Part shown: positions 1 through 64,000 of the stretch, piece after piece | How the letters are laid out: the number at the start of each line of letters is the position of its first letter | How positions within the stretch are numbered: position 1 is the stretch's first letter | Assembly (NCBI GenBank): GCA_020723105.1 | Contig: DYJL01000008.1 | Coordinates: 10,564 to 74,563 of the forward strand | DNA from: Nitrospira japonica | GTDB taxonomy: Bacteria > Nitrospirota > Thermodesulfovibrionia > UBA6902 | Length of the DNA stretch: 64,000 nt | Direction of reading: 5' to 3' | Notes under the pieces: model-generated | Database searches by the model: none | The model's input: only the letters and a program-made list of their open reading frames with translations | Told to the model about the DNA's origin: nothing | Made by a program: the position numbers and the translations under genes

Positions 1-1
1 G

Positions 2-1270
2 GGAATAGATGTAAGCGGAAGTATGAAAGGGGTGCCAATAATGGAGGCAAAAAGATCGGCATCAATATTTCTGGATCAGCTTGATAAAAAAGATTTTGTT
101 TCAATCATGAGCTTTGGAAGTAAAGTCATGTTCCTTACCGATTTTACCGAGAAAAAACATGAAGCAAGGGCGAAAATAGAGAGTCTTATTGCCAACGAAC
201 AGTGGACATGGCTGTATCAGGCCACTTATGAAGGGCTGGATAAGGCATCCAGAGCGCCAACCTCAAGAGTTGCTGTAGTGCTTCTCACTGACGGCAAGGA
301 TGAGGGCAGCCATAGGACTGAGGAAGAGGTGGTAGCGAGAATTGGTGGAACGCAGGTGCCTGTGTATACGCTTGGTTTCGGCCAAAATGCGCAGGTGGAA
401 TATCTTAAGAGAATAGCAGGTATAAGTAGGGGATATTTTCTTTTCACTCCAAATGCAGAGGATCTCTCAAAACTATATAGCATGGTGATAGACCAACTGA
501 AAAACCAGTATTTAATCAGATTTAGTCTTACAGGCCCTGCTGGTAACTATACCAGCATCGTAAAGCTTAATTATCGGGGGAAAGTAATAACAGCTCGCAG
601 GGGTTTCATGCATTTTATTGTCGGGCCGGAACCGGGTAGAAGTTTGAATCCGAAATTATGGCTGGGAATAATAACTTTGGTTTTTGTTATTGCAGGTGCG
701 GTCTTTTTTATAGCAAATCGTAAAAAACAAGGACACAAACAACCGCAAGAGAATGGGTCAATACCTGAAGTAAGTATAATGGCAAACAAAAAGATCAATC
801 CGATCGGTTTTTTTTCGGACACCTCGAAAGATTTCACGAAAACAGTTATAACCCCTTCACAGTCAAGGGGTGAGGTGGGTTTTGAAATAGATATACCACC
901 TATTCCGTTCACATTTTCCCTTGCAGACAAAAGAAATAAGAAAGAATATAACGAGGTTATAATAACCCGATATGATAAAGATAAAGAACACTTATTTTCC
1001 AATGAGAAAGTATATCTATTATTTTCAGACAGTTCAGTGTCGCGTCCTGACGAGGGAAGAGAAGGGCATGCCAAGATCTTTGTTGATGAAAGCACACAAA
1101 CATACAAATTGGAAGATCTGGGAAGTGCCTCAGGTACCAGAATCAACAATTACGGGCTGTTAAGGAATGGGGAAGTATGGGTCCTTACAGACGGAGATAT
1201 AGTCATTGTTGGGCATACATCCTTGCAGTTTTATGATAAGAGGCAATTAACTGCTGATACAACATTTTGA
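2..1270 (+). CDS. vWA-TM-FHA protein (5' end outside window)
   Basis: Frame is open from the window edge (nt 2-22 encode GIDVSGS with no stop). GIDVSGSM matches the vWA MIDAS motif DxSxS. A single TM segment follows (LWLGIITLVFVIAGAVFFIA). The C-terminal FHA signature is GSASGTRINNYGL...GDIVIVG. Confidence 0.6.
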   Translation, partial: GIDVSGSMKGVPIMEAKRSASIFLDQLDKKDFVSIMSFGSKVMFLTDFTEKKHEARAKIESLIANEQWTWLYQATYEGLDKASRAPTSRVAVVLLTDGKDEGSHRTEEEVVARIGGTQVPVYTLGFGQNAQVEYLKRIAGISRGYFLFTPNAEDLSKLYSMVIDQLKNQYLIRFSLTGPAGNYTSIVKLNYRGKVITARRGFMHFIVGPEPGRSLNPKLWLGIITLVFVIAGAVFFIANRKKQGHKQPQENGSIPEVSIMANKKINPIGFFSDTSKDFTKTVITPSQSRGEVGFEIDIPPIPFTFSLADKRNKKEYNEVIITRYDKDKEHLFSNEKVYLLFSDSSVSRPDEGREGHAKIFVDESTQTYKLEDLGSASGTRINNYGLLRNGEVWVLTDGDIVIVGHTSLQFYDKRQLTADTTF

Positions 1271-1282
1271 GGAGACAAGCTG

Positions 1283-1921
1283 ATGAATGAAAATGATAAT
1301 AAAACAAACAGAAAATCAGGCAATATTGCTGACTGGATAAATGAACAGAAAAAACACAAGGAACAGCATGGTCGAGGAAAAGATGAAGCAGACAATATCT
1401 GGCCGCCGGAACCGGTAAAACGAAAAGTTGCTGAGAACATGAAGAATCAGAGAACTGAAACAATGCAGGTACACAGCCATGATAAAGAGGATAAAAAAAC
1501 ACCGATCAATAACAGACAAGATGTGGCAGACAATATTGGGCTGCCAACACAGATTGATGGATTACCGCAAGGTATATATGCACATTTTTTGCTGACAAAC
1601 ATATCAGGACTGGGAAGGAAAAAAGGTATACCACGTTATATGAAGCTTGAAAAGACCAAAACGCTTATAGGGAAATATGCAAGTGCCCACATAAGACTTG
1701 ATGACGAAGACACTATTGAAATCAAACATGCAAAAATTATCTTTGAAGATACTGGTGGGAAGAAAGATTTTGTTATTTACCCTATAAATAATGCCAGTTT
1801 GTCTGTAAATGGCAGCACAGTGTCAGATAGCGGCATTGTATTACACAGTGGGGATACGGTAGAAATAGGCAGTGCAGAGCTCATCTTTTTCTATAAAGAT
1901 ATTAAAAGGAACCTATCATGA
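1283..1921 (+). CDS. FHA-domain protein
   Basis: C-terminal FHA motif: GKYASAHIRLDD...SLSVNGSTVSDSGIVLHSGDTVEIG. The polar N-terminal half is low-complexity. A 12-nt gap separates it from the upstream gene, and it overlaps the downstream gene (ATGA). Confidence 0.55.
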   Translation: MNENDNKTNRKSGNIADWINEQKKHKEQHGRGKDEADNIWPPEPVKRKVAENMKNQRTETMQVHSHDKEDKKTPINNRQDVADNIGLPTQIDGLPQGIYAHFLLTNISGLGRKKGIPRYMKLEKTKTLIGKYASAHIRLDDEDTIEIKHAKIIFEDTGGKKDFVIYPINNASLSVNGSTVSDSGIVLHSGDTVEIGSAELIFFYKDIKRNLS

Positions 1922-2643
1922 AAATAGGTCGTATAAGTGACTGTGGCATTGCAAGAGAACAGAACGAAGACTCATATATTATTGACGAAGCGATAGGACT
2001 GTATTTGGTTGCTGACGGGGTAGGAGGACATCAGGCAGGTGAAATAGCCAGCAGAACAGGAGCTGAAACTATTTGCAGAACAATAAAGAATAAACTTGCT
2101 GATCAAGATGGACAGAGTATAGAGTTAATAATAAAAGAGGCTATTGACAGCGCCAATAGGGAAGTATTAAATCAGGCGACAAGTAATTCTAACTTCCACG
2201 GTATGGGTTCTACAGTGGTTTTAGGATTATACAGGAATGACAAACTCTATATTGCACACGTAGGAGACAGCCGGGCCTATTTGATCAATTCTAATGATAT
2301 TATACTTTTGACGGAAGACCATTCTATCGTTGCCAGCCTTGTAAGAGCAGGAAAGATTACAGAAAAAGAGGCAAGAAATCACAACATGCGCCACATCATT
2401 ACACAGTGCCTGGGCAGTCAGGAATATTTTGGTCCTGAAATAAAAATTATTGATTTTAAAAAGGATGATACCCTCCTGTTATGCTCAGACGGGCTTACCG
2501 ATATGGTTGAAGATAGTAAGATTAAAAAGACTGTGCTCAAAAAAAGGAAAGACCTGCAGGATTGTGCCTGGGAATTAGTGAGATTAGCCAACAAGAACGG
2601 CGGACTGGATAATATAACCATTATTTTGGCAGAAAAAAATTAA
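1918..2643 (+). CDS. PP2C-family Ser/Thr protein phosphatase
   Basis: PP2C motifs are present: LYLVADGVGGHQAGEIAS, GMGSTVVLGLY, HVGDSRAYL and LLLCSDGLTDMV. Confidence 0.8.
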   Translation: MKIGRISDCGIAREQNEDSYIIDEAIGLYLVADGVGGHQAGEIASRTGAETICRTIKNKLADQDGQSIELIIKEAIDSANREVLNQATSNSNFHGMGSTVVLGLYRNDKLYIAHVGDSRAYLINSNDIILLTEDHSIVASLVRAGKITEKEARNHNMRHIITQCLGSQEYFGPEIKIIDFKKDDTLLLCSDGLTDMVEDSKIKKTVLKKRKDLQDCAWELVRLANKNGGLDNITIILAEKN

Positions 2644-2655
2644 AGAAATTAAGAA

Positions 2656-3606
2656 ATGTATGGAGGATTCTATATGAATTTTAAAAAGATAAAATTGGAT
2701 TTTGAAAACACTTTTGTGGTGTTTGCTACGGGTGCATTATTAACAGGGTTGATATTCCTGATCTTATACTTTCTACCCAACACTGTTTATTTGCGTATCT
2801 TCTTTTACAGAAGCTGGTATGTACAGTCAATAACAACATGGCTTTTCTGCACAGCAGTCCTATTTGTGATATTTAAATATATGCGTCTTAAGGTAGAAAG
2901 AAGTATCCTTGACAATAAGGTAATTATAGAACGGCTCGACTCCATTACTCTTCAGCACGCAAGAGATGTATTGGAGAAAATACCTGAAAAATACAGGGAT
3001 ACCATCAGTTTCAGACGTATAAGTGAGCTTTTGAGGGGATATATACATAGAGAAGAGGTGGTAAGACTCAATCAGGAACTTTCAAGGAGGGATGTAGAAC
3101 AGATAGAAGGAGGGCATCTTGTTTTAAACTCACTGAAACAGCTTGTCCCGGTACTTGGTTTTCTCGGGACCGTCATTGGTTTATCTTTGGGAATGGTAAA
3201 TTTTTCTGATGTATCCGAAACCGTCGGCAACATAGAAAGTTTGAGGGTTAAATTAAAAGACCTTGCTGCATCCCTCAGCGTTGCCTTTGATACGACACTG
3301 TTAGGACTTGGTTATACGATCGTGCTTGTATTGATTTCATCATTATTAAGACGCAAAGAGGAGTCTTTTATTGCTGATGTAGATAACAAGTCCAGGGCGC
3401 TGATCACGAAATTAAGATATTTTTCAGATGCAGCGGAAAGGTCAGAAGGCAGTCACGATGGTGGTTATGGCAAGGAAATTGTAAATGCTCTCCGTCAGAA
3501 TGGAGACGCCATTTTGAAAAAGTTGGATGAGTTGAAGGACGGCTTACAAAAACCGCCTCACTACGAAATTATTGTTCAGCCTGTAAAAGGAAAAGATGTT
3601 GAATAA
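2656..3606 (+). CDS. MotA/TolQ/ExbB-family proton channel protein
   Basis: There are 2 N-terminal TMs and a cytoplasmic loop. The family-typical motif VPVLGFLGTVIGL sits in TM3, and TM4 has A..L..T..GL..I spacing (LAASLSVAFDTTLLGLGYTIVL). Confidence 0.65.
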   Translation: MYGGFYMNFKKIKLDFENTFVVFATGALLTGLIFLILYFLPNTVYLRIFFYRSWYVQSITTWLFCTAVLFVIFKYMRLKVERSILDNKVIIERLDSITLQHARDVLEKIPEKYRDTISFRRISELLRGYIHREEVVRLNQELSRRDVEQIEGGHLVLNSLKQLVPVLGFLGTVIGLSLGMVNFSDVSETVGNIESLRVKLKDLAASLSVAFDTTLLGLGYTIVLVLISSLLRRKEESFIADVDNKSRALITKLRYFSDAAERSEGSHDGGYGKEIVNALRQNGDAILKKLDELKDGLQKPPHYEIIVQPVKGKDVE

Positions 3607-4546
3607 GAAAGGAAGCATAGAGATACTCATGCTGCTGGGCTGTCTGGTCGGGGTTATTGTCTTTCTGAGCTTTGCAATGGGGGTTTTAAGTCTTGCTTCT
3701 AAAATAGAAAAGGATAATATTCCGGACCATTCCAGATTATTGGAGAAACGGAAGAATTTACTGGAAGAAAAAAAGAAGAAAGAAGAAGATGTTGCGAATC
3801 TTACAAAAGAGAGCGGAGAATTAAGAAATAAAATATCGGAAAAAGAGAAGGATTTTGAAAAAATAAAATTGCCTGAAAAAGAGCAGGAGAAAAAAGAGGA
3901 ATTGATCAGTCTTAAGAAACGGCTCGATGAATTACTTAGACTGATAAAGACTAAACAGGATGAGCTTGAAAAAATCAAACAGGAGTTGGCCGGATTAGAA
4001 GAATATGGAAAAAAAGAAGAAGACCTTAAGAAATTAAGAGAAGAACTGGAGGCATTAAAAAGGAAAAAGAAAGATAAAGAAGAAGAAATAGCAAAAACAT
4101 CTTTTTATAAAAATAATGCAATGATAAAGGAAATAGAAGAACTCAGGAAGGCGATTAAAGAAGCTGAAGAAAAAATGAAAGAGCTGAAAAATAAACTAAA
4201 GGAGGGAAATGATCCCGTATTGGAGGGCATCAGAGGAAGCCTTTCTATAAAAAATCCCCTTTTTGTTGAATGTAAGAATAATATGATTATATTGCACCCG
4301 GATAAAAAAGCCCTGACTGTTTCTGACCTGGGGAAGAACAATACTTTTTCGAATATTAATGTTACGCATAGAGGTATCGTGTTTTTCATAAGGCCGGATG
4401 GTTTTGATACTTTCAACGAAAGTTTTGGACTTGCACAAAAAATAGCAGATAAATCTAATTTGGACCTTGCTTATGAGCCTATTGATTCAGATTATGATCT
4501 TGATTCTTTAATCGAAAAACTGGGGAAAAGAAATGAAAAGAGATGA
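3596..4546 (+). CDS. TolR/ExbD-like single-TM protein with long K/E-rich coiled-coil stalk
   Basis: N-terminal TM (IEILMLLGCLVGVIVFLSFA) is followed by ~190 aa of heptad-like K/E/L repeats. The C-terminal domain (NPLFVECKNNMIILHPDKK...GIVFFIRPDGFDTFNESFGLAQKIADKSNLDL) resembles the ExbD/TolR periplasmic fold pattern. It overlaps the upstream gene by 11 nt. Confidence 0.45.
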   Translation: MLNKKGSIEILMLLGCLVGVIVFLSFAMGVLSLASKIEKDNIPDHSRLLEKRKNLLEEKKKKEEDVANLTKESGELRNKISEKEKDFEKIKLPEKEQEKKEELISLKKRLDELLRLIKTKQDELEKIKQELAGLEEYGKKEEDLKKLREELEALKRKKKDKEEEIAKTSFYKNNAMIKEIEELRKAIKEAEEKMKELKNKLKEGNDPVLEGIRGSLSIKNPLFVECKNNMIILHPDKKALTVSDLGKNNTFSNINVTHRGIVFFIRPDGFDTFNESFGLAQKIADKSNLDLAYEPIDSDYDLDSLIEKLGKRNEKR

Positions 4547-5606
4547 TTTTTCTTTTCTCAAGCTTTTTGAAGACCCGCTTATGACAATCATTGCCATTGT
4601 ACTGTTCAGCACGGTCTGGATGATACTACCCAAAGAGACAAAGCCCGTTGACGCTAAGGTGTATCTTACCCTTGATGAACTTGAAACTCTGAAGAGAGAG
4701 ATTGATTCGCTCGATAAAACAATAAAAAAACTGAAAATGGAAATTAAGCGGCGGAACGAAGAGATCAAATGGATTGAGAGCAGGATAGAAGAAACTGTAA
4801 ATGAGAAAATCAAAGACGTCCAGGGAAAAAATACAGAGCAGTTAAAGAACGAAGCTGCAGCGACAATAGACAGGATCAAGAAAGAAAAAGAGGAACTCAA
4901 CCGCCTGGAAGAGGAATTGGAAAAAGCAAAAATGAAGCTGGCTCAAATTAAAGGTAAAGATAATAGTGAACTTATCATAGAAACAATAAGAATGAAAAAA
5001 GAAATTGAAAAAATTAAAGAAGATATCGGCCTGTTGGAAGAGAGAATAAGACTGGCTTTAAAAGACCTGAAAAAAGAAAAAGACAATAAGAATACCCAGG
5101 AGAATTTGATTGCTCAACTGCAAAATGAATTAAAGACAAAACAGACTGAAGTTGGGCAACTTGAAGAACAGGTAAAAGGAATAGGGACAGGAGGAGGATT
5201 TAAACCAATTGTTAAATCTGAGAAAAACCCTTTCTTTATAGAACTGGTAAACAATCATTTGTTTCCCGTAGATGATGTCCATTATGAAGCTGAATATGGT
5301 TATATAAAAATCAAGGATGGCAGAACAGTGCAGGCATCCAAAAAAATCCGAAAGTCTTCCAGCGGTGAACATATCAGCAAAATTGAGAATTCTGAAAGCA
5401 ACTTCAATAACATATTGAAAAAACTTGATGTTAGTAAAGAACGTATTATCTTCTTAGTCCATAATAATTCTTTTGAGATCTTCAGAAAAGCGAGGGCGAT
5501 AGCTTTAAAAAAGGGGATCGAAACAGGCTGGTGGACACGCGAAGGTGATTCAATAATAATCACTTATGGCGGAGGCGGGACAGACATAGGCTCCTACAAA
5601 GAATGA
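4533..5606 (+). CDS. TolR/ExbD-like single-TM protein with long coiled-coil stalk (paralogue of 3596-4546)
   Basis: N-terminal TM has an acidic residue at its start (FEDPLMTIIAIVLFSTVWMIL), like the conserved Asp of ExbD/TolR. About 200 aa of K/E-rich coiled coil follow. The C-terminal domain (NPFFIELVNNHLFPVDD...ERIIFLVHNNSFEIFRKARAIALKKGIETGW) resembles the ExbD/TolR domain. It overlaps the upstream gene by 14 nt. Confidence 0.5.
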   Translation: MKRDDFSFLKLFEDPLMTIIAIVLFSTVWMILPKETKPVDAKVYLTLDELETLKREIDSLDKTIKKLKMEIKRRNEEIKWIESRIEETVNEKIKDVQGKNTEQLKNEAAATIDRIKKEKEELNRLEEELEKAKMKLAQIKGKDNSELIIETIRMKKEIEKIKEDIGLLEERIRLALKDLKKEKDNKNTQENLIAQLQNELKTKQTEVGQLEEQVKGIGTGGGFKPIVKSEKNPFFIELVNNHLFPVDDVHYEAEYGYIKIKDGRTVQASKKIRKSSSGEHISKIENSESNFNNILKKLDVSKERIIFLVHNNSFEIFRKARAIALKKGIETGWWTREGDSIIITYGGGGTDIGSYKE

Positions 5607-5690
5607 AAATAACTAACAGAGAGCAAGATAAAATACTTTTTCAGGAGAATTAGTCAGTAACAATTTTAATTGGAACAGGAGGGAACAAAA

Positions 5691-7079
5691 ATGAAATTAC
5701 ATCAAATCAAAAAAACAGTTTTCAGAAGCAGTATGCTGGTTTTACTGTTTCTTGTTGCTTTATTTATATTCAACCTTAAAATCTCAAACGCTCAATCCAC
5801 CCTGATAGTAAGTAAAGAAGTTGAGGGCGCAGTCCTTGCTGAAGACTGGGCAAAGGTTGCGAAATTGCTTGATGACGTGAAGGCAGAAACACCCGAACCG
5901 GTACTTCGACTGATCAAAGGACATGCTGATCTGGCATTGAACAGGAACAATGAGTCTTTATGTATGTTCATAAGCGTGGCTTCATCAGATAACGATCTTC
6001 AGGAGTGGGACAAGTGGACACGGGATTTTGCGGGAAGAAATCCAAAAAGCATAATTGCGTATTACTTCAGAGGAGATGCACTGGCAAGAATAAAGAAATG
6101 GGATGAGGCATTGACGGCATTTAACAAGGCTCTGGAACTTAATCCAAAACATGCGATGGTTTTGAATGCGAGAGGGGTTGTGTATGCGGCGAAGAGGGAT
6201 CTGACCCTTGCACGTAATGATTTCGATAATGCTATCAGCATCAACCAGTCTTTCGCAGATGCCTATGCAAATCTCGGTTCAAGATTTATACAGATGAAAG
6301 ACGGAGCGGAAGGAGCGATAAATGAATTTGATAAAGCGCTGAGGATTTCGCCAGGGTTCGCGCTTGCTCTCCATGGAAAGGGGAACGTGGAAGTAATTCT
6401 TTTTCAAATAGAGGAAGCAGAAAAAAATCTTAATAAGGCAAAGGAATATGGGACGTGCGGTAAGGAACTCTTTAATGAAAACATTATTAACATTGCAGCT
6501 TATGTTCATGGAGTGGATAAAAAGGAATTGATTGCAATGATTCCAAAAGATGGAGATGGAATAGGGATGTCATTAAAGAGAACATTTGAAAATCCTGTAG
6601 GTTCATCCGGGTTAAAGCAATTTGAGAATTCATTAAAGAATTTTGAGCGTTTTGGGGGTAAGCCTGGAGTTGGACAGTGGAGTTTTAATAGAGTTGGTGA
6701 AAGTTTCTATCATTTATCTCCTACTGAGAAAATTACAGCCAATAAAATGGTGGATAACTTCCTGGATAAGAATCCAAATTTAAGCAGGCATTTCTATGAA
6801 GGCGCAAAAGATTTCGCACATAATCCTATCAGAAGCTTTGGATACGAAGTAAAAGGGAAAATTGGTGGAACAATGGGTGGGATGGAAGCAGGAGTGAAAA
6901 TTCCCGCCTCTACTTCTGATCAAGCATATAGAGACATCGGCAAGGGGTTCCAAGATAAGGCTATGAATCGTATGAGTAATCTTCCGGAAGGCGTCCTTGC
7001 AAGCCTTGCCGATGCAAATTGGGATGAGGGTCAATGGCCGTTTGTAGAGTACTATGGCCTTATTTACAGCATGAAGTAA
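5691..7079 (+). CDS. Secreted TPR-repeat protein
   Basis: AGGAGGG lies 8 nt upstream of the ATG at 5691, so the longer 5670 start is disfavoured. A signal peptide is present (LVLLFLVALFIFNLKISNAQS). At least 5 TPR-like 34-aa units are visible (AYYFRGDALARIKKWDEALTAFNKALELNP, AMVLNARGVVYAAKRDLTLARNDFDNAISIN and others). Confidence 0.6.
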   Translation: MKLHQIKKTVFRSSMLVLLFLVALFIFNLKISNAQSTLIVSKEVEGAVLAEDWAKVAKLLDDVKAETPEPVLRLIKGHADLALNRNNESLCMFISVASSDNDLQEWDKWTRDFAGRNPKSIIAYYFRGDALARIKKWDEALTAFNKALELNPKHAMVLNARGVVYAAKRDLTLARNDFDNAISINQSFADAYANLGSRFIQMKDGAEGAINEFDKALRISPGFALALHGKGNVEVILFQIEEAEKNLNKAKEYGTCGKELFNENIINIAAYVHGVDKKELIAMIPKDGDGIGMSLKRTFENPVGSSGLKQFENSLKNFERFGGKPGVGQWSFNRVGESFYHLSPTEKITANKMVDNFLDKNPNLSRHFYEGAKDFAHNPIRSFGYEVKGKIGGTMGGMEAGVKIPASTSDQAYRDIGKGFQDKAMNRMSNLPEGVLASLADANWDEGQWPFVEYYGLIYSMK

Positions 7080-7104
7080 TAAATGTTTAATGCGGGGTAT
7101 TGGA

Positions 7105-10100
7105 ATGAAAACAGCTAAATCGAAAACATTGCTTTTTACATTTATTTCCGTCCTGTTTCTCTCTTGCATTGCATATGCGGACCAATTTATTGCCTTTTCC
7201 CTCAATAAAGCAGAAATGGAAATGAGAGAATCAGGACGTTCCCATAAAAACAGGTTATTCGAACTTGGAGGAATAACCCGGCCTGTTGGAATTGTATATG
7301 ATGCCAACCGCAGTGATTTGATTGTAGTTGGGCAGATAAATGAGAAAGAACAAAAAATATCTCTTGATGATTTTGTAGTTGCCTTGAGAGCGATTTCAGT
7401 GTACAAGGAATCTCCGTTGGTGAGCATTGACAGATCTGATGAGACTGAAACAACCAAAAGGCAAAGAGTGCGCTTTGAGGGGGGGATAGAAAATACTAAA
7501 TTCGGAAAAGACTTGCTTGAGGCGGATATCATTCTGAAAAAAATGGGAGTCGGGGAGCTGCGGACCGATATTTGGGGTGTTAAATCCTATGTCGATATGT
7601 CGGCGGAGTATTGGAATAAGACGGGGATTGAGGATTCAGTTTCCAGCCGATTCTGGTTTAAACCTTCAAAAGAAAAATCTTTTGTTGGCGTTCGCGATGG
7701 CGTAGTCATCGTAAAAAAATTAGTAATTGATGTAAAAACGGAAGTTATGGGAGCAATTAATTCACACCGACCTGTGGATGACCGAGCAGGAAGTTATGAT
7801 GAGATCGGAGATAGATTTGCCAGTGCAGTGGCAGCAAATATTGATGATATTGATTCATATTATTCTGAGGTAAAAAGGTTAGACCCTCTTTTTCGATTGG
7901 TTGGTCTGGCTGAGGGTATCAAAAGAGAGGCTTTCAACTTCAAACCTGATATAAATTTCTGGTTGAATGAATATAGAGTAGAACATATAGAAACGCTAAA
8001 GGATTATCCACTGTTAGTGAAAGAAAAGAGACTGGAAAAAAATGGGGAAAACCGTCAAATGACAATTAATGGCGGCATAGAATTAAGACCACTTCTTGTA
8101 GATCTTAATGCTGGTGTTGTAACAGCATTAAGAGATATTGTTATTAAATCCAGACCTGAAGGGAATCCGTTAATATGGAAATTGCCGCTTGAAGGATGGC
8201 AACTACCTGAGGATTCAAAAATAGATATTACTGCATTCGGTAAAAAGTTAAGAGATTCAACTGCGGGGGTAAACGGTATGAGCTTAACTAAGCGGATTTC
8301 CCCTGTTGATTCTCCCGGAAATCAGAAAATAAATTATAAATCATCTCCCCTGTCCGACGGGGGCTCAAACTTCAATTTTACAGATAGATTTTCTCCTCAG
8401 AAATACTCCCCTCACGTCGGCGGAGTTATGCTCCAGGGTGTAGCAAAGGTTTCAGGCGGGGAACAGGCGAAGGTTGATCTCACAAGCGGAAATTTTTCTT
8501 TGATCGTGGGCGGGCAGAATGCGCGGCTTGCACCCGAGGCATACAGAAAATTCATAACAGCGCTATGGTCTGTATATTACAGTCAGAAAGACCCCGGTAT
8601 TTCCATCGATCCGATCGGATGTTTTTATTTTGATCCCTATGACCCTGAAAGGGACAAAAAATTTGCGGAATGCCTGAAACGCTATGAGAAAAAGGAAGAG
8701 AAGCACATGGTCCGCTACATCGGCAAAGTGATCAACACGGACCTTGGGAGAGTCATGCGGGAGGCGGACTACGTGATGAAAAAGTGGTCGGTCGGAACAG
8801 AGAAGCCTGGTATTTCAGGATTCAAAAGCCCGGATGAATACAGGGGCTGGAAAACTACTGATAGCGAAGGATCGAGCCGCTTCTGGTTTGTCCCTGAAGA
8901 TATGAAGTTCAAACGTGGCGGTGACATGCTCCTTTTTGAGGACGGCAGGATGACAGTAAAAACAGAGTATATGTTTAAAAATGATGAAGGTGCACAGGCA
9001 GATCCGTACAACGAAAAGTTTGCCGGGTTCTTTACCGAACACTATGGAGAAATTGCCAATAAATATCCTGTCTATCAGGAACTTTTTGAATATGCGAAAA
9101 TGGTGAGCCTGGCCAAATATCTCAAAGAGCAGGGTCTTCCCATGTTCTGGTTCCTGATGGCTAACAAGGATCTGGTCATTACCGAGGATTCTCCCGGTAC
9201 TGTGGAAGCGCTGGCAAAGGGATCGGATTATTATAAAAACTTATATATAATGGGCGGAGTAGACCTTGGCTTTGATGCCAGACGCGAAGGCAATTATGTG
9301 TATGACCGTGAGGCAGTAAGGGCCATAAATGAAGCTGTTTCCAAGCTCCCTTTAAATGCTTATTCAAAAACCACACTATCTGCAGGGGACATAACTCCTG
9401 CGAGTTCAGAGCCGTTCTCCTTTAACCTTGGAAAGGACAGCTTCACTGTTGTCCCGCAACATTCGCTTACATCAGGCAAGGACAGACATGGGATCAGATA
9501 CCAGACAGACATAGCTTTAAGAGGGACAGGCTTACAACTGACCGGACGGGCGCTTGAGACTATAAAGAACAAAATTATTAGGTGGATGATGGTACAGGAA
9601 CTGAATCCGATATTACGGACTAAAGATACCACTAAATTATCTGAAGCTGAAATTGAAGCCCTTAATAAGAGAATTACAGAAGAAACAGAAAAAGCTAAAA
9701 CGAAAGCAGGAAAGATCATTGAAAAGATGGAGAGTTTAAAAAATATTAAATATACAGATGAAAATAAATTTGTAAAAGCTCTTGAAGAAACCATAGGCCG
9801 GGAAAAAACAGATATTTTTAAGAGAATGGTTATGGAATTTGCCTATTACAACACTAATCTGGACCTCGTACGCTATTTTAAACCGGGACAACAGGACATC
9901 GGAGAGTTCGGTAAAGGCTGGCATTTATTGATACCCTATCGTCTTAAACCCGCAGGCGATGCCAAAAGAAAATTCCTTAATGTGTTGATTCCGGAGAAGA
10001 TGGCTGTAGAAAACCAGCTTACCGGGGATCAAGAGGTGCTCACATTCAGTACAGACCGTTATACAGTTGCAGGTTATGTGCCTGCAAAACTTGAGTCGAG

Positions 10101-10812
10101 TCAGGTGGTGGGACTATTCATGATGTCTGATGCCTCATATCGTCTTGCGGACAAGTTGGGTAATGAGTTTTGGTTTGACCGGGCAGGTTATCTTACCGAC
10201 ATGATCTTTTCTGAGGACCATCATATTCATGTTGAATATGCTGACAGTTTTACTGACGCTTTTGAAGAAATCCCTTATCAGATCCAGCCTGCAGGTAAAG
10301 AGCAAACGGCATTTCTTAATGTCTTCATACCAAGAAAAATGACTGTTAAGAACCTCATCAGTGGAGATAGCGAGATCCTGACCTTCAGTGAAGAAGGCGA
10401 ATTTGCTGGATATGTTCCTGAAAATGCGGAAAAGAGCAGCTATAAAATATTAGCGCTAATGTCAGATGCATCTTTCCATCTGCTTGATAAGAATGGGAAT
10501 GAGACGTCATTCAGTTCCTTGCGGACTTTTGATGGAAAATTTAAAGAGATGGCTTTTTCTTCTGATCGCAGAATGGTGAGATCCGTGTCACAGGGCAATC
10601 AAAAGATCGGTTTTAAATATTCTATAGACAGATCAGGAGAAGTTATGATAGCCAGCGCCAATCTCTCGGAAGGCGAAGAAACAAAACTGAGTTATATAGT
10701 GAAATATAAATATGATAAGGAAGGCAGGCTCTATAGTGTAACTGGGACGGGGAATACAATAGCTAAAACTCAACATCAAAATAATGAAATGCTGATGCAT
10801 GTGAAAAAATAG
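7105..10812 (+). CDS. Large secreted protein (1236 aa), unknown function, internal tandem repeats
   Basis: Signal peptide MKTAKSKTLLFTFISVLFLSCIAYA precedes DQF. An ~100-aa tandem repeat starts at PAGDAKRKFLNVLIPEKM... and repeats at PAGKEQTAFLNVFIPRKM.... A second repeated motif is SSRFWFKPSKEK / SSRFWFVPEDMK. I recognise no known catalytic motif. Confidence 0.7.
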   Translation: MKTAKSKTLLFTFISVLFLSCIAYADQFIAFSLNKAEMEMRESGRSHKNRLFELGGITRPVGIVYDANRSDLIVVGQINEKEQKISLDDFVVALRAISVYKESPLVSIDRSDETETTKRQRVRFEGGIENTKFGKDLLEADIILKKMGVGELRTDIWGVKSYVDMSAEYWNKTGIEDSVSSRFWFKPSKEKSFVGVRDGVVIVKKLVIDVKTEVMGAINSHRPVDDRAGSYDEIGDRFASAVAANIDDIDSYYSEVKRLDPLFRLVGLAEGIKREAFNFKPDINFWLNEYRVEHIETLKDYPLLVKEKRLEKNGENRQMTINGGIELRPLLVDLNAGVVTALRDIVIKSRPEGNPLIWKLPLEGWQLPEDSKIDITAFGKKLRDSTAGVNGMSLTKRISPVDSPGNQKINYKSSPLSDGGSNFNFTDRFSPQKYSPHVGGVMLQGVAKVSGGEQAKVDLTSGNFSLIVGGQNARLAPEAYRKFITALWSVYYSQKDPGISIDPIGCFYFDPYDPERDKKFAECLKRYEKKEEKHMVRYIGKVINTDLGRVMREADYVMKKWSVGTEKPGISGFKSPDEYRGWKTTDSEGSSRFWFVPEDMKFKRGGDMLLFEDGRMTVKTEYMFKNDEGAQADPYNEKFAGFFTEHYGEIANKYPVYQELFEYAKMVSLAKYLKEQGLPMFWFLMANKDLVITEDSPGTVEALAKGSDYYKNLYIMGGVDLGFDARREGNYVYDREAVRAINEAVSKLPLNAYSKTTLSAGDITPASSEPFSFNLGKDSFTVVPQHSLTSGKDRHGIRYQTDIALRGTGLQLTGRALETIKNKIIRWMMVQELNPILRTKDTTKLSEAEIEALNKRITEETEKAKTKAGKIIEKMESLKNIKYTDENKFVKALEETIGREKTDIFKRMVMEFAYYNTNLDLVRYFKPGQQDIGEFGKGWHLLIPYRLKPAGDAKRKFLNVLIPEKMAVENQLTGDQEVLTFSTDRYTVAGYVPAKLESSQVVGLFMMSDASYRLADKLGNEFWFDRAGYLTDMIFSEDHHIHVEYADSFTDAFEEIPYQIQPAGKEQTAFLNVFIPRKMTVKNLISGDSEILTFSEEGEFAGYVPENAEKSSYKILALMSDASFHLLDKNGNETSFSSLRTFDGKFKEMAFSSDRRMVRSVSQGNQKIGFKYSIDRSGEVMIASANLSEGEETKLSYIVKYKYDKEGRLYSVTGTGNTIAKTQHQNNEMLMHVKK

Positions 10813-10906
10813 AATTTAATTTAATTGTTATGATATAAGCTCATTACTGTTCAATCAGGCAAGATAAGATAAAATAAAATTTTTCGGAAACAGAAAGGGA
10901 GACTAT

Positions 10907-11848
10907 ATGAAGAGAATACTCGTAACAGGCGGTGCTGGATTCCTCGGCTCGCATCTTTGCGGGAGGTTGCTGAAAGAGGGGCACGAAGTAATATGTGTTG
11001 ATAATTTCTATACAGGCCGGCGTTCCAACATCGCAGGTTTCTTAGATAACCCTATGTTTGAAGTAATACGACATGATGTTTGTTTCCCTTTATACATTGA
11101 AGCAGATGAAATATATAACCTGGCCTGTCCGGCCTCGCCGATTCATTATCAGTTTGATCCTGTACAGACTACAAAGACCTCGGTTCACGGCGCCATAAAC
11201 ATGCTGGGACTTGCAAAACGGATTAAGGCAAAAATATTTCAGGCCTCAACTTCTGAAGTCTACGGCGACCCGCAGGTTCACCCGCAGCCCGAATCTTATT
11301 GGGGCCATGTAAATCCTATTGGTTTTCGATCCTGTTATGATGAGGGAAAAAGGTGCGCTGAGACCCTTTTCTTTGATTATTACCGACAGCATAAGCTTAA
11401 GATAAAAGTCGCAAGAATATTTAATACGTATGGACCGAGAATGCACCCTAATGACGGCCGGGTAGTGAGCAATTTCATTATGCAGGCCTTGCATGGGGAC
11501 CCTATTACAATTTATGGCAACGGGCAACAGACCCGGAGTTTCTGCTATGCAGATGATATGATAGAGGGCTTTATAAAATTCATGAATTCTCCTGATGATT
11601 TTACGGGCCCGGTAAATCTCGGCAACCCTGGTGAATTTACAATACTGGAGCTGGCTGAAAAGGTTATAAAACTGACCAGGTCCAAGTCCAGGATAGTTTA
11701 TAAACCTCTGCCGTATGATGATCCCTCACAGCGCCAACCCAACATAAAGCTCGCAAAAAGCAAACTCAAATGGGAGCCGAAGGTAAACCTGGAAGAAGGG
11801 CTTAAGGAAACTATCAAATACTTTAAGAAATTAAAAATTGATCCCTGA
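10907..11848 (+). CDS. UDP-glucuronate decarboxylase (UDP-xylose synthase), SDR family
   Basis: The NAD-binding motif [12 protein letters not shown] and catalytic YxxxK (CYDEGKR) are present. There is high overall similarity to UXS/ArnA-type decarboxylases ([15 protein letters not shown]). Confidence 0.85.
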
Positions 11849-11863
11849 AATTTATAATATCGT

Positions 11864-14557
11864 TTGAAAAACATAATTTTAAATATCAACGGCAGAAGTA
11901 TTCAGACTGTTGAAGGCCGAACAGTCCTGAAGGCTGCGAGAGAAAACGGGATCTACATCCCTACCCTTTGTTACCATCCCCGTACAAAACAGGCCGGCAA
12001 GTGCAGAATATGTGTTGTAGAAGTTGAAGGTTTGCCTGGTTTGAGAATATCCTGTTCGCTCGAAGCAAAAGAGAACATGGTCGTGCTTACAAATACAGAG
12101 CGCGTCCTTGAAACCAGAAAGATGATTGTTGAGTTGTATCTGTCAAGCGGCAAACACAACTGTATTTCATGTGAAGCAAACGGCCGTTGTGAACTGCAGG
12201 AAGTTACATACCGTCTTGGCATAGAGAAGTCCACCTTCCCTGTATTGACTAAAGATTATCCGCCTGATACATCCAGCCCGATGATAATCAGGGACCTGAA
12301 TAAGTGCATTCAGTGTTACCGGTGCATTGCCGGATGCAATAATATCGCAGTTAATGAAGTCCTCGATATGGGGTTTCGGGGCAGCAATATGACTGTAGTC
12401 TGCGATACAAACAAGCCGATGGGAAAATCTTCATGCGTGATTTGCGGCGAATGCGTTCAGCTCTGTCCGACAGGCGCGCTGACAGAGAAAAAGGCCTTTG
12501 GCAAGGGAAGGCCCTGGGAGATAAAAAAAATCAAGACCACATGCCCCTACTGCGGTGTCGGCTGTCAGGTTCATCTGCATGTCAAGGATAATGAGATTGT
12601 GAAAGTGACTGGTGTGGAGGAGGTTGCTCCCAATTACGGCAGCTTATGCATAAAGGGAAGGTTCGGATACGATTTTGTTCATTCTCCTGAAAGATTGAAA
12701 ATGCCGCTTTTAAGAAAGAATGGTAAATTTGTTGAAGTCAGTTGGGATGAGGCGCTCGATTTTACTGCAAGCAGGCTCCTTGAAATTAAAAAGGCCCGGG
12801 GGCCGGAATCTATTGTCGGCATCGGCTGCGCAAGGACTACGAATGAGAACAACTATGTTATGATGAAATTCATGCGTGCGGCAGTTGGCACCAACAACGT
12901 AGACCACTGTGCGCGCACCTGACACGCTCCAACTGTAGCCGGTCTGGCTGCAACTCTGGGTGCAGGCGCAATGTCCAATTCCATCAGGGAGATTGAGAAC
13001 AGCCCGGTCCTGTTTGTAATTGGTTCAAATACAACAGAAGCACATCCGGTTATTGCCAACAGTATGAAGAGGGCCGTCAAGAAGGGCAGCATCCTTATTG
13101 TTGCAGATCCGAGAAAAATTCCCCTTACGCGCTGGGCCACAAAACATTATCAGCATAAGGTAGGTTCAGACATTGCCTTGCTGAATTCAGTGATGCATGA
13201 GATTATAAAAAACGGCTGGCACAACAAAGAATTCATCAGCAGCTATACCGAAGGATTTGATGAATTACAAAAGGTCGTCAGCGCTTATCCACCGGAACGC
13301 GCTTCAGAGATATGCGGAGTTTCAGAGGATGGAATCAGAGAACTTGCAATGCTGCTCGGCACGGCTGAGAGAGTTGCGCTTTATTACACACTCGGAATTA
13401 CCGAACACGTTACAGGGACAGACAACGTCAAAACCTGTGCAAACCTGCAAATGCTTCTCGGCAATATCGGCAAGGAATATACCGGCGTTAATCCATTAAG
13501 GGGGCAGAACAATGTTCAGGGAGCCTGTGACATGGGAGTGCTTCCGGATGTGTTTACAGGATATCAGAAGGTGGCTGATGAAACGGTCCGGGAGAAGTTT
13601 GCAACTGCATGGGGTATTAATTCTTTGCCTGAAACCGCAGGCACAAAAATACCGGCCATGTTTGACGGAATGCTTCACGGCGACATTAAGGCGCTCTATC
13701 TTGTTGGTGAAAATGTAGTGATGTCAGAACCCCATCAGGCGCATACAATCAGGGCGCTTGAAAAACTCGAGCTTCTCATTGTGCAGGATATTTTTTTCAA
13801 TGAGACTGCGCAATATGCGCATGTGGTTTTACCGGCTGCGTGCTTTGCCGAGACAGAAGGGACCGTCACCAATACTGAGAGGCGGGTTCAGCGCGTCAGA
13901 AAGGCCGTGGAACCGCCAGGACAGGCTAAGGAAGACTGGTGGATTATCAGTGAGCTTGCAAGAAGGATGGGCTACCTTATGGACTACACGTCAACAGAGC
14001 AGATATGGGAGGAAGTTCGCAAATTAACGCCAAACATTTCCGGTATTACATTTGAAAGGATCGAGCGAGAGGGCCTTCAATGGCCCTGTCCGGATATTAA
14101 TCATGCCGGTACATGTTATCTTTACTGTGACAATATATTTCCCTGCGGCAAGGCCAGGTTTCAACCTGCACAGTGGAAACCGCCGGCAGAGGTTCCTGAC
14201 AGGGAATATCCGTTTGTGCTTACAACAGGCAGAAGGCTCTGGCATTATCACACAGGGACCCAGATACGAAAATCTGCAGGATTTGATGATGTCTTCCCTG
14301 AGGAACTTATCGAGGTAAACAAGGAAGATGCCGGAAGTCTGGGTATAAAAAATGGCGATTATATCCGCGTTGTCTCACGCAGAGGAATGCTGAGAGTAAA
14401 GGCCTGGGTTACGGACCACGTTTCACCAGGCTTGTGCTTTATGACCTTTCACTTTCATGAGGCCTGTGCAAACGCTCTGACGAACAATGCCTTTGACCCG
14501 TTTGCAGGCACTGCCGAATATAAGGCATGTGCAGTGAGGCTGGAGAAAGAGGGATAG
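11864..14557 (+). CDS. fdhA: Formate dehydrogenase alpha subunit, selenocysteine-containing (NAD-type with N-terminal 2Fe-2S/4Fe-4S NuoG-like domain)
   Basis: TTG start. The N-terminus has a 2Fe-2S ferredoxin and 4Fe-4S motifs (CIQCYRCIAGC, CVICGECVQLCP). Context VDHCART-TGA-HAPTVAGLAATLGAGAMSNS places the TGA at 12920-12922 at the conserved Sec position of FdhA/FdhF. The downstream ORF (12971-14557) is in the same frame. A SECIS-like hairpin lies 13 nt after the UGA. Confidence 0.85.
12935..12951 (+). other. SECIS-like hairpin downstream of fdhA UGA
   Basis: GUAGCC-GGUCU-GGCUGC forms a 6-bp stem (including one G-U pair) with a GGUCU apical loop, like the E. coli fdhF SECIS apical loop. Confidence 0.55.
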
Positions 14558-14574
14558 CGTTATGCAGTCCCTGT

Positions 14575-15264
14575 TTATTTCCTTTCTGGCCCCCTCGACC
14601 AAGGCGATTTGTCTCTTACCTCAACTACGTTAATAAGATACCCGAAGGGATAGTCCGGCTGATAAAGATGGAATTTATCGAACTCAAAGAGTTTTCTTGA
14701 GGCCAGGAGGAATCTGTAACAGGGGTTGTCTTTCTGAAGTATTTCCACCTTTCCATTTACCTGAAAGCTTATATACTGCATGCCCTGAGGAGTGTGAGAC
14801 ATTCCAACATAGAGAAGACTTGAATAAGGATTCTCCCTGAGATTCTCAAGGGCCTTTCCTTCAAATATCTCAAGTCCGCCAAGGATGGCTGGATCAAAGT
14901 TGTCTGTATTCTGATAAAGCCTATGAACAGCCTCGATCCTCTTGTGAAGGCTTTCACGCCACGGCATGGCCCGTGCTTCTACTATGGCAGCCTCAAATAT
15001 ATCTGTATAATCCTGAAGATATTTCGCCTTTGGAATGAGGCCGATTCCCTTGACTGTCATATTCACAGGGAACGAATCTCCCTGCCGCCATGTTGCCATC
15101 ACAGGAAGATGCGCAGCAAAGTAACGCATGGGCTGGCCTTCTTTCATATCATTGAGAAATTTAATCCTTGATGATACAAGCCACTCAAGGAAATGTGCCG
15201 GAATTGCATTTAATGTTAAACGTGATGGATGAAACTGTTGTTCTTTTTCTTTTAATTTCATCAT
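14575..15264 (-). CDS. Conserved hypothetical protein (last gene of the molybdoenzyme operon)
   Basis: A 229-aa soluble protein with no recognisable motif. AAGGAGGG RBS lies 6 nt upstream of the ATG. It is co-directional with, and 52 nt downstream of, the gamma subunit gene. Confidence 0.5.
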   Translation of the reverse strand: MMKLKEKEQQFHPSRLTLNAIPAHFLEWLVSSRIKFLNDMKEGQPMRYFAAHLPVMATWRQGDSFPVNMTVKGIGLIPKAKYLQDYTDIFEAAIVEARAMPWRESLHKRIEAVHRLYQNTDNFDPAILGGLEIFEGKALENLRENPYSSLLYVGMSHTPQGMQYISFQVNGKVEILQKDNPCYRFLLASRKLFEFDKFHLYQPDYPFGYLINVVEVRDKSPWSRGPERK

Positions 15265-15315
15265 ACCCTCCTTTACCCTACACCCTCTGCCCTACACCCT
15301 TTTATTTTCTACACC
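15265..15315 (-). promoter_or_regulatory. G-rich (GGGTGTAGGG)n tract immediately upstream of start codon, potential G-quadruplex/regulatory element
   Basis: The minus strand reads GGGGATAAGAAGAAAAAGGGGGTAGGGTGTAGAAAATAAAAGGGTGTAGGGCAGAGGGTGTAGGGTAAAGGAGGG-ATG. That gives at least 5 GGG runs with 1-7 nt loops. Confidence 0.4.
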
Positions 15316-16203
15316 CTACCCCCTTTTTCTTCTTATCCCCATAATTATTCCAGCCTCTATCCCCAGTGTGCCTATGAAAGCAAGCACCGGATAAAAATAT
15401 ATAGTCTCTTTCTCCTCTGTCTCAAGGGCAACATAGTACCATGTAGAGACAACCTTTCTACCGCCCCTGTCACCTTCAGAGCCATTCCATACTGCAAGAG
15501 AAAGTGGGGTGACGCTGCCTTCCCTGAAAACAACGTCGAATTTATCCTGAGATGTCAGGGGCCGCTTAAACACAACAAACCATTTCCCGGACTGCCATTT
15601 TCCGTTACCGCTGATGTTTTGGATATCAGCCTTTTCCAGATCAGTTGCGTTTCCAAAGCCCTGAGCGATTATATTTTCAACAGGTGAAATTCTCGCTCTT
15701 GATACAGGATTGCCGACCTCAAGGCCTCCGGCAAATTCATCTGATGTTGCATAGGTACTATGCATGTCATTTGCATTTTGCCATGAAGCTTTCCAGAACC
15801 AGATATTTACAGGATTGTCTTTGTCGCCCATTGCAAAATGCGGTTTGGATGCAGCAGCAGATGAGGGAAATTCCAATGCCACGGCATCAGAGAACTTATC
15901 TACATCTAATGACGAATCTTCTGAGGCATCACTCCACTCAAGCAGAAAGGCCATTTCTTTTGTGTTGTGCAGGGCCCGGACCTTTAAATTTTTTACAGAA
16001 GATTCATAGGTCCTCGGTTTTGCCATAACCTGTGGAGCGAGGGGAATTTCAATGGCAGATGCATTGTTCCAGGCGCTGTTATCAGCTTCAAGGGGCAGAT
16101 CACCCGATACCTTCTTTGCCATGACAACAAGACCCTGGGAATAGGCATCAAAAGACAGGAGGAAAAAACAGAGAAGAGCGAAAATAGTTATCATTGCGAG
16201 CAT
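15316..16203 (-). CDS. Gamma subunit of type II DMSO-reductase-family enzyme (EbdC/NxrC-like, haem b), membrane-anchored
   Basis: A start at MLAMITIFALLCFFLLSFDAYSQG gives a signal peptide. The longer ORF extending to 16431 consists of REP repeats. The EB_dh-like domain and a C-terminal TM helix (FYPVLAFIGTLGIEAGIIMGI) are present. It is adjacent to the beta subunit. Confidence 0.65.
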   Translation of the reverse strand: MLAMITIFALLCFFLLSFDAYSQGLVVMAKKVSGDLPLEADNSAWNNASAIEIPLAPQVMAKPRTYESSVKNLKVRALHNTKEMAFLLEWSDASEDSSLDVDKFSDAVALEFPSSAAASKPHFAMGDKDNPVNIWFWKASWQNANDMHSTYATSDEFAGGLEVGNPVSRARISPVENIIAQGFGNATDLEKADIQNISGNGKWQSGKWFVVFKRPLTSQDKFDVVFREGSVTPLSLAVWNGSEGDRGGRKVVSTWYYVALETEEKETIYFYPVLAFIGTLGIEAGIIMGIRRKRG

Positions 16204-16210
16204 AGTGTGC

Positions 16211-16301
16211 TGTCCGTAACAGTTCTTTACACTGTCATTGCGAGGGACGAAGTCCCGAAGCAATCTCACTACGAGATTCCTCGCTTCGCTCGGAATGACA
16301 A
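16211..16301. repeat. REP/MITE-like palindromic element, family A (inverted pair of GTCATTGCGAG...GAAGCAATCTC units)
   Basis: The sequence is CTGTCCGTAACAGTTCTTTACAC-TGTCATTGCGAGGGACGAAGTCCCGAAGCAATCTC-ACTAC-GAGATTCCTCGCTTCGCTCGGAATGACA. It lies in the beta-gamma intergenic spacer. Confidence 0.65.
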
Positions 16302-16345
16302 AGCTGTAAAGATATTTAGCTGACAGGACAATAGGAAAGCAATCT

Positions 16346-16396
16346 TTCTTTTGACTACGAGATTGCTTCACACCCTTTGGGTGTTCGCAATGACAT
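16346..16396. repeat. REP family A single unit (reverse orientation)
   Basis: GAGATTGCTTCACACCCTTTGGGTGTTCGCAATGACA has an internal palindrome CACCC(T/A)AAGGGTG. Confidence 0.55.
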
Positions 16397-16440
16397 CTGA
16401 ACTTGTCTTCATAAATTTGAAATTTTCTCATTATCCCCTC

Positions 16441-17637
16441 CTATGTTATGTTATGCCTGTAGACTTGCAGTTTTTCATCATGGAAGGGCCTGATAAAGAC
16501 AGGCTCTTTTAAGGGCACCTTTACCAACTCTTTACCCTTTTCACCATAACCAGTAACAATGCCCTTTGATACCCTGAATTTTGCGGACCAGAACTCTGTT
16601 GAACCAAATAGCGTCAGAGCCCCCAGCAGGGTTTCATCTTTATGGGCATTTTTGTATGCCGCGACCGCATTCGCAGCATCCGGCCCGAACATCTGTATCA
16701 GATAAGGAAGTGGAACATGTATAGGCGGAATATAATATATATTAGGCTCCAGGCCAAGCTGCGGGTAGAGGGGTAACGCAATCTTCTTGATGTGAACCAG
16801 ATAGTCCACAGGATTTGCAGGGTCCGGCTTATCAGGGGTATGCAGCCAGCCATTAAGTCGTATCCTTCCGATGCAGGTTGTCACACACTGAGTCTGGTGT
16901 CCCTGTTCTGCAAGCGGATAGCAACCAATACATTTTTCAGCTATCTTTGTCGTGTTATTGAAAAGAACTTTTTTATAGGGACAGGCCCTTACGCATTCTC
17001 TGTAGCCTCTGCACCTTTTCTGATCCACAAGGACTATGCCGTCTTCCTCTCTCTTATAGATAGCCTTTCTCGGACAGGCTCCCACACAGGCTGGATATGT
17101 GCAATGGTTGCAAATGCGGGCGAGATAGAAATGCCATACCTTATGAGGCATTGTTATAAAATCACCCTTATCTATTGAGCCAGATGGTTCGTCTTCACCG
17201 ATGTTTGGATGGGCCCAGTCAATTTCCTCAGGGATATAGCCCTGAGCCACCTGCCCCTTTGGTGCAGCCTCAAATATTGTATTGCCTTTATAAACTTTCC
17301 CTTCCCATTTTTGAGGGCCCAGTAAATCCAGTATCTTCACGTCCCACGCCAGCGGATAAAACCCATACGGCTTTGACTCAACATTGTTCCAGAACATATA
17401 CTCCTGCCCCTTGCCCGTGGTCCATGTGTGTTTGCATGCCATGGTGCAGGTCTGGCAGGCAATGCACTTGTTGATGTCGAATACCGCGGCAAACTGTTTC
17501 TGCGGCCTTACTTCTTCGTATGGATAATACATCTCCCTCTGAATCTGCCAGTTCTTTACTTTATTTTTAGCCATTAATCCCTTACCTCCGTAGATTGCTT
17601 CGTCATCCCGAAGAATCGGAATTCCTCGCAATGACAA
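16441..17637 (-). CDS. Beta (Fe-S) subunit of Nar/Nxr-type oxidoreductase (NarH/NxrB-like)
   Basis: CIACQTCTMACKHTWTTGKGQEYMFWNNVESKPYGFYP matches the NarH N-terminus. Further ferredoxin motifs are CNHCTYPACVGACP and CRGYRECVRACP, plus CIGC...C. Confidence 0.9.
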   Translation of the reverse strand: MSLRGIPILRDDEAIYGGKGLMAKNKVKNWQIQREMYYPYEEVRPQKQFAAVFDINKCIACQTCTMACKHTWTTGKGQEYMFWNNVESKPYGFYPLAWDVKILDLLGPQKWEGKVYKGNTIFEAAPKGQVAQGYIPEEIDWAHPNIGEDEPSGSIDKGDFITMPHKVWHFYLARICNHCTYPACVGACPRKAIYKREEDGIVLVDQKRCRGYRECVRACPYKKVLFNNTTKIAEKCIGCYPLAEQGHQTQCVTTCIGRIRLNGWLHTPDKPDPANPVDYLVHIKKIALPLYPQLGLEPNIYYIPPIHVPLPYLIQMFGPDAANAVAAYKNAHKDETLLGALTLFGSTEFWSAKFRVSKGIVTGYGEKGKELVKVPLKEPVFIRPFHDEKLQVYRHNIT

Positions 17638-17671
17638 TCATGTTATATGTCATTGCGAGCGAAGCAATCTC
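17591..17671. repeat. REP family A inverted pair in alpha-beta intergenic spacer
   Basis: The sequence is GTAGATTGCTTCGTCATCCCGAAGAATCGGAATTCCTCGCAATGACA-ATCATGTTATATG-TCATTGCGAGCGAAGCAATCTC. Confidence 0.6.
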
Positions 17672-17688
17672 AATTTGAAATTTTAAAT

Positions 17689-20600
17689 TTAAATTACGTA
17701 TCCTCCAATCAGATACTTCTTCATTGCCTCATTTTCATAAGTCGGGCGGTAACCAAGTGAAGCAGGCCTCCAGAGGCCTTTACCCCCGATTCCTCCTTCT
17801 TCTGCCTTTGTGATTTTTACAAAGGCCTCTCTTGGAGCCCCTACAGGACAGTGAATGTCAGGGGCGAAGCCTTTGCCGATCAGTTGCCCAAAGGTCTCTT
17901 TTCTTATCATTGTATCTGTCATTAATGTAGGACCCAGCCAGGCGCGGGTGCAGCTCTGATGACCGCCGTAGCGGAACATGGCCTGATAGTTTGTTTCCCT
18001 GTTTTTTGCAAGTCCGTCAGGATTGCTTTCATGCGCCTTTACTGTGCCGTGGCTGGCCTGATATAAATTGAACCACATAAGCAACACGCCCCGCGGTATG
18101 CCTGCATAATACCTGGCCCGGCACATCATACGGCTTACTTTATAATCTTCATCACCCTTCTTCCATCCTCTGTACGGCCTGTCTTCGGGATCCGCATCTA
18201 TCCAGATATAGTCTCCGTCGTTTATATTCAAATCTCTTGCATCTTTTGGGTTGATATTTACATACGCCTCGCCAACCCAGGGCATTCTCTTGTCGTGCCT
18301 CTTCAGATCCCCGAACGGTCCAAAATATACAGATATGACGTCAATATCAATGGGCGTTGTATGAGCGCCGTGCCTGTATTTTGGGGTGATGAACTGAAAG
18401 GTCATGCCGTCTTTTACCCTGGGATGTCTGGTCTTCTTAAGTTCAGCCCATGTTTTTACAATATTTCTTACCTGCCGAACTTCAACAGAGAGGTCGTCTC
18501 TCTTAAGTCCGTATGTTTCAGGAGATGAGGGCTTAAGATAATCCAGTTGTTTACTCACAATTACATTCGGCTCATAGAAGGTTGCATCAATAGGCTCTCG
18601 ATAAACAGGCAGGTTCTCGCCATGCTCAATGAACTCAGGCTCTTCCCTGTAAAACTCAAGCCTTCCTGTCTTTGTATACCATGGTTTGCTTTCCTGATGC
18701 TGTTCCCACCCTGGAACCTTTGGATAGGTCCTGAAAAGCACAAGCGCAGGTATGCCTTCCTTTGCTTTGTTCTCAAGTTCCTCTATCTTATATCCCCTGA
18801 GAGAGGTGCTTGCATTGATTATTCTCTGTAAGTAAACCTCTACTTTTTTCTCGTAAACGAATTTCCAGTAATCCTCAAATCTCTTTTCTCCTGTAAGCGC
18901 TGCAAGCTGTTTTGCAACGCCCGCCATTGTTTCTATGTCCGCAACGGTATCATGTATTCTTTTAAGCGGGGTCCTTGGATATACGAGCGCAAAGGGATTG
19001 GTAACAGATGCCGTCAAATCCGGATATTTAAATTCGGCCCATGAGTCCACCCCGAACACTATATCAGCATACTCACAGGAAAGCGTCCACCACCATTCAT
19101 TAACTATTACAGTCTCCATTTTCGGGAGCGTATTGTGCATTACATCATAAAACCATTTGGCATTTCCAATCAGGGAATTACTGTTGACGACCCAGAGCAG
19201 TTTCGTAGGTGTTGGTGTATGTGTCCTGCCTGTAAATAATTTATTTCCTACTCTTAAGGGCCTGTCGCCGTAGTTGTAGTAATGGGCTGATTCAAATTTA
19301 AAATACCCCTTTGGCTTTATGGGCTTTGCAGGGTCCATTTCCGGATTAAACGGGTCCTCCATAAGATACTGGGGTGCGCCATTAAATATCGCTATCCTGT
19401 AATTGCCCGCATAACTGCCGGGGCTGCCTCCAAGATTTCCGATATTTCGCGTCATGGCAGATATGAGGTATAAACCTCTGTCTTTCAGAGCGGCGTTAAA
19501 GAACTGGTTGGGCCCCATGCCAACAGCAAAGAGCGTATTACCCTTGTTTTTCGCAATCTGTCTTGCAAGGCTGACAATGGCTTCTTTGGGAGCGCCTGTC
19601 AACTCTGCAGTATTGTCAGGCGTAAACTCCTCCAGATATTCTTTAACAACATCAAAAACCGGTCTCACTTCTATCTCTTTACCGTCAATGGTGCGGACCA
19701 TAAACCTTCCTTCGAGGGCGATGTCTTTCTTCAAATCGCTGAAGTGCTTGCCGACCTGGTCCCTTGAAATAACTGTCGGGGCCTTCTCGTTTTTATCCCA
19801 CATGACAAAATCGCCCCAGTCATTTCTCAATGCTTCGGGCAGATATTGTTCCTTGTGCTGAGGCATTGGCGGAGGGGTCTCTCCCTGCTGCAATACCTTC
19901 ACATAATTGCTCAACTGCACAGGCTTATAGTCAGGTATAATATCGGATGCCTTGAGATATTGAAGGTTGTCAGTTCTCAGGAGCACAGGCAAGTCAGTAA
20001 AGGCTTTCAGATAATCCGGATCATAAAGATTTTCCTTTATGAGAATATGCGCAATGCCCAGAGCCAGCGCCTGATCTGTGCCGGGCCTTATGATGATTAC
20101 TTCGTCAGCTTTGTTAGCAGTGGATTGATATTCAATAGTTATGTCTATAACCTTTATCCCTCTTAGCCGGGCCTCTGTAAGCCAGTGGCTGTCGGGCATC
20201 TTTGTGCTTATCCAGTTCATACCCCAGATGGTAATAAGGTTTGCATTCTCAGTGGCATGAAGCTCAAAGTCTATGGTCTGCTGTCCCGTGACCATCGGAT
20301 GTCCTGGCGGCAAGTCAGTATGCCAGCTATAGTTATCCCAGTACCTGCCGCCAACGGCCTTGTCAGGACCGGCTTTTCTTATATTTTCATCGAGAAGGGC
20401 AAGCATATTTGAGAAACGGCCCATGCCCGCAACCCTTGTTATTCCGAGAAAATGCATGCCTCCCCTGTGTTTGAGAGTCAGGGTGCCGACTCCTTTCATC
20501 CAGTCAATCATTGATTGATCGTAACCCTGAGCCTTAAGATATGCAGCTCCCTTTTCACCGGTATAAGTCCGTGCAATATTTATATACGCCTTTGCTGCAA

Positions 20601-21132
20601 GTCCGTATGCCTCTTCGTATGGCAGTTTAAGCCACTTGTCTTTTCCTCTCTGGAAAAATTTCACATGCGGTTTCCCTGTCTCAGGGTCCCTCGGGAAGCC
20701 CTCCTTAGCCCAGTCGTAAAAACCCTTTCTCACCATGGCGCCCTTGACCCTTCTGTCTCCATAAAATTTCCTTGCAAGTGCCAGTCCCTTCTGGCAGCAC
20801 CTCGGCTCCCATCTGTGAGTCGGCATATTTCCGTAAGGATCTACAGTTTTTCCATATCCATAAGTAGGCATGATTCTCATAATGACGCCATTCTTTACAT
20901 AAGCCCGTAAAAGACAATTATGTGTGTCATTCGGGGCGCAGGTAAAGACAAAGGTATCATCATATTTGAATTTATCCCGGTATAGTTTTTCCCACTCCCG
21001 ATCCGGATATTCTCCCATCGGATTGTCAATACTCACGGGCTGAAGGAATGCAAGCCTTGGAGAGTTTACTGCCAAACCTGCTGCGCCTGCCAGAGACCAT
21101 TTTAAAAAATCCCTCCTGCTGAAGCTTTTCAT
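17689..21132 (-). CDS. Molybdopterin alpha subunit, type II DMSO reductase family (NarG/NxrA-like), TAT-exported
   Basis: 1147 aa. Twin-arginine signal [17 protein letters not shown] is present. An N-terminal Cys/His cluster ([11 protein letters not shown]...CC) fits an FS0-type site. Size and architecture match NarG/NxrA/EbdA-type enzymes. It is followed by the NarH-like beta subunit. Confidence 0.85.
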
Positions 21133-21833
21133 GCGTTAGCCTCCCCTAAACAAAATTGATTTTCTTCTTCTACTTCTTCGATCTTGAAACCAGCCACTTT
21201 TTGCGGCGAAACAGACAGGTATTTACATTCAGCATCAAGCCACTCAATCAGAAACAGGGCGATAGTATGATAAAAGGAGCTTCCATGAAAACTCAGCGCC
21301 TCTGCAAATACGTTTACCCATCTGCCGAGATGGTCCTCTAAAAATTTCTTTTCCGCAGAGATGCAAAGCGCTGCATTTTCATTTTCACTTTTCAGCAGCG
21401 CCTCAGCCTCTTTCATTGTCACGAGATGCATAAACTCAAGTTCTGTTGCAATCTGGTCCGGCCTGTCTTTTATAAAATCCATTCCCCACGCCCTGTAGAA
21501 TCCGGCGATATCAGCCATTTCACCAGTTGAAAATACAGAGGCTGCAGCCCTGTAGTATTCAGTCTCATAAGGAGGACAATTGCTTTTAAGTGTTAAAAAT
21601 CTCACATGCTCATCCACGGCCTGATCTACATTGAAAGCCTGCAGCTTCCTCAGATTTACGACAGGCCCTGCGAGTTCCGTTTCAAGAGGGTATCGTTTCA
21701 GCGCACTCTCTATTTCATTAAAAAATGTCTTGCTCTTCAGGAAATCTGCAAGTTCTTCATCAGGATAAAAAAAACAGTAACTGAGGAGCCGGTACATCTT
21801 TGATCTGTTAAAAGCTGTTTCAGCGTTATTCAT
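21129..21833 (-). CDS. TorD/NarJ/DmsD-family redox enzyme maturation chaperone
   Basis: A 234-aa acidic helical protein lies immediately upstream of the alpha subunit and overlaps it by 4 nt. YETEYYRAA / GFYRAWG-type motifs fit the TorD-like family. Confidence 0.6.
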
Positions 21834-21885
21834 TTAAACCTTCCCTTTCTTAGCAGTTTTTCTACTCCTTACCCTACACCCTGTC
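21834..21885 (-). promoter_or_regulatory. G-rich TAGGG-type tract upstream of chaperone/nxr-like operon start
   Basis: The minus strand reads CGAGGACGTGGGAGTAAGACAGGGTGTAGGGTAAGGAGTAGAAAAACTGCTAAGAAAGGGAAGG. Confidence 0.35.
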
Positions 21886-22614
21886 TTACTCCCACGTCCT
21901 CGGCTTTACACCGGCCTTGTGATATGTATACATGATTACCTTCCACATCTCATCATCTTCCAGTTCCTCGCCCCAGCCCGGCATTGCACTGTTGAACTGC
22001 TTGTCAAATATGCCGCCGTCCCTAACCCTCCAATACACATATGCAAGCGGAAGCTGAGCGATAGTCCCGGGTTCTTTGAAATTGGTTGGCGCAGCAGGAT
22101 ATCTTATGGCATGCGCAACAGGCCCTTTGCCATCAGCCTCTTTCCCATGACAGGGGAGGCAGTTATCTTCATATATAATTCTGCCTTCCTCAATAAGTTT
22201 TGCATCCCATTTGTCAGGGGCTGCAGCCCATTCAGGGACTTTTAAATCTACAACCCATTGAGGAGGTGTTACGTGAGGCTGAAAGAGTTCGCCGGGAGGC
22301 GAGTATGTAACCTTTTCCTTTGAATAGACATTGTATGCAATAAAAACCGGTAGAAGCACCAAGACAGCTACTCTAAGAGTACTCCATATAATGGGAAGTG
22401 AAGACCTGAAAGAGATGAAATCAAGAAATTCCTCAATCCTCTGGTCCTCCAGAGTTATATGGATAATCACCCCAGCTATAACAAACATCATAAAAAAATT
22501 TGTGAGAGTTGAAGGCAGCGGCGGCTCTGCAACAAACCTCATAAGCACATAAGAACCGATGACTATTAATACAGCAAGTACAGCAGAAGGTATGCCTTTG
22601 TTATGATCGCTCAT
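21886..22614 (-). CDS. Membrane-anchored monohaem c-type cytochrome
   Basis: Two N-terminal TM helices precede a single CxxCH motif (CLPCHG). Confidence 0.6.
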   Translation of the reverse strand: MSDHNKGIPSAVLAVLIVIGSYVLMRFVAEPPLPSTLTNFFMMFVIAGVIIHITLEDQRIEEFLDFISFRSSLPIIWSTLRVAVLVLLPVFIAYNVYSKEKVTYSPPGELFQPHVTPPQWVVDLKVPEWAAAPDKWDAKLIEEGRIIYEDNCLPCHGKEADGKGPVAHAIRYPAAPTNFKEPGTIAQLPLAYVYWRVRDGGIFDKQFNSAMPGWGEELEDDEMWKVIMYTYHKAGVKPRTWE

Positions 22615-23036
22615 TCTAATCCTCCACTTTTTATATCCCCTATCTTCACCTTTGGTCTTCCACCAAGGCTTTGCATATACGCAACAACAGCCGTTATCTC
22701 TGCATCGTTGAGATATGCAGGCGCTTTATTTGCTGCAGGCATAACATCGGTGCCGTTATAAAGTATTGCTGCCATTATCTCTGCATCCCTTTCAGCGCCT
22801 ATCCTGGAGAGGTCAGGCCCTCTCAATGTTTCACCTCTGACACTATGACAAACGCCGCAGCCGGCTCGTTTAAAGATATCCCTCCCTGCCTCTGCCAGCT
22901 CTGCTGGTTTCATATCAGGAGTCAGGACTTTTTTCTGAGGGGCTTCCCACGCAGACTGTGGAATGGAATTGCCAAACCAGGCGTAGAGTCCTGTAACTAT
23001 CAGGGCCACAATTATCAGTTTCGTACCTCCACTCAT
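22611..23036 (-). CDS. Membrane-anchored monohaem c-type cytochrome
   Basis: An N-terminal TM (LIIVALIVTGLYAWF) precedes a single CxxCH motif (CGVCHS) with a distal Met-rich region. It overlaps both neighbours by 4 nt. Confidence 0.65.
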   Translation of the reverse strand: MSGGTKLIIVALIVTGLYAWFGNSIPQSAWEAPQKKVLTPDMKPAELAEAGRDIFKRAGCGVCHSVRGETLRGPDLSRIGAERDAEIMAAILYNGTDVMPAANKAPAYLNDAEITAVVAYMQSLGGRPKVKIGDIKSGGLE

Positions 23037-24724
23037 CTTGCACCTCCCTTTTCCGCTCCTGTAAATCTGAATACCAGGCCTATGAGAAAAAGAAATAACA
23101 GAGTTATCCCTGATATGACCAGAGTTGCATTACCCAGGGCCGGAAGCCCTGCATATTTTGACGTATCTTCAAGGACCCCGTAGACATGCCAGTTGAGCCT
23201 TGCTGCTGCACGGCCATATCCAAGAAGGGCCATGGCCCAGACATTAGATACCGCAACTGCAATCAGGGCATATTGAGACCTCGGAGGCATATGTCCCCAC
23301 CGTATCTCGCCAGTCCTCGGAGCGTTTTTTAACAGCAGGCCGTCAAGGAGATATATTAAGCCGATAGCAGGCACCATAAATATGAAGGTGTAGATAGACA
23401 GCCTTATTCTCGTTGTAGAAGGAACCGTGTAACTGTAATAAAGCACCACAAGGTTTACTGCAATGATAAGCAGGATAATAAGCCACTGGATAAATGAATA
23501 AGCCTTTCGGCCTTCGGGAATAATCCGGCCGGCCCGCCTGTTAAGCAGAAATGTAAGGATTACACCAAGGATTGCGATATTTACCGCAGCGATTTTTGGC
23601 GCCATTATGCCAACGGTGCCGAATATCGGATGGGTCCCTCCTGCCATGTCTTCAAGAGAAGCAACCCAGGCTCTTGGGGTAGCCCATACTGCAAAGGCAA
23701 TAATCAGTCCCCAGCTAAGATAGGGAATATATTTTTTATATTTTTCCGAACCGGGGATTCTCTCAAGCCCGAGCCAGAGGTAATAACATATTCCAATAAA
23801 TACTACTGCAATAACTATGGCCTGAAGCAGCCATATCTTGGAAAGCGCCCCGCCCATGAAGGTGATACCCATCTGTGCATTAAACCTGTAAATCTCCATT
23901 CCGAAATAGTATCCGGCAAAGGGAAGGAATATCATTGTGACCACGCCGACAAAGGTGCCGGTATATCCCATCCAGTCATAGTGGGCCTTTTCATTATCTG
24001 TTTCTGCGGAGAGATATTTATATGCAGCATAGGCCGCGCATATGAAACCGCCAAAGGAAACATTGGCAATAAACCTGTGTATGTTTATGGGCCAGAAGGT
24101 CAGATTGAATATCGCATCTTTAAGGCTTACAAACTTGCCTGCGGAATCAACGCCTGCAGGGCTCAGGTGAAAGGACCCCCACATGTTAGCTGTTATCATC
24201 ACAAGGGTTCCAAGTATATTCAGGACCAAACCAAGCAGTATGTGCTGCATCTTTTTTTCGCACTGAAGCTTATCCCATGTAGTCCAGTAAATATAGACTG
24301 CTGTAGACTCGAGAAACACAAGCGCTGCAAAGAGAGCATATGTTGGTTTGAAGGCGACTGTCATGTAATTCATAAATTTCGGGAACAGCGTGCAGCTTAC
24401 AAGAGTGAACAGACCGCCCAGAATAGCTGTAATGGAATAAGAAGGCGGAAGGAGCCTCGCAAAATCCTTTGCAAGCTTATCGAGCTTTTCGTCTTTTTTA
24501 ACATAACCTGCAATTTCAATTATCATGACAAAGACAGGCACAGCCAGTATAAAGGCAGCAAAAAGAAGCATGGTCTGTGCCACAATCCATACTGCATTTC
24601 TGGCGCCGATTACGGGGAATTCTTTGTAGTCAACACCTGCCTGGCCTCCAATATATATACCTGCTGCTGCTATGGCCAAACCAGCCAAGAGAATAAACTG
24701 CTTTTTAATCCAGCCTCCCATCAA
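23033..24724 (-). CDS. Polytopic integral membrane protein (about 13-14 TM), possible cytochrome bd-like/quinol-interacting subunit
   Basis: 563 aa with many hydrophobic helices. It is co-operonic with the cytochromes c and the Nxr-like enzyme. It lacks canonical CydA N-terminal His and Q-loop motifs, so the assignment rests on context only. Confidence 0.4.
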   Translation of the reverse strand: MMGGWIKKQFILLAGLAIAAAGIYIGGQAGVDYKEFPVIGARNAVWIVAQTMLLFAAFILAVPVFVMIIEIAGYVKKDEKLDKLAKDFARLLPPSYSITAILGGLFTLVSCTLFPKFMNYMTVAFKPTYALFAALVFLESTAVYIYWTTWDKLQCEKKMQHILLGLVLNILGTLVMITANMWGSFHLSPAGVDSAGKFVSLKDAIFNLTFWPINIHRFIANVSFGGFICAAYAAYKYLSAETDNEKAHYDWMGYTGTFVGVVTMIFLPFAGYYFGMEIYRFNAQMGITFMGGALSKIWLLQAIVIAVVFIGICYYLWLGLERIPGSEKYKKYIPYLSWGLIIAFAVWATPRAWVASLEDMAGGTHPIFGTVGIMAPKIAAVNIAILGVILTFLLNRRAGRIIPEGRKAYSFIQWLIILLIIAVNLVVLYYSYTVPSTTRIRLSIYTFIFMVPAIGLIYLLDGLLLKNAPRTGEIRWGHMPPRSQYALIAVAVSNVWAMALLGYGRAAARLNWHVYGVLEDTSKYAGLPALGNATLVISGITLLFLFLIGLVFRFTGAEKGGAR

Positions 24725-24761
24725 TTCCTCCTTTTAACAGGCTGCTGAAAAAGTCTGTTAG

Positions 24762-25982
24762 CTATACGCTTTTCTTATTTCCATGTACTCCCAAAGACCC
24801 CTTCAGCTCACCAATCAGTTCAGATGTTATGATTTTGATTCCTCTTTCCTTTGCCTTTGCTTCAATCATTTTTACAATCATGCCTTTCATGAATACCGGA
24901 ATATTTCGCACCCTGTTTTTTGCAGATTCATCCCATTCAAGCTCTGACTGTAACTCAATGTTCAGGCCTACTTTTTCTTTTCCAGAGGGGCTATAAGTGC
25001 ATAACGAATCCTCTCCCATGAAATCACCGGTATCTGAAAGCGCCCTGGCCCTGCAGCCTCCGCATATCTCTGTATATTCACAGATACCGCATCTGCCGTT
25101 ATACATTTCCTGTCTTAACTGCTGCAAAGACGACCCATTTTCCCAAATACTCACTAAAGACCTTTCTTTTATATTTCCCACGACTGCCGGCATATAGGGA
25201 CAGGGAGTTATATTCCCTTCAGGAGTTATCCTCATGTAATGCCTTCCGGCAAGACATCCCCGCGTGCCTTCTGGAATATTGAAATCTTCTTCATAAAGCA
25301 GTCTGTATATATGCGGCGCGCACCTGGCTCTGACCATTACTCTCTTTTCTGAGCGTGACAATTCCACAATTTTTTTCAAGGCTGCTTCATAGTTATAACC
25401 GGATATATTTGTTTTCATAGCCCGGCCCGTGCAGACCAAAAAAAAGAAATTTACTGCCTTGACCGACAAGGCCACGCCTGCCTCTATAACATCTTTAATC
25501 TCATGTACGTTTTCATCAGTCAGGGTCACATCCACCTGTGTTTCAAGGCCCAGTTCTTTTGCGTTTCTGAGCGCACTGACAGACAGCTCCCAGGCGCCGT
25601 CAAGTCCGCGAAATGCATCATGGTATTTGCTGGTTGCAGAATCAATACTTATCCCGACACCTTTTAATCCTGCCTTCTTTAAGGTCTTTAAATTTTTGTA
25701 TGTAAGAAGTGTGCCATTAGACCCCAGGACCGTAATAAAACCTGCTTTTGAAGAATAACCGATGATGTCAACAAGGTCTTTTCTCAGCATTGGTTCCCCT
25801 CCGCTCAGAATAAGCATAAGGCGATTGTTCAGATAAGAGAGTTCGTCTATAACAAATTTTGCCTCTTTTCCTGTAAGTTCAGCCGAAGCCTCTGAGTCAG
25901 CACTGAGATAACAATGAGGGCAGGAAAGGTTGCACCTTTTTGTTATATTCCATGAAACTAAATAAGGCCTGTAATCTTCCAT
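24762..25982 (-). CDS. Radical SAM/SPASM-domain protein with C-terminal PCP_red-like domain
   Basis: The CNLSCPHC radical-SAM motif is present. A downstream Cys cluster (CGICEYTEICGGC) fits SPASM. The C-terminal segment IPVFMKGMIVKMIEAKAKERGIKIITSELI resembles the PCP_red (protochlorophyllide reductase 57 kD) domain. It may be NirJ/AhbCD-like. Confidence 0.75.
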   Translation of the reverse strand: MEDYRPYLVSWNITKRCNLSCPHCYLSADSEASAELTGKEAKFVIDELSYLNNRLMLILSGGEPMLRKDLVDIIGYSSKAGFITVLGSNGTLLTYKNLKTLKKAGLKGVGISIDSATSKYHDAFRGLDGAWELSVSALRNAKELGLETQVDVTLTDENVHEIKDVIEAGVALSVKAVNFFFLVCTGRAMKTNISGYNYEAALKKIVELSRSEKRVMVRARCAPHIYRLLYEEDFNIPEGTRGCLAGRHYMRITPEGNITPCPYMPAVVGNIKERSLVSIWENGSSLQQLRQEMYNGRCGICEYTEICGGCRARALSDTGDFMGEDSLCTYSPSGKEKVGLNIELQSELEWDESAKNRVRNIPVFMKGMIVKMIEAKAKERGIKIITSELIGELKGSLGVHGNKKSV

Positions 25983-26015
25983 CTACCCCTACCCCCTATT
26001 CCCTATGCCCTGTTT
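25983..26015 (-). promoter_or_regulatory. G-rich TAGGG-type tract abutting radical SAM start codon
   Basis: The minus strand reads GTGAAAACAGGGCATAGGGAATAGGGGGTAGGGGTAG-ATG. Confidence 0.35.
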
Positions 26016-27092
26016 TCACAGTTTCCATCCTTTATACTCTTCATGGCTTGCAACATAGACACTGCAGGGAGCAAACCTCACAACGTTTTCTGCAGTGGAA
26101 CCGATATCCATCCCTTCAGTAAAGTGCCTGCCGGTTCTTCCGACAAATATCATGTCTGCGTCTATATCAGAGGCATAATCGCATATCTTTTTGTAAATGT
26201 GACCTTCAAGTACCCGCTTTGTCCGTGGTGAAGAATCAGTCTCGCCAGCAAGCCCCCATCCATTTGTAAGCACAGGATTCACCGTCACAGCACCAAAGAC
26301 CTCCTGCTCTGCCTTATCAAGTATCATATGGCCTACACGTGCAAGCCCTTTATCAATGAATTCATCGTGGATATTCTCCTGCTGTTTCGAATTAAAAGAA
26401 AAGCCTTCCCTGTTGATCAGCGATTCTTTCAATCTCATAAATAGATTCTTGTGCAGTTCTGAATCAAAGCCATAAACAAGATGTATCTGAGCTTCAAATT
26501 TATTGGCTAACAGACGAGCCATTTTCAAGGCGCTGATTGCAGAAGAACTACCGTCCAGACAGACCACGAATTTGGGCTGCTTCAAGGCAACAGGCTTCTT
26601 GAAAATCAGGAAGTTTCTGTCATTACTTCTTAATACCCTTATGCATACGCTCCCTATAAAGCCCTTGCCGTTTCCGTTAAAACCCGAGGACCCAATCAGG
26701 ACCAGATCGCCGCCTTCTTCCTGCAGGATTGAATTGATTGTATTGAAGTTTTTTCCTTCTTTGACTCTGGACCTGTAGCAGATTTCAGCGGCTGAGAAAG
26801 AGTCTTCAACTGGTTTAAGATATGACAGCGATATTTTTTCCATCCCGACATTTATAAGCGTGCTGTGCACATCTCTCTGTTTCTGCAGAATCTCTTCTTT
26901 TTGATAGGCTGCCGGAAGAGTGGGCTCCATAATCCTGAAAGCGCCCTCATGCATGAAGGCGTTGTATGCATGTACCCCGACAACCTCAGAGCCGAAGGCA
27001 CCGGCTAATACAAGCGCTGTTTCAGAGGCCTGAATAGACAGATCGCTATTATCAAAACATAGGATGATCTTTCTAATTGCTTTGTTCATCAT
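26016..27092 (-). CDS. Tandem universal stress protein (2x UspA domain)
   Basis: Two USP-like halves are visible (VVGVHAY...LVLIGSSG and IHLVYGF...MIFVGRTGRHF...GSTAENVVRFAPCSVYV). The start is uncertain: M27, M32 or M33 of the longer ORF are all possible. Confidence 0.7.
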   Translation of the reverse strand: MMNKAIRKIILCFDNSDLSIQASETALVLAGAFGSEVVGVHAYNAFMHEGAFRIMEPTLPAAYQKEEILQKQRDVHSTLINVGMEKISLSYLKPVEDSFSAAEICYRSRVKEGKNFNTINSILQEEGGDLVLIGSSGFNGNGKGFIGSVCIRVLRSNDRNFLIFKKPVALKQPKFVVCLDGSSSAISALKMARLLANKFEAQIHLVYGFDSELHKNLFMRLKESLINREGFSFNSKQQENIHDEFIDKGLARVGHMILDKAEQEVFGAVTVNPVLTNGWGLAGETDSSPRTKRVLEGHIYKKICDYASDIDADMIFVGRTGRHFTEGMDIGSTAENVVRFAPCSVYVASHEEYKGWKL

Positions 27093-27148
27093 AACCTCGT
27101 TATACATGTTGCTTGTAATCCATAAAATTACTCTGTTCCAATATTTAC

Positions 27149-27310
27149 AGACATGGAAGGCTGTCTCAGAATTTCTATACGACACCTTTGAAAAGGGATT
27201 AGGGGATAGGGAGTAGGGGGTAGAAGAAAAGAAATAAGAAAAACAGCTTGAGGCAAAAATGTAATATGCCTTTTGTCGTTTATAGAAATTCTGAGACAGT
27301 CTTCCATGTC
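27149..27310. repeat. Family B palindromic element (162 bp) with 35-bp inverted arms and G-rich core
   Basis: The arms are GACATGGAAGGCTGTCTCAGAATTTCTATACGACA ... TGTCGTTTATAGAAATTCTGAGACAGTCTTCCATGTC. The core contains AGGGATTAGGGGATAGGGAGTAGGGGGTAG. Confidence 0.65.
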
Positions 27311-27447
27311 AGAAAAAGATCTTAAATATCTTTTAAGATGTTTGATTAATAACATAAATATTACCCCTGAGAAAGTATGGCTCAGAAGCAATGAATTTAT
27401 AATTGCCTGAGCTTTTGATGAAATGATAATTTAAAAAAGAGTGGAAG

Positions 27448-28200
27448 TCAGTAACTTAAGTTACAGGACTTTTCTGAGATGGATCCGGAGAGTTTTCTTT
27501 TGTCTATTTTGAAACCTTTTATATTGCTGTCAATGATGATGCCCTGTTTTTTCAGCCTTGACATGGCGCGGGAGACAACTTCCCGGACCGTTCCTGTCAT
27601 TGCGGCAATATCCTGATGGGTTACAGTAAGTACCACTGTGTTGTTATCAGGCGCTTTTTCCTCTGCTAAACGTAAAAGTGAAACCATTATTCTTTGTTCT
27701 ACGTCTTTAAATGAAAGGTCTTCTACAAGCCCCGACATGTATTTTATCCTGCTGCATAACCCGGTTATGATTTTCATGCCCATTTCACTGATGCCGGCCA
27801 TGATTAATTCCTTGAATTCCTTTACAGGTATGACAACAAGTTCGGAATCTTCAAGCGCCACAGCGCTGACAGAATATGTCTTATCGAGATAAAGCGGGGC
27901 GCAGCAGAAGTAGTCATGAACGCCCATGATTTTAATTAAAAGCTCTCTTCCCTCAGGTGAAGTCTTAAAGAGCTTTATCCGTCCTGACTTGATTACAAAA
28001 AGAAATTTTACAGAGTCAGCTTCCCGGAACAGGATATCATTTTTTGCAAACCGTTTCAGGCCGGCTTGTCCCCCGATGACGGCAAGTTCATCGTCTTTCA
28101 GTCCTGACAGACAGGGAAGTTTGCGCAGATCCTGAAATGTTTTTGAAACAGGTTTCGACATGGATGCATTAGCGTATATATTTAATGCCGTTTCTGTCAA
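27448..28200 (-). CDS. Crp/Fnr-family transcriptional regulator
   Basis: A cNMP-binding beta-roll (ILFREADSVKFLFVIKSGRIKL) is followed by a C-terminal HTH (HQDIAAMTGTVREVVSRAMSRLKKQGII). Confidence 0.8.
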   Translation of the reverse strand: MTETALNIYANASMSKPVSKTFQDLRKLPCLSGLKDDELAVIGGQAGLKRFAKNDILFREADSVKFLFVIKSGRIKLFKTSPEGRELLIKIMGVHDYFCCAPLYLDKTYSVSAVALEDSELVVIPVKEFKELIMAGISEMGMKIITGLCSRIKYMSGLVEDLSFKDVEQRIMVSLLRLAEEKAPDNNTVVLTVTHQDIAAMTGTVREVVSRAMSRLKKQGIIIDSNIKGFKIDKRKLSGSISEKSCNLSY

Positions 28201-28248
28201 CCCTCTTTCTCCTTGAAAAAGCAGGGATAAAAGAGGTTAAATACACAA

Positions 28249-28722
28249 GTGGACAACAAGGCAAAGCGGCATATCATTAAATTAGTCAGCAGGTTTCCCT
28301 CAAAAGAATCGGCTCTCCTGCCAGCGCTTGCTCTGCTTCAGAAAAAATACGGGTATATCGCCGAAGACGATTTAGTTGAGCTGTCAGAGATAATGAATCT
28401 TCCAGAGGCCCGCGTATTCAGCACGGCCAGTTTTTATTCGATGTTAAGTTTAAAAAAAACGGGCAGATACCATATACAGGTTTGCATGAATGTGGTCTGC
28501 TCTCTTCTCAATGGTGCATCCCTGCTGAGTTACATTTCAGAGAAGCTCGGCATCAGGGAGGGTGAAGTAACCCCTGACGGACTGTTCAGCCTTGCCTCTG
28601 TTGAATGTCTCGGTTCCTGCGGTTATGCCCCGGCGATCCAGATCAATATGGAACATTATGAAAATATAAGTATTGAAAAAGTGGATGGGCTAATCGAGGC
28701 GATAAAGAAAAAGGAAAGATAG
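28249..28722 (+). CDS. NuoE/FdsG/HoxE-like 2Fe-2S subunit
   Basis: GTG start. The thioredoxin-like 2Fe-2S motif C-x4-C...C-x3-C is present (QVCMNVVCS ... ECLGSCGYAP). Confidence 0.8.
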   Translation: MDNKAKRHIIKLVSRFPSKESALLPALALLQKKYGYIAEDDLVELSEIMNLPEARVFSTASFYSMLSLKKTGRYHIQVCMNVVCSLLNGASLLSYISEKLGIREGEVTPDGLFSLASVECLGSCGYAPAIQINMEHYENISIEKVDGLIEAIKKKER

Positions 28723-28723
28723 C

Positions 28724-29962
28724 TTGGAAAAAATATTATCAAGAAACATAAACGTACCTGATTCTCAATCTCTTGACGTATACATAAAACGCGGCGGATA
28801 CGACGCCCTGAAAAAAGCCCTCTCACTTCCCTCTGAAAAAGTTATTTCAATTGTTGCAGAGTCCGGACTGAGGGGCCGGGGCGGAGCGGGTTTTCCAGCA
28901 GGCATGAAATGGAAATTGCTGCCTGCAGACAGAACCGCTGCAAGATATCTCATATGCAATGCAGATGAGGGAGAGCCCGGCACTTTTAAGGACCGGCAGA
29001 TAATAGAATTGGATCCGCATCTCCTGATCGAAGGGATGACCATTGCCGCATATGCAATTGGAGCCTGCAGGGGGTTTATCTATATCAGGGGAGAATATGA
29101 CTGGATAGCCAGGGTTCTCGTCAGGGCGCTTAGAGAGGCTGAGGATAAGGGTTTCAGTGGTGTTGATATATTAAATTCAGGCCATCAGTTTTGCATAGAT
29201 GTGTTCAGAGGAGCCGGATCTTATATATGCGGAGAAGAAACAGCCCTTATTGAATCCCTCGAAGGCAAGGCCGGGAGACCGAGATTAAAACCGCCGTTTC
29301 CGGCTGCCTTTGGACTTTATGGCCAGCCGACTGTAGTGCAGAACGTTGCAACTCTTGCATCTATCCCGTTTATCATTAACATGGGACCGGATGTCTTCAA
29401 GTCTTTCGGAAAGCCCCGAAGCTACGGAACAATGCTGTTTGGCATTTGCGGGCACGTAAATAAATCCGGCGTGTATGAATATCCGATGGGTACGTCTCTC
29501 AAAAAATTAATATATGAGGTTGCGGGCGGAATCAAAGATAACAAAAAATTAAAGGCCGTTATTCCCGGAGGACTTTCAGCCCCGATACTGAAGGCAGATG
29601 AGATAGACATCGAAATGGATTTTGATTCTCTTATTGCCGCAGGTTCTATACTCGGGACCGGCGGTATTATTGTATTGGATGAGGACGTTTCCATACCCTT
29701 TGTGGCACAGAAGGCAGCCAGGTTTTTTGCCCATGAATCCTGCGGGCAGTGCACCCCCTGCCGGGAGGGGACCAGCATGCTTAAACTTCTGATAGACCGG
29801 ATAGCTGCAGCTGAGGGAAGTTTGGCAGACATTGAACAGGTACTGAGATTGTGCCGCTATATCAAAGGTTCAACCCTGTGCGCCATGGGCGACGCCGCAG
29901 CCTTCTCAGTCGGGACGATGGTGAAGAAATTCAGGGAGGAGTTTGAGGCGTTGGTGAAATGA
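28724..29962 (+). CDS. NuoF/FdsB/HoxF-like NAD(H)-binding FMN/4Fe-4S subunit
   Basis: TTG start. GRGGAGFPAGMKW matches the FMN/NADH site. C-terminal ESCGQCTPCREG is the 4Fe-4S motif. Confidence 0.85.
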   Translation: MEKILSRNINVPDSQSLDVYIKRGGYDALKKALSLPSEKVISIVAESGLRGRGGAGFPAGMKWKLLPADRTAARYLICNADEGEPGTFKDRQIIELDPHLLIEGMTIAAYAIGACRGFIYIRGEYDWIARVLVRALREAEDKGFSGVDILNSGHQFCIDVFRGAGSYICGEETALIESLEGKAGRPRLKPPFPAAFGLYGQPTVVQNVATLASIPFIINMGPDVFKSFGKPRSYGTMLFGICGHVNKSGVYEYPMGTSLKKLIYEVAGGIKDNKKLKAVIPGGLSAPILKADEIDIEMDFDSLIAAGSILGTGGIIVLDEDVSIPFVAQKAARFFAHESCGQCTPCREGTSMLKLLIDRIAAAEGSLADIEQVLRLCRYIKGSTLCAMGDAAAFSVGTMVKKFREEFEALVK

Positions 29963-29994
29963 AACATAACCAATAATAATATTTGACAGGAGAT

Positions 29995-30133
29995 CGAAAA
30001 ATAGAGATAGAGGGTTGTCATTGCGAGCAAAGCGAAGCAATCTCGTCTTTTTCAATGAGATTGCCACGAACCCTTCGGGTTCTCGCAATGACAGGTAGAA
30101 TATAGTGTTTCTCATTCTATCTCTATTTTTCGG
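29995..30133. mobile_element. MITE-like element: 17-bp terminal inverted repeats flanking a REP-family-A hairpin pair
   Basis: Left TIR is CGAAAAATAGAGATAGA (29995-30011). Right TIR CCGAAAAATAGAGATAGAA is the reverse complement at 30116-30134. The interior is GTCATTGCGAGCAAAGCGAAGCAATCTC...GAGATTGCC...CTCGCAATGAC. It produces the spurious ORF 29906-30115 (RLLRFARNDN). Confidence 0.6.
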
Positions 30134-30150
30134 AGGAGAGGTAATAAAAA

Positions 30151-30339
30151 ATGTGTGAATCCAATGTGTATATTGAAAAAGACGGTAAGGAAGAGCTCTA
30201 TCTGGAAAACGTTGACATTCTAAAACCCGGGGATGGAAAAATATTTATGAGAAATCTCTTTGGGGAACAAAAGATTTTTGAAGGCGTAATAAAAGAGATA
30301 TCCCTTATCAAGCACAAGATAGTTCTGACGAAGGGCTGA
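30151..30339 (+). CDS. CooT-family small protein (putative Ni-binding/accessory)
   Basis: It is 62 aa and begins MCESNVYI, where the conserved Cys2 matches the CooT-family N-terminal signature. It lies 11 nt upstream of the next gene. Confidence 0.5.
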   Translation: MCESNVYIEKDGKEELYLENVDILKPGDGKIFMRNLFGEQKIFEGVIKEISLIKHKIVLTKG

Positions 30340-30345
30340 CGGCGC

Positions 30346-31131
30346 ATGCAGTTCATGCGTATTATTACACAGGGCGCACATCAGGCCTTCTTTAACATGG
30401 CGCTTGATGAAGCCATATCAGAGGCTGTAAGGCAGAACCTTTCTCCTGCCACGCTGAGATTATATCAATGGGACCGGCCGTCAGTTACACTGGGATATTT
30501 TCAGAAGATATCAGAGATTAACATGCCTTACTGCATTGAAAAGGGATATCCTGTCGTAAGAAGGGCCACAGGAGGCAGGGCTATCCTGCATGATGCAGAA
30601 CTCACCTACAGCCTTTCCTCATCAAAAAACTTTCCTCTGTTTAAGGGCAGCCTGCTTGAAAATTATGCTGTCATCAGTAAGGCGCTTGTATGCGGACTGA
30701 ACCATGCAGGGATAAAGGCGCAGGTTTCTTTTACAAGGAAACGGGGCCTCAATCAAAGAAATCCTGCATGTTTTAAATCTGTTTCCTTCGGAGAGGTAAT
30801 GCTTGATGGCAGAAAAGTAATCGGCAGCGCCCAAAGACGTTATCACAATGGATTTCTACAGCAAGGCTCTGTTCTCCTGAACTTTCATCCGCGGGAATTA
30901 TGTAACGTGCTGAATGCAGGGAAGGAAGAAGATTTCAACGGGATCGGTTCAATCAGTAATACAGACAGGGAAGTGAGTTTTAATGATTTGACAGGCCCGT
31001 TAAAAGAGGCCTTTGAAAAAAAATTAAATATTAAATTGATTTCTGACAGGCCCTCTAAATTTGAACTCAGCCTTGCCGGAGAGCTTGAGGAGAAAAAATA
31101 TTCGACCCGGGAGTGGAATTTCCTGCGGTAG
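30346..31131 (+). CDS. Lipoate-protein ligase / octanoyltransferase family (LplA/LipM-like)
   Basis: The BPL_LplA_LipB catalytic motifs RRATGGRAILHD and GRKVIGSAQRR are present. Confidence 0.7.
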   Translation: MQFMRIITQGAHQAFFNMALDEAISEAVRQNLSPATLRLYQWDRPSVTLGYFQKISEINMPYCIEKGYPVVRRATGGRAILHDAELTYSLSSSKNFPLFKGSLLENYAVISKALVCGLNHAGIKAQVSFTRKRGLNQRNPACFKSVSFGEVMLDGRKVIGSAQRRYHNGFLQQGSVLLNFHPRELCNVLNAGKEEDFNGIGSISNTDREVSFNDLTGPLKEAFEKKLNIKLISDRPSKFELSLAGELEEKKYSTREWNFLR

Positions 31132-31143
31132 GTTTATTGGGTA

Positions 31144-32058
31144 CTATATATCATATGTTGCTGTATAGACAGGCGGTTTGACAGTCTTTATGTAATAAAC
31201 GATCAGCGCGCTCCAAGCCACGAGGGAGAGATAATTCTGAAAAATAATGCTTATGACAGACAGCGGGATATTGATAAAAGGCAGCATGCCAAGAGGCATT
31301 ATGCTTATGAGGAAGATAAGGTTTATTGCAATTGCGCCCATGAATATCGCCATGAAAAATAAAAAAGCCTGAGGAGTTCTCTTTAAAAAATTAAACGTAT
31401 TCTTTATAGCATCCACAGCCCCTTTCTCCTCCATGACTGCCGATAAAATAGAGTAAACCATGAACATGAGCCAGGCCAAAAAAATTATGGTGCCAAAAAT
31501 CAAGATGAACAACCTGATGAACGAACTGAAAAATGCTTCAACCGGTGTCTCGGCCCCTGAAAAGCCCTGTGTAAAACCGACGATAAGTCCTCCGGATATG
31601 ATAACGGCAGCAAATAATATAATAAAAAGGAGAAGCTGAATTGCAGTCACCCGGAACAAACAGGAGAAAGTTTTATGGGCTTCTCTGAAAAAGGAAGAAA
31701 GACTGAACCTGTACTGGATGTTGACAGCAGAATTTTTTAATACTCCAAGGGTCCCGCCGAGTGAATACAGGATTATTGTGAATACAAATATTGAATAAAT
31801 AATAAATGAAATTCCGATGAGGAAGACAAAGCCGAGATATTTTGATAAAAGGTTGAACGGATCATCCATAAAATCAGGCAGTAAATCCATAGTATGAGAC
31901 AGGTCCCATCCGAGATATGTAACAGCGGCAATCAGCGGCAGTCCCAGAAAAAAAAGAAGGCTTAGAAAATTAATTATCACTACAGCAATCCGCAGGAATA
32001 CGAGCTGATAATTCCTGTTGGCGAGGGTAAAACCTTCTTTAAGGCAGTCAATTAGCAT
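31144..32058 (-). CDS. Polytopic membrane protein, unknown function
   Basis: 304 aa with at least 6 hydrophobic helices and no recognisable motif. Confidence 0.5.
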   Translation of the reverse strand: MLIDCLKEGFTLANRNYQLVFLRIAVVIINFLSLLFFLGLPLIAAVTYLGWDLSHTMDLLPDFMDDPFNLLSKYLGFVFLIGISFIIYSIFVFTIILYSLGGTLGVLKNSAVNIQYRFSLSSFFREAHKTFSCLFRVTAIQLLLFIILFAAVIISGGLIVGFTQGFSGAETPVEAFFSSFIRLFILIFGTIIFLAWLMFMVYSILSAVMEEKGAVDAIKNTFNFLKRTPQAFLFFMAIFMGAIAINLIFLISIMPLGMLPFINIPLSVISIIFQNYLSLVAWSALIVYYIKTVKPPVYTATYDI

Positions 32059-32135
32059 AATGGTTTTTTAGTTTAGGATGACATGGTCCAAAAGTCAATT
32101 CTTGAAAAACATTCTGATTAACTATAGAATCTTAT

Positions 32136-32927
32136 TTGATGAGTATTCTTAATGAAATTATTAAAAACAAAAGGGAAGAGTTGCAGGCTGTTAAAAGTTC
32201 TGTGCCCCTCGCTGAACTGAAAGCCAGGATTAAAGATGCTGCGGCTACAAGGTCCTTCAAGGCTGCGATTAAGAGAGAGATAAACAGCCCTGTTAAACTT
32301 ATCGCCGAGCTCAAAAAAGCCTCCCCTTCAAAGGGATTGATAAGGAAGGATTTCAACCTGTCGGAGATAGTATCTGTTTACAACAGGAAGGATGTGGCTG
32401 CCATATCAGTCCTTACGGAGGAACGATTTTTTTCCGGCAAACTTGACTATCTTAACAGGGCGAGGAAGAGGACGCTGAAGCCCTTATTGCGGAAGGATTT
32501 TATCTTCGATAATTATCAGATTTATGAATCCAGGGTGCATAATGCTGACGCAGTCCTGCTTATAGTGGCAGCTCTGGAGAAAGTTCAACTCAGCGACCTT
32601 TATGAATTATCCAGGGAACTGGATCTGGACTGCCTTGTAGAAATTCACGACTGGAAAGAGCTTGATACAGCGCTGTACTGCGGGGCGGAAATAATCGGGA
32701 TAAATAACAGAGATCTGAAGACCTTGAATATAAGTTTAAGAAACACGCTGGACCTCTTAAAGGATATTCCGGATGACAGGATTGTGGTAAGTGAAAGCGG
32801 AATAGACAAGAGGTCTGATGTTGAAGCCCTTGAGGCTACAAGGACAGATGCAATGCTTATTGGTACGGCTATAATGAAGGCTGAGGATATAGGGGAAAAA
32901 ATTAATGAACTGACGGGCAAATCATAG
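32136..32927 (+). CDS. trpC: Indole-3-glycerol phosphate synthase
   Basis: TrpC motifs are present: LIAELKKASPSKG, DAVLLIVAAL, LVEIHD and IGINNRDL. Confidence 0.85.
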   Translation: MMSILNEIIKNKREELQAVKSSVPLAELKARIKDAAATRSFKAAIKREINSPVKLIAELKKASPSKGLIRKDFNLSEIVSVYNRKDVAAISVLTEERFFSGKLDYLNRARKRTLKPLLRKDFIFDNYQIYESRVHNADAVLLIVAALEKVQLSDLYELSRELDLDCLVEIHDWKELDTALYCGAEIIGINNRDLKTLNISLRNTLDLLKDIPDDRIVVSESGIDKRSDVEALEATRTDAMLIGTAIMKAEDIGEKINELTGKS

Positions 32928-32955
32928 GCGTGGATGGTCATTCCCACGAAAGTGG

Positions 32956-33046
32956 GAATCCGGAAGAAAATGGATTCTCGCCACGGCGAGTCGCTGTGGT
33001 GACCGCATCAGGTGCGGAATGACAGAGAATGGAATCATTAGAAGGA
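32956..33046. repeat. Diverged member of REP-family-A palindrome
   Basis: GTCATTCCCACGAAAGTGGGAATCC ... GGATTCTCGCC...GCGGAATGACAG is an inverted pair with an internal palindrome. Confidence 0.45.
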
Positions 33047-33053
33047 GAAACAC

Positions 33054-33935
33054 ATGAAAACTCTCATCGAAAAAGCAAATATACTTATTGAGTCTCTGCC
33101 TTTCATAAAAAAGTTTTACGGTAAAACGTTTGTTATCAAATACGGCGGGGCTGCCATGGTAGATGAGGATTTAAAACAGGCCTTTGCACAGGATGTGGTA
33201 CTCCTGAATTTTATTGGCATCAAGCCGGTCATAGTGCATGGCGGAGGGCCGAAGATAAACAAGGTTATGGAGCAAATGGGGAAAAAGCCCACATTCATTC
33301 ACGGGCAGCGTTTTACTGACAGTGAGACTATAGATATTGTAGAGATGGTGCTTGGAGGCCTTATCAACAAGCAGATTGTTTCCCTGATAAACAGGCATGG
33401 TGGACGTTCTATCGGATTGAGCGGAAAAGACGGCAACCTTATAAAGGCAAAGAAAAAGGTGATCAGAAAAGTTTTGCCTGAAACAGGAGCGCCGGAGATT
33501 ATTGATCTGGGGCTCGTAGGAGAGGTTGAAAAGGTAAACCCTCAGATCCTTTTTTCAATGGAGAGAGACGGTTTTATTCCTGTAATCGCCCCGATCAGCG
33601 CAGGGCGGAACAATGAGACGCTCAACATCAATGCAGATTATGTGGCCGGATCAGTCGCCTCAGCATTAAAGGCGGAGAAACTGATTCTGCTGACAGATGT
33701 TGAAGGAATCAAAGACAGGAAAAACAAACTGCTCCCAACATTGGATACAAAGAAAATCAAATCCCTCGTCTCAAACGGCACGATATCAGGAGGCATGCTC
33801 CCAAAAGTTCAGGCCTGCCAGAGCGCTATTGAAGGAGAAGTCAGGAAGACACATATAATAGACGGACGGGTGCCTCACGCATTACTGCTTGAGATATTTA
33901 CTGAAAAAGGAATCGGGACGGAGATAGTGAAGTAG
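33054..33935 (+). CDS. argB: Acetylglutamate kinase
   Basis: ArgB motifs are present: FVIKYGGAAM, PVIVHGGGPKI, GQRFTD and LTDVEG. Confidence 0.9.
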   Translation: MKTLIEKANILIESLPFIKKFYGKTFVIKYGGAAMVDEDLKQAFAQDVVLLNFIGIKPVIVHGGGPKINKVMEQMGKKPTFIHGQRFTDSETIDIVEMVLGGLINKQIVSLINRHGGRSIGLSGKDGNLIKAKKKVIRKVLPETGAPEIIDLGLVGEVEKVNPQILFSMERDGFIPVIAPISAGRNNETLNINADYVAGSVASALKAEKLILLTDVEGIKDRKNKLLPTLDTKKIKSLVSNGTISGGMLPKVQACQSAIEGEVRKTHIIDGRVPHALLLEIFTEKGIGTEIVK

Positions 33936-33958
33936 AGTCTGATGGAGCAAATTCCTGC

Positions 33959-34573
33959 TTAATACAGCTTCCAGTAAACCGGCACGATACTGTGTCTGTG
34001 CAATGATTCCACAAGTGCAAGCAGGCCTATAAGCCACATAAACCAGAGGGAATCAGTAAATCTTCCCCTGAGAAATCCGGGTTTTATAGTGTATTCTTCC
34101 GGTTCGCCGAAGTTCAGCAGGGAGGGAATAAACCGGGGGGTTTTTCTCCGGTAATTTTCAAAGGCCTCGTGGTGAATTCCGGCAAGACGTTTTTCTTCCC
34201 TTCTGATTACAAAGGGATAATAGAGTGCAAAGAGGATAAATATAATGAGGGGTATTGCAAATGTTTTTGTAGCCAAACCAACGCCGACAGCGCCCATCAG
34301 GCTGAAAAAATATAACGGGTTTCTGCATATTGAATAAGGGCCGGTGGTTACCAGTAAATTTTTCTTGTATCCGGAGATATACACGGAACACCACATACGT
34401 CCCACAGTTGCAATGCCTGCCAGTATTGCTCCGATTAAAAACAACACCCCGCCGACAACGCTGTTGTCCTCCCAATAACTTCCGGTGAACAGGATCACAA
34501 TCCCGAGACATAAAATAACAAACTGTCCCAGCCTTACCCGCCATTTTGCCAGAGCTTTGTTGGTTTCCATCAC
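33959..34573 (-). CDS. Isoprenylcysteine carboxyl methyltransferase/phospholipid methyltransferase-family membrane protein
   Basis: It has multiple TMs. The C-terminal motif RNPLYFFSLMG...EEKRLAGIHHEAFENY fits the ICMT/PEMT family. Confidence 0.6.
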   Translation of the reverse strand: MMETNKALAKWRVRLGQFVILCLGIVILFTGSYWEDNSVVGGVLFLIGAILAGIATVGRMWCSVYISGYKKNLLVTTGPYSICRNPLYFFSLMGAVGVGLATKTFAIPLIIFILFALYYPFVIRREEKRLAGIHHEAFENYRRKTPRFIPSLLNFGEPEEYTIKPGFLRGRFTDSLWFMWLIGLLALVESLHRHSIVPVYWKLY

Positions 34574-34611
34574 AAGTTCTCCACGTTAAATTTATTTAAG
34601 ATATGTTATCC

Positions 34612-34772
34612 GACATGGCAGCCTGTTTCAGAATTTCTATAATCGACAAACGGCATATTACATTTTTGCTTCAAGCTGTTTTTCTTATTTCTTCTTGACT
34701 ACCCCCTACTCTCTATCCCCTAATCCCTCTTCAAAGGTGTCGTATAGGAATTCTTCTACAGCCTCCCATATC
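34612..34772. repeat. Family B palindromic element, second copy (core inverted, about 90% identical)
   Basis: The sequence CGACATGGCAGCCTGTTTCAGAATTTCTATAATCGACAAACGGCATATTACATTTTTGCTTCAAGCTG...CCCCTAATCCCTCTTCAAAGGTGTCGTATAGGAATTC is the reverse complement of the 27149-27310 core. Confidence 0.65.
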
Positions 34773-34879
34773 TGCTAACTATTAGAACAGAGTTCGCTAT
34801 GAATAGTCGTGACTAAGAATATTAGTGATGAGTATAATCTTTTGTCAATAAGCAGTATTCTATTTGTTATAATCTCTCT

Positions 34880-36586
34880 ATGAATCTTTCTGAAAATGCC
34901 CTCAAAGTTTTGGAAACCCGCTATCTCCTCAGGGATGAACAGGGACATATCAAAGAGACACCGGAGGAGATGTTTCACAGGGTGGCCGAAGCTGTTGCAT
35001 CTGCTGAACTGCTTTATGGAGGAGATGTAGAGGCATGGGCGGCGAAATACTACGATGCAATGAGCAATCTGCTCTTTCTCCCCAACACCCCTACCCTGAT
35101 AAATGCAGGCAAGGAGCTCGGACAGCTTGCTGCATGTTTCGTCCTTCCTGTTGACGATTCCATGAAGAGCATCTTTGATTCTCTGAAGAATGCCGCACTT
35201 ATACTTCAGAGCGGCGGCGGCACCGGATTTTCATTTTCACATCTGAGGCCGCGGGCTGATGTAGTGAAATCAACCGGCGGCATTGCCAGCGGCCCGGTCT
35301 CATTCATGAGAATTTATAACACGGCTACGGAGGTAATAAAACAGGGCGGCGCCAGAAGAGGCGCAAACATGGGCATCCTGAGAATTGACCACCCGGATAT
35401 CCTGGAATTCATCAAAATAAAGCGGCATGAAGAAGAACTGTCAAACTTTAATATTTCAATATCTGTAACCGATGCCTTCATGCAGGCGCTGAAAAATGCT
35501 TCTGAATATAATTTGATAAATCCCCGAAGCAACCAGATTACAGGCCGTTTGAAAGCCACAGACGTTTTCAATGAAATTGTAGAAAGCGCCTGGGAAACAG
35601 GGGACCCCGGCCTTGTCTTTATTGACAGAATCAACAGGGACAATCCCACTCCGCACTTAGGCACAATTGAAAGCACCAATCCCTGCGGAGAGCAGCCCCT
35701 TTTACCTTACGAATCCTGTGTGCTGGGTTCTATTAATTTGTCAAAAGTTACAAAAGGGAGAGAGATAGATCGGGACTTGCTGAAAGACCTCGTTTATACC
35801 GGAGTCCGTTTTCTGGATAACGCTATTGATGTAAATAAATATCCTGTGCCTGAGATAGAGAAGATGCACAAGGGCAACAGGAAAATAGGCCTTGGAGTCA
35901 TGGGCTGGGCGGACCTGCTTATACAGCTTGGAATAAGATACAGCTCTTCAAAGGCGTATGAACTTGCGCGTGAGGTAATGGGTTTCATAAGAAATAATGC
36001 GAGGGCTGCATCAGCAGAGCTTGCAAAACAGAGAGGTATTTTCCCGAATTTCAGGGGTTCCATATATGATACGCCGGACTTTTCTTCAAAAGGCGGATTA
36101 CGTAATGCCACCACAACAACTATAGCTCCGACAGGCACTTTATCATTAATTGCAGACTGTTCAAGCGGCATCGAGCCGCTTTTTGCAATAGCCTACAAAA
36201 GGCTTGTTCTTGAAACAGAGCTTTATGAAATTCATCCTTATTTTATTGAAATTGCAAAACAGAGAGGATTTTATAGTCCTGAACTTATTGAACGTATCAG
36301 CAAAAAGGGCCGTCTGAGGGGCTTCAAAGAAATCCCCAACGATGTCAAAAGGATTTTCCTGACTGCGCATGAAATATCTCTGGAGGCGCATATAGAGGTT
36401 CAGGCTGCATTCCAGGAATTTACGGACAATGCTGTCTCAAAAACAATAAATCTGAAACACAATGCGGGAAGGGATGATGTGGCAAAGGCCTTCATGCTTG
36501 CATATGAAAAAGGCTGCAAGGGGATAACTGTATTCAGATATGGTTCAAAACCCGGGACCCTGGTGAAGCTGGATGAGGTGGACTGA
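34880..36586 (+). CDS. nrdJ: Adenosylcobalamin-dependent ribonucleotide reductase (class II)
   Basis: N-terminal LSENALKVLETRYLLRDEQG matches class II RNRs. The active-site region NPCGEQPLLPYESCVLGSINL is present, and the C-terminus has TVFRYGSK. Confidence 0.85.
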   Translation: MNLSENALKVLETRYLLRDEQGHIKETPEEMFHRVAEAVASAELLYGGDVEAWAAKYYDAMSNLLFLPNTPTLINAGKELGQLAACFVLPVDDSMKSIFDSLKNAALILQSGGGTGFSFSHLRPRADVVKSTGGIASGPVSFMRIYNTATEVIKQGGARRGANMGILRIDHPDILEFIKIKRHEEELSNFNISISVTDAFMQALKNASEYNLINPRSNQITGRLKATDVFNEIVESAWETGDPGLVFIDRINRDNPTPHLGTIESTNPCGEQPLLPYESCVLGSINLSKVTKGREIDRDLLKDLVYTGVRFLDNAIDVNKYPVPEIEKMHKGNRKIGLGVMGWADLLIQLGIRYSSSKAYELAREVMGFIRNNARAASAELAKQRGIFPNFRGSIYDTPDFSSKGGLRNATTTTIAPTGTLSLIADCSSGIEPLFAIAYKRLVLETELYEIHPYFIEIAKQRGFYSPELIERISKKGRLRGFKEIPNDVKRIFLTAHEISLEAHIEVQAAFQEFTDNAVSKTINLKHNAGRDDVAKAFMLAYEKGCKGITVFRYGSKPGTLVKLDEVD

Positions 36587-36609
36587 TACTTATTGCTCCA
36601 GGAAAATAT

Positions 36610-37263
36610 CTATTCTGCAGCGCCTGCTTTTTTGAGGAGCTGTACTATATCATCATGGCCGTTCTGAGCAGCATATATTAACGCAGTACCGCCAAAGTTA
36701 TTTTTCAGATTCACATCAGCTCCTTTATCAAGTAAGGCTTTTACTATGTCGTCATGGCCCTCCTGAGAAGCGATGAACAGGGCTGTTCCGCCGTTATTAG
36801 TCCTTGCATTTACATTGGCGCCTCTGTCCAGCAGTACTTTCACAACATCGCCATAAGCTGTAGCAGAAGCAAAAATCAAAGGACTTTCCCCATTACTGGC
36901 TTTTGCATTTACATCCGCGCCATGATCCAATAAGGTCTTCACAATTTTGACATGTCCTCTGGAAGAAGCAAACATTAAAGCGGTTGTGCCCTTATTGGCT
37001 TTTGCATTTACATCCGCGCCTTTTTTAAGCAGGACCTCAACTATTTTGTCATGGCCTTCCAGGGAAGCATACATCAGGGCTGTTATGCCGTTACTGTTTT
37101 TTGCATTCACATCCGTCTTATTATCCAGCAAAGCCTGCACGCCGTCGTAGTCGCCTCTGAGAGCGGCTTCAGTTAATGTTGTCGTTATTTGCCGGCTGGT
37201 TGCACAGTTAATGAATAATATTGATAACAGCATTATTGACAGCATCTTTAAAGTTCGCAGCAT
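36610..37263 (-). CDS. Secreted ankyrin-repeat protein
   Basis: A signal peptide precedes at least 5 ankyrin repeats (TALMYASLEGHDKIVEVLLKKGADVNAK...). Confidence 0.8.
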   Translation of the reverse strand: MLRTLKMLSIMLLSILFINCATSRQITTTLTEAALRGDYDGVQALLDNKTDVNAKNSNGITALMYASLEGHDKIVEVLLKKGADVNAKANKGTTALMFASSRGHVKIVKTLLDHGADVNAKASNGESPLIFASATAYGDVVKVLLDRGANVNARTNNGGTALFIASQEGHDDIVKALLDKGADVNLKNNFGGTALIYAAQNGHDDIVQLLKKAGAAE

Positions 37264-37320
37264 ATTAATATCTCCATACCTTTATATATCACAATTGGCC
37301 TGATGAAACCAGTTAAATTT

Positions 37321-38730
37321 TTACTTTTCAAGTTTTCCGATAATCCGGTCTTTATCAGCCAGAATTCCCCTTGTGCTGATGAGCACGTATGCCGTATCGT
37401 TCTCAACAGCGCATTGAATTCTGTACCAGGCTCCAAGGCTCCTGACAAAGAGGCCGAGAAAGACAAACAAACATGCAAAACCCACGAGCCAGACCCCGGG
37501 GTCCTTTCTGTAACTCAGAACAGAGCCTTCTTCATAAGCCTTAAATTCAAAAACAACATCTTTTGCTTTAAGCCGTTCGCTGAGCCTGATTTCCCCAAGC
37601 GCCTCTTTTTCTGAAGGCTTATCTTCGGGTGTGTAATAAAGGGTGGTAAGAGGAGTTATTTTTTCTTCTGAACCGTCTTTCTTGAAAAGGGTCCCTGTCT
37701 TTAAATGGTCCACAAAAAACTTCCCTTTTATATCTTTAATCTGAAAAGGCACCCGCGCCTCTGCTATAATTTCTTCTCCATTTACCAGTAAGTTAACCTT
37801 CTGTTCATAACCCATCTGATAAAGCGTAAGAGCTCCGGTCCTGAAGGGTTTGTTTACCCATAATCTTGCATCAAGTATTTCGCCATCAGGTTTTTTTACA
37901 TCGAGATGCGTCAGCCACATCCTGGGCATGTAAGAGAACCCTTTTGTCGAGGGCTCAAGTTTCTTCAGTCCCACACCAAGTTTAAATTTTTCCATCTTTT
38001 CCTTCGGATAATCTATCTTCAGTCCCTGATAATATTCGGTGCGAAACTCTTTAAGAGTAAGAAGGTATTTATCTTCTGCTGTTTCTTCCCGCACTTTCAT
38101 GCCGAATTTTCTGACGTATTGGTTCCACCTTGTTTTGCTGCTGCGAAGTGATATCGTGTCAGGTTTGCCGGGATAAAGAACTATATAATTTTCAAATGCA
38201 AATAACGCTGTCAGGAAAAAACCTGCAATGGCCAGTATTATTCCGATGTGATAAAACCATGAAAGCCACCAGAAGGGCAGGCCTTTCTCAAATATCTTTA
38301 CAGCAGGATGTGGATAATTTTGAATCTCTGCCTTCAGTTTGAATCCGATATTTCTCAGGCGCTTTTCGATATCAATATCAGTGGAAGGCGCAGATGAGAA
38401 GGTATGCTTGAAGGTTACAACATTCGGATTTATTTTTAAGCTCTCAAATTCAACCGGCTTTCTCTTAATCTTTAAGTATATCTTAAGCCTGTCATACAGG
38501 CATACTGAAAGATTTACAATGAGAAAGACAGTAGAGATAATAAACAGAGGCGACATGAAGATGTCGAGAAAATCCAGGGCTCTTACAAAAGAAACATATT
38601 TCCCGCCAGCTTTTATATAGTCTTCAATTTTTTCTCCCTGTGGAAAGATAGTGCCTGCCAAAAAAATGAGGCTCATAACTATAATGATATAGACAGAGGT
38701 TCTGAGTGACGAAAAGAACTTATACAGCAT
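37321..38730 (-). CDS. ccsB: Cytochrome c biogenesis protein ResB/CcsB (system II)
   Basis: The ResB-like N-terminus (FFSSLRTSVYIIIVMSLIFLAGTIFPQ) is followed by a large periplasmic domain and a C-terminal TM. Confidence 0.75.
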   Translation of the reverse strand: MLYKFFSSLRTSVYIIIVMSLIFLAGTIFPQGEKIEDYIKAGGKYVSFVRALDFLDIFMSPLFIISTVFLIVNLSVCLYDRLKIYLKIKRKPVEFESLKINPNVVTFKHTFSSAPSTDIDIEKRLRNIGFKLKAEIQNYPHPAVKIFEKGLPFWWLSWFYHIGIILAIAGFFLTALFAFENYIVLYPGKPDTISLRSSKTRWNQYVRKFGMKVREETAEDKYLLTLKEFRTEYYQGLKIDYPKEKMEKFKLGVGLKKLEPSTKGFSYMPRMWLTHLDVKKPDGEILDARLWVNKPFRTGALTLYQMGYEQKVNLLVNGEEIIAEARVPFQIKDIKGKFFVDHLKTGTLFKKDGSEEKITPLTTLYYTPEDKPSEKEALGEIRLSERLKAKDVVFEFKAYEEGSVLSYRKDPGVWLVGFACLFVFLGLFVRSLGAWYRIQCAVENDTAYVLISTRGILADKDRIIGKLEK

Positions 38731-39619
38731 ATGTATGCATACTGGGAATGTCCAGAAGTTTCACAAGCCAGTTGACTCCCAGAAAAGTCATTATCATACA
38801 GATGAAACCTATTATATTTAAAACCGAAGCAGGCCTGTCTTTCCATCTGCCGATGGTCTTTGTGTGAAGATATATAGCGTAGACAGTCCAGGTGATGAGG
38901 GACCAGGTCTCTTTCGGGTCCCAGGACCAGTATCGGCCCCAGGCGTCATTGGCCCATGCAGCGCCTGAGAAGATTGCAAATGTAAGAAAGGGGAAACCGA
39001 GGAGGACAAGCCTGTGAGTCCATCTGCGGAAGTGTTCGTCTATAATGCCGAAGGCCCTTCTATTATTATGTTGCAGGGACCAAGCAGCTTCGCTCCCTTT
39101 TTTTATTCCGAACCCCAGATAACACACCTCTACTGAGAAACTTACAACAAAAACTGCATATGACAGAAAGGCTGCTATCACATGCACCTCATACCACGGA
39201 CTTTGAAGAGGAGGAGGCACAGGAGCTATTACAGGGTCGCGGCTCAGCAGGCTGTAAAGACATGCTGCCATTGAGATGCCCGCAACAATGAATCCGGGCA
39301 AGTGTACATTTTTCCATCTGCTCTGAGCATACAGGTAAGTTGCGCTTGCAAACCACGCAAACCATGAAAGCGTTTCATATAAGGTCTGAAAAGGCGGTCT
39401 CATCCCCTCGACAGTCCTGAACAGAATGAGTATTGTATGGAGAATTACAGTTATCCAGAGGCCTCTTGTAAGCGTTCTGCCGAGACTTTCTTTTGATGAA
39501 AGCAGATATGCAAGGCCGGTTATAAAACAAATTCCGTAGAGTAATGCAACAAGCCAGAAGAGTTTAAGTTCAAGGCTCAAAAGCAGTGCATCCCGTGAAA
39601 GTAACTGTTCCGGCGTCAT
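38720..39619 (-). CDS. ccsA: Cytochrome c biogenesis protein CcsA/ResC (system II)
   Basis: The WWD domain W-x-WDPKETWSLITW is present and the protein is polytopic. It overlaps ccsB by 11 nt. Confidence 0.8.
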   Translation of the reverse strand: MTPEQLLSRDALLLSLELKLFWLVALLYGICFITGLAYLLSSKESLGRTLTRGLWITVILHTILILFRTVEGMRPPFQTLYETLSWFAWFASATYLYAQSRWKNVHLPGFIVAGISMAACLYSLLSRDPVIAPVPPPLQSPWYEVHVIAAFLSYAVFVVSFSVEVCYLGFGIKKGSEAAWSLQHNNRRAFGIIDEHFRRWTHRLVLLGFPFLTFAIFSGAAWANDAWGRYWSWDPKETWSLITWTVYAIYLHTKTIGRWKDRPASVLNIIGFICMIMTFLGVNWLVKLLDIPSMHTYAV

Positions 39620-40971
39620 GGGTTAAAATCTTCCTTAAGGCGTGTCTTTTCCTGGTCTGCCACGACGACAAGAACAATATTTTCAGGTTCGAGATATTTT
39701 TTCGCAACCCGTAAAACATCTTCTTTTGTCACGCTGTTTATATAAGAAGCATATTTATCAATATAGTCCGTTCCAAGTCCGTAGTATTCAACTGCTAATA
39801 GAAAGCTGGCTATACGTTGGCCTGTTTCCAGTCTCAGGGGAAAACTTCCGGTCAGAAAGGACTTTGCATCAGACAGTTCTGTGTCTGATACCGGCTTGTC
39901 TCTGAGCATCTTTATTTCTTTCAGGATTTCCTCTATTGCTGTATTGGCAGATTCATTTTTAGTCTGAACGCCGACTTCAAAAAGGCCCCCATATTTATTT
40001 GCATCAAAAAAACTGTGAATATCATAAGCGAGACCTTTTTCTTCTCTTACATTCTGCATAAGCCTGGACTCAAAGCCGCCTCCGCCGAGGATGTAATTCA
40101 TAACTGATATAGCGTAAAAATCAGGGTTGTCTCTGCTGACACCTGCGTGCCCCATTATAATGCTGGCCTGAGACAATTCTTTATCTACTGAAATAATCTT
40201 TTTCCCCTTAGCTCCCGCTGAAATCAGGGAAGTGGAACCTTTAATTTCTTTTTTATGCCATTCTGAGAAATATTGTTTAAGCAGATGTTTCACCTCTTCT
40301 GCTGTTATATCTCCTACAACAGACATTATTGCATTGTTGGGAGCATAGTATGCAGAATGAAAATCAGCAATATCGTCTTTATTAATCGTATCGAGTGTTT
40401 CTGGGGCGCCCTGAATCAGTCTGCCGTATGGATGTGTGCCAAATACTGCTTTCTTAAATTCCCGTGAGGCAACAAATTCAGGATTCTCTTCCTGGGCCTT
40501 TAAGCCGCCTTTTATGCGTTCTCTTTTTTTGCTAAGCTCATCTTCCGGAAATGAGGGGTTGAGGATTATATCTGAAAGCAGTTCGAAACCAAGGGTGATA
40601 TCTTTTTTCAGAATGGAAAGAGATACCGTTACATAATCATCATCTGCAGAGGCTCCAAGTGAGGCCCCTACAAATTCTGTTTCCTCGCTGATTTGGCGGG
40701 AAGTTCTGTTTTTGGTTCCCCCTGTCAGGAGACTCGCAGTAAAGTTGGCAAGGCCTGCCTTTTTTTCAGGCTCGATTATGCTGCCTGCCTTGACAGCAAC
40801 AACGACTTTGACTATGGGAAGGTTATGCTTTTCAACAGTCATAAGCGTTAGCCCGTTTTCGAGTACTTCTCTTTTGAGGTCAAGGGCATAAGCATCAGTA
40901 AACAGTGAACAGTGAACAGTAAACAGTAGAAAAACAGTAACGAGTATTATTCCCGGCTTCTCACTCCTCAC
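39616..40971 (-). CDS. M16-family peptidase, non-catalytic partner subunit
   Basis: The M16 fold is present, but the HxxEH position reads GLANFTASLLTGGT, so it has no zinc ligands. It overlaps the upstream M16 gene by 4 nt. Confidence 0.7.
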   Translation of the reverse strand: MRSEKPGIILVTVFLLFTVHCSLFTDAYALDLKREVLENGLTLMTVEKHNLPIVKVVVAVKAGSIIEPEKKAGLANFTASLLTGGTKNRTSRQISEETEFVGASLGASADDDYVTVSLSILKKDITLGFELLSDIILNPSFPEDELSKKRERIKGGLKAQEENPEFVASREFKKAVFGTHPYGRLIQGAPETLDTINKDDIADFHSAYYAPNNAIMSVVGDITAEEVKHLLKQYFSEWHKKEIKGSTSLISAGAKGKKIISVDKELSQASIIMGHAGVSRDNPDFYAISVMNYILGGGGFESRLMQNVREEKGLAYDIHSFFDANKYGGLFEVGVQTKNESANTAIEEILKEIKMLRDKPVSDTELSDAKSFLTGSFPLRLETGQRIASFLLAVEYYGLGTDYIDKYASYINSVTKEDVLRVAKKYLEPENIVLVVVADQEKTRLKEDFNP

Positions 40972-42335
40972 TTTTCACTCCTCACTTTCACAGGGATCAG
41001 GATTCCAACTGTTCGTTTATCTTCAATGAGATATTTCCGGGCCACGCTCTGAACATCAGCAGGGGTAACCTTTCTTATCCCTTCAAAATATCTGTCTTTT
41101 AGTTTCTGGTCTCCGAGCATCTCAAACATCGCTACAATTTCTGCCTGAAAGAAAAGAGAATCCTGCCCCATAAGAAAACTCGCCTCAATCTGGTTTTTTG
41201 CCTTCTGAACTTCACGTTCACTCGGCGGTTCTTTTTTGATTTTTTCAACCTCTGCATATAAAGCCATTTCAACTTCGTCAAGCGCTTTGCCCGGTAAAGT
41301 TGTCGCATCAAGATAGAAAAGCGAAGGGTACTTTCCAAGACTGCTGTAGGATGCGTCTGCTGACAGAGCGATCCGCTTTTCATCAATTAAACTTTTGTAG
41401 ATCCTTGAACTTTTTCCACCTGAAAGCACACCAGCCAGCACCTCAAGAGCGAAGCTGTCATCATTGAAGATATTTGGAGCCTTATAGGCGCAAAGCACAT
41501 ACGGTAATTCGGCCTCCTTTTTTACATACAGCCTTCTTTCTCCCATTTGCTCAGGTTCTGCAATATCGGGATTCCTTATCTCTTCCCCCTTAGGAATGCT
41601 GCCGAATTCATTTCGGATCTTTTTCATCAAAGAGCCTGTGTCAATATTGCCGGCAATAATAATTGTTGCATTATTCGGCACATAATGTTTCCTGTAATAA
41701 TTATAGAGGTCCTCTCTCGTTATTCTCTGTAAATCCTGCATCCAACCGATTACAGGCCATCTGTAAGGAATATTTTTAAATGCAGTTGAAATTACCTCTT
41801 CATATACGAGGCTCTGAGGGTCGTCTTCATAACGCATTCTGCGCTCTTCCATTACGACGTCTCTCTCTGCGAGTGTCTCCTTGGGATCCATTATTAAATT
41901 GCGCATCCTGTCTGCCTCGAGTTCTATTGAGAGATGCAGTTGGTCCGGTGCGAGCTTCTGATAGTAAAATACATAGTCTCTGCTTGTTCCTGCGTTATCA
42001 ACCCCGCCGGCTCTGCTGATAATTTTTGAAAACATCTTTGGGCCATGTTTGGGAGTGCCTTTAAACATCAGGTGTTCAAGCAAATGACTGAGCCCTGTCT
42101 TGCCGACCTGCTCATTGATCGAGCCTGCGTTGTACCAGATCTGAAAAACAGCAAGAGGCGCATTCGGGTCTTTAAGGGCATAAACTTTAAGTCCGTTAGG
42201 GAGTATTTCTTTGTAAAGCGCCCCGTTTTTTTCGGTTGTTACATTAGTAACCGGATGAGCACAGTTAAAGACGGCAAACAATAGCGGCAACAACATAATG
42301 ATGAAATATTTTTTCATTGTCATAAATGCTAACAA
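40968..42335 (-). CDS. M16-family zinc peptidase (inverzincin), catalytic subunit
   Basis: The inverzincin motif HLLEHLMFKGT is present. A signal peptide starts from M7 (MKKYFIIMLLPLLFAVF), so the true start is probably 42317. Confidence 0.8.
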   Translation of the reverse strand: MLAFMTMKKYFIIMLLPLLFAVFNCAHPVTNVTTEKNGALYKEILPNGLKVYALKDPNAPLAVFQIWYNAGSINEQVGKTGLSHLLEHLMFKGTPKHGPKMFSKIISRAGGVDNAGTSRDYVFYYQKLAPDQLHLSIELEADRMRNLIMDPKETLAERDVVMEERRMRYEDDPQSLVYEEVISTAFKNIPYRWPVIGWMQDLQRITREDLYNYYRKHYVPNNATIIIAGNIDTGSLMKKIRNEFGSIPKGEEIRNPDIAEPEQMGERRLYVKKEAELPYVLCAYKAPNIFNDDSFALEVLAGVLSGGKSSRIYKSLIDEKRIALSADASYSSLGKYPSLFYLDATTLPGKALDEVEMALYAEVEKIKKEPPSEREVQKAKNQIEASFLMGQDSLFFQAEIVAMFEMLGDQKLKDRYFEGIRKVTPADVQSVARKYLIEDKRTVGILIPVKVRSEK

Positions 42336-42427
42336 AAATAAAGTTATAGGTCAATTATGCTTCATTCCAAAAAAAGGGGGCAGCCAGGAAATCCCGGCTG
42401 CCAGGACGGAGGAAGTGAAAAATATAT

Positions 42428-42799
42428 TTACCAGCACCTGCAATTGCTGCATCCTTTCATGGCAGTGTGCGGGGCTTTTTCAGAAATCTTTTCCTTCAAG
42501 GCTATAATGTCTTTCTCGAGCATTGACAGTACATCAGGAGATGTCCTGGAATCACGAACGGCCTCACGATATTCAAATTTCTTGTCATGAAGCTGTTTTC
42601 TTAAGTCTTTTGTTTCATTAAGAAACTTCTGATCTAACATCGGTTGGCACATTTCTGTCATTTCATGCATCATGGCGGATCCGCAGCCATGTTTCATCAT
42701 ATTATCCTGCCCCCCTTTGTGCTCAGGGCCATGTGCAAAAACAAGCGCTGCAAATGCAAAGAGTGATATGACAGCTATTGTGATGAATATTTTTTTCAT
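42428..42799 (-). CDS. Periplasmic Met/His-rich protein, Spy/CpxP/ZraP-like
   Basis: A signal peptide is followed by the HGPEHKGG...MMKHGCGSAMMHEMTEMCQPM metal-binding-like stretch. The C-terminal helical LxxxQ-type region is LRKQLHDKKFEYREAV. Confidence 0.45.
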   Translation of the reverse strand: MKKIFITIAVISLFAFAALVFAHGPEHKGGQDNMMKHGCGSAMMHEMTEMCQPMLDQKFLNETKDLRKQLHDKKFEYREAVRDSRTSPDVLSMLEKDIIALKEKISEKAPHTAMKGCSNCRCW

Positions 42800-42963
42800 A
42801 GTATCTCCTTTTTAAGTGGTTTTTACTGATTTGTTGATAACATGTTACCTGATAACTTTGAAGAGAAAATGAATAAAATATGAAGATTATGTGAAGATTG
42901 TGAGTCCATGATATTTTTTTGCCCGGATGAAATGATATACTATTGTCCTGTCAGCTAAATATC

Positions 42964-43064
42964 TTTACAGCTTTGTCATTCCGAGCGAAGCGAGGAATCT
43001 CGTAGTGAGATTGCTTTGGGATTTCGTCCCTTGCAATGACAGTGTAAAGAACTGTTACGGACAG
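42964..43064. repeat. REP-family-A palindromic element (mirror copy of 16211-16301)
   Basis: The sequence is CTTTACAGCTTTGTCATTCCGAGCGAAGCGAGGAATCTC-GTAGT-GAGATTGC...CTTGCAATGACAGTGTAAAGAACTGTTACGGACAG. The terminal 21 nt is the reverse complement of 16211-16231. Confidence 0.6.
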
Positions 43065-43104
43065 CACACTAGCCAAAAATAATTTTAGAAGGAGTTATGA
43101 ATAG

Positions 43105-43686
43105 ATGAAAATAACCAGAACTGCTGCCGGCATGGTTGTTATTTTATTTTCCCTCGGCATATTTCTGTCCGGATGCACAAAGGATAAAAGCAATCATGAG
43201 CTTACTGAAAAAACCCCAATTGCTGAATTAATGGCAGCAATGAATATCAAGCATATTACACAACCAACAGGCGCCCCTGATTTTGAGCTGTTTTCTGTAA
43301 AAGGCCAAAAGGTAAGTCTCAGTCAATATCGCGGCAAGGTTGTTTTACTGAGTTTTTGGTCTACATGGTGACCCTGGTGCAGGAAGGAGTTGCCTTCCCT
43401 GGAAAAGCTTAATCAGATTTTCAAAAACGATAAATTTGTACTTTTAGGTATTGATATAGGAGAAAACAGAGACACCGTCTTAAGCCAGGTTCAGCAATAC
43501 GGGCTTACTTTTGATAATTTACTGGATGAAACAGGTGAAGTTAGCGCTGGTTATGCAGTCCGTTCCACCCCGGTGAAATTTATTATTGATGCTAAAGGAA
43601 ATCTGATTGGGTTTTCACTTGGCTATAATGAATGGGATAGTAACGAGATGCAGTCCTTAATCCGGCGGTTAATGGAGGCAGGCTAA
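43105..43686 (+). CDS. TlpA/ResA-like thiol:disulfide oxidoreductase lipoprotein, selenocysteine in active site (UxxC)
   Basis: Lipoprotein signal ...FLSGC is present. The thioredoxin-fold context VVLLSFWSTW-TGA-PWCRKELPSLEKL puts the TGA at 43369-43371 exactly at the first Cys of the WCxxC motif. ORF 43390-43686 is in the same frame and continues the Trx fold. A SECIS-like hairpin lies 9 nt downstream. Confidence 0.7.
43380..43401 (+). other. SECIS-like hairpin downstream of UGA in tlpA-like gene
   Basis: CAGGAAGG-AGUUG-CCUUCCCUG forms an 8-9 bp stem with a one-nt bulge and a 5-nt loop containing GU. Confidence 0.45.
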
Positions 43687-44015
43687 TAAATAGACCTGAT
43701 ACGCCCTGTTCGGCGGTCAAAAATAATAATATCGACTATTCCTATTTCATCATATATTCTGGCTCTGATAAATCTCTCACCTCTTTTCTCGAGCATAACA
43801 GACAGTCCTTTTCTATTATAGTAGTCTTTTAAGGCCTTCTCAGCATCGTAATCAGTCATTACTGTATTACAAGTGCCGTAGTCCACGCATTTTTTTGGAC
43901 AGGAATCACCATACGGAGTTACCGGTTTACCTCTGGGCCAGGCATAGGTGTCTGAAACTGAAAAGCATAACAATGATACGGACACAATCAGTATGGAGAA
44001 GATAACCTGTTTCAT
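43683..44015 (-). CDS. Small secreted hypothetical protein
   Basis: A 110-aa protein with an N-terminal signal peptide (ILIVSVSLLCFSVSDTYA) and a Cys-containing mature part. It is convergent with, and overlaps by 4 nt, the tlpA-like gene. Confidence 0.4.
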   Translation of the reverse strand: MKQVIFSILIVSVSLLCFSVSDTYAWPRGKPVTPYGDSCPKKCVDYGTCNTVMTDYDAEKALKDYYNRKGLSVMLEKRGERFIRARIYDEIGIVDIIIFDRRTGRIRSIY

Positions 44016-44058
44016 TTCTCAGCCTTCATGCTATTAATCATCAAACATCTATTTAAAA

Positions 44059-44081
44059 TCTTTCAGTTGACATGGCAGCCT
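44059..44081. repeat. Family B minimal/solo-TIR remnant
   Basis: GACATGGCAGCCTGTTCCATGTC consists of the left-arm start and right-arm end only. Its downstream flank (AAACAAAGTTCGCCATGAAT) resembles the flank of the 34612-34772 copy (AACAGAGTTCGCTATGAAT). Confidence 0.4.
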
Positions 44082-44175
44082 GTTCCATGTCAGCAAACAT
44101 TTAAACAAAGTTCGCCATGAATTTATTATACGATAACAAAACAACTTGAAGAAAATATGAATTCATCTACGACAA

Positions 44176-45531
44176 TCAAAATATAACGGTGAATTTTGAC
44201 CCTTCAAGGGGTTTGCTTACAACATCTATTTTACCGCCCATTACCTCAGTCAGTTCTTTTACTATGGCAAGCCCCAACCCTTGTCCGGACGACTCCCGGC
44301 CTTTATAAAATCTTTCAAAAATCTTTGAAAGGTCTTCATGTTCAATTCCTTTCCCTGTATCTTCAACACTAAGGTAAAACCCCTCAATATTATCCTGTCT
44401 GTGTTTTCCCCATCGTATGGTTATCATCCCCTGCTCCGTATTTTTATAAGCATTTGTCAGCAGATTCTTTAAAATGATATGCAGCTTTTCAGGATAGGTT
44501 TTTACAGTAATTGAAGGGCCGCTGGTCATTAAAGAAAGCCCTTTTTCTTCAATCAGCTTTCTCATTCCTTCGGCTGCTGCTTTTACAAATGCTCCGAGTT
44601 CGATTTCTTCCACATCCCCTCTTTTAAAAAAACTTGCCTCAGCCCGTGTCATATCCTCTATCCCTTCAACAAGAGAAATCATCCTGTGGACTTCTGAATT
44701 TATGTTTTTAATTACTTCATGAAGATCTGAAATTACTCCATCTTCAACTGCTTCGAGATTCCCCTTGATAATAGTTAAAGGCGTTCTTAACTCATGTGTA
44801 ATATTGGATGTAAGATGCTTTCTTAACAGGTCCTCCCTTTTAAGCGCCTCAGCCATAAAAGTGAAAGTTTCTGTCAGTTTGTCAATCTCGTCTTTATATT
44901 TACGGGGCTTCTTTGGTGTCTGGATAGTAAACTCTCCTCTCGCTATTTTTTCGGCGGCAGACGTTAAACGTCTGACAGGTGTAGAGATCAATACAGTAAA
45001 CAAAATTGATAAGAACAAAGCTCCAGCACTGGCTATCAGGAAGGAAATAATAAGAAACTCCCTTCCTCTTTTTCTGAATATTTCTTCCTTGAGCGGAATG
45101 GCTCCGAGTCTTTCAAGTGGCCTTATATACAGTTTGCCTATTTCGTGGCCTTCGACGTATAGCGGATACCATGTAAAGTCTCCTTTTCCTGTAGGCAGTT
45201 TCAGGAATGAATGCATTCTGTGCAGCATGTATGAATCCATTAAAAAAATAACATCGGTAGACGATAGTATCCTGCTGCCGGAGGAATCCTCCAGATAACT
45301 CTCGAAACCGAGCATTAAACCCCAGTGGAGCGTTTCATGGAGGGTAGCATGATGCCAGATGCCGTTTTTATAGCTTCCCTCTATAGATGCCAGAATCCAG
45401 TAGATATGATCCTCTTTCGTGCCTTTAACAAAGACCTCGAAATCTTTCATGATAAGTTTTTCAAAAACGATGTTTGAGAAGAGGGCGAGAAGGATGATGA
45501 ATATGAATGCAAAAAATAATTTAGTCCTCAT
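44176..45531 (-). CDS. Sensor histidine kinase (TM-HAMP-HisKA-HATPase)
   Basis: The H-box NITHELRTPLT and N/G-box LLTNAYKNT...GQGLGLAIV are present. The start is set at MRTKLFFAFIF (TM1). The longer 45606 start would overlap the RR gene by 86 nt. Confidence 0.8.
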   Translation of the reverse strand: MRTKLFFAFIFIILLALFSNIVFEKLIMKDFEVFVKGTKEDHIYWILASIEGSYKNGIWHHATLHETLHWGLMLGFESYLEDSSGSRILSSTDVIFLMDSYMLHRMHSFLKLPTGKGDFTWYPLYVEGHEIGKLYIRPLERLGAIPLKEEIFRKRGREFLIISFLIASAGALFLSILFTVLISTPVRRLTSAAEKIARGEFTIQTPKKPRKYKDEIDKLTETFTFMAEALKREDLLRKHLTSNITHELRTPLTIIKGNLEAVEDGVISDLHEVIKNINSEVHRMISLVEGIEDMTRAEASFFKRGDVEEIELGAFVKAAAEGMRKLIEEKGLSLMTSGPSITVKTYPEKLHIILKNLLTNAYKNTEQGMITIRWGKHRQDNIEGFYLSVEDTGKGIEHEDLSKIFERFYKGRESSGQGLGLAIVKELTEVMGGKIDVVSKPLEGSKFTVIF

Positions 45532-46231
45532 CAGGCTGACCGATAAATTTATATCCTGCGCCGTAAACTGTTTTGATATACGAGGGGTTCCTTGGATCTT
45601 CTTCAATCTTGTGGCGGATATTCTTTATATGCGCATCAATGGTCCTGTCGTATCCTTCAAAGTCATACCCCAGGATTACATTAACAAGCTGCAGTCTTGA
45701 GAAGATTTGCCCGGGATGTTCTGCAAGGCATTGCAAAAGCTTAAACTCAGTAGGTGTGAAAGTAACGGGTGAGCCGTCTTTTCTTATTTCAAAACGGAAA
45801 GAATCAATAACAAGGACGCCGTTATTAAAACTTATGCTCTGTTTCGATCCTTTGAATCTTCGCAATAATGCCTTAACTCTTGCAACAAGTTCTCTCGGAC
45901 TGAAGGGTTTAATTACATAATCATCAGCGCCCATGCCGAGGCCTTTTATCCTTTCCTCTTCTTCACTCTTTGCGGTTAACATAATGATAGGTATGTCGGA
46001 GTCTTTACGGATGGTCTGGCAAATGTCCTCTCCATCCATATCCGGAAGCATGAGATCGAGGATTATAAGATCAAATCCTTCCTTCAGCGCTGATAGGGCT
46101 TTCTGTCCGGTATGTGCAACTGTTACCGTAAAACCCTCTTTTTCAAGATAGGCTTTCACGATACTTGCTATTTTTTCTTCATCATCAACGACGAGTATTC
46201 TGCCCCTGTGCATGGTAAAATGATACCACAA
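45521..46231 (-). CDS. OmpR-family response regulator
   Basis: The REC domain (ILVVDDE...DLIILDLMLPDMDG) is followed by a winged-helix domain (LTPTEFKLLQCLAEHPGQIFSR...VYGAGYKF). Confidence 0.85.
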   Translation of the reverse strand: MWYHFTMHRGRILVVDDEEKIASIVKAYLEKEGFTVTVAHTGQKALSALKEGFDLIILDLMLPDMDGEDICQTIRKDSDIPIIMLTAKSEEEERIKGLGMGADDYVIKPFSPRELVARVKALLRRFKGSKQSISFNNGVLVIDSFRFEIRKDGSPVTFTPTEFKLLQCLAEHPGQIFSRLQLVNVILGYDFEGYDRTIDAHIKNIRHKIEEDPRNPSYIKTVYGAGYKFIGQPDED

Positions 46232-46235
46232 AAGA

Positions 46236-46300
46236 GGGCAGAAAGTAGGGGGGGTGAAGAAAGGGAATAGTGTGTAGGGAAGTATGGGGTAGTCTCGATA
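46236..46300 (+). promoter_or_regulatory. G-rich TAGGG-type tract upstream of yggS
   Basis: The plus strand reads AGGGCAGAAAGTAGGGGGGGTGAAGAAAGGGAATAGTGTGTAGGGAAGTATGGGGTAG, ending about 30 nt before the ATG at 46331. Confidence 0.35.
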
Positions 46301-46330
46301 CTTGTTTATCTTGTAAATAAAAAATCGAAA

Positions 46331-47041
46331 ATGTTAGGCTTCTATACAATGGGGATTTTGCAAAACCTCGCAACGGTTCAGGAAAGAATTAATAGTGCAG
46401 CTATTAAAGCTAATAGAAATCCTCAGGACATAAAACTTATAGCTGTCACCAAGACAGTTGACTTGCCGGAAATTATTGAAGCAGTAAAGGCAGGTATATT
46501 GATTTTAGGTGAAAGCAGGGTGCAGGAAGCGCAGAGAAAAGTTGCAAGTTACAAGGTGCAAGGGGTAAGTGAAAGAATTGAGTGGCATTTGGTCGGGAAT
46601 TTACAGAAAAATAAGGTTAAAAATGCCATTCAGTTGTTTGATCTGATACACTCGATTGATTCAATATCATTGGCAGAAGAAATAAATACGCAGGCAAAAA
46701 AGATAAACAAGACACAAAGAGTTCTTGTTCAGGTAAAGATCTCGAAAAAAGAAACAAAACGTGGAGCAGATGAAAAGGACTTAATGGCATTGGTTACGGA
46801 AATTACTGAAACGTCCAACCTCAAACTTGAAGGACTGATGACTATTCCGCCATATTTTGAAGATGCGGAACAAGCAAGGCCCTATTTCAGGAGATTGAGA
46901 GAGTTAAGAGACGAAGCGGAGATGGCAGGGTTTAAACTACCGGAGCTTTCAATGGGAATGTCGAATGATTTTGAAATAGCAATAGAAGAAGGCGCGACAA
47001 TGGTAAGAATCGGAACCGCGATATTCGGGGAGAGGAAATAA
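46331..47041 (+). CDS. yggS: YggS-family PLP-binding protein (PLP homeostasis)
   Basis: The alanine racemase N-terminal-like fold is present: IKLIAVTKTV, HLVGNLQKNK and TIPPY. Confidence 0.85.
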   Translation: MLGFYTMGILQNLATVQERINSAAIKANRNPQDIKLIAVTKTVDLPEIIEAVKAGILILGESRVQEAQRKVASYKVQGVSERIEWHLVGNLQKNKVKNAIQLFDLIHSIDSISLAEEINTQAKKINKTQRVLVQVKISKKETKRGADEKDLMALVTEITETSNLKLEGLMTIPPYFEDAEQARPYFRRLRELRDEAEMAGFKLPELSMGMSNDFEIAIEEGATMVRIGTAIFGERK

Positions 47042-47841
47042 TGAAAATAGGTTTTATCGGCGGTGGTAACATGGCAGAGGCCCTTATAAAAGGGATAAGG
47101 GACAAGGGACAAGGGGTAAGAGAAAATATCTTTGTGTCGGAACCGAGGGATGACAGACGAAGATATTTAGAGCAAACACACGGGATAAAAACAACATCAT
47201 CCAACAAAGAGGTAGCATATTCATGTAATATAATAATCCTTGCTGTCAAGCCGCAGAATATGGAAGCTGTGCTTGATGAAATTAGTCCGGATATTACTGT
47301 AGAGAAGACCGTGGTTTCAATCGCCGCGGGCATTACGCTGGCATATTTATCATCAAAGCTGAAGACTAAAAAACTGATAAGGATTATGCCCAACACTCCT
47401 GCGCTTGTTCAGAAGGGGATGTCAGTCATGTCTCTTTGTGAATGTTTTTCTGATAATGATATATTGGTTGTGAGAGAAATTTTTATGTCAGTAGGCGAAG
47501 TTCTCACCCTGCCAGAGAAGTATATGGATGCTGTGACTGCTGTTTCTGGGAGCGGCCCTGCTTTTATTGCTTTTTTTATTGAAGCGATGATAGAAGCTGG
47601 GGTAAAATTAGGCCTTAGTGAAGAGAATGCATTTACCCTTGCGGTGCAGACTACAGTTGGCACAGCAAGATTATTGGAAACAGGAATGCCACCATCAAAG
47701 CTCAGAGAAATGGTAACATCACCCGGAGGCACTACCGCAGCAGGATTGAAAGCGTTTGACGATAAAGGATTTAAAAAAATTGTGTCAGATGCAATAATGG
47801 CAGCAAAAAACAGGGCTGAAGAGTTAGGGAGAAAGGAATAA
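47041..47841 (+). CDS. proC: Pyrroline-5-carboxylate reductase
   Basis: The NADP-binding N-terminus IGFIGGGNMAEAL and the ProC C-terminal dimerisation region (SPGGTTAAGL) are present. Confidence 0.85.
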   Translation: MKIGFIGGGNMAEALIKGIRDKGQGVRENIFVSEPRDDRRRYLEQTHGIKTTSSNKEVAYSCNIIILAVKPQNMEAVLDEISPDITVEKTVVSIAAGITLAYLSSKLKTKKLIRIMPNTPALVQKGMSVMSLCECFSDNDILVVREIFMSVGEVLTLPEKYMDAVTAVSGSGPAFIAFFIEAMIEAGVKLGLSEENAFTLAVQTTVGTARLLETGMPPSKLREMVTSPGGTTAAGLKAFDDKGFKKIVSDAIMAAKNRAEELGRKE

Positions 47842-48146
47842 TGTTTGTCTTTGGAGATTTGATAATATCAATTGCAAAAATTATTGATATGCTGCTTGAT
47901 ATCTACAAGTGGATTATAATTATTTCAGCGCTTATAAGCTGGGTTAATCCGGATCCTTATAATCCTATCGTACGGTTTCTTCATACAGTTACAGATCCGG
48001 TATTGAGGCCTGTCAGGCGGTTCATTGGTTACAGACTTGGGCCCCTTGATATTTCACCTCTCGTCGTGATAGTCGCTATTATATTCGTGCAATCATTTTT
48101 GATAAAGACTTTAATAAAAATTGGTTTTCGGTTTGGAGGAGGATAA
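47841..48146 (+). CDS. yggT: YggT-family membrane protein
   Basis: A 101-aa protein with 2 TMs and the conserved YggT motif WVNPDPYNPIVRFLHTVTDPVLRPVRR. Confidence 0.7.
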   Translation: MFVFGDLIISIAKIIDMLLDIYKWIIIISALISWVNPDPYNPIVRFLHTVTDPVLRPVRRFIGYRLGPLDISPLVVIVAIIFVQSFLIKTLIKIGFRFGGG

Positions 48147-48147
48147 C

Positions 48148-48621
48148 ATGAGAATAACGCCGCTTGATATTCAGCAAAAACAGTTTTCAACGAGGTTCAG
48201 AGGTTTTGACATGGAAGAAGTGGATTCATTCCTCGAACTCATCAGGGAGGAAATGGAAGAACTGCTGAGAGAAAATGCCAATCTGAGAGAAGAAGCCAGG
48301 AGATACGAAAAACAATTAAAAGAATATAAAAATATTGAGACTACACTGAAAGACACGCTTGTCAGCACACAGCAAATGGTAGAAGAATACAGAAATACCG
48401 CAAAAAAGGAAGCAGAGCTTATTATAAAGGAAACTGAATTAAAGGCAGATGATATGTTAAGAGAAGCTCAGGAAAAAGTTATAAAAATTCACGAAGATAT
48501 TACAGACCTGAAGGGAGTCAGGAGGCATTTCAAAGAGGAGTTGACAAGGCTGATAGAGAGTCATCTCAGAATGATGGAATTCGATAAAGAACGCGAGGCA
48601 GAAACGCCAAATGAAATATAA
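48148..48621 (+). CDS. divIVA: DivIVA-domain protein
   Basis: The canonical N-terminus is MRITPLDIQQKQFSTRFRGFDMEEVDSFLELIREE, followed by a coiled coil. Confidence 0.8.
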   Translation: MRITPLDIQQKQFSTRFRGFDMEEVDSFLELIREEMEELLRENANLREEARRYEKQLKEYKNIETTLKDTLVSTQQMVEEYRNTAKKEAELIIKETELKADDMLREAQEKVIKIHEDITDLKGVRRHFKEELTRLIESHLRMMEFDKEREAETPNEI

Positions 48622-49861
48622 GACGCTGAAAGGCCTCCAGGATATTTTGCCGCCTGATATTCTGATCTGGCAGCATATCGAAACAATATCAAGAGATATC
48701 TTCAAGATATACGGCTATCAGGAAATAAGACTTCCCATACTCGAATCTACTGACATTTTTATCAGAAGCATTGGTGAAACTTCTGATATTGTAGAAAAAG
48801 AAATGTATACATTCCAGGATAAAGGCGGCCGCAGTATAACGTTACGACCCGAGGGAACAGCATCTTTTGTAAGAGCCTATGTCGAACATCATCTATATAA
48901 CAATGCGGTTCCCCAAAAATACTACTATATGGGCCCGATGTTCCGCTACGAAAGGCCACAGGCTTATAGATACAGACAGTTCTATCAGATAGGAGCCGAG
49001 GCTATGGGTATTGAAGATCCAAAACTTGATGCTGAGTTAATCTCCATGCTTGCAAGAATTCTTAATGGTGCGGGCCTTGAAAATCTTAATTTTGAAATAA
49101 CATCAATAGGCTGCAAGCATTGCCGTCCTGCTTACAAAAATGCACTTAAGAACTTTTTACAAAGCAAATTGAACGGGTTCTGCGGCGATTGTCAGAGACG
49201 CTTTGAAATCAATCCGTTAAGAATACTTGATTGCAAGGTCCCTGATTGCATTGCATCAAGACACGGTTCTCCACCCGTGATAGATTATCTCTGTGAGGAA
49301 TGCAAAGGCCATTTTGACGGTCTTAAACATTATCTTAAAATGCTTAGAGTCCCTCATACCATTAACCCCAATCTCGTCAGGGGACTGGATTATTACACGA
49401 AAACGGCCTTTGAAGTAACCAGCGAGTCTCTGGGAAGCCAGAAAGCTGTGGCAGCAGGCGGACGATATGACGGACTTGTAAATGAATTTGGAGGGCCGCC
49501 AGCTCCAGGGATTGGCTTTGCCATAGGCATGGAACGGATTGTCCCGCTTATAAAAGATTCTCTGAAGAAGTCTGAATATCCTGACCTTTTTATATGTCCT
49601 ATTGGTCCGGAAGAATCTGAGGAAGCTCTAATCCTTGCTGAGCAATTACGCGAAAACGGACTGTGGATTGAGATTAATTACGACAAATCTTCCCTTAAAA
49701 GCCAGATGCGCAAAGCAGGCCGACTCGGTGCAAGAAACGTCATTGTTCTTGGTGAGGATGAGTTAAAAAAAAGAGAAGTTGTGGTTAAAGACATGATGAG
49801 TGGGACAGAAGTAAAAACTTCCATTGATATACAGGAATTGATAAAGGCAATTAAAGCATGA
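48611..49861 (+). CDS. hisS: Histidyl-tRNA synthetase
   Basis: Class II aaRS motifs and HisS signatures are present (YRYERPQAYRYRQFYQIGAE, GGRYDGL). Confidence 0.9.
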   Translation: MKYKTLKGLQDILPPDILIWQHIETISRDIFKIYGYQEIRLPILESTDIFIRSIGETSDIVEKEMYTFQDKGGRSITLRPEGTASFVRAYVEHHLYNNAVPQKYYYMGPMFRYERPQAYRYRQFYQIGAEAMGIEDPKLDAELISMLARILNGAGLENLNFEITSIGCKHCRPAYKNALKNFLQSKLNGFCGDCQRRFEINPLRILDCKVPDCIASRHGSPPVIDYLCEECKGHFDGLKHYLKMLRVPHTINPNLVRGLDYYTKTAFEVTSESLGSQKAVAAGGRYDGLVNEFGGPPAPGIGFAIGMERIVPLIKDSLKKSEYPDLFICPIGPEESEEALILAEQLRENGLWIEINYDKSSLKSQMRKAGRLGARNVIVLGEDELKKREVVVKDMMSGTEVKTSIDIQELIKAIKA

Positions 49862-49884
49862 GATTTTAAGAACAGGCATAAACC

Positions 49885-50565
49885 ATGGATAACTTCATTG
49901 AAAATTGCACTGGCGTGATTCTCGCAGGCGGTGAGAATAAAAGAATGCCCGTATTGAAAGGTTTTATTGAGGTTGAGGGGAAGAGAATTATAGAGAGAAA
50001 TCTTGAGACGATGAAACAACTTTTTCACGAGGTTTTCATTGTCACCAACCAGCCTGAGCTTTATTCATATCTTGGGGTTTCTCTGTTAGGTGATATTTAC
50101 AATATACGAGGTCCAATGACGGGTATATTTACTGCATTGCTGAATTCTTCAACTCCCTGGATATTTGTATCTGCATGTGACATGCCGTTTCTAAACGCAG
50201 AACTTATCAGAGCTATGGCTTCGTTTCTGAAATATAAAGCGAACAGATATAGTATTGTTGTGCCAGCTTACCATAAGCATGCTGAGCCGCTTTTTGCATT
50301 TTATTCAAAATCAATTTTAACTTCTTTGGAACATCTTATTTTAACTGGCAATAAAAGCATAAATGATTTTTTACTTAATTGTGAAAAAAGTGTAAAATAT
50401 ATAACAAAGGCTGAAGTCAAACATATTGAGAATGATGCAAGGTCTTTTATTAACCTCAATACGCCGGAGGACGTTAGTTTATATTTACAGCCTGAGGACA
50501 GGTTGAAATTTAAAAAAGGACTAATAAGGAGGAAAAAATGTTCGGACTTGGAACAACAGAACTGA
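49885..50565 (+). CDS. MobA-like molybdenum cofactor guanylyltransferase (NTP-transferase fold)
   Basis: The N-terminal motif GVILAGGENKRM and overall size fit MobA. Confidence 0.6.
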   Translation: MDNFIENCTGVILAGGENKRMPVLKGFIEVEGKRIIERNLETMKQLFHEVFIVTNQPELYSYLGVSLLGDIYNIRGPMTGIFTALLNSSTPWIFVSACDMPFLNAELIRAMASFLKYKANRYSIVVPAYHKHAEPLFAFYSKSILTSLEHLILTGNKSINDFLLNCEKSVKYITKAEVKHIENDARSFINLNTPEDVSLYLQPEDRLKFKKGLIRRKKCSDLEQQN

Positions 50566-50744
50566 TAATAATTTTGGTAATTATAGTAATACTTTTTGGC
50601 TCAACCAGATTGCCACAGATTGGTAAAGGAATAGGGGAAGCTATAAAAAACTTCAAAAAATCATCTTCTGCAGTTGATGAAATTGATGTTACTCCTGAAA
50701 AAAAAGCTGAAGGATCTGAGGCAAGTAAAGAAAGTAAGTCATAA
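50538..50744 (+). CDS. tatA: Twin-arginine translocase subunit TatA/E
   Basis: MFGLGTTELIIILVIIVILFGSTRLPQIGKGIGEAIKNFKK gives a TM and amphipathic helix typical of TatA. Confidence 0.8.
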   Translation: MFGLGTTELIIILVIIVILFGSTRLPQIGKGIGEAIKNFKKSSSAVDEIDVTPEKKAEGSEASKESKS

Positions 50745-51833
50745 GTGGAATTGCAGAACACTTTTGCTGAAGTTGACCTCAAAGCCCTCTCTTGCAACCT
50801 GAGAGTTGTCAAAAAAAAAACCGGCAATAAAAGCATAATAGCCGTTGTGAAGGCTAATGCTTATGGGCATGGTGCAGCAGAAGTCTCAAAATATTTAATT
50901 AAACACGGCGTTTCAAACCTTGGAGTTGCATTCACAAACGAGGCTATTCAGCTCAGAGAAGCAGGAATTACCAATCCTATACTTGTATTCTTCGACAGGA
51001 ACCATATTGAAGAGTATTTCAATTTTAATCTCACGCCTGTTGTCTTTGATTTAAATACCGCTGTTAAATTTTCTAAGGAAGCAGGCAGGCGCAACTGCAA
51101 GATAGCTATACATATCAAAATTGATACAGGGATGGGACGCGTTGGATTTACTCTTGATAGGGCATTAGTCGAAATTCCCAAAATAGCCAGCCTGAAAAAC
51201 ATATTTCTTGAAGGGCTTATGAGCCATTTCTCAGACGCAGACCTGCAGGACAAAGAATTTGCCAATCAGCAATTGAAAAAATTCCTTTTACTCAAAGAAA
51301 ATCTGAACCAAAAAAAAATTGCTTTCAAATACACTCATATCGCTAACAGTGCTGCGGTGTTAACTATGCCGAATGCGCACCTCAACATGGTGAGGCCCGG
51401 TATCATGCTTTACGGTTATGATGCAGATAATCTCAAACCCGCATTAAGCCTTAAAAGCAGAATTTTACTGATTAAGAAAGTCCCTTCCGGCACCCCAATA
51501 AGTTATGCAAGAACCTTTATAACAAAAAGAAAAAGTGTCATAGCGACAATTCCTGTCGGCTATGCTGACGGATACAACAGAAAACTCTCAAACAACGGAG
51601 AAGTGCTTATTAATGGGAAGCGGGCTCCTGTTATAGGCAGAGTCTGTATGGATACCATAATGGTTGATGTAACAGATATATCCGGTGTGAACATGGATTC
51701 CGAAGTAGTATTAATAGGTTGTCAGGGAAAAGAAAAGATTACTGCAGTAGATGTTGCAAGCAGGACCGGCACAATTCCTTATGAAGTACTAACAGCTATA
51801 GGACAGAGAGTTAAAAGGGGGTATAGATACTAA
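50745..51833 (+). CDS. alr: Alanine racemase
   Basis: GTG start. The PLP-Lys motif AVVKANAYGHGA and the C-terminal beta domain are present. Confidence 0.85.
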   Translation: MELQNTFAEVDLKALSCNLRVVKKKTGNKSIIAVVKANAYGHGAAEVSKYLIKHGVSNLGVAFTNEAIQLREAGITNPILVFFDRNHIEEYFNFNLTPVVFDLNTAVKFSKEAGRRNCKIAIHIKIDTGMGRVGFTLDRALVEIPKIASLKNIFLEGLMSHFSDADLQDKEFANQQLKKFLLLKENLNQKKIAFKYTHIANSAAVLTMPNAHLNMVRPGIMLYGYDADNLKPALSLKSRILLIKKVPSGTPISYARTFITKRKSVIATIPVGYADGYNRKLSNNGEVLINGKRAPVIGRVCMDTIMVDVTDISGVNMDSEVVLIGCQGKEKITAVDVASRTGTIPYEVLTAIGQRVKRGYRY

Positions 51834-53464
51834 GAAGCAGACACGACATCTCTGCTAATTTCTTTTATTAAAGTTATTTTTGTTCCGCTCATTATATTTT
51901 CTACAGTTAAGTTATCGAGGTATGTCCTTAGGCGTATATCATCGTTGCCTGACAAGACAAAGTTTTTCTGCGGTATTGTAATTTCTGTTAAAAAAACATT
52001 ATCCTTTAACTTGAATAATAAATGATAGTCTTCGAGACCAGTTTCAACAGTTTTAATGGCATTTGCAAATAAGTCGGTTAGCGCTATTTGCAATGGACCG
52101 ATAACGTCTGGAGGAATATTGAAATTTTCAGCAATATGTTCAATAGTTTTAACAGCCACGAGTTCAGCTTTTGTTGTAGCCGGAATTGTTATATTAAAAG
52201 ATGGTGTTTTGTGAAGACCCGAACATTGGTATTTCTCTCCTATTATTGCATCCTTGATACTATTCCAGGGTGCTTTCTCAATTTCTCTGAAATATAACCC
52301 TTTAATTACATCAATTAATACATTATCGTCAGCGGGTTTAAGTTCACTGAATCCTGTTTCAACAGTTCCGGAAGCCTGTAGAAGGTTTATTATATTTTCA
52401 ATTTCTTCTTGTCGGATGGATAAACTCTCAGATGGAGTCAATAAAACAGCATTAGAACGGTCCTGATAGAGTTGGTAGAGAAAAATGAGGGAAGGTTTTC
52501 TCAGATCAAAATGAGGTACATATGTTTTTAAAATTGAAGTCCAATACATAAATGTCTTGCCTTTTGTAACTTCACTAAGATATATCAGCCAGAAGTTGTC
52601 TTCAGAAAGGACCTTTGATGCTTGCCTTGCAGAGTGAATATAATTTTTTATATAAAAAGGATTTCCATGGAATAGTTCAATGTAATCAAACAGATTTACC
52701 TTTATATTTAATCCAAAAGCCTGACAAGATGTTGTAAATAACTTAAGAGAATCCTCACGCGCAAGCCCTGTAAGGTTAAATAATTCCAGATATTCACCGA
52801 ATAAGGAATCTTCAAAAAACATTTTGTTGAGTTCAGCCTGATATCCCGAGAAAATGTGAGGAGTATAGGGGGACTTTACAGAACTTTCAAATAACATCCA
52901 AAAATTCGAGTTATTGTTTGTTGTGTTTATTTCACAGAACTTTCGCATTTTATGAAAATCATCTATCATGGCGACCACTGGAATGCCTGTCGTAAGATAA
53001 CTGCGGGATGGAGCTGATATGGCAAATAAAAACAAATTTAACGGGTCCGAGTTTTTCTTAACTTCCAAAAAGCTGTTCATAGCATCAATAATCCATTGCA
53101 CGCCTGATTCTTTTGCAAGAAGGACTATATCTTCCAGTGAATAGATGCATGCATTCATCATTGAAATATCTTTTTTCAGGAAGGCAAGGCTTTGAACTAT
53201 AAAAGTGCAGAAATAATCTTTTGAAATATTTTCTATAGAAGTAAAGGCAGTCTTGATTGTATAGAAGAACGGAATAACTTCATTTTGGCTGGTAAAGAGA
53301 TGATAAAACGTTTGTCTTAGAATCTCTGTCTTGCCAATTCCATTTCTTCCGGAAAGAAAAATCCCGGTGGCATTGCCGGACAGTGCCTCTGAATGGATAT
53401 TCCTGAGAATCTCAAGCTCATTATCCCTTCCAAAAAAATTCTTTATAGTAAGCTGTGAATACAT
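51830..53464 (-). CDS. P-loop NTPase (AAA_16/Arch_ATPase-like) fused to putative GHKL-type ATPase domain
   Basis: The N-terminus has FFGRDNELEILRN followed by Walker A GRNGIGKT. The C-terminus LQIALTDLFANAIKT...GLEDYHLLFKLKD resembles an RsbW/anti-sigma-type GHKL N-box. It is co-directional with, and downstream of, the GGDEF gene. Confidence 0.5.
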   Translation of the reverse strand: MYSQLTIKNFFGRDNELEILRNIHSEALSGNATGIFLSGRNGIGKTEILRQTFYHLFTSQNEVIPFFYTIKTAFTSIENISKDYFCTFIVQSLAFLKKDISMMNACIYSLEDIVLLAKESGVQWIIDAMNSFLEVKKNSDPLNLFLFAISAPSRSYLTTGIPVVAMIDDFHKMRKFCEINTTNNNSNFWMLFESSVKSPYTPHIFSGYQAELNKMFFEDSLFGEYLELFNLTGLAREDSLKLFTTSCQAFGLNIKVNLFDYIELFHGNPFYIKNYIHSARQASKVLSEDNFWLIYLSEVTKGKTFMYWTSILKTYVPHFDLRKPSLIFLYQLYQDRSNAVLLTPSESLSIRQEEIENIINLLQASGTVETGFSELKPADDNVLIDVIKGLYFREIEKAPWNSIKDAIIGEKYQCSGLHKTPSFNITIPATTKAELVAVKTIEHIAENFNIPPDVIGPLQIALTDLFANAIKTVETGLEDYHLLFKLKDNVFLTEITIPQKNFVLSGNDDIRLRTYLDNLTVENIMSGTKITLIKEISRDVVSAS

Positions 53465-53550
53465 AGTAAATTAAAGTTAAAAGTTAAAAATATAAAACTA
53501 ATATGGTAATTGTCTTAAGAACATTTTCTCCATAGTTCTGATTGTTAACC

Positions 53551-55590
53551 CTATAAATAAACCACCTTGTTTCCCCCTCCTCTTTTGGCAAGATAGAGCG
53601 CTTGATCAGTTTTTTCAAGGAGTTCTCCAACAGAAGATGCATCATCCGGATAGGTAGCGAGCCCCATGCTGACGGTCAGGGGCATTTCTAATAATTCTTG
53701 TTGCAGGGCTTTATCAATCTTCTCCTTCAGCCGGTTCGTGATATGTATTGCATCGGGTTTTGCAGTTTGAGGAAATATGGCGACAAACTCATCACCACCG
53801 AATCTTGCAGCAATATCAACATTTCTCAGTGATTTTTCCATGATAATTGCTAAAGCTTTTATAAGCCTGTCACCGGTAATATGCCCGAAGGTATCGTTAT
53901 ACTCTTTGAACTTATCTAAATCAAGCATCATGAAACTAAAAGGATGCTTATATCTATTGTAGCGGGTAATCTCTTCAGTAAGTCTGGTGTTAAGATAACG
54001 CCTGTTGTAAATACCTGTTAATGGGTCTGTTATTGATAATTGTTTTAATTCTTCGGACTGCCTGTATAAAAGACTTCTTTCAATTGCAATTGCAGCGTTG
54101 TTGACAAAAGACTGCAATAGTTTTAAGTCTTCTTCAGTGAACGCATCGCCTTTGATTTTATCTGATACATTAAGTACCCCCGTTACCCGGTCGTCAATTC
54201 TTATCAGTATAGTGATAAACGACTTTGTTTTGTAACGTGGTCTGTTTTCACGTTTTACTCTTGGGTCTTTTTCAATATCATTTACGAGAAGAGGTTCTCC
54301 CCTGTCAAGAACTATTCCCGCTATGCTCTCTTCCTTTTTAAGCCTCATCCTTTCCTGTACGGCTTCATCTGGACTCTTTTGAGCTTCCACTACAAGTTCA
54401 GAGGTTTCTTTATCCAGAAGCATGAGAGACGCCTTCTCAGCATTAAGAAGTTGTAAAGATTTTTCAATAAGAACATTAAACAGTTTTTCTTTGTTCAGAA
54501 CTGATATTATGGAATTGGAAAAATCTGCAAAATATGCCAATCTTTCGTCTGCCTCCTTAAACTTCTTTGCAGAAAAACGCAGATTTTGATTTTCAGAGTG
54601 AAGCTGCAGATAATCCCTAAAAGCGCTCATTATTTTTAAATCTTCTTTTGAAAGAAGCCGGTCAAAAATCCCAATAATTTTCCCAATCGTATCACCAAAA
54701 AAAATCGGGAAAAAATAAAAATTTGCAACCTCTTTGAACGAAGTTTCGGGTATAAGTTTTTCTGCGTTAACAGAAGATATATATGATTTTGTATGATACA
54801 TCTCTTGAATAAAAGGGTTCCCTGCATTAAGGCGCAGCTCTGCAAGAGCATCCTTAAGTTTGCCGATACTGTAGGAATTGTTATATGTCAGACTATCACT
54901 ATTAAACACCATTAACGTGGCTGATGTGTTGCCAAAAATAAACTCAACAGTATCTAATATATATCTGTGCAATAATTCCGGATTTCTTGATAACGTCTTA
55001 AAGGTATCACTGTCGAAAAGCGACATAACACGGAAGAATTTTTCTTCAAGTCTGTATCTCTCATCATAATTCAATAATAACCGGTTTATCGTCAGAAAAA
55101 CATATTGCGCAATTGTCTTTGCATGATCTTCTCCTGTGAAATGCAGTGCAATAGCAGATGGAACAGGAGAAAGGTTGTTTGCTTTAACCAACTTCAAGTA
55201 TTTATGCAGATCTTCATAAGAAGCGAAACCCTCTCTTCCCCCTATATATACCTTTTCGCCAAACCGTTCAATGGAGAAGGCAAAATTTATTATTCCAGCG
55301 TCACATTTAAATACTGAAATTTCTTCTGTCTGCAAAGATTCAGCCATTATTTTTTTGCATGAATCAGGACATCTTACACTATCTATCTTTGCTGATTCTA
55401 TTAACTTACAAAAAGGATTCTCTTTGGTAAAAAATAATTCTTCATTGTCTCCACATACGTACAAGTTAAAATTAATTGTTTTTGATAGAACAGTTAAGTA
55501 GTCTGTCCACTCTTTTGAGGATAAAAATTGTGAAAGTGTTTTAGTAATCATTATTGTAATTGATATGTTAAGCAATAACTGCCAGCTCAA
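53551..55590 (-). CDS. Diguanylate cyclase with N-terminal Cys-rich sensor region and GAF domain
   Basis: The GGDEF active site RFGGDEF and the I-site RxxD region are present. A GAF-like middle domain precedes it. The N-terminal ~110 aa contain 5 Cys (CGDNE, CKLIE, CPDSC, CDAG). Confidence 0.8.
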   Translation of the reverse strand: MSWQLLLNISITIMITKTLSQFLSSKEWTDYLTVLSKTINFNLYVCGDNEELFFTKENPFCKLIESAKIDSVRCPDSCKKIMAESLQTEEISVFKCDAGIINFAFSIERFGEKVYIGGREGFASYEDLHKYLKLVKANNLSPVPSAIALHFTGEDHAKTIAQYVFLTINRLLLNYDERYRLEEKFFRVMSLFDSDTFKTLSRNPELLHRYILDTVEFIFGNTSATLMVFNSDSLTYNNSYSIGKLKDALAELRLNAGNPFIQEMYHTKSYISSVNAEKLIPETSFKEVANFYFFPIFFGDTIGKIIGIFDRLLSKEDLKIMSAFRDYLQLHSENQNLRFSAKKFKEADERLAYFADFSNSIISVLNKEKLFNVLIEKSLQLLNAEKASLMLLDKETSELVVEAQKSPDEAVQERMRLKKEESIAGIVLDRGEPLLVNDIEKDPRVKRENRPRYKTKSFITILIRIDDRVTGVLNVSDKIKGDAFTEEDLKLLQSFVNNAAIAIERSLLYRQSEELKQLSITDPLTGIYNRRYLNTRLTEEITRYNRYKHPFSFMMLDLDKFKEYNDTFGHITGDRLIKALAIIMEKSLRNVDIAARFGGDEFVAIFPQTAKPDAIHITNRLKEKIDKALQQELLEMPLTVSMGLATYPDDASSVGELLEKTDQALYLAKRGGGNKVVYL

Positions 55591-55895
55591 TCTCTTAACA
55601 TTCTACACCCCTTCTTTGCTATGCAATAAACAAGCCAAAAGTTAACATATTGAAATAATTAGTTTTTTTCATTTAAGGTACAACAAAACATGTAAAAAAT
55701 AGCGACATATTTTCAGCAGGAAAATTAAATTATTGTTTGAAATTATATAGTTTAGCTCTGTTAACTTATTTTACATTAATTAACTCTAATTATAAATAGG
55801 CAATTTGAAGCCATTAACAAGAAAAAATAACATGTCATAAAAAATAAAGTCTATCGCGGTAATTATCATGACCAAAAAAGCAGAATCACCAGGGA

Positions 55896-57275
55896 TTATT
55901 TTCCTGTCAGCTTCAAAGGGTCAAGAATCCGGGATGCCTCTGTTCTATCTAACATACTTTTCTCAATAACAATCTGCTTCACAGATTTTCCAGTCCGGTA
56001 TGCTTCTTTTGAAATCTCAGCAGCGGCTGCATAACCGATTAGTGGATTCAGTGCAGTCGCCATAGCAAGGGTATTATCAGCGAAAACCATACACTTCTCA
56101 GGATCAGGTTCAATCCCTTTCAGACACTTATGGATAAATACATCCACACCATTGGTTAGAATATCAACAGAGGAGAGCAGATTATATGCTATAAGCGGCA
56201 TCATCACATTGAGTTCAAGTTGTGAAGCCTGAGTCGCGTAAGCGATTGCTGTATCGTTTCCTATAACCTGAAAACAAACCATATTTAGCATTTCTGCCAT
56301 TACTGGATTTACCTTGCCCGGCATTATTGATGAACCAGGTTGTACGGCAGGAAGCTTTATCTCTGCAAAACCTGTACGCGGTCCGGAACTTAGCAAACGG
56401 ATATCATTAGCTATTTTAGTCAGTGTTATTGACACCCCTCTAAGCGATGCACTGAGTTCAAGTGCAGGGTTTACATTCTGAATGCCTTCAAAGAGATTTT
56501 TGCATTTTTTAAATTTAATGCCAGTAATTTTTATTATTTCTCTGATAATATAATTCCGGAAGCCGGGTTTGGCGTTTATGCCAGTGCCAACTGCATTGCC
56601 GCCAATCGGCAGATAAAGAAGTGATTCAGAAGCACGGGAGATACGGTGGATATCGTTTTTAATCGCTTCTGCATAGCCGCTGAATTCTTGCCCAAGCCTT
56701 ATAGGTACAGCATCTTGCAGGTGCGTTCTTCCTGCTTTTACAATCGAATCGAACTCCCTGGATTTGTGGAATAGTGTATTTTCTAAAGTTTTTAAGACAG
56801 GAAGCAGATCGTCTCGTACAGCTTCAAACGCTGAAATGTATATTGAAGCAGGAATTGTATCATTTGTTGACTGGGCCATATTTATATGATCATTCGGATG
56901 AATTATTTTATAATCGCCTTTCTCGCCTTTTAAAATTTCAATCGCTCTGTTTGCGATCACTTCATTGGCATTCATATTCTGGGAAGTTCCTGCCCCCGCC
57001 TGGTAAACATCAACAACAAAATGACTGTCATGTCTGCCATCTGTTACTTCCTGAGCGGCTTGCTCAATAGCCTTTAATAATTTTTTCTCAATAAGACCCA
57101 ACCCGCCATTAGCCCGCGCTGCAGCCAGTTTAATTATCCCCTGTGCTCTGATAAATCGTCTTGGAAGTTTCATGCCGCTTATGGGAAAATTTTCCATGGC
57201 CCTTTTCGTTTGAGCGCCATAATAAACATTATCGGGAAGCTTTACTTCCCCAAGGGTATCTTTCTCAATTCTCAC
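55896..57275 (-). CDS. Aspartate ammonia-lyase / class II fumarase family (aspartase-like)
   Basis: The signature GSSIMPGKVNP is present. The N-terminus MRIEKDTLGEVKLPDNVYYGAQTKRAMENF is closer to AspA than FumC. Confidence 0.85.
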   Translation of the reverse strand: MRIEKDTLGEVKLPDNVYYGAQTKRAMENFPISGMKLPRRFIRAQGIIKLAAARANGGLGLIEKKLLKAIEQAAQEVTDGRHDSHFVVDVYQAGAGTSQNMNANEVIANRAIEILKGEKGDYKIIHPNDHINMAQSTNDTIPASIYISAFEAVRDDLLPVLKTLENTLFHKSREFDSIVKAGRTHLQDAVPIRLGQEFSGYAEAIKNDIHRISRASESLLYLPIGGNAVGTGINAKPGFRNYIIREIIKITGIKFKKCKNLFEGIQNVNPALELSASLRGVSITLTKIANDIRLLSSGPRTGFAEIKLPAVQPGSSIMPGKVNPVMAEMLNMVCFQVIGNDTAIAYATQASQLELNVMMPLIAYNLLSSVDILTNGVDVFIHKCLKGIEPDPEKCMVFADNTLAMATALNPLIGYAAAAEISKEAYRTGKSVKQIVIEKSMLDRTEASRILDPLKLTGK

Positions 57276-57290
57276 TTGTATTTCTCCTTT

Positions 57291-57767
57291 TCATTTGAAC
57301 TTGTTACACAGGTCCTCAATAAACGCCTGAAGTTCATTAGGACTGATGAGTTGTTCTGGCAACTGAATCTCAGTCATCCCCATTGCCTTAAACGTTTTTT
57401 TCAGAAGGTGTATAACGCAGTGGCTGATTATCTCGTCAGGCAGTGAATCGGACGCATTTTCTATCAGCAGCATTTCCTTGTACCAGCCATTGCCTGGAGG
57501 AATAATCCCTGTGCAGTGCTCTCCTTTTATTGCCTTTGGGGTCGCTCCTCTTGATAACGCTATGGCGCGAGCATCGAGATTTACCAGTTGTAATCCTCTC
57601 ATGACAGGGTTGGACATCGGGCGGTGCCGTCCTTTTGTGATGGGCATGAAACGAAACAAATCAACTCCGGTGCAGTAAACAAAAGTACCCTTATTCCTGC
57701 TTTCATCAGGCCTGAATACAAAATATAGAAAACTGTTTATATATTCGTATGATTTTTGTGCAGTCAT
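57291..57767 (-). CDS. Hypothetical protein
   Basis: 158 aa with no recognisable motif. It is co-directional with, and 15 nt downstream of, the aspartase-like gene. Confidence 0.4.
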   Translation of the reverse strand: MTAQKSYEYINSFLYFVFRPDESRNKGTFVYCTGVDLFRFMPITKGRHRPMSNPVMRGLQLVNLDARAIALSRGATPKAIKGEHCTGIIPPGNGWYKEMLLIENASDSLPDEIISHCVIHLLKKTFKAMGMTEIQLPEQLISPNELQAFIEDLCNKFK

Positions 57768-57942
57768 GAAAAGTTAAAAGGTATTAACTAAAGAACACTC
57801 ATAGTTATTCAAAAAAGTTTTGCTATATTATATCGAATTATTTATAAAGAATGTTATAACGATTTTTTTAAAGACGCTTCTTACAGTTTTTGATTTAAAA
57901 TATTTTGACAGTGTTGATATTGCTTCTTTATAATGATTCATT

Positions 57943-58617
57943 ATGATCCCTGTTTATGAAATAATAATAAGACTTCTTCTGGGAGCAATTATAGGCGGAA
58001 TCGTCGGCTTTGAGAGGGAAATTCATGGAAGGGCTGCGGGTTTTAGAACACAGTTAATTGTTTGCGTTGCTTCAGTATTAATAATGATTGTTTCTGAAAA
58101 TTATTATTTCCGAATTCACAGTCTCGATTCAACGCTTCGAATTGACCCTGCAAGGATTGCAGCAGGCGCATTAATAGGAATCGGCTTTTTGGGTGCAGGG
58201 GTAATTATTAAGAGCGGTTTCGCAATAAGGGGGTTAACAACAGCTGCATCCATCTGGATCATCTCCGCAATCGGACTGGCCATCGGCGGAGGACTCTATT
58301 TAGAAGGAATCTCTACCTTTATCATTACCATTATTGCACTTATGTCTCTACGTACCCTTGAGAAAAAAATTAAAGTGCTCAGATATAAAAATATTACTGT
58401 TTCAACGCCATTGTCTCCGGACCATGAAGAAAATATTGCCTCATTGCTTGAGAATTACGGATTTCATATCCATTCAATTAATTACGAAAAAAATCCAGCA
58501 GGAAATGAATTTATATATAATTTTACTGTTTCTTCACGAGATAAAAACTCAATAAGGGAAATATTTCTGAAGTTGAGCTCTATGGACTTTGTTAAGACAC
58601 TGAAAATTAGCGGTTAA
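57943..58617 (+). CDS. MgtC/SapB-family membrane protein
   Basis: The MgtC N-terminal signature is LLLGAIIGGIVGFEREIHGRAAGFRTQLIVCVASVL. A C-terminal ACT-like soluble domain follows. Confidence 0.75.
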   Translation: MIPVYEIIIRLLLGAIIGGIVGFEREIHGRAAGFRTQLIVCVASVLIMIVSENYYFRIHSLDSTLRIDPARIAAGALIGIGFLGAGVIIKSGFAIRGLTTAASIWIISAIGLAIGGGLYLEGISTFIITIIALMSLRTLEKKIKVLRYKNITVSTPLSPDHEENIASLLENYGFHIHSINYEKNPAGNEFIYNFTVSSRDKNSIREIFLKLSSMDFVKTLKISG

Positions 58618-58630
58618 TGATTAACAAAAA

Positions 58631-59545
58631 TTATTGCGCAGTTAACAGTTTATTGAAAGGGTATCTTCTTAAAAAACCCACAAACTGTTCAATGGTATGT
58701 GAAGGTTCTTTTGATTTTCTATAGACAAGAGAAAAATCTCTTACGAACTTCTCCTCTTTAAAGACTGCCGTCTTAAGGCTTCCATAACGGCACTCTTTCC
58801 TGGCGGCCCATCTTGAAAGTACTGAAATACCAAGGCCTTCTTCCACAGCGCTTTTTATGGATTCTGTACTGCCCATGATAATTGATATCTTTAGATTTTG
58901 CTGTGTGATGCCATGCTTTGATAGATATTTCTCTATAGCTTCTCTTGTGCCAGAGCCCTCTTCTCTGAAGATTAGGGGTTCCTTTGCAAGTTCCATGATG
59001 GAAACACTCGATTTTTTAGCAAGGTGATGATAAGGCGACATTATAAGTACCATTTCATCTGGTATGAGTTTTTCAAGAAGAAGTTTTTGCTTATTAACTT
59101 CTCCCTCTACAAGTCCGATGTCAACACTGCCGGCGTTCAGAAAATCTATAACGCCCTTTGTATTACCGACATGTATATGGACGCCAACTTTTGGAAATTT
59201 TTTCTTAAAATCAGATACGACGTGGGGGAGTATATAGTTGCCGATTGTAGAACTTGCTCCGACTGTAATTACACCTTTTACGAGACCAGTGATGCCACCT
59301 ATTTCCTTTTCTGCAGCTTCATAAAGCGAATTAATTTCTTTTGCATACCGATATAGCAGTTCGCCGGCATTTGTTAGAGTGATGACGCATCCGGAACGAT
59401 TAAAAAGTTTGGTGCCATACATCTCTTCAAGCGCTTGAATCTGAAGGCTGACAGCGGGTTGGGTTAAACGAATTATTTCTGAAGCCCTTGAAAAGCTTTT
59501 TGTTTCTGCGACGATGCAAAATACCTTTAACTTGTGATCATCCAT
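58631..59545 (-). CDS. LysR-family transcriptional regulator
   Basis: An N-terminal HTH (FSRASEIIRLTQPAVSLQIQALEEMYGTKLFNR) precedes a periplasmic-binding-protein-like effector domain. The start is set at MDDHKLKVF. Confidence 0.8.
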   Translation of the reverse strand: MDDHKLKVFCIVAETKSFSRASEIIRLTQPAVSLQIQALEEMYGTKLFNRSGCVITLTNAGELLYRYAKEINSLYEAAEKEIGGITGLVKGVITVGASSTIGNYILPHVVSDFKKKFPKVGVHIHVGNTKGVIDFLNAGSVDIGLVEGEVNKQKLLLEKLIPDEMVLIMSPYHHLAKKSSVSIMELAKEPLIFREEGSGTREAIEKYLSKHGITQQNLKISIIMGSTESIKSAVEEGLGISVLSRWAARKECRYGSLKTAVFKEEKFVRDFSLVYRKSKEPSHTIEQFVGFLRRYPFNKLLTAQ

Positions 59546-59700
59546 AATGGTAAGTAATAGTAACTTTAACAAATTGTAAAAGTCAATTCAACCATTTCGT
59601 ATTTCGTTTCGTATTTTCGTATAGATTTTTACGTGAGGCAACAGGTTCATCGAATTACACTTTACACGATTGTCCGATTTTTGGGGGCCACCTCTTAACA

Positions 59701-60807
59701 TTATATTTTTATCAAGATTCTCTTCTTATATAACCAATAACAAAGATACCATTCAAGTCCCAGTATTGTTACATAAGTCATCAGATTTGTAATGCCTTCT
59801 GACGTATTAAGCTGCCTCAATAATCCTTTAGTAAACATAGCTACTGTTTCGTATAGCCACATCTTTCCTATGGTTCTGCTGAAAATATAGATAAAAATAG
59901 GATTTATCCCAATAATGACAAAAGCCATAGCCCACTTTTGGTAACCTTTTATATCAGTCAACCAGTAAAGAAACGCATAAGTAATTAAACACCAACCACC
60001 AGAAGCAATAATAAATGGGCTTGTACTTAAGTGTTTGTTTATGGGAGATATATTTACTAAATCAATTCCATGACCAACTACAACACCTACGATACCAAAC
60101 AGGAGAAGGATTTTAAGCTTCTCAGTAGCATTACGCTGACTCATTAATAGATTTCCTACCACCACCCCCCATATCGCATGTGCCGTTGTGGGAAGAAAAT
60201 TGATAAAAACCCACCCGGCAGGATGAGTTTTTCCCATTAAAACTAAATCAATAAATGTGCCAAAATTTTGTCCTTTTACAAAAAGCTGATCGAAACCGTC
60301 AATTGCAGAAAACCTGTATAATATCTCCGTAATAAGTAGTAGCGAAAAAGAGAAAATCAGTTTAGTGGAATTACGAAACCTGAGAATCAAAAATGTTATG
60401 AATATATTAAGAGATAGTATCGTTAGAATATTCCATAATTCCCACACCAATTTTTGACGAACGCAACATGATAGAACAAGTCCAAGAACAAACAAAATAA
60501 TACTGCGAAATGAAATATGTTTGAACGTTTGTATGTAACTTTCACCCCGGTTCCATCTTCTGTTTATTGAAAGAGCCATTGCAACACCAAGAATAAAGGT
60601 GAAATACGGCTGTATAAGATCCCAAAAATACATGCCATGCCATTCATGATGAAAGAATTGTTTAACGAGTCCGTTAATGAAAGGCTTTTCTGGAGCTACA
60701 AAAGTTAGTAAATAAAAAATATCTACATGTTCCGCCAAAAGAAGGAACATTACTATTCCACGAAAGAGATCAATAGATACTAAACGTTCATTATCTAATC
60801 TGGCCAT
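59701..60807 (-). CDS. Polytopic membrane protein, acyltransferase-3/HGSNAT-like (DUF1624/DUF5009-type)
   Basis: It has about 10 TMs. The N-terminus SIDLFRGIVMFLLLAEHVDIF is typical of this family. Confidence 0.45.
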   Translation of the reverse strand: MARLDNERLVSIDLFRGIVMFLLLAEHVDIFYLLTFVAPEKPFINGLVKQFFHHEWHGMYFWDLIQPYFTFILGVAMALSINRRWNRGESYIQTFKHISFRSIILFVLGLVLSCCVRQKLVWELWNILTILSLNIFITFLILRFRNSTKLIFSFSLLLITEILYRFSAIDGFDQLFVKGQNFGTFIDLVLMGKTHPAGWVFINFLPTTAHAIWGVVVGNLLMSQRNATEKLKILLLFGIVGVVVGHGIDLVNISPINKHLSTSPFIIASGGWCLITYAFLYWLTDIKGYQKWAMAFVIIGINPIFIYIFSRTIGKMWLYETVAMFTKGLLRQLNTSEGITNLMTYVTILGLEWYLCYWLYKKRILIKI

Positions 60808-61152
60808 GTCTGTGTCATATTATTTACTGCATAATTTTCATTAAATTAATTTTATAATCTGCCCCCTCTTGAACTATAAACTTAATTTACAACCATGTGA
60901 TATAGCCTACATTACACCATATCTATATTCATATACTACAACAACCCTATTGTAAAAATAAATGACACTACATGAAAACAAATACAATAGATTACAAATA
61001 CATTTCTTAACGTATTTAAAAAATGACCATCTCAGCAGAAGATCTAAGATACAGCGGTGTAGCTCATATTTCTCTATTCAACATATTTTATTATTAATGG
61101 AGTAGACTATACTTACGCTTACAATTCTTAAACGTTTTATTATAAACCATGT

Positions 61153-62175
61153 TTGGTTGACACAAGAAGTACTATGAAGTTTACTGGAAAAGTATTAACC
61201 ATAGTATTAATAAACGTTATTCTTTTCCTTCTCGTTATTTTTCTGGCAGAAGGTATTTTCCGGATAGCTGGCATTCCATATAACGTCAAATATACCCCTG
61301 ATGAAAATTCATTTGCCAGATTTGATTCGGAACTTGGTTGGTCTTATATTCCCGATAGATCATCAATACACAATACGGAATATACACCGAAACCTGTATA
61401 TCTCGATGAGAACGGCATTCGTGTCCCTTATCCTAGTTTTAAATTTGATTACACTAAACCATCCATACTATTTATAGGATGTTCTTTTACAATGGGGCAT
61501 GGGCTATCATATGAAGAGAGTTTTGTAGGTAAATTTGCTGCTCTTAAGGAACTGCAATATCAGGTAGTCAACTTAGGAGTGCAAGGATATGGATCAGACC
61601 AGGCACTACTCGCATTAAAGAGATATTTACCAAAGTTCAATACTAAAGTTGTTGTATATACTTTTATAGAAGACCACATATTAAGGAATGGAAATTATGA
61701 TCGCCGTATGCTAAATCCTAATGCCAGATTTTTAGGGACTAAGCCTCTATTTGCTCTAAACAGCAACAACGAATTATTCCTTGCTCGAAAAGCGCTCCTT
61801 TATGATGACTATTTCAATTCGTACTTAGTTGATTTCCTAAAGATACGCATTGGCACTCTATTGGGCAACTTCCCCCATTATCCTGATGTGTTAACAAAGG
61901 CCATTATTAAGGACATGAAACAATACAGCAATGAACATGGTGCTGATTTTATTGTTCTTAATTGGAGATGGAACCCAAAAGATTATGATAAGTTATTCCG
62001 ACGTGTAGCAGACATCAATGTTATTGATACAATGGAAGATGCTCCCACCAACTGGGAGAAAATGGTCCTCATAGGAGGAAAACATCCAAATGCCGAAGCA
62101 GGTGAACATGCTGCACAGCTTCTTATTAAGCATTTCCATAAAAAAGGCCTGTTACAGAGTCAGCTTACAAAGTAA
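61153..62175 (+). CDS. Membrane-anchored SGNH/GDSL-like hydrolase-fold protein (putative polysaccharide O-acetylation accessory)
   Basis: An N-terminal TM is followed by a block-I-like motif ILFIGCSFTMG and a later GSDQ block. It is divergent from the AT3-like gene. Confidence 0.4.
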   Translation: MVDTRSTMKFTGKVLTIVLINVILFLLVIFLAEGIFRIAGIPYNVKYTPDENSFARFDSELGWSYIPDRSSIHNTEYTPKPVYLDENGIRVPYPSFKFDYTKPSILFIGCSFTMGHGLSYEESFVGKFAALKELQYQVVNLGVQGYGSDQALLALKRYLPKFNTKVVVYTFIEDHILRNGNYDRRMLNPNARFLGTKPLFALNSNNELFLARKALLYDDYFNSYLVDFLKIRIGTLLGNFPHYPDVLTKAIIKDMKQYSNEHGADFIVLNWRWNPKDYDKLFRRVADINVIDTMEDAPTNWEKMVLIGGKHPNAEAGEHAAQLLIKHFHKKGLLQSQLTK

Positions 62176-62299
62176 TAATCCTTTATAGTTAGTCAGAATT
62201 AGGCCAGTTCTTCTCAATTATTATTCAGTAGACATTTTTATATGTTAGCCAATCTACATATAAATATTTTATAATTAAAAAATTAGCGATAGGAGAATT

Positions 62300-63349
62300 A
62301 TGAAAGATTTTTATAAGGGCAAAAAAATTCTGGTCACGGGTGCTGCTGGCACGGTTGGGAAAGAGATAGTAAAGCAGCTGAACTCATTTACCCCGGCAGA
62401 ACTTCGGTTGATGGACAACAATGAAACAGAGATGTTCTTCCTTATGGAAGCATACAGGGATAAAAATGTTTTTTGTTTTCTCGGTGATGTGAGGGACCGG
62501 GACAAATTAGAAAAATTATCTAAAGATATTGATATAATTATTCACTCAGCGGCTTTCAAACATGTATATCTTTCCGAATATAATCCTTTTGATGTTGTAC
62601 AGACTAATATTATAGGCGTTGAGAATATTATAAGAGCAGCAACAGCATGCAATATAAAACAACTTCTCTTTACGAGCAGTGATAAAGCCGTAAATCCCAC
62701 AAATGTTATGGGGACCTCAAAGCTTATGGGTGAAAGACTGATAACTGCAGCCAATGCTGTACGAAATAATAATAAAACCATTTGCAGCAGCACAAGGTTC
62801 GGCAATGTTCTTGGCTCCAGAGGTTCGGTAGTGCCTCTATTCATGAAACAGATCAAAAATGGTGGTCCAGTAACTATCACGGACCGAAGAATGACAAGAT
62901 TCGTTATGACAATAGAAGAAGCTGCAAGACTGGTGTTGCAATCAGTCCTGATTTCAAAAGGAGGCGAAGTTTTTGTAACAAAGATGCCTGTAGTAAGGAT
63001 TCCGGATCTTGCAGAAGTGATGATAAAACTACTTGCCCAGAAGTATGGCTATAACCCATCGGATATAAAAACTGTTGAAATCGGAGCAAAACCCGGCGAG
63101 AAGTTATATGAGGAGCTCATGACGGATCAAGAAGTTCATCGCTCATTAGAGTTAAAGGACATGTTTGTAGTCACGCCGGCATTTAAATCTCTCTTTCAAT
63201 CCATAACATATGAATATCCTGACATCATTTCCACTCAAATACAAAAATCTTATATTTCTGAAAATGAAACCCCTTTAAATAGAGATGATCTTGAAATGTA
63301 TCTTATTGAAAATAGAGTGCTTGAAAAAGTCGAAGAATCTTATTATTAA
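62300..63349 (+). CDS. UDP-N-acetylglucosamine 4,6-dehydratase (PseB/CapD/FlaA1 family, Polysacc_synt_2)
   Basis: The N-terminus KILVTGAAGTVGKEI is present. The catalytic region reads FTSSDKAVNPTNVMGTSKLMGERL. Confidence 0.8.
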   Translation: MKDFYKGKKILVTGAAGTVGKEIVKQLNSFTPAELRLMDNNETEMFFLMEAYRDKNVFCFLGDVRDRDKLEKLSKDIDIIIHSAAFKHVYLSEYNPFDVVQTNIIGVENIIRAATACNIKQLLFTSSDKAVNPTNVMGTSKLMGERLITAANAVRNNNKTICSSTRFGNVLGSRGSVVPLFMKQIKNGGPVTITDRRMTRFVMTIEEAARLVLQSVLISKGGEVFVTKMPVVRIPDLAEVMIKLLAQKYGYNPSDIKTVEIGAKPGEKLYEELMTDQEVHRSLELKDMFVVTPAFKSLFQSITYEYPDIISTQIQKSYISENETPLNRDDLEMYLIENRVLEKVEESYY

Positions 63350-63360
63350 GTTTCAGCATG

Positions 63361-64000
63361 TCAGGAACGAACTATTAACCTTCTAACATATTCATCCATT
63401 CTTCCAAATCTGAAGTTATCTAAGAGTTTTTTAAACTTTTTCCCGCATCCCTTTTGGTTAGTATACATGATAATTCTTTCCTTAAACCCTTTGATTATTC
63501 TGGGTTGCTCCGGATCCATATCATAAGGATGTAAATAAACGACTGCCGGATATCCTTCAGTATTGATTCTCTTTATCCCTCTTTTTATAAAAGCATATGG
63601 CAGTATTCTGAAATAAAATCCCCCCGAGAAAGGAATTCTAAAGTCTGCATACTCAAGAATAGCTGGTGGAATCTCATAAATTGAGACTCCACCTTCAACA
63701 TTTAAGATATTCGGATGACGAAAAGCTTTATCATCTCCATATTGAAAGGTTTTGAAAGGGAAAATACTCGAGTCATAAAGAAATCCATATTTCTTGAGTA
63801 TCCTCACTACAAAGTCCTTATTCTTATCATTCACCGACCAGTAGGGCGCCCGAAATCCCACGATTTTCTGTTGAGAAATTGATGAGAAAATATCAAGAGA
63901 TTTGTTTAAATCTCTTTCGAACTCTTCAGCAGTCTGTTCAGTAAGCATTTTATGTGAGTAACTGTGATAAGCTAATTCGTGGCCTTCACTGACAATACGT
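63361..64000 (-). CDS. Polysaccharide deacetylase (NodB-domain) protein, 5' part of gene beyond window edge
   Basis: The frame stays open upstream of the annotated Met to the window end. The extension encodes ...IVSEGHELAYHSYSHKML..., which contains NodB motif 2 (HExxxHSxxH). Confidence 0.65.
   Translation of the reverse strand, partial: RIVSEGHELAYHSYSHKMLTEQTAEEFERDLNKSLDIFSSISQQKIVGFRAPYWSVNDKNKDFVVRILKKYGFLYDSSIFPFKTFQYGDDKAFRHPNILNVEGGVSIYEIPPAILEYADFRIPFSGGFYFRILPYAFIKRGIKRINTEGYPAVVYLHPYDMDPEQPRIIKGFKERIIMYTNQKGCGKKFKKLLDNFRFGRMDEYVRRLIVRS

What the first reader, a model, noticed from the sequence alone, without database searches (positions are those of the whole stretch)
14575..25982. 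Nine-gene minus-strand cluster: periplasmic-type (TAT-exported) NarGH/NxrAB-like molybdoenzyme with EbdC/NxrC-like haem-b gamma subunit, TorD-like chaperone, two membrane-anchored cytochromes c, a bd-like polytopic membrane protein and a radical SAM/SPASM protein
The alpha subunit has a twin-arginine signal and the gamma subunit a Sec-type signal peptide, so the active site faces the periplasm. This is the topology of nitrite oxidoreductases of the Nitrospira/anammox type, and of ethylbenzene, perchlorate and selenate enzymes. It is not the topology of cytoplasmic respiratory NarG. The gamma subunit additionally has a C-terminal TM anchor. The juxtaposition with monohaem cytochromes c and a cytochrome-bd-like protein echoes the arrangement reported in Nitrospira and anammox nxr loci, but the substrate cannot be read from sequence. 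Gene order here is chaperone-A-B-C-unknown.
Basis: partly seen in the sequence, partly recalled or inferred. Interest (0 to 1): 0.6.

Follow-up and report, generated by a model that had tools for sequence, protein, structure and literature searches.

The report
Periplasmic nitrate/nitrite molybdoenzyme with bd-like partner
This is a real, conserved operon for a periplasm-facing nitrate/nitrite oxidoreductase of the Nitrotoga/Hydrogenobaculum/Methanoperedens type, joined to a cytochrome-bd-like membrane module and its cofactor-maturation genes; the kind is already recognised in metagenomes, but it has not been characterised biochemically in this group of organisms.

Summary
All nine minus-strand genes are present as described. 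The domain assignments, TAT motif, gamma haem ligands and C-terminal anchor all check out. The alpha subunit sits in the roughly 1147-aa periplasmic NXR/NAR superclade. It matches Kuenenia NxrA (PDB 7B04) over its full length (980 bits), against 195 bits or less for PcrA, EbdA and NarG. It is not in the canonical Nitrospira/Nitrospina/anammox clade (40-44% identity). It belongs to the sister lineage, which holds the Methanoperedens nitrate reductase (59-60% identity). Signature motifs suggest the lineage also holds Nitrotoga NXR and the Hydrogenobaculum enzyme. The closest genomes are Nitrospirota/Thermodesulfovibrionales MAGs, and they keep the same gene order. The substrate pair is therefore almost certainly nitrate/nitrite. 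The direction is not readable from sequence; I favour nitrate reduction.

New details:
- The bd-like protein is an OR-N-type CydA homologue. In this subclade the otherwise conserved His19 haem ligand is Met.
- The "unknown" 229-aa gene encodes a split-barrel flavin/haem-binding fold. Elsewhere it directly follows the NirJ/AhbD-like radical-SAM gene in bd-like clusters that lack any molybdoenzyme. So the rSAM, split-barrel and USP genes belong to the bd-like module.
- Small repeats have inserted in frame into the gamma signal peptide.

The parts
27448..28200 (-). Crp/Fnr-family transcription regulator (cNMP-binding + HTH_Crp_2). It has no N-terminal FNR Cys cluster. Probable regulator of the cluster.
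   Evidence: Pfam. A homologue lies upstream of the cluster in L002 (57%) and L004 (34%). No FNR box was found.
26016..27185 (-). Tandem universal stress protein (the ORF starts at GTG 27185; the likely true start is ATG 27092). Conserved first gene of the unit.
   Evidence: Pfam Usp, two stretches. Syntenic in L002, L004, L082, L085, L086 and L087. In L084 the homologue is fused to a PCP_red domain.
24762..25982 (-). Radical SAM/SPASM protein of the NirJ/AhbD (haem-tailoring) family with a C-terminal PCP_red domain.
   Evidence: Pfam Radical_SAM, SPASM, PCP_red. Best NCBIfam hits are NirJ2 at 319 bits and AhbD at 297 bits, both below the cut-off of 500. Homologues with the same architecture lie in L084, L085, L086 and L087.
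23033..24724 (-). Cytochrome-bd-like polytopic membrane protein (OR-N-type CydA homologue, 14 hydrophobic segments, no Q-loop). The His19-equivalent is Met52. E139, H161, H216, H365 and H513 are invariant.
   Evidence: Pfam Cyt_bd_oxida_I. PDB alignments to 9r2g and 5doq. Alignments A4 and the 121-sequence set. TM count. OR-N description in Murali et al..
22611..23036 (-). Monohaem cytochrome c with an N-terminal TM helix and a CcoO/FixO-like N-terminal segment. Its start overlaps the stop of the bd-like gene.
   Evidence: Pfam Cytochrom_C and FixO. CGVCH and 1 TM. It is fused to the C-terminus of the bd-like protein in P0294.
21886..22614 (-). Monohaem cytochrome c with three N-terminal TM helices (CcoP-like C-terminal domain). 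Its start overlaps the stop of the previous gene.
   Evidence: Pfam Cytochrome_CBB3. CLPCH and 3 TM. Homologues at 41-42% identity in L084 and L085.
21129..21833 (-). TorD/NarJ-type (type II DMSO reductase delta) assembly chaperone. Its stop overlaps the alpha start.
   Evidence: Pfam Nitrate_red_del. NCBIfam DMSO_red_II_cha at 64 bits, below cut-off.
17689..21132 (-). Catalytic alpha subunit, 1147 aa, with TAT signal SRRDFLK. The FS0 motif is C65-x2-N68-D69-x3-C73 (3Cys/Asp type). The Mo ligand is Asp273, in WHTD.
   Evidence: Key residues are taken from Kuenenia NXR (PMC8387239). Phylogeny.
16441..17574 (-). Beta subunit (NarH/NxrB type), 377 aa from ATG 17574. Four Cys groups fit 3x[4Fe-4S] + 1x[3Fe-4S].
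   Evidence: NCBIfam DMSO_red_II_bet at 262 bits. Cys pattern. Gene length 377 aa in L001, L002 and L004.
15316..16431 (-). Gamma subunit (EbdC/NxrC-type haem b protein). The Met and Lys haem ligands are conserved and there is a C-terminal TM anchor. The N-terminal signal region is expanded by two in-frame repeat insertions (16190-16394).
   Evidence: Pfam EB_dh. Alignment to 7b04_C and 2ivf_C. Alignment A2. Repeats.
14575..15264 (-). Cytoplasmic 229-aa protein of a family without annotation. It has a PNPOx-like split beta-barrel (flavin/haem-binding fold) plus an N-terminal extension of about 100 aa. H51 and H198 are invariant.

Best explanation
The cluster encodes a membrane-attached, periplasm-facing Mo-bisMGD nitrate/nitrite oxidoreductase.

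Assembly and electron path:
- NxrA/NarG-like alpha is folded with the TorD-like chaperone and exported by Tat together with beta.
- The EbdC-type haem-b gamma is exported separately and held in the membrane by its C-terminal helix.
- The enzyme is wired to a second membrane module: an OR-N-type cytochrome-bd-like protein plus two membrane-anchored monohaem cytochromes c that resemble CcoO and CcoP.
- Electrons pass Mo <-> FS0-FS4 <-> gamma haem b <-> cytochromes c <-> bd-like protein <-> quinone pool. A Rieske/cyt b complex may substitute, as encoded next to the cluster in L004.

Direction: in this Thermodesulfovibrionia-like Nitrospirota organism I consider nitrate reduction to nitrite, with quinol-derived electrons, the more likely physiological direction.

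Accessory genes: the USP, the NirJ/AhbD-like radical-SAM protein and the split-barrel protein are accessory or maturation genes of the bd-like module. They probably make or deliver a haem-type cofactor.

Basis of each step:
- Shown: gene content, motifs, lineage, synteny.
- Inferred from homologues: the substrate pair.
- Inference only: direction, the docking of gamma to the bd-like module, and the role of the rSAM/split-barrel pair.
For: Identity of the enzyme:
- Full-length match to Kuenenia NxrA 7B04_B (E 1e-293), with gamma best matching 7B04_C.
- The Mo-ligand Asp, substrate Asn, 3Cys/Asp FS0 and Met/Lys haem ligands are all conserved.
- TAT motif present.

Lineage:
- In the NJ tree the roughly 1147-aa superclade has 100% bootstrap support. 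The window-type clade, including Methanoperedens L018, has 87%. It is separate from Kuenenia+P0368, which has 100%.
- Over about 105 N-terminal residues read from the published alignment, the window is 60% identical to Nitrotoga and 57% to Hydrogenobaculum, against 46-47% to Nitrospira, Nitrospina and Kuenenia.
- This sister lineage contains a characterised periplasmic NAR (Hydrogenobacter) and Nitrotoga NXR (PMC6050957). Methanoperedens uses its homologue for nitrate-dependent methane oxidation (PMC4683180, PMC7327174).

Direction:
- The closest hosts are Thermodesulfovibrionales, Magnetoovum and Thermodesulfobacteriota MAGs.
- The bd-like protein of exactly this subclade has Met instead of the His19 haem ligand (49 of 49 sequences at 65% identity or more, against His in 71 of 71 more distant ones). 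This argues against it being the O2-reducing terminal oxidase needed for aerobic nitrite oxidation.
- L004 has a Rieske/cyt b/multihaem c set directly upstream, as in archaeal pNar systems.

Module coupling:
- Start/stop overlaps link bd-like, c141 and c242.
- In P0294 the bd-like protein is fused to a c141 homologue.
- OR-N2 operons typically carry cytochromes c and an EbdC homologue.
- In L086 and L087 the place of NxrABC is taken by a dihaem-c-EB_dh fusion protein.

Maturation genes: rSAM-PCP_red, USP and the split-barrel gene are contiguous in L086 and L087, in clusters without any molybdoenzyme.
Against: - No expression or activity data exist for this clade.
- NXR/NAR enzymes of this family are reversible (Kuenenia NXR does both).
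- The accessory set (bd-like protein, cytochromes c) is the one conserved in nitrite oxidisers and anammox bacteria, which is the context of nitrite oxidation.
- A relative (L082) has a cbb3 oxidase 8 kb away, so microaerobic life is possible.
- The window gives no nitrite reductase or other marker of nitrate respiration.
- The gamma signal peptide carries two repeat insertions in this genome, so export of gamma might be impaired.
- The tree is NJ without full-length sequences of Nitrospira, Nitrospina or Nitrotoga. Placement with Nitrotoga rests on a machine-read alignment of about 105 residues.
Confidence: 0.55

Rival explanations
1. The enzyme works as a nitrite oxidoreductase. Nitrite is oxidised in the periplasm and the electrons go through gamma and the two cytochromes c to the bd-like protein. 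That protein acts either as a high-affinity O2 reductase (microaerobic nitrite oxidation) or as an entry point to the quinone pool for reverse electron flow, as proposed for anammox bacteria.
For: - The same accessory gene set surrounds canonical-type NxrA in L084 and L085.
- That set is the one conserved in Nitrospira, Nitrospina and Kuenenia (PMC3578206).
- OR-N proteins are proposed cytochrome-c-dependent O2 reductases.
- The sister lineage includes the genuine nitrite oxidiser Nitrotoga.
- A periplasmic active site is energetically favourable for nitrite oxidation.
- L082 encodes a cbb3 oxidase nearby.
Against: - The host lineage is known for anaerobic sulfur and nitrate metabolism.
- The His19 ligand of the putative O2-reducing haem is replaced by Met in this subclade only.
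- Methanoperedens and Hydrogenobacter use enzymes of this lineage as nitrate reductases.
- No carbon-fixation or nitrifier markers are seen in the 64 kb window.
Confidence: 0.25
2. The molybdoenzyme acts on another substrate (chlorate/perchlorate, selenate, or a hydrocarbon or sulfur compound), as do other type II DMSO reductases with EbdC-type gamma subunits.
For: - All NCBIfam equivalog models score below their cut-offs. The best is only the generic subfamily TIGR03479.
- The conserved Asp and Asn are shared with other type II enzymes, so they do not fix the substrate.
- Many homologues occur in phyla with no known nitrate/nitrite phenotype.
Against: - PcrA, EbdA and NarG score five-fold or more lower than Kuenenia NxrA.
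- Every member of the roughly 1147-aa superclade that has physiological or biochemical data uses nitrite/nitrate.
- The clade is separated with 100% bootstrap support from the other type II representatives.
Confidence: 0.08
3. In this particular genome the cluster is decaying. Repeat insertions at the alpha/beta and beta/gamma junctions, and inside the gamma signal peptide, impair expression or export, so the complex is not made in functional form.
For: - Six of the ten copies of the GTCATTSCGARC repeat in the window lie in these two junctions.
- The gamma n-region is 76 aa, against about 10-15 aa in L002 and L004.
- No Shine-Dalgarno sequence precedes the internal Met77.
Against: - Both insertions keep the reading frame with no stop codon. 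One is shared with a 94%-identical relative (P0005).
- All other genes are intact and all catalytic residues are conserved.
- The original start codon has a strong Shine-Dalgarno sequence.
Confidence: 0.07

Closest known systems
Kuenenia stuttgartiensis NXR-ABC (PDB 7B04), standing for the canonical Nitrospira/Nitrospina/anammox periplasmic NXR
   Same: - Alpha length (1147 vs 1148 aa), with a full-length alignment.
- TAT export.
- Mo-ligand Asp, substrate Asn, and FS0 with 3Cys/Asp.
- Beta with four Fe-S clusters.
- EbdC-type gamma with Met/Lys haem b ligation.
- Genomic association with a TorD-like chaperone, cytochromes c and a 14-TM bd-like protein.
   Different: - Only 43-44% identity in alpha.
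- Separate clade in the NJ tree.
- Different signature motifs: [16 protein letters not shown] and [10 protein letters not shown], against SPNDTHACRIRAF, QNYDHQ and WHGDQAPGHP.
- Beta is 377 aa, against about 425 aa.
- Gamma has a C-terminal membrane anchor.
- No NXR-T or tubule context.
- The chaperone precedes alpha.
Nitrotoga NXR, the Hydrogenobacter/Hydrogenobaculum periplasmic NAR, and the Methanoperedens NarGH(J)-Orf7 enzyme: the sister lineage of canonical NXR
   Same: - Same lineage by tree position: Methanoperedens L018 is 59-60% identical.
- Same lineage by motifs: 57-60% identity to the Nitrotoga and Hydrogenobaculum rows over about 105 residues.
- TAT alpha.
- EbdC-type gamma.
- Delta chaperone.
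- Substrate pair nitrate/nitrite.
   Different: - Those loci are A-B-C-D (Nitrotoga) or A-B-D-C (Methanoperedens L018), and the descriptions read do not mention a bd-like protein, a rSAM or a split-barrel gene in them.
- Methanoperedens instead adds NapH-like and HCO-II-like genes.
- Here the chaperone is upstream, and the enzyme is embedded in an OR-N bd-like module.
OR-N family (OR-N1/OR-N2) of the cytochrome bd superfamily (Murali et al. 2021); the "bd-like oxidase" of Nitrospira, Nitrospina and Kuenenia
   Same: - 14 predicted TM segments.
- No Q-loop or quinol site.
- The His186 equivalent is conserved (H216), as is a Glu at 139, the E99 or E107 equivalent (the offsets favour E107).
- The operon carries cytochromes c and an EbdC homologue.
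   Different: - The His19-equivalent axial ligand is Met in this subclade. His19 was reported as conserved in the OR-N reference sequences tabulated by Murali et al..
- The subfamily (N1 or N2) could not be assigned without the authors' HMMs.
NirJ / AhbC / AhbD radical-SAM haem-tailoring enzymes
   Same: - CxxxCxxC radical-SAM core plus SPASM domain.
- Best NCBIfam hits are NirJ2 and AhbD, over the full model length.
   Different: - Scores (319 and 297 bits) are well below the equivalog cut-offs (500).
- There is an extra C-terminal PCP_red domain.
- The gene is linked to bd-like clusters and to a split-barrel protein, not to other ahb or nir biosynthesis genes.

Membership tests
Type II DMSO reductase family (alpha-beta-gamma + delta) | Mo-bisMGD alpha with an Asp Mo ligand and an N-terminal FS0 cluster motif | tested here: met
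   D273 (in WHTD) and C65/N68/D69/C73 are invariant in alignment A1 with Kuenenia NxrA. TIGR03479 is the best NCBIfam hit, though at 292 bits it is below the cut-off of 985.
Type II DMSO reductase family (alpha-beta-gamma + delta) | Four-cluster Fe-S beta, EbdC-type haem b gamma, TorD/NarJ-type chaperone | tested here: met
   Beta has 15 Cys in groups of 4+4+3+4. Gamma has EB_dh with conserved Met and Lys ligands. The chaperone matches PF02613.
Periplasmic NXR/NAR superclade (about 1147-aa alpha) | Twin-arginine signal on alpha; no NarI; exported gamma | tested here: met
   SRRDFLK motif with a PF10518 hit. No NarI-like gene is present. Gamma has a hydrophobic signal segment and an AYSQG/LVV site shared with L002 and L004. 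Export itself is not testable here.
Periplasmic NXR/NAR superclade (about 1147-aa alpha) | Phylogenetic grouping with NxrA of periplasmic type rather than with NarG, PcrA or EbdA | tested here: met
   980 bits to 7B04_B, against 195, 132 and 130 bits to PcrA, EbdA and NarG. NJ bootstrap 100%.
Canonical NXR clade (Nitrospira/Nitrospina/anammox) | Placement inside that clade, with its signature motifs | tested here: not met
   43-44% identity to Kuenenia and 40% to P0368, L084 and L085. Separate clades. Motifs differ.
Nitrotoga/Hydrogenobaculum/Methanoperedens-type lineage | Placement with these enzymes | tested here: inconclusive
   Grouping with Methanoperedens L018 is shown (87% bootstrap for the clade). 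The link to Nitrotoga and Hydrogenobaculum rests on about 105 residues read from a machine-read published alignment (60% and 57% identity, against 46-47% to canonical NXR). It also rests on published trees.
Cytoplasmic respiratory NarGHI | narG equivalog score, NarI gamma, no functional export signal | tested here: not met
   TIGR01580 scores 151 bits against a cut-off of 1084. Gamma is EbdC-type. The TAT motif is canonical.
OR-N family of the cytochrome bd superfamily | CydA fold without the Q-loop; 10-14 TM; operon with cytochromes c and an EbdC homologue | tested here: met
   PF01654 hit spanning residues 45-552. 14 hydrophobic segments. Context matches the published description.
OR-N family of the cytochrome bd superfamily | Conserved His19 (E. 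coli numbering) ligand of the active-site haem | tested here: not met
   Met52 aligns with His21 of Geobacillus CydA and with the His of 9r2g. The residue is M in all 49 homologues at 65% identity or more, and H in all 71 at 55% or less.
AhbD / NirJ equivalogs | Score above the curated NCBIfam cut-off | tested here: not met
   NirJ2 scores 319 and AhbD 297 bits against cut-offs of 500. The protein is in the broader family, but its function is not assigned.
PNPOx-like split-barrel flavin/haem-binding proteins | Split beta-barrel fold | tested here: met

The most novel reading that the evidence does not exclude
NxrABC of this subclade does not act as a free-standing enzyme. It plugs, through its membrane-anchored EbdC-type gamma subunit, into an OR-N bd-like/cytochrome c complex, in the position that a dihaem-c-EB_dh subunit occupies in molybdoenzyme-free versions of that complex. 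That complex has been re-purposed from O2 reduction (the His19 ligand changed to Met). It depends on a dedicated NirJ/AhbD-like radical-SAM enzyme plus a split-barrel protein to make or insert a non-standard haem. The result would be a new type of quinol:nitrate (or nitrite:quinone) respiratory supercomplex in anaerobic Nitrospirota.
Probability: 0.2. Interest if true: 0.65.

Novelty: new member of a known kind. Interest (0 to 1): 0.4.

Why it matters
Enzymes of this superclade make or consume much of the nitrate in nature, yet only one structure (anammox NXR) and very few activities are known. Metagenome surveys routinely label such genes "nxr" or "nar" at will.

This locus shows three things:
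- Thermodesulfovibrionia-type Nitrospirota carry the sister-lineage enzyme.
- The whole accessory set (bd-like protein, two cytochromes c, rSAM, USP) is shared with canonical nxr loci.
- The bd-like partner has lost the His ligand expected for an oxygen reductase.

This gives concrete, testable hypotheses about how periplasmic NXR/NAR enzymes connect to the quinone pool. That question has been open since the Nitrospira and Nitrospina genomes. The locus also points to the rSAM plus split-barrel pair as candidate maturation factors of OR-N proteins.

Tried and rejected
- **Organism identification.** Exact-sequence look-ups gave no name. The GTDB scan did not return the window's own genome, so the host is inferred from nearest relatives only (83% identity to Nitrospiraceae/Nitrospirota MAGs).
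- **Reference sequences.** No full-length Nitrospira, Nitrospina or Nitrotoga NxrA could be fetched. Cluster look-ups of the 50%-identity representatives gave only MAG names. I used the machine-read alignment in the supplement of PMC8387239. Only the first two of its blocks were used (about 105 residues); the blocks from Kuenenia position 268 onwards are corrupted by row duplication.
- **Structure of the 229-aa protein.** Single-sequence AF2 failed (pLDDT 39). It worked with a 61-sequence alignment.
- **afdb50 fold library.** Unavailable.
- **Regulatory signals.** An FNR-box search found nothing near the cluster. Promoter and terminator scans were not above shuffles. Rfam and tRNA scans of the window were empty, so there is no Moco riboswitch.
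- **Genomic island idea.** GC is only mildly higher than the flanks, and similar to the neighbouring FDH gene. I rejected this as unsupported.
- **The unknown gene as an NXR-T analogue.** Rejected. It has no signal peptide, no haem c motif and a different fold, and it co-occurs with the rSAM gene rather than with NXR.

Full report
**1. What is in the sequence**

Window 14575-25982 holds nine co-oriented minus-strand ORFs. In order of transcription they are:
- a radical-SAM/SPASM protein with a C-terminal PCP_red domain (24762-25982);
- a CydA-like polytopic membrane protein (23033-24724);
- a 141-aa cytochrome c (22611-23036; one CGVCH, one N-terminal TM);
- a 242-aa cytochrome c (21886-22614; one CLPCH, three TM);
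- a TorD/NarJ-type chaperone (21129-21833);
- a 1147-aa molybdopterin subunit with the twin-arginine motif SRRDFLK (17689-21132);
- a four-cluster Fe-S subunit (16441-17637);
- an EB_dh-domain subunit (15316-16431);
- a 229-aa protein without a family (14575-15264).

Start and stop codons overlap at the bd-like/c141, c141/c242 and chaperone/alpha junctions. The beta subunit has 15 cysteines in groups of 4+4+3+4, the pattern for three [4Fe-4S] clusters and one [3Fe-4S] cluster. Upstream on the same strand lie a tandem-USP gene (26016-27185) and a Crp-family regulator (27448-28200).

**2. Corrections to the gene models**

The alpha/beta and beta/gamma spacers contain small REP/MITE-like repeats with the core GTCATTSCGARC. 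The window has 10 copies against 0.55 expected, and six of them lie at these two junctions.

One repeat creates a spurious TTG extension of beta. The real start is probably ATG 17574, giving 377 aa as in L001, L002 and L004.

In gamma, the start codon with a strong Shine-Dalgarno sequence lies 10 nt after the beta stop, at the same place as in relatives. It is followed by two in-frame repeat insertions. The positively charged n-region of the signal peptide is therefore 76 residues long, instead of about 10-15. One insertion is shared with a 94%-identical relative (P0005); the second, 43 codons long, is unique to the window. The hydrophobic core, the AYSQG/LVV site, the haem ligands and the C-terminal anchor (aa 346-364, then RRKRG) are intact.

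**3. Identity of the molybdoenzyme**

The alpha subunit aligns over its whole length with Kuenenia stuttgartiensis NxrA (PDB 7B04_B; E 1e-293, 980 bits). The next solved relatives score far lower: PcrA 195 bits, EbdA 132 bits and E. coli NarG 130 bits. Gamma best matches 7B04_C.

The residues singled out in the Kuenenia structure paper (PMC8387239) are all conserved:
- the Mo ligand Asp275 corresponds to D273 here;
- the substrate-positioning Asn70 corresponds to N68;
- the unusual 3Cys/Asp FS0 site (Asp71) corresponds to D69, with C65 and C73;
- the Met/Lys ligands of the gamma haem b are also present.

All NCBIfam equivalog models (narG, ebdA and others) score far below their cut-offs.

**4. 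Lineage**

More than 120 clusters (at 90% identity) are 62-84% identical to the alpha subunit. The named ones come from MAGs of Thermodesulfobacteriota, Thermodesulfovibrionales, Magnetoovum, Bipolaricaulota and Chloroflexota.

In species-representative genomes the best hits are a Nitrospiraceae MAG and a Nitrospirota MAG (83%) and a Thermodesulfovibrionales MAG (70%). Below these, at 56-69%, come Acidobacteriota, Chloroflexota, Planctomycetota, Omnitrophota and others, and Ca. Methanoperedens at 59%.

Identity to Kuenenia NxrA is only 43-44%. An NJ tree (Kimura distances, 100 bootstraps, 1136 columns) gives:
- 100% support for the roughly 1147-aa superclade;
- 100% for Kuenenia + P0368, which I take to represent the canonical clade (P0368 is itself unnamed);
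- 87% for a separate clade holding the window, all the genome loci (including Methanoperedens) and P0366.

A pNar-type group (Halorussus, Thermincola) is the next outgroup.

I could not fetch full-length Nitrospira or Nitrotoga sequences. In the machine-read alignment supplied with PMC8387239, the window shares [11 protein letters not shown][ST]YGYG, SHRWEPR, DRRxKGAMVR and WHTDL[PA]PGHP with one or both of the Nitrotoga and Hydrogenobaculum rows. It does not share the canonical SPNDTHACRIRAF, QNYDHQ and WHGDQ motifs. Over about 105 residues the window is 60% and 57% identical to Nitrotoga and Hydrogenobaculum, against 46-47% to Nitrospira, Nitrospina and Kuenenia.

This is the "sister clade" described by Kitzinger et al. 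It contains Nitrotoga NXR and the characterised periplasmic NAR of Hydrogenobacter thermophilus (PMC6050957). Published trees also place the Methanoperedens and Thermogutta nitrate reductases in the larger clade with the NXRs (PMC10732223; PMC7327174). That NxrA-type genes are frequent in Thermodesulfovibrionia has been noted before (PMC11033732).

**5. Synteny**

The complete order is USP, rSAM, bd-like, c141, c242, chaperone, A, B, C, 229-aa gene.
- It recurs in L002 (Nitrospiraceae MAG) and L004 (Thermodesulfovibrionales), and, apart from the rSAM gene, in L082 (Thermodesulfovibrionales Kow0025).
- In L082 it is followed by FmdE-like, molybdate-transporter, MoeA and MoaA genes, and then a cbb3 oxidase.
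- Most other phyla have only A-B-C-chaperone.
- In L004, a Crp regulator, a Rieske protein, a cytochrome b and a multihaem cytochrome c lie directly upstream.

Contig lengths show that at least eight Met-type bd-like proteins lie on contigs of the same length as those carrying window-type alphas. These come from Nitrospirota, Magnetoovum and Thermodesulfobacteriota.

**6. The bd-like module**

The 563-aa protein has 14 hydrophobic segments. It aligns with solved CydA subunits only over the first four to five helices. [quoted passage not shown] Lücker et al. described the same 14-TM bd-like protein as part of the gene set shared by Kuenenia, Nitrospira and Nitrospina.

The residue aligned with the haem ligand His19 (E. 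coli numbering; His21 in Geobacillus) is Met52.
- Among 121 homologues, all 49 that cover this position and are 65% or more identical to the window protein have Met (one further close homologue has a gap there).
- All 71 at 55% identity or less have His.
- E139, H161, H216 (the His186 equivalent), H365 and H513 are invariant in all of them.

P0294 (Syntrophomonadaceae MAG) is a natural fusion of the bd-like protein with a c141 homologue. c141 has a CcoO/FixO-like N-terminal segment, and c242 has a CcoP-like domain. The three genes therefore encode one complex, built like a cbb3 oxidase in which CcoN is replaced by the bd-like protein.

**7. The rSAM, the "unknown" protein and the USP**

The rSAM scores best against NirJ2 (319 bits) and AhbD (297 bits), the haem-tailoring enzymes, but below their cut-offs of 500.

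The 229-aa protein belongs to a family of at least 307 proteins; those that carry a name are called "hypothetical". With a 61-sequence alignment, AF2 gives a confident model (pLDDT 85, pTM 0.82). About 120 of its residues form a PNPOx-like split barrel:
- Foldseek top hits include the haem-bound PaiB and NohD.

In L086 and L087 this gene directly follows the rSAM-PCP_red gene, with overlapping stop and start in L087. Those clusters read: bd-like (His type), cyt c, cyt c, dihaem-c-EB_dh fusion, USP, rSAM, 229-family gene. They contain no molybdoenzyme.

In L084 (Burkholderiales MAG) and L085 (Chloroflexi MAG), the bd-like protein, two cytochromes c, chaperone, gamma, rSAM-PCP_red and USP surround an alpha that is 60-64% identical to Kuenenia NxrA.

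Hence the USP, rSAM and split-barrel genes travel with the bd-like module. NxrABC(+D) is one of at least two alternative partners of that module. The other partner is a cytochrome c-EB_dh fusion resembling the "alternative NxrC" proteins of Nitrospina.

**8. How it most likely works**

Shown:
- a Tat-dependent periplasmic alpha-beta unit with all catalytic and cluster ligands;
- an exported, C-terminally anchored haem-b gamma;
- a co-encoded membrane complex of a bd-like protein and two anchored cytochromes c.

Inferred by phylogenetic bracketing: the substrate pair is nitrate/nitrite. Every member of the superclade with functional data uses it, in one direction or both.

Inferred from the EB_dh-fusion clusters and Murali's operon description: gamma is the docking and electron-transfer interface to the bd-like/cytochrome c complex.

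Direction. I favour nitrate reduction, at roughly 0.5-0.6 among the readings that take the cluster as an active nitrate/nitrite enzyme, for four reasons:
- the hosts are Thermodesulfovibrionia-type organisms;
- two of the three functionally documented members of the sister lineage (Hydrogenobacter and Methanoperedens, but not Nitrotoga) are nitrate reductases;
- the His-to-Met change argues against O2 reduction by the partner complex;
- L004 has a Rieske/cyt b set upstream, as archaeal pNar systems do.

Nitrite oxidation remains a serious rival. The accessory set is the one conserved in nitrite oxidisers and anammox bacteria, and these enzymes are reversible.

The rSAM plus split-barrel pair probably makes or delivers a tetrapyrrole cofactor for the bd-like complex, or the split barrel is the flavin reductant of the rSAM. 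This is inference from fold and gene linkage only.

**9. Novelty and score**

The enzyme class, its occurrence in Thermodesulfovibrionia, and the link between NXR and bd-like/OR-N proteins are all in the literature. I therefore file this as a new member of a known kind.

I did not find the following described in the papers read:
- the clade-specific His19-to-Met change;
- the assignment of the rSAM, split-barrel and USP genes to the OR-N module;
- the repeat-expanded gamma signal peptide.

Interest is 0.4. The locus is useful for the open question of how periplasmic NXR/NAR enzymes couple to the quinone pool, but it is not surprising in kind.

Noticed in passing
window 11864-14557 (+), stop at 12920-12922: A NuoG-fused formate dehydrogenase alpha is split into two ORFs by an in-frame TGA within HCART-U-HAPTV. 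A hairpin (GUAGCC-GGUCU-GGCUGC) follows 14 nt downstream, positioned much as I recall the E. coli fdhF SECIS (from memory, not checked). This is almost certainly a selenocysteine codon, not a pseudogene. The fold energy of the hairpin is not better than shuffles.
   Followed up: partly
window 28249-29962 (+), compared with 11864-14557 (+): NuoE- and NuoF-like genes, the usual partners of NAD-dependent FDH, lie on the far side of the 13.7-kb nxr-like cluster from the fdhA gene. The cluster therefore sits between parts of what is often one FDH operon. The GC profile gives no clear sign of recent insertion.
   Followed up: partly
window 16190-16394, 17624-17660, 30017-30092, 33012-33023, 42975-42986: A family of small REP/MITE-like repeats with the core GTCATTSCGARC has 10 copies against 0.55 expected. 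Two of the copies are inserted in frame in the signal-peptide region of the gamma gene. Others create a spurious N-terminal extension of the beta ORF.
   Followed up: partly
window 27144-27316: A 36-nt inverted repeat (92% complementary, arms 101 nt apart) lies between the Crp-like gene and the USP gene. It folds to -58.7 kcal/mol (z = -9.2). It could be a regulatory structure or a MITE; this is not resolved.
   Followed up: partly
window 25987-26005 (-), 27200-27218 (+), 15314-15325 (-), 34704-34722 (-): G-rich TAGGGRRWAGGG motifs occur 9 times against 1.8 expected. They lie just upstream of the rSAM gene, in inverted orientation upstream of the USP gene, and at the gamma/229-aa junction. Their function is unknown.
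   Followed up: no
L004 743-3781: In the Thermodesulfovibrionales relative, a Crp regulator, a Rieske protein, a fused cytochrome b (petB+petD) and a multihaem cytochrome c lie directly upstream of the USP-rSAM-bd-like-NXR cluster, on the same strand.
   Followed up: partly
L086 2370-10651; L087 2628-10663: These bd-like (His-type) clusters have two cytochromes c, a dihaem-cytochrome-c-EB_dh fusion protein with a C-terminal TM, USP, rSAM-PCP_red and the 229-aa-family gene, but no molybdoenzyme. L087 is also surrounded by NosL, SCO1/SenC and thioredoxin-like (copper-handling) genes.
   Followed up: partly
L003 10001-15326: A Nitrospirota MAG has an alpha 83% identical to the window's in a different arrangement: A-B-chaperone. 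No gamma, bd-like or cytochrome c homologues were detected within the flanks, so it may be a second, stripped-down locus type in close relatives.
   Followed up: no
P0371 (representative protein, 1104 aa): This is a divergent member of the superclade (38% identity). The FS0 motif reads CADPEGHGC, and I could not find the WHTD Mo-ligand Asp motif by eye (not checked in an alignment). It may be a non-catalytic paralogue.
   Followed up: no
window 37321-39619 (-): ResB/CcsA-type (system II) cytochrome c biogenesis genes lie about 12 kb from the cluster. This fits the need to mature the two cytochromes c.
   Followed up: no

Follow-up and report, generated by a model that had tools for sequence, protein, structure and literature searches.

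The G-rich tracts in the window, the whole 64-kb stretch of DNA that was analysed, are degenerate heptanucleotide tandem repeats of the form (GGGNNTA)n. Units of the GGGNNTA type include GGGTGTA, GGGCAGA, GGGCATA, GGGAATA, GGGGGTA, GGGATTA, GGGGATA and GGGAGTA. The tracts are capable of forming a G-quadruplex (G4) at half of the sites, and the data give no support to reading them as a conserved regulatory motif linked to start codons. In addition to the window, the source genome was covered for 8 kb beyond the left end of the window, where one 2-unit tract was found before an Iso_dh (leuB-like) gene. The GC content is ~41% across the window, and the intergenic fraction is 6.5%. All of the G-rich tracts listed in the initial annotation are present in the sequence at their positions. 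The features considered here are as follows.

Minus strand: nitrite-oxidoreductase-type gene cluster, in the order usp, radical SAM/SPASM, cydA-like, two cytochrome c genes, then NarJ-like chaperone.
Minus strand, same cluster continued after the NarJ-like chaperone: nxrA, nxrB, nxrC (EB_dh domain) and a 229-aa gene.
15265..15343, minus strand: main array, reading GGGG..GGGGGTA GGGTGTA GAAAATA AAA GGGTGTA GGGCAGA GGGTGTA GGGTAAA GGAGGG-ATG.
21862..21895, minus strand: short array after the stop codon of the 242-aa cytochrome c gene, reading GGGAG TAA GACA GGGTGTA GGGTAAGGAGTAG.
25983..26015, minus strand: array between usp and the radical SAM gene, taking up the whole 33-nt spacer and reading AAACA GGGCATA GGGAATA GGGGGTA GGGGTAG-ATG.
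27195..27220, plus strand: array in MITE copy 1, reading GGGATTA GGGGATA GGGAGTA GGGGG, a canonical G4.
34696..34728, minus strand: array in MITE copy 2, with three runs left and the third run changed from GGG to GAG.
46236..46290, plus strand: loose G-rich tract in the spacer between the divergent response-regulator and yggS genes, reading GGG..GGGGGGG..GGG..GTGTAGGG..GGGG.
47092..47116, plus strand (sense): heptamer array within a proC-like coding sequence, reading GGGATAA GGGACAA GGGACAA GGGG.
40957-40988, minus strand: non-G4, SD-like heptamers at a gene junction, reading GTGAGGA GTGAAAA GTGAGGA GTGAGAA.
40896-40928, minus strand: TTTACTG x4.7, after the SD-like array at 40957-40988 and in a signal-peptide region.

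The closest relatives of NxrA among the GTDB species representatives are found in Nitrospirota/Nitrospiraceae MAGs (83% identity), and it is on this basis that the host MAG is labelled Nitrospirota-like. The 229-aa gene downstream of nxrC has no Pfam match, and a search of the entire window against Rfam at the gathering thresholds returned no family.

The heptameric period stands out from the background in several ways. Allowing at most one mismatch, GGGTGTAGGG was matched 9 times against 1.42 expected, a count reached in 0 of 100 shuffles. Three in-phase GGG runs were found with period 7 only (periods 4–12 were examined), and Tandem Repeats Finder reported a period of 7 or 14 at the sites. 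Six three-copy tandem arrays with at most two mismatches have period 7, compared with 0.33 in shuffles, and none with periods 8–12 were found in the window. Pairs of the form GGG-N4-GGG are intergenic in 35% of cases as compared with the intergenic fraction of 6.5% (binomial p = 8e-7, although the pairs are clustered and therefore not independent). The bare TAGGG pentamer is depleted across the window (52 observed vs 100 expected), and the signal thus lies in the clustered arrays and not in the pentamer. Heptamers of unrelated sequence also occur in the window (GTGAGGA x4 and TTTACTG x4.7, both within 40896-40988). These last arrays show that the host genome is generally prone to repeats with a 7-nt unit.

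One alternative would be that Shine-Dalgarno (SD) regions are G-rich by chance. A real SD is indeed located at or near the end of every array, and the plain junctions of the clade are TAGGAGG-like, but the shuffle controls contradict this explanation. The exclusive 7-nt phasing also speaks against it, as do the repeats that fill 51 nt where relatives have none, and we consider it extremely improbable.

According to the initial annotation, each tract has four or more GGG runs with short loops. This was confirmed for 15266-15299 (the canonical G4 core of the main array), 25986-26010 (the canonical G4 of the usp-to-radical-SAM array) and 27195-27220, and had to be withdrawn for 21834-21885, 34696-34728 and 46236-46290. 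The claimed G-quadruplex potential is thus retained at three of the six cited sites and lost at the other three. In the tract between the cytochrome c gene and narJ (21834-21885), the spacer contains two GGG runs and a third is found in the coding end, separated by a 9-nt loop, and in the window this array contains no canonical G4. In the second MITE copy the change of the third G run from GGG to GAG removes the canonical G4 from 34696..34728. The loops of the tract at 46236..46290 are 8–11 nt long and out of the 7-nt register, and no canonical G4 is found there. The fourth canonical G4 motif of the window is the proC-like array at 47092..47116, which encodes GIRDKGQG. Over the whole window the four canonical motifs (G3+N1-7) compare with 0.31 expected and with a maximum of 3 in 300 shuffles. 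Further heptamers were seen inside genes, namely AAGGGAC x3.7 in proC and GTTRCAA units in yggS.

Folding with ViennaRNA with the G4 term switched on divided the cited sites in exactly the same way. An RNA G-quadruplex (rG4) enters the MFE structure in the spacer between nxrC and the 229-aa gene (-8.6 vs -1.2 kcal/mol), in the usp-to-radical-SAM spacer (-24.2 vs -18.4 kcal/mol) and on the G strand of MITE copy 1. At the other three of the six cited sites no rG4 appeared in the MFE structure.

The arrays of the nxr cluster, which follow nxrC, the cytochrome c gene and usp, all start 0–5 nt beyond the upstream stop codon, and they reach the next start because the spacers are short. The main array occupies the entire 51-nt spacer between nxrC and the 229-aa gene and overlaps the final nxrC codons, and one of its own TAGs, within GGGGGTAGGG, serves as the stop codon of nxrC (15316-15318). 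In one unit of this array TAGGG is replaced by GAGGG. The array between the cytochrome c gene and narJ begins 5 nt past the TAA stop and ends ~38 nt before the narJ-like ATG. For the usp-to-radical-SAM array, the TGA of usp lies 5 nt upstream and TAG follows in 7-nt steps, stopping all three frames. As read from the sequence, this follows from the step length, 7 not being divisible by 3.

The tracts had been described as lying on the sense strand just upstream of start codons. This description fits the 229-aa and radical SAM genes directly, but the array before the narJ-like gene is ~38 nt away and the tracts at 27195 and 46236 are on the antisense strand. The array at 27195..27220 is antisense to the downstream usp, the sole gene that it precedes, while the tract at 46236..46290 is ~22 nt from the response-regulator ATG (antisense strand) and at least 40 nt from yggS. 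Three of the four non-MITE tracts are located between co-directional genes. Consensus scans for promoters and terminators between 14000 and 28500 returned background counts, with none beside any array.

To gauge SD likeness, duplex energies were calculated with a canonical anti-SD tail, its sequence being an assumption and not taken from the source genome. Against this assumed tail, GGGGGUAGG gives about -9.8 to -11 kcal/mol, GGGAGUAGG -6.4 kcal/mol and GGGUGUAGG -5.9 kcal/mol, compared with -11 to -14 kcal/mol for true SDs. With the same assumed anti-SD, 37% of the 9-mers in the main spacer are at -6 kcal/mol or lower vs 4% in the background. The true SD before the 229-aa gene, AAAGGAGGG, is the final unit of the main array at 15265..15343, and for the radical SAM gene the GGGGGUAGG of the array is the sole SD-like site. 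Since a canonical SD follows the arrays, with the radical SAM gene as the exception, a general role of the arrays as SD sequences was rejected.

A MITE is present in two copies of 169 nt (27148-27316 and 34606-34774), which have 36-nt terminal inverted repeats and are 88% identical. A single array, carried passively inside this 169-nt element, accounts for both the 27195 and the 34696 tract. The 30-nt MITE end has matches only at 27150, 27281 and 34612, which leaves the other four tracts unconnected with the MITE. No further MITE copies were found in the fetched loci. It might still be argued that every tract derives from the family B MITE, as a fragment or a footprint, given that both copies bear the same array beside one terminal repeat and that the A-rich run after this array resembles the sequence around the nxrC stop. 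The four non-MITE tracts, however, have no MITE flanks, their loops are unlike those of the MITE array, and non-MITE arrays are common to two relatives, L008 and L004, at orthologous junctions. A MITE-fragment origin is thus contradicted at four of the six sites by the lack of MITE ends there, and we regard it as highly improbable. The possibility raised earlier that the motif, wherever found, is no more than a component of the family B MITE falls on the same ground, as the 30-nt ends flank only 27195-27220 and 34696-34728.

Comparison with relatives showed what is kept at the junctions and what is not. The Logan contig L008 has 95% DNA identity to the window, covers the junctions from nxrC to the 229-aa gene and from the cytochrome c gene to narJ, and keeps both arrays. 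Gene calls made independently on this contig also give a 51-nt spacer between nxrC and the 229-aa gene (6521-6571). At this junction the G runs are unchanged between L008 and the window; changes affect 4 of the 12 aligned loop positions, and a 4-nt indel is present. The contrast of 0 of 11 changed G positions with 4 of 12 changed loop positions is suggestive, not significant. Within the unit, GTAGGG varies least across strains. At the junction between the cytochrome c gene and narJ, the L008 array is 15 nt (~2 units) longer than that of the window and has four G runs forming a canonical G4.

More distant relatives were divided. The SURF_11 MAG, L004, has 75–85% protein identity for most cluster genes and carries arrays at both orthologous junctions, each with three G runs only and hence with no canonical G4. 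The narJ-nxrA segment of L004 is discordantly divergent and bounded by arrays. In the similarly distant L001 and L002 no G-rich array was found and the junctions are plain stop+SD junctions, for example CATAGGAGGGGATATG. Nor was a G-rich array found in the similarly distant L009/L010 at the nxrC-to-248aa or the usp-to-radical-SAM junction. The spacer between the cytochrome c gene and the chaperone gene is 165 nt long in L009/L010 and contains other repeats, and L009 has another heptamer array after the cytochrome c stop (AGTGATG AGTGACA AGTTACA). The SD of the downstream gene in L009, AAAAAGGAGGGG, is situated inside the final nxrC codons. The window has the homologous AAAAAGGGGG, then the array, then AAAGGAGGG as a second SD. 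The nxrC junction of the window therefore resembles what a local duplication of the stop-SD segment might have produced. Overall, the arrays keep their position within the sub-lineage, while their sequence, unit number and G4 capacity drift.

These comparisons weigh against the shared regulatory motif upstream of start codons that the initial annotation had proposed. The anchor point of the arrays is the upstream stop instead of the downstream start, three of four similarly distant relatives (L009/L010, L001 and L002) are without arrays, and both the unit sequence and the unit number differ between strains that are 95% identical in DNA. The three G runs of the L004 arrays also mean that G4 capacity has been lost there.

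We hold with moderate confidence that the arrays, taken as a whole package, are products of slippage or duplication at stop-SD junctions that are transcribed and have modest, drifting effects. The arrays would arise and be remodelled via replication slippage or local duplication, and the seed would probably be the G-rich stop-plus-Shine-Dalgarno junction (TAGGAGG-type) that is typical of the clade. They would be transcribed in one long nxr-cluster mRNA, in which each may form a purine-only and otherwise unstructured intercistronic segment; the lack of promoter- or terminator-like sites beside the arrays points to co-transcription with the flanking genes. Such a segment would carry TAG in all three frames together with several SD-like sites. 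Where at least four G runs survive, a three-tetrad RNA G-quadruplex might fold next to the downstream ribosome-binding site. The likeliest effect would be a modest and drifting modulation of translational coupling and of local mRNA stability at the junction, and the arrays would then be no dedicated, conserved regulatory switch. The heterogeneous units, which make ongoing slippage inefficient, count against this package, and the retention of arrays at two junctions across 75–85% protein identity could reflect selection.

A selected rG4 switch near the ribosome-binding site or the stop codon could instead control translation or stability of the nxr-cluster cistrons, for example by determining how much NxrC is made relative to the 229-aa protein encoded downstream. 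The three canonical motifs that one operon bears on its sense strand, with rG4s in the MFE structures, are consistent with this, and so are the G runs that are kept while loops vary between the 95% strains and the canonical state of both L008 arrays. Bacterial rG4s are reported to affect gene expression (PMC6974567; PMC10801317), and translation can be repressed by G4s in an artificial bacterial system, as stated by Rehm (2015, PMC4692102). Yet G4 capacity is not conserved, as the L004 arrays have three G runs at both junctions and the array between the cytochrome c gene and narJ has two in the window vs four in L008. Decay is evident from degenerate units, for example GAAAATA and GGAATA, and three relatives have the same operon and no array. 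We therefore find a selected rG4 switch unlikely, though not far-fetched. That the position persists and G4 capacity does not argues against assuming a regulatory role wherever a bacterial G4 motif is seen.

The regular spacing could also be read by a protein, in that an oligomeric RNA- or DNA-binding protein might recognise UAG or GGG every 7 nt. The model RNA of HutP contains three XAG motifs with U4 spacers, which amounts to a 7-nt period (PMC2425495). As in the HutP site, TAG occurs three times at 7-nt steps in our arrays, matching the pattern of three XAG motifs with 4-nt spacers. TAGGG is repeated at exact 7-nt steps at 25987-26005 and 27200-27218, and GTAGGG is the part of the unit conserved best across strains. 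Unlike in the HutP context, there is no terminator flanked by two sites and the host is not a Bacillus relative. The other parallel that can be named is TRAP, which reads triplet repeats. There is no candidate protein for such a site, and no terminator lies beside any array, so there would be nothing to antiterminate. In addition, steps of 6, 7, 8 and 10 nt occur within the arrays, the number of units is unstable, GAGGG replaces TAGGG in one unit of the main array, and close relatives are without arrays. A periodic binding site is, in our judgement, very unlikely.

A broader form of selection would make the arrays an intercistronic punctuation of the nxr operon. The purine-only segment, kept at two junctions despite divergence at the genus level, would then act as an rG4 and/or as a site for a protein that recognises UAG or GGG every 7 nt, would stop ribosomes in all frames and would set the stoichiometry of the NXR structural subunits and their accessory proteins. 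We think this rather unlikely. If it were true, the drift in copy number would be a tuning knob, and the arrays might be recombination boundaries for cassette exchange (cf. the narJ-nxrA segment of L004). The arrays lie inside a well-understood and highly expressed respiratory operon, and their effect on neighbouring cistrons is therefore measurable. For annotation, the arrays may supply stop codons, and their C-rich strand lets ORF calls overrun.

We class GGGNNTA as a sequence family new to the G-rich heptameric SSRs, a class already known. That the tracts are heptamer SSRs is much more secure than what we propose for their function. Xanthomonas (unit GGGAATC) and Nostoc PCC 7120 (unit GGGGA(C/T)T) have known members of the class (Rehm, 2015, PMC4692102), which is also marked by a high genome-wide abundance and a preference for four units. 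Those arrays are intergenic, chiefly between aligned ORFs, and lie at a mean distance of 28 nt from the 5' neighbour vs 160 nt from the downstream ORF (PMC4692102). They are found at most 50 bp after a stop (sense) or before a start (antisense), and some overlap stop codons. They are rare between divergent ORFs, convergent inverted pairs are frequent, and 83% are in the same gene context between two species with length and sequence varying (PMC4692102). The heptamers folded into G4s in vitro, and no function was identified (PMC4692102).

The window arrays share with this class the 7-nt unit, the run of three to four Gs, the short heterogeneous arrays and the intergenic bias. They also share the location mostly between aligned ORFs, the closeness to the 5' neighbour, the overlap with stop codons, the capacity to form G4s and a position that is kept while length and sequence vary. 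The tract at 46236, which adjoins the response-regulator start, resembles the antisense placement of the class, and the MITE copy at 34696 is an exception. Unlike the known members, the units of the window do not follow the GGGAATC/GGGANTN and GGGGA(C/T)T consensus sequences. They carry TAG, so that three units stop all frames, and the arrays are more degenerate. The repeats of the Rehm type correspond to the cyanobacterial STRR heptamers, the subject of work by Mazel in 1990, and those of Nostoc are STRR-type. G-rich heptamers are abundant in some bacteria, and their placement by the 5' neighbour is peculiar. In the literature searched, the class is undescribed for this phylum, GGGNNTA with its built-in TAG is a new unit family, and nothing was found on G-quadruplexes in Nitrospira intergenic DNA.

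Other known repeats resemble the arrays in part. The TAACTGA direct repeats, also heptamers, occur in marine Beggiatoaceae, some Cyanobacteria and some Bacteroidetes, and a post-transcriptional role was proposed for them and not demonstrated (MacGregor, 2015, PMC4679880). Like the window arrays they are intergenic heptamers of 2–6 copies, often directly before starts and with stop codons in forward orientation, but in sequence their unit is unrelated to GGGNNTA, it is not rich in G, and it lacks G4 potential. A further difference is that the window arrays are succeeded by a canonical SD, the radical SAM gene excepted. Among the units of long SSRs, those of 7 nt are over-represented most strongly in many bacteria, with polymerase slippage as the proposed cause, according to PMC4679880 and PMC4692102, which cite Mrazek (2007). 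The over-representation of period 7 and the several unrelated heptamer units in the window fit this picture. In contrast to such long SSRs the window arrays are short and imperfect, and for that reason active slippage can only be inferred.

Repeats just past stop codons within operons are also a feature of the enterobacterial REP/BIME elements, which are palindromic hairpins mobilised by RAYT transposases. As with REP/BIME, protection of the upstream mRNA and a lower coupling to the next cistron are plausible effects of the window arrays. Unlike REP, these are direct repeats without a hairpin, save for G-array/C-array inverted pairs in L004 and some metagenome loci; no inverted array pairs were seen in the window. 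A phase-variation (contingency) SSR, which would have near-perfect units at a promoter or in the 5' coding part of a surface or virulence gene and switch its expression on and off, was rejected, as the units are imperfect and the arrays lie between cistrons of a respiratory enzyme. Telomeric repeats were rejected as well: the telomere likeness noted in the initial annotation is superficial, because the arrays have only 2–6 units and are internal to an operon, where telomeric repeats would form long arrays at the termini of linear replicons.

To see how far such arrays extend, metagenomes were scanned with the pattern GGGNNTAGGGNRTAGGGNRTAGGG, requiring at least four G runs, and at least 120 loci were obtained. 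Among the matches listed, about one third were eukaryote-like telomeric variants, and true TTTAGGG-type arrays were found only on short eukaryote-like metagenome contigs. Eukaryote-like TTTAGGG/TGTAGGG contigs were set aside as not relevant. At least 77 loci among the matches listed are on prokaryote-like contigs of 33–73% GC, with arrays of 4–11 G runs and units that are mostly GGGAATA, GGGTGTA and GGGAGTA. Gene contexts were assigned from crude ORF calls with the G strand taken as plus, and for the matches listed they were as follows.

Co-directional genes, array sense: 13 arrays.
Co-directional genes, array antisense: 12 arrays.
Convergent genes: 14 arrays.
Divergent genes: 3 arrays.

With these crude ORF calls and among the matches listed, convergent contexts outnumber divergent ones (p = 0.013), and for 30 of the 42 arrays the nearer gene is the 5' neighbour (p = 0.008). 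On the same basis the upstream ORF terminates within the array in ~10 cases, where it should be kept in mind that TAG in all frames makes an array end any sense ORF by construction. The scan suggests that heptamer arrays of the TAGGG type are widely distributed among prokaryote-like contigs and obey the same rules of placement as the Rehm class. Finally, the G-array/C-array inverted pairs were seen at four metagenome loci among the matches listed.

The 139-nt repeat is present in two mutually inverted copies with 96% identity between them, and the hairpin-rich element in the spacer between nxrA and nxrB has two relatives elsewhere in the window:

16203–16341, 139-nt repeat, copy falling within the nxrC reading frame
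42933–43071, 139-nt repeat, inverted copy
17579–17698, hairpin-rich element of ~120 nt, AAGCAATCT...AGATTGCTT...TCGCAATGACA, nxrA-nxrB spacer
16337–16395 and 30035–30093, relatives of the hairpin-rich element

The 95%-identical strain represented by Logan contig L008 lacks ~129 nt (43 codons) at the site of the repeat in nxrC, and NxrC is 371 aa long in the window versus 328 aa in L008. The repeat copy in nxrC looks like an in-frame insertion of a mobile element near the N-terminus of NxrC. The hairpin-rich element also has no counterpart in L008, where nxrA and nxrB overlap. In the more distant relative L009, the nxrA-nxrB spacer holds a palindromic element (CCCTCTCCC...GGGAGAGGG), i.e., another type of repeat at the orthologous position.

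Repeats were found in two orthologous spacers of L009 (8028–8193 and 12334–12474). A degenerate AGTGACA/AGTTACA heptamer array lies directly 3' of the cytochrome c stop codon in this relative and is followed by several short hairpins. In the SURF_11 MAG (L004), the segment 9271–13520 is much more divergent from the window (35% aa identity for narJ and 70% for nxrA) than the flanking genes (75–85%). On the side of the cytochrome c gene, this segment is bordered by the G-heptad array that follows that gene, and on the other side by a (GGGTTCAA)4 array with its inverted complement after nxrA. The narJ-nxrA segment may represent a cassette replacement with its breakpoints at the repeats.

The 389-aa open reading frame of usp (GTG at 27185; window 27100–27185) extends across one of the terminal repeats of the 169-nt family B MITE, and the usp homolog in L009 is only 359 aa long. 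The true start of usp is therefore probably located ~30 codons downstream of this GTG, which would place the MITE upstream of the gene. A solo MITE-like stretch (44047–44087) has 78% identity to a 41-nt segment that covers the outer end of one MITE copy (the one at 34606) together with adjoining flanking sequence; no partner end could be recognized for it.

Tandem heptamer arrays were also seen inside three coding sequences:

47092–47116, proC-like gene
46526–46574, yggS
40896–40928, signal-peptide region of a 451-aa open reading frame

The array stretches of the proC-like gene and yggS show 71% similarity, and each terminates in CAAGGGGTAAG. Within the yggS array, GTTRCAA units shade into GGGGTAA, a gradation that hints at a kinship between the G-rich and the GTTACAA-type heptamers. 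Another G-rich stretch (CAGGGTAGGGGTGTTGGGGAG; 35070–35104, minus strand, G4Hunter score 1.8) lies within a 568-aa gene (34880–36586), on its antisense strand.

TAGGG-type heptamer arrays are present in many prokaryote-like metagenome contigs of 33–73% GC among the matches listed (L012–L131). Their units are GGGAATA, GGGAGTA, GGGTGTA, and GGGGATA, a family for which no description was found in the literature searched. Among the same listed matches, a stop codon is often overlapped by the array or lies immediately 5' of it, and inverted pairs of a G-array and a C-array spaced by 140–350 nt occur in L017, L031, L058, and L070.

Follow-up and report, generated by a model that had tools for sequence, protein, structure and literature searches.

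The repeats dispersed over the 64-kb window (the whole stretch of DNA analyzed here, to which all positions refer) are best explained as single-stranded DNA (ssDNA) hairpin elements of the CGTC-tagged REP superfamily (NTS/SRM), selfish and non-autonomous, which would be cut by a nuclease of the Ssn family; we put the probability of this reading at roughly 0.7. The window holds 12 hairpin half-units spread over six loci (table 1). A half-unit is built from a tag that stays unpaired, (C/T)GTC, a foot of 5 bp (ATTGC/GCAAT), a conserved internal loop of GAG and GAA (3x3), a variable mini-hairpin at the apex, which a G-N-A triloop usually closes, and a 3' pyrimidine tail with C as its first base. 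The apical stem comprises 2-10 bp with a 3-nt loop, and only 5 bp are continuous in the foot. Each half-unit is a strand-specific hairpin, and pairs are arranged head-to-head (HH) or tail-to-tail (TT). The tag reads TGTC in 10 of the 12 half-units, TATC once, and GGTC once, and the tails are CTC, CTA, or CTT.

Table 1. Hairpin half-units, dimers, MITEs, and the interrupted gene in the 64-kb window
Feature	Position	Strand	Description
Gamma subunit ORF	15316-16431	-	EB_dh heme-b family (Pfam EB_dh, E = 1e-34)
Split unit B-left	16189-16202	+	Left piece, TATCATTGCGAGCA; severed by MITE
MITE copy 1, IS630-family	16203-16333		TA 16203-04 + 127-nt element 16205-16331 + TA 16332-33
Half-unit, cargo of MITE copy 1	16233-16267	+	TGTC-ATTGC-GAG-[GGAC GAA GTCC]C-GAA-GCAAT-CTC
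Partner half-unit	16273-16300	-	TGTC-ATTCC-GAG-CGAAGC-GA-GGAAT-CTC; HH dimer 16233-16300
Rest of HH dimer B	16334-16395		I1 end of split unit, 16336-16346, plus complete half-unit 16359-16395
Half-unit of dimer B	16359-16395	-	TGTC-ATTGC-GA-ACACCCAAAGGGTGT-GAA-GCAAT-CTC
L-type half-unit	17591-17636	-	TGTC-ATTGC-GAG-GA[ATTCCGATTCTTCGGGAT]GAC-GAA-GCAAT-CTA; alpha-beta spacer
Minimal half-unit	17648-17671	+	TGTC-ATTGC-GAG-C-GAA-GCAAT-CTC; TT dimer with 17591-17636
HH dimer	30016-30093		Halves 30016-30044 (+) and 30057-30093 (-); nested in palindrome 29995-30132
Sister-subfamily dimer	32936-33024		Half 32936-32962 (+), GGTC-ATTCCCAC-GAAA-GTGGGAAT-CCG; CGTC-1/NTS type
Degenerate partner of 32936-32962	33003-33024	-
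MITE copy 2, IS630-family	42941-43071		TA + 127-nt element 42943-43069 + TA; at CTAG
HH dimer inside MITE copy 2	42974-43041		Halves 42974-43001 (+) and 43007-43041 (-)

The sequence GTCATTGCGAG, allowing at most one mismatch, occurs 10 times in the window against 0.8 expected, and GAAGCAATCTC occurs 9 times against 1.8 expected; neither count was attained in any of 100 shuffles. A first-pass annotation of this DNA had described copies of one palindromic repeat family at six loci, forming long imperfect hairpins. All six loci do hold copies, with refined coordinates, and at every one of them the sequence folds far better than dinucleotide shuffles (z between -3.3 and -9.7, for DNA or RNA folds). 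The two tell-tale peptides by which the repeats had been recognized, LLRFARNDN and VIPSEARNLVVRLLRDFVPRNDS, are both present, and the repeats do give rise to spurious small ORFs, such as 29906-30115 (-) and 42951-43076 (-); these can be removed from the annotation. The copy placed at 32956 belongs to a sister subfamily.

The TT dimer at 17591-17671 gives DNA fold z values of -9.2 and -9.7, and its RNA folds at -45 kcal/mol (z = -6.7); the 17591-17636 unit stops 1 nt ahead of the GGAGG of the beta gene. The dimer at 30016-30093 is enclosed by perfect 17-nt inverted arms, CGAAAAATAGAGATAGA, at 29995-30011 and 30116-30132; the whole locus, with an RNA fold of -61.6 kcal/mol (z = -8.3), is flanked by a NuoF-like gene and a 62-aa ORF. 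The sister-subfamily dimer is flanked by a trpC-like (IGPS) gene and an amino-acid-kinase gene, and a 1.6-kb Logan contig with the gene neighboring this dimer terminates within the repeat. Hairpins of this kind thus explain breaks in assemblies.

In a wider context, hairpins of this family occur in most bacterial phyla and in phages. Matches to the 20 fixed bases of the unit lie in at least 120 species-genome stretches, which represent more than 10 phyla, and at least 120 viral contigs hold them as well; the family is thus clearly dispersed, and the local duplications that the first-pass annotation had named as the alternative are refuted. The groups among the listed matches include the Alpha-, Gamma-, and Deltaproteobacteria, Bacteroidota, Chloroflexota, Cyanobacteria, Patescibacteria, Zixibacteria, Planctomycetota, Bacillota, Campylobacterota, Latescibacterota, and Ignavibacteria, and the GC content of the hairpin-bearing host loci ranges from 30% to 72%. 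The variation among copies preserves the structure: the 351 listed public copies have 177 distinct middle segments, and 65% of the longer middles form a perfect stem of 3 bp or more, versus 2.6% of shuffled ones. Of the 284 middles that form a hairpin, 154 have a G-N-A triloop on the tag strand. C or T stands before GTC in 335 of the 351 copies and after GCAATC in 337, and the tails read CCAG or CTC. An inverted (HH) partner accompanies 195 of the 351 copies and a TT partner 23; where both halves are exact, 35 dimers are long+short (L+S), 13 S+S, and 1 L+L, so that heterodimers predominate.

Single public units show no bias in orientation with respect to genes (39 codirectional, 35 convergent) and do not favor one type of intergenic region over another (16% of convergent, 11% of divergent, and 11% of tandem regions occupied), and we therefore set aside readings as promoter, terminator, or sense RNA. 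No family of neighboring genes was enriched around 120 genome loci, where 140 ORFs match 173 Pfam families with at most two each; this is compatible with a single-copy partner gene, as random loci cannot reveal such a gene. The phage GenBank collection, searched with the window dimer, gave no match, and a literature search by hairpin sequences and tell-tale peptides returned primer coincidences only.

Two of the loci carry more than hairpins. The first-pass annotation had taken the copy at 42964 for an exact mirror of that at 16211, including a 21-nt outer flank, and had concluded that the repeat unit is longer than its core. The comparison of 16203-16341 with the reverse complement of 42933-43071 gives 96% over 139 nt rather than identity, and the shared flank measures about 30 nt per side; the unit is indeed longer at these two places, where this 133-nt unit is not an extended REP but a TA-flanked, IS630-derived MITE with a hairpin dimer as its cargo. 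The terminal inverted repeats (TIRs) are those of a full 1139-bp insertion sequence (IS) in L243 (116-1254), matched at both ends; this IS is inserted in CTAG, and its 359-aa ORF scored HTH and DDE_3 (transposase). The 127-nt element contains no ORF, and this combination of autonomous-IS TIRs, TA duplication, and lack of coding capacity is found at 16205-16331 and 42943-43069 only. MITEs with identical TIRs bear different hairpin subfamilies, indicating that the hairpin dimer is cargo rather than the substrate of the transposase.

MITE copy 1 was inserted into unit B, at ATAG in the hairpin loop, and together with the duplicated TA amounts to 129 nt, or 43 codons. Rejoining 16189-16202, TA, and 16334-16346 yields ATCATTGCGAGCATAGGAAAGCAATCTT, a sequence colinear with both the 30016-30044 unit and GTCATTGCGAGCATAGCGAAGCAATCTC of L002; the remainder of dimer B is 75% identical to 30035-30093. 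Given the two bona fide IS630-type MITEs among the six loci, with their TA duplications and TIRs shared with a full IS, one could ask whether a DDE transposase (IS630/Tc1-mariner) moved every copy as a MITE, the core being merely a MITE interior. Outer complementary flanks of at least 10 nt do occur in about 6% of the public HH dimers (versus 0.25% in controls), and L164 and L222 have another TIR in common around a dimer. However, the remaining four loci of the window lack such TIRs, about 94% of the public dimers lack outer inverted flanks of at least 10 nt, and the core is present in phyla where this IS is not seen; together with the exchange of hairpin subfamilies between identical TIRs, this makes an origin of all copies as MITEs very improbable.

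The effect of the insertions on coding sequence is clearest in the gamma subunit. An in-frame insertion of 207 nt (16189-16395, 69 codons) lies within the n-region of its signal peptide: aligned with four orthologues, the protein reads MRKFQIYEDKFR, the 69-aa insert, and ITIFALLCFFLLSFDAYSQG. The insert is stop-free in the gene's own frame only. The start codon (16431) and ribosome-binding site (RBS) are conserved with relatives, in which the beta-gamma gap is 8-9 nt, compared with 9 nt to the ATG at 16431 here. The first-pass annotation had interpreted the beginning of 15316-16431 as a false N-terminal extension, and had placed repeats in both the alpha-beta and the beta-gamma spacer; the alpha-beta copy stands, whereas the presumed beta-gamma copies lie inside the ancestral gamma ORF, which keeps its ancestral start and carries the repeat insert in its signal peptide. 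The window beta subunit has a best database match of 85% identity. The comparison with relatives that had been proposed finds the same sites without insertions or with other repeats: the alpha-beta spacer of the orthologous operon in L255 is about 10 nt long and without a repeat, and those in L250, L251, and L253 hold three other, unrelated repeats. The operon insertions are thus polymorphic in presence and absence among relatives.

This polymorphism bears on the proposal, raised with the original description, that the hairpins stabilize mRNA, and more generally on the reading that they are functional RNA, selected in operon spacers as mRNA stabilizers, processing sites, or modulators of translation. 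The alpha-beta spacer hairpin is very stable as RNA and ends 1 nt before the beta Shine-Dalgarno sequence; no U-tract follows it, so that read-through is expected, and single units lie directly upstream of an RBS in several phage contigs. Yet the units of phage contigs are sense in some and antisense in others, in line with the lack of orientation bias noted above, and one orthologous operon does with a spacer of about 10 nt, while others have unrelated repeats there. Neither the window nor 17 hairpin-rich loci gave an Rfam match at gathering score (matches up to E = 10 were at chance level), and an E-value scan of 16150-17720 gave nothing real. A promoter and terminator scan of 16100-17800 showed no enrichment and no site within the repeats on the coding (-) strand. 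One weak promoter-like match (9/12) on the + strand overlaps unit B at 16390-16417. The preference for G-N-A loops, which are typical of DNA mini-hairpins, is specific to one strand. SsnA, moreover, is inactive on RNA (PMC11893778). Selection as functional RNA therefore appears unlikely, and a role in stabilizing mRNA is neither needed nor supported, although some hairpins may have been co-opted secondarily, locus by locus, to affect mRNA decay.

The partner of the proposed ssDNA elements is indicated by a gene found between hairpins in other genomes. CGTC-type hairpins bracket GIY-YIG genes in 17 of 19 sampled loci: this is the case in six of six independent metagenomic or genomic contexts, and in 11 of 13 plasmid or chromid loci CGTC-type hairpins of the host itself flank the gene on either side, the two exceptions being L296, with no flanking hairpin, and L293, with a downstream one only. 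Units of the subfamily described here bracket the single-domain, cd10448-like gene in L187, L260/L268, L270/L272, and L282, and variant units do so in L280 and L283. In L187, the 96-aa GIY-YIG gene begins 11 nt past one unit and ends 4 nt ahead of its inverted partner; the protein shows 44% identity (E = 9e-17) to the N. gonorrhoeae SsnA region, and a hairpin-flanked protein matches the Pfam GIY-YIG family with E = 6e-18. Such linkage between hairpins and GIY-YIG genes has already been published (2025, PMC11893778). The protein clades follow the type of hairpin: Ssn proteins flanked by ATTGCGAG-type units share 61-87% identity with each other versus 33-52% with those flanked by other hairpin types, and members of the ATTGCGAG-associated clade from Planctomycetota, Deltaproteobacteria, and Chloroflexota show about 70% identity. 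No relatives of the GIY-YIG protein were found in viral contigs. The 64-kb window contains no ssn, RAYT, or IS630 transposase gene; a cognate nuclease encoded by this genome is therefore putative.

The identity of the bracketed gene also weighs against a classical REP/REPIN system, in which a RAYT, a Y1 (HUH) transposase of the IS200/IS605 type, would mobilize the hairpins in trans. The organization is alike, with tagged hairpins, HH and TT dimers, long/short heterodimers, and intergenic dispersal, and strand-specific hairpins of the ssDNA type, with their G-N-A loops, would be a fitting substrate for an HUH enzyme. But the tag is (C/T)GTC instead of GTAG, and a tblastn search with two RAYT queries found no match in the window or in 240 hairpin-bearing loci. 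The seven dimer-carrying plasmids are not among the 21 RAYT-like matches in PLSDB, three RAYT-like genes that we inspected are flanked by other repeats, and the CGTC study reports no tyrosine transposase flanked by CGTC units (Di Nocera 2013; PMC3733652). A RAYT-driven system is for these reasons highly unlikely.

An Ssn-dependent ssDNA element would behave as follows. The forward strand would fold once the DNA becomes single-stranded in replication, transformation, conjugation, or as phage DNA; a cognate GIY-YIG nuclease of the Ssn family, about 95 aa long, would then bind the folded hairpin and nick it immediately 5' of the tag. That binding and cutting would be confined to ssDNA of the forward strand finds indirect support in the strand-specific G-N-A preference and in the conserved bases of tag and tail. 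The interrupted-stem subfamily would be cut by an Ssn clade of its own, and either Ssn or a host process presumably copies hairpins to new sites. The hairpins would spread as non-autonomous selfish DNA, with either orientation tolerated and inverted dimers formed, and could ride inside other mobile elements. In the window, insertions have taken place in the alpha-beta spacer, in frame in the gamma signal peptide of the respiratory molybdoenzyme operon, and at three other intergenic sites, and an IS630-type MITE with one dimer later transposed into a TA within the loop of another hairpin.

We offer only tentatively, and as something that may well prove wrong, the further idea that the ATTGC-GAG...GAA-GCAAT hairpin and its own Ssn clade form a distinct module, exchanged across phyla, carried by phages, and missed by current SRM searches. 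The bipartite design (foot, tag, and internal loop for recognition, with a free apical hairpin) and the recurrent nesting of hairpin in hairpin (a dimer at the apex of MITEs or palindromes, a MITE in a hairpin loop) would then mean active copying into single-stranded loops by an Ssn-dependent ssDNA pathway, with Ssn as the "transposase" of the CGTC REPs and not just a regulator of transformation. Whatever the mechanism, these nestings (hairpin cargo in MITEs, a MITE in a hairpin loop, a dimer in a palindrome) represent natural experiments on the spread of hairpins. The superfamily of CGTC-REP and Ssn-motif repeats now includes members in a Nitrospirota-like genome and in phage contigs, and with them a structurally distinct hairpin that escapes the published query. 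A matching Ssn clade is indicated, whose specificity is open to direct testing; site-specific ssDNA nucleases of new specificity would be of practical interest as tools.

Among known systems, the Neisseria Correia elements are likewise IS630/Tc1-mariner-derived MITEs with TA target duplication. Our MITEs resemble such IS630/Tc1-mariner elements in their length of 127 nt, their terminal inverted repeats, the TA duplication at NTAG, and ends identical to those of a full IS630-family element, and differ in that their sole internal content is a CGTC/SRM hairpin dimer. The insertion in the gamma gene recalls the Rickettsia palindromic elements (RPE), which also insert stop-free and in frame into functional genes; the 69-codon insert in the gamma signal peptide differs in being a composite (hairpin dimer and nested MITE) and in lying in the n-region of a signal peptide rather than in a mature domain. 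RPE-4 and RPE-6 are themselves of CGTC type according to PMC3733652. The REP/REPIN-RAYT systems and BIMEs of Enterobacteria and Pseudomonas, which are GTAG-tagged, share the tagged ssDNA hairpins, the inverted doublets of unequal arms, and a single-copy nuclease or transposase gene flanked by repeats, whereas tag and enzyme superfamily (GIY-YIG vs. HUH Y1) differ and no association with RAYT was found.

The closest likeness is to the NTS/SRM repeats and their GIY-YIG ssDNA nuclease SsnA (Chenal et al. 2025, Nat Commun 16:2388, PMC11893778), with which our units share the unpaired xGTC tag 5' of the stem, the C right after the stem, a gene of about 95 aa bracketed by hairpins, protein clades that covary with hairpin type, and probably hundreds of copies per genome. 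The substrate of SsnA is ssDNA, which it cuts beside CGTCATTCCCGCGMAVGCGGGAATCYRG, leaving dsDNA, RNA, and the reverse strand intact; the 3 nt ahead of the palindrome are needed for cleavage, the C directly after it matters most for binding, and the gene is arranged as NTS-ssnA-NTS (PMC11893778). Strand-specific ssDNA cleavage by Ssn has been demonstrated for the NTS type only (PMC11893778), and the role demonstrated for Ssn in Neisseria is the modulation of transformation. The NTS stem is continuous (about 8 bp with a 4-nt loop), whereas that of our subfamily is interrupted. The published SRM query, HGTCWYN(0-2)YYVSBRHN(0-5)WNVSBRGN(0-2)RNCYNB, has no match in the window on either strand, and neither four window units nor the canonical public unit fit it, whereas the Neisseria NTS control does.

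The CGTC-tagged REPs, with families CGTC-1 to CGTC-4, were defined by Di Nocera, De Gregorio, and Rocco (2013, BMC Genomics 14:522, PMC3733652). These families have CGTC or TGTC tags (CCTC is also allowed), stems beginning with AT, and short, unpaired, pyrimidine-rich 3' tails with the consensus CCA; HH dimers predominate, heterodimers are common, and in-frame intragenic copies exist. Our units carry such a tag and a short 3' tail, and HH dimers predominate among them. In the published families the stem is continuous over 8-9 bp and the loop has 4-5 nt; the stem of our subfamily does start with ATT/AAT, but has just 5 continuous bp; only the unit at 32936 (8 bp and GAAA) has the described stem, and is of the CGTC-1 type. 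The sequence of our subfamily does not appear in the text or supplements of that paper, and its range here, with over 10 phyla as well as viral contigs, compares with the five phyla reported there for the CGTC families.

The palindromic repeats of the window are built from a half-unit, a single tagged hairpin with an ATTGC/GCAAT foot, and 12 half-units at six places were counted in the 64 kb from a reading of each locus and a list of all GTCATT/AATGAC sites. There are 10 occurrences of the tag-end box GTCATTGCGAG (T1; at most one mismatch), where 0.8 are expected, and nine of the inner box GAAGCAATCTC (I1), where 1.8 are expected; none of 100 shuffles attained either count. Compared with dinucleotide shuffles, every locus is far more stably folded, both as DNA (z between -3.7 and -9.7) and as RNA (z between -3.3 and -8.3). 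The only public contig encoding the exact amino-acid-kinase protein of the window (L121; Logan SRR13164373, 1659 nt) terminates 73 nt 5' of that gene, within the sister-type dimer.

Repeat copies, MITEs, and operon genes in the window (inverted dimers of half-units: HH, head-to-head; TT, tail-to-tail)
Feature	Position	Strand	Remark
HH dimer	16233-16300
HH dimer in two pieces (dimer B)	16189-16202 + 16334-16395
TT dimer	17591-17671
HH dimer	30016-30093		within 17-nt perfect outer arms
Sister-type dimer	32936-33024
HH dimer	42974-43041
MITE, 127 nt (copy 1)	16205-16331		TA both sides, within ATAG
MITE, 127 nt (copy 2)	42943-43069		TA both sides, within CTAG
NarJ-like chaperone	21129-21833	minus
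TAT-signal molybdopterin alpha subunit	17689-21132	minus
Fer4_11 beta subunit	16441-17574	minus
EB_dh gamma subunit	15316-16431	minus

Each half-unit reads (C/T)GTC, ATTGC, GAG, a variable mini-hairpin, GAA, GCAAT, and C(T/C)N, and the long hairpins are two half-units in inverted orientation. The order is permuted in the alpha-beta spacer (reverse complements of I1 and T1, loop, T1, I1), making this copy a tail-to-tail dimer. With the 20 fixed flanking bases as the sole query, we gathered 351 public copies, whose middle segments comprise 177 distinct sequences and, despite this diversity, fold into a perfectly paired stem that the final G of GAG closes. In 65% of the longer middles (2.6% once shuffled) this stem is 3 bp or longer, and stem arms of 4 bp or more come in 38 different sequences. 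The tag strand carries a G-N-A triloop in 154 of the 284 hairpin-forming middles. G-N-A triloops of the d(GCGAAGC) type are DNA mini-hairpins of unusual stability, and the preference suggests a structure formed by one specific strand as single-stranded DNA. A pyrimidine precedes GTC in 335 and follows GCAATC in 337 of the 351 copies. Half-units are either short (S) or long (L), and L+S heterodimers are commonest among HH dimers with both halves exact (35 L+S, 13 S+S, 1 L+L).

The pattern GTCATTGCGAG-N4-30-GAAGCAATC was found in at least 120 IMG/VR contigs and at least 120 stretches of GTDB species genomes, so that the similarity is clearly not confined to a few loci and the dispersed family proposed in the first-pass annotation stands. 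Among the matches listed, host loci range from 30 to 72% GC and hosts include Bradyrhizobium, Sphingomonas, Novosphingobium, Rickettsiales, Rhodospirillales, Gamma- and Deltaproteobacteria, Pedobacter, Mucilaginibacter, Flavobacterium, Prevotellaceae, Chloroflexus, Anaerolineales, Nostoc, Microcoleus, Patescibacteria, Zixibacteria, Planctomycetota, Sporomusa, Helicobacter rodentium, Melainabacteria, Latescibacterota, and Ignavibacteria. Single public units lie in either orientation to neighboring genes without bias (39 codirectional, 35 convergent) and favor no type of intergenic region, be it convergent, divergent, or tandem; the neighbors of public units are ordinary housekeeping genes. Together, these observations speak for elements that are selfish at the DNA level and against RNA signals on the sense strand.

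Several of the viral contigs encode phage-structural-looking proteins, judged from translations alone, and in three (L003, L015, and L036) co-oriented single units lie between most genes; in these three, which we inspected, they stand directly 5' of ribosome-binding sites. Single half-units share one orientation per contig in L003, L015 (7/7), L021, L037, L051, and L068, sense to the genes in some and antisense in others. Head-to-tail tandem arrays of the half-unit occur in viral contigs L046 (2695-2818; four copies, 33-nt period), L020 (28-101), and L021 (5117-5172) and are rare elsewhere.

Two of the window's dimers are housed in a different kind of element. A scan of metagenomes with 22 nt of the outer flank returned eight loci, one of which (L243) holds a complete 1139-bp insertion sequence at 116-1254 with the ends TAGTGTCATGTCCGTTAAATAGCTTTACA and, reverse-complemented, TAGTGTCCTGTCCGTAACAGTTCTTTACA, in the target context CTAG. 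Its 359-aa ORF scores for HTH and DDE_3 domains, placing it in the IS630 family, and the right terminal inverted repeat (TIR) encodes the transposase C-terminus. Both 127-nt elements of the window have the right-end sequence of this IS on one side and a left-end type on the other; given these ends and the flanking TA, they are IS630-type MITEs with a hairpin dimer as their sole interior content. The proposal that the unit is longer than its core holds insofar as the two copies share their flank, but that flank belongs to the MITE and not to the hairpin family; likewise, the copies described as exact mirrors are complementary over 139 nt (16203-16341 and 42933-43071), but at 96%. Removal of MITE copy 1 with one TA joins 16189-16202 to 16334-16346 as ATCATTGCGAGCATAGGAAAGCAATCTT, a normal half-unit with the TA target in its loop (compare GTCATTGCGAGCATAGCGAAGCAATCTC in public locus L002); this cleanly nested insertion gives direct evidence that the MITE is mobile.

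Sibling MITEs from groundwater metagenomes (L242, L244, L246, L248, and L249) have the same TIRs as those of the window around different CGTC-type/SRM dimers as sole interior, and two further loci (L164 and L222) have in common another TIR, GGTAGTGCCTCAGTTTGAAAT, surrounding a dimer. Of public HH dimers, 5.7% have complementary outer flanks 10 nt or longer, compared with 0.25% of re-paired controls.

The closest homologues of the operon's beta subunit are 85% identical; those with a named taxon come from Thermodesulfovibrionales (79%) and from Candidatus Magnetoovum (74%), so the organism probably belongs to the Nitrospirota. Five orthologous operons have 8-9 nt between beta and gamma, with gamma beginning MRKIQDS; in the window, the gamma ATG at 16431 lies 9 nt past the beta stop, is preceded by GGAGGGG, and encodes MRKFQIYEDKFR. 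Alignment places 69 inserted codons, corresponding to dimer B and the MITE, between MRKFQIYEDKFR and the conserved h-region and cleavage site ITIFALLCFFLLSFDAYSQG. Since the dimer (78 nt) and the MITE with its TA (129 nt) are both multiples of three and the 207-nt insert is stop-free in the gamma gene's own frame only, this is an in-frame intragenic insertion, and translation probably still starts at 16431, as the ribosome-binding site is conserved and the frame preserved. The repeats assigned to a beta-gamma spacer and to a false N-terminal extension therefore lie inside the gamma ORF.

In the corresponding signal-peptide region, the gamma subunit of relative L250 has ~22 extra residues. The DNA encoding the gamma N-terminus consists of ~7-nt tandem repeats in the window (16400-16431) and in L251, L253, and L255 (3644-3700), for instance four ATTCAAG copies in L253 and copies of AAATTTC in both L251 and the window, yielding the peptides KIQDSRFKIQD and KFQISNLKFQI; in the alpha-beta spacer of the window, the hairpin follows a comparable run rich in AAATTT. 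In that spacer, L255 has ~10 nt and no repeat, the window its TT dimer, and L250 (CCCTCTCCCGCAAGGGGAGAGGG...GGGAGGGTGAG), L251 (TCTCCGCGAACTCTGCATTCTCTGCGGTGAAGG), and L253/L254 (GGCTATAGGCTGAAGC...GCCTTAAGCC) three unrelated palindromic repeats. These are independent insertions at a permissive site, and the hairpin is plainly not needed for the operon to function.

Two further features of the window were recorded. A thioredoxin/TlpA-like lipoprotein ORF (43105-43686, plus strand) is interrupted by an in-frame TGA (43369-43371) within FWSTW-TGA-PWC, at the place of the customary WCxxC, and its product is probably a selenocysteine (UxxC) protein. The hairpin CAGGAAGG-AGUUG-CCUUCCCUG, beginning ~11 nt past the TGA, could be a SECIS element; this candidate segment folds no better than shuffles (z = 0.18). 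A second repeat family, unrelated to the hairpins, has two ~170-nt copies (27144-27316 and 34606-34774; inverted, 88% identical) and a partial copy near 44047-44087, and its 36-nt terminal inverted repeats, TTTACAGACATGGAAGGCTGTCTCAGAATTTCTATA, mark it as a further probable MITE.

Within the 64-kb window, neither ssn nor RAYT nor IS630 transposase genes were found. A search for genes bracketed by inverted units led to a public locus (L187) with a 96-aa GIY-YIG ORF 11 nt 3' of one unit and 4 nt 5' of its inverted partner, and ~70%-identical homologues in four more genomic contexts all have flanking units of the ATTGCGAG type or near variants of it. Of 13 plasmid or chromid GIY-YIG loci sampled independently, 11 have the host's own hairpin type on both sides, one has a hairpin downstream only, and one is unflanked. 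The bracketing hairpins are of CGTC-3 type in Rhizobium, Sinorhizobium, Shinella, and Neorhizobium, of CGTC-1/NTS type in Azospirillum, Neisseria, and Aeromonas, and of other types in Sphingomonads, Spirosoma, and Planktothrix. The proteins group by hairpin type (61-87% identity inside the ATTGCGAG group, 33-52% to other groups). Ssn-like genes with hairpins also lie between genes for restriction-modification or defence (N6_N4_Mtase and ResIII in L280, HsdR and N6_Mtase in L283, MmeI and DISARM drmA in L284), and one lies between sufB and sufC in Azospirillum (L287).

The association of hairpins with GIY-YIG genes is already known: the Ssn family of small GIY-YIG nucleases (cd10448) cleaves single-stranded DNA beside the NTS hairpin CGTCATTCCCGCGMAVGCGGGAATCYRG, leaving dsDNA, RNA, and the reverse strand uncut, and has the gene architecture NTS-ssnA-NTS (Chenal et al. 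2025; PMC11893778). CGTC-tagged REPs carry CGTC or TGTC as their tag, a stem whose first bases are AT, and a short tail; most are HH dimers, some copies are intragenic, and there is "no dedicated transposase" for them. Their CGTC-1 type is the same as Neisseria dRS3 and Rickettsia RPE-6 (PMC3733652), and the repeat at 32936 is of this type. The window's repeats are a real, widely dispersed hairpin family of this known CGTC-REP, NTS/SRM-Ssn superfamily, in a variant whose stem is interrupted and whose apical hairpin is free. The first-pass description was right in outline but mixed up the hairpins with the IS630 MITE and read the in-frame insertion as spacer and false extension. The published degenerate SRM query has no match in the window and also misses the canonical ATTGCGAG unit, and the subfamily sequence was found neither in a literature search by sequence nor in the searchable text and supplements of PMC3733652. 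Worth following are the variant, its breadth including phage carriage, the matching Ssn clade, and the nested arrangements.

Compared with known systems, the tail-to-tail dimer of the alpha-beta spacer has its like in BIMEs and the in-frame insertion in gamma in the Rickettsia RPEs. The stem is built differently from the stems of CGTC families described so far. Ssn cleavage depends on three bases 5' of the palindrome, and binding most on the C directly after it (PMC11893778), exactly the positions conserved in the window's family; together with the GIY-YIG genes bracketed elsewhere, this makes the repeats best explained as putative ssDNA hairpins of the Ssn type, in a subfamily with a structure of its own.
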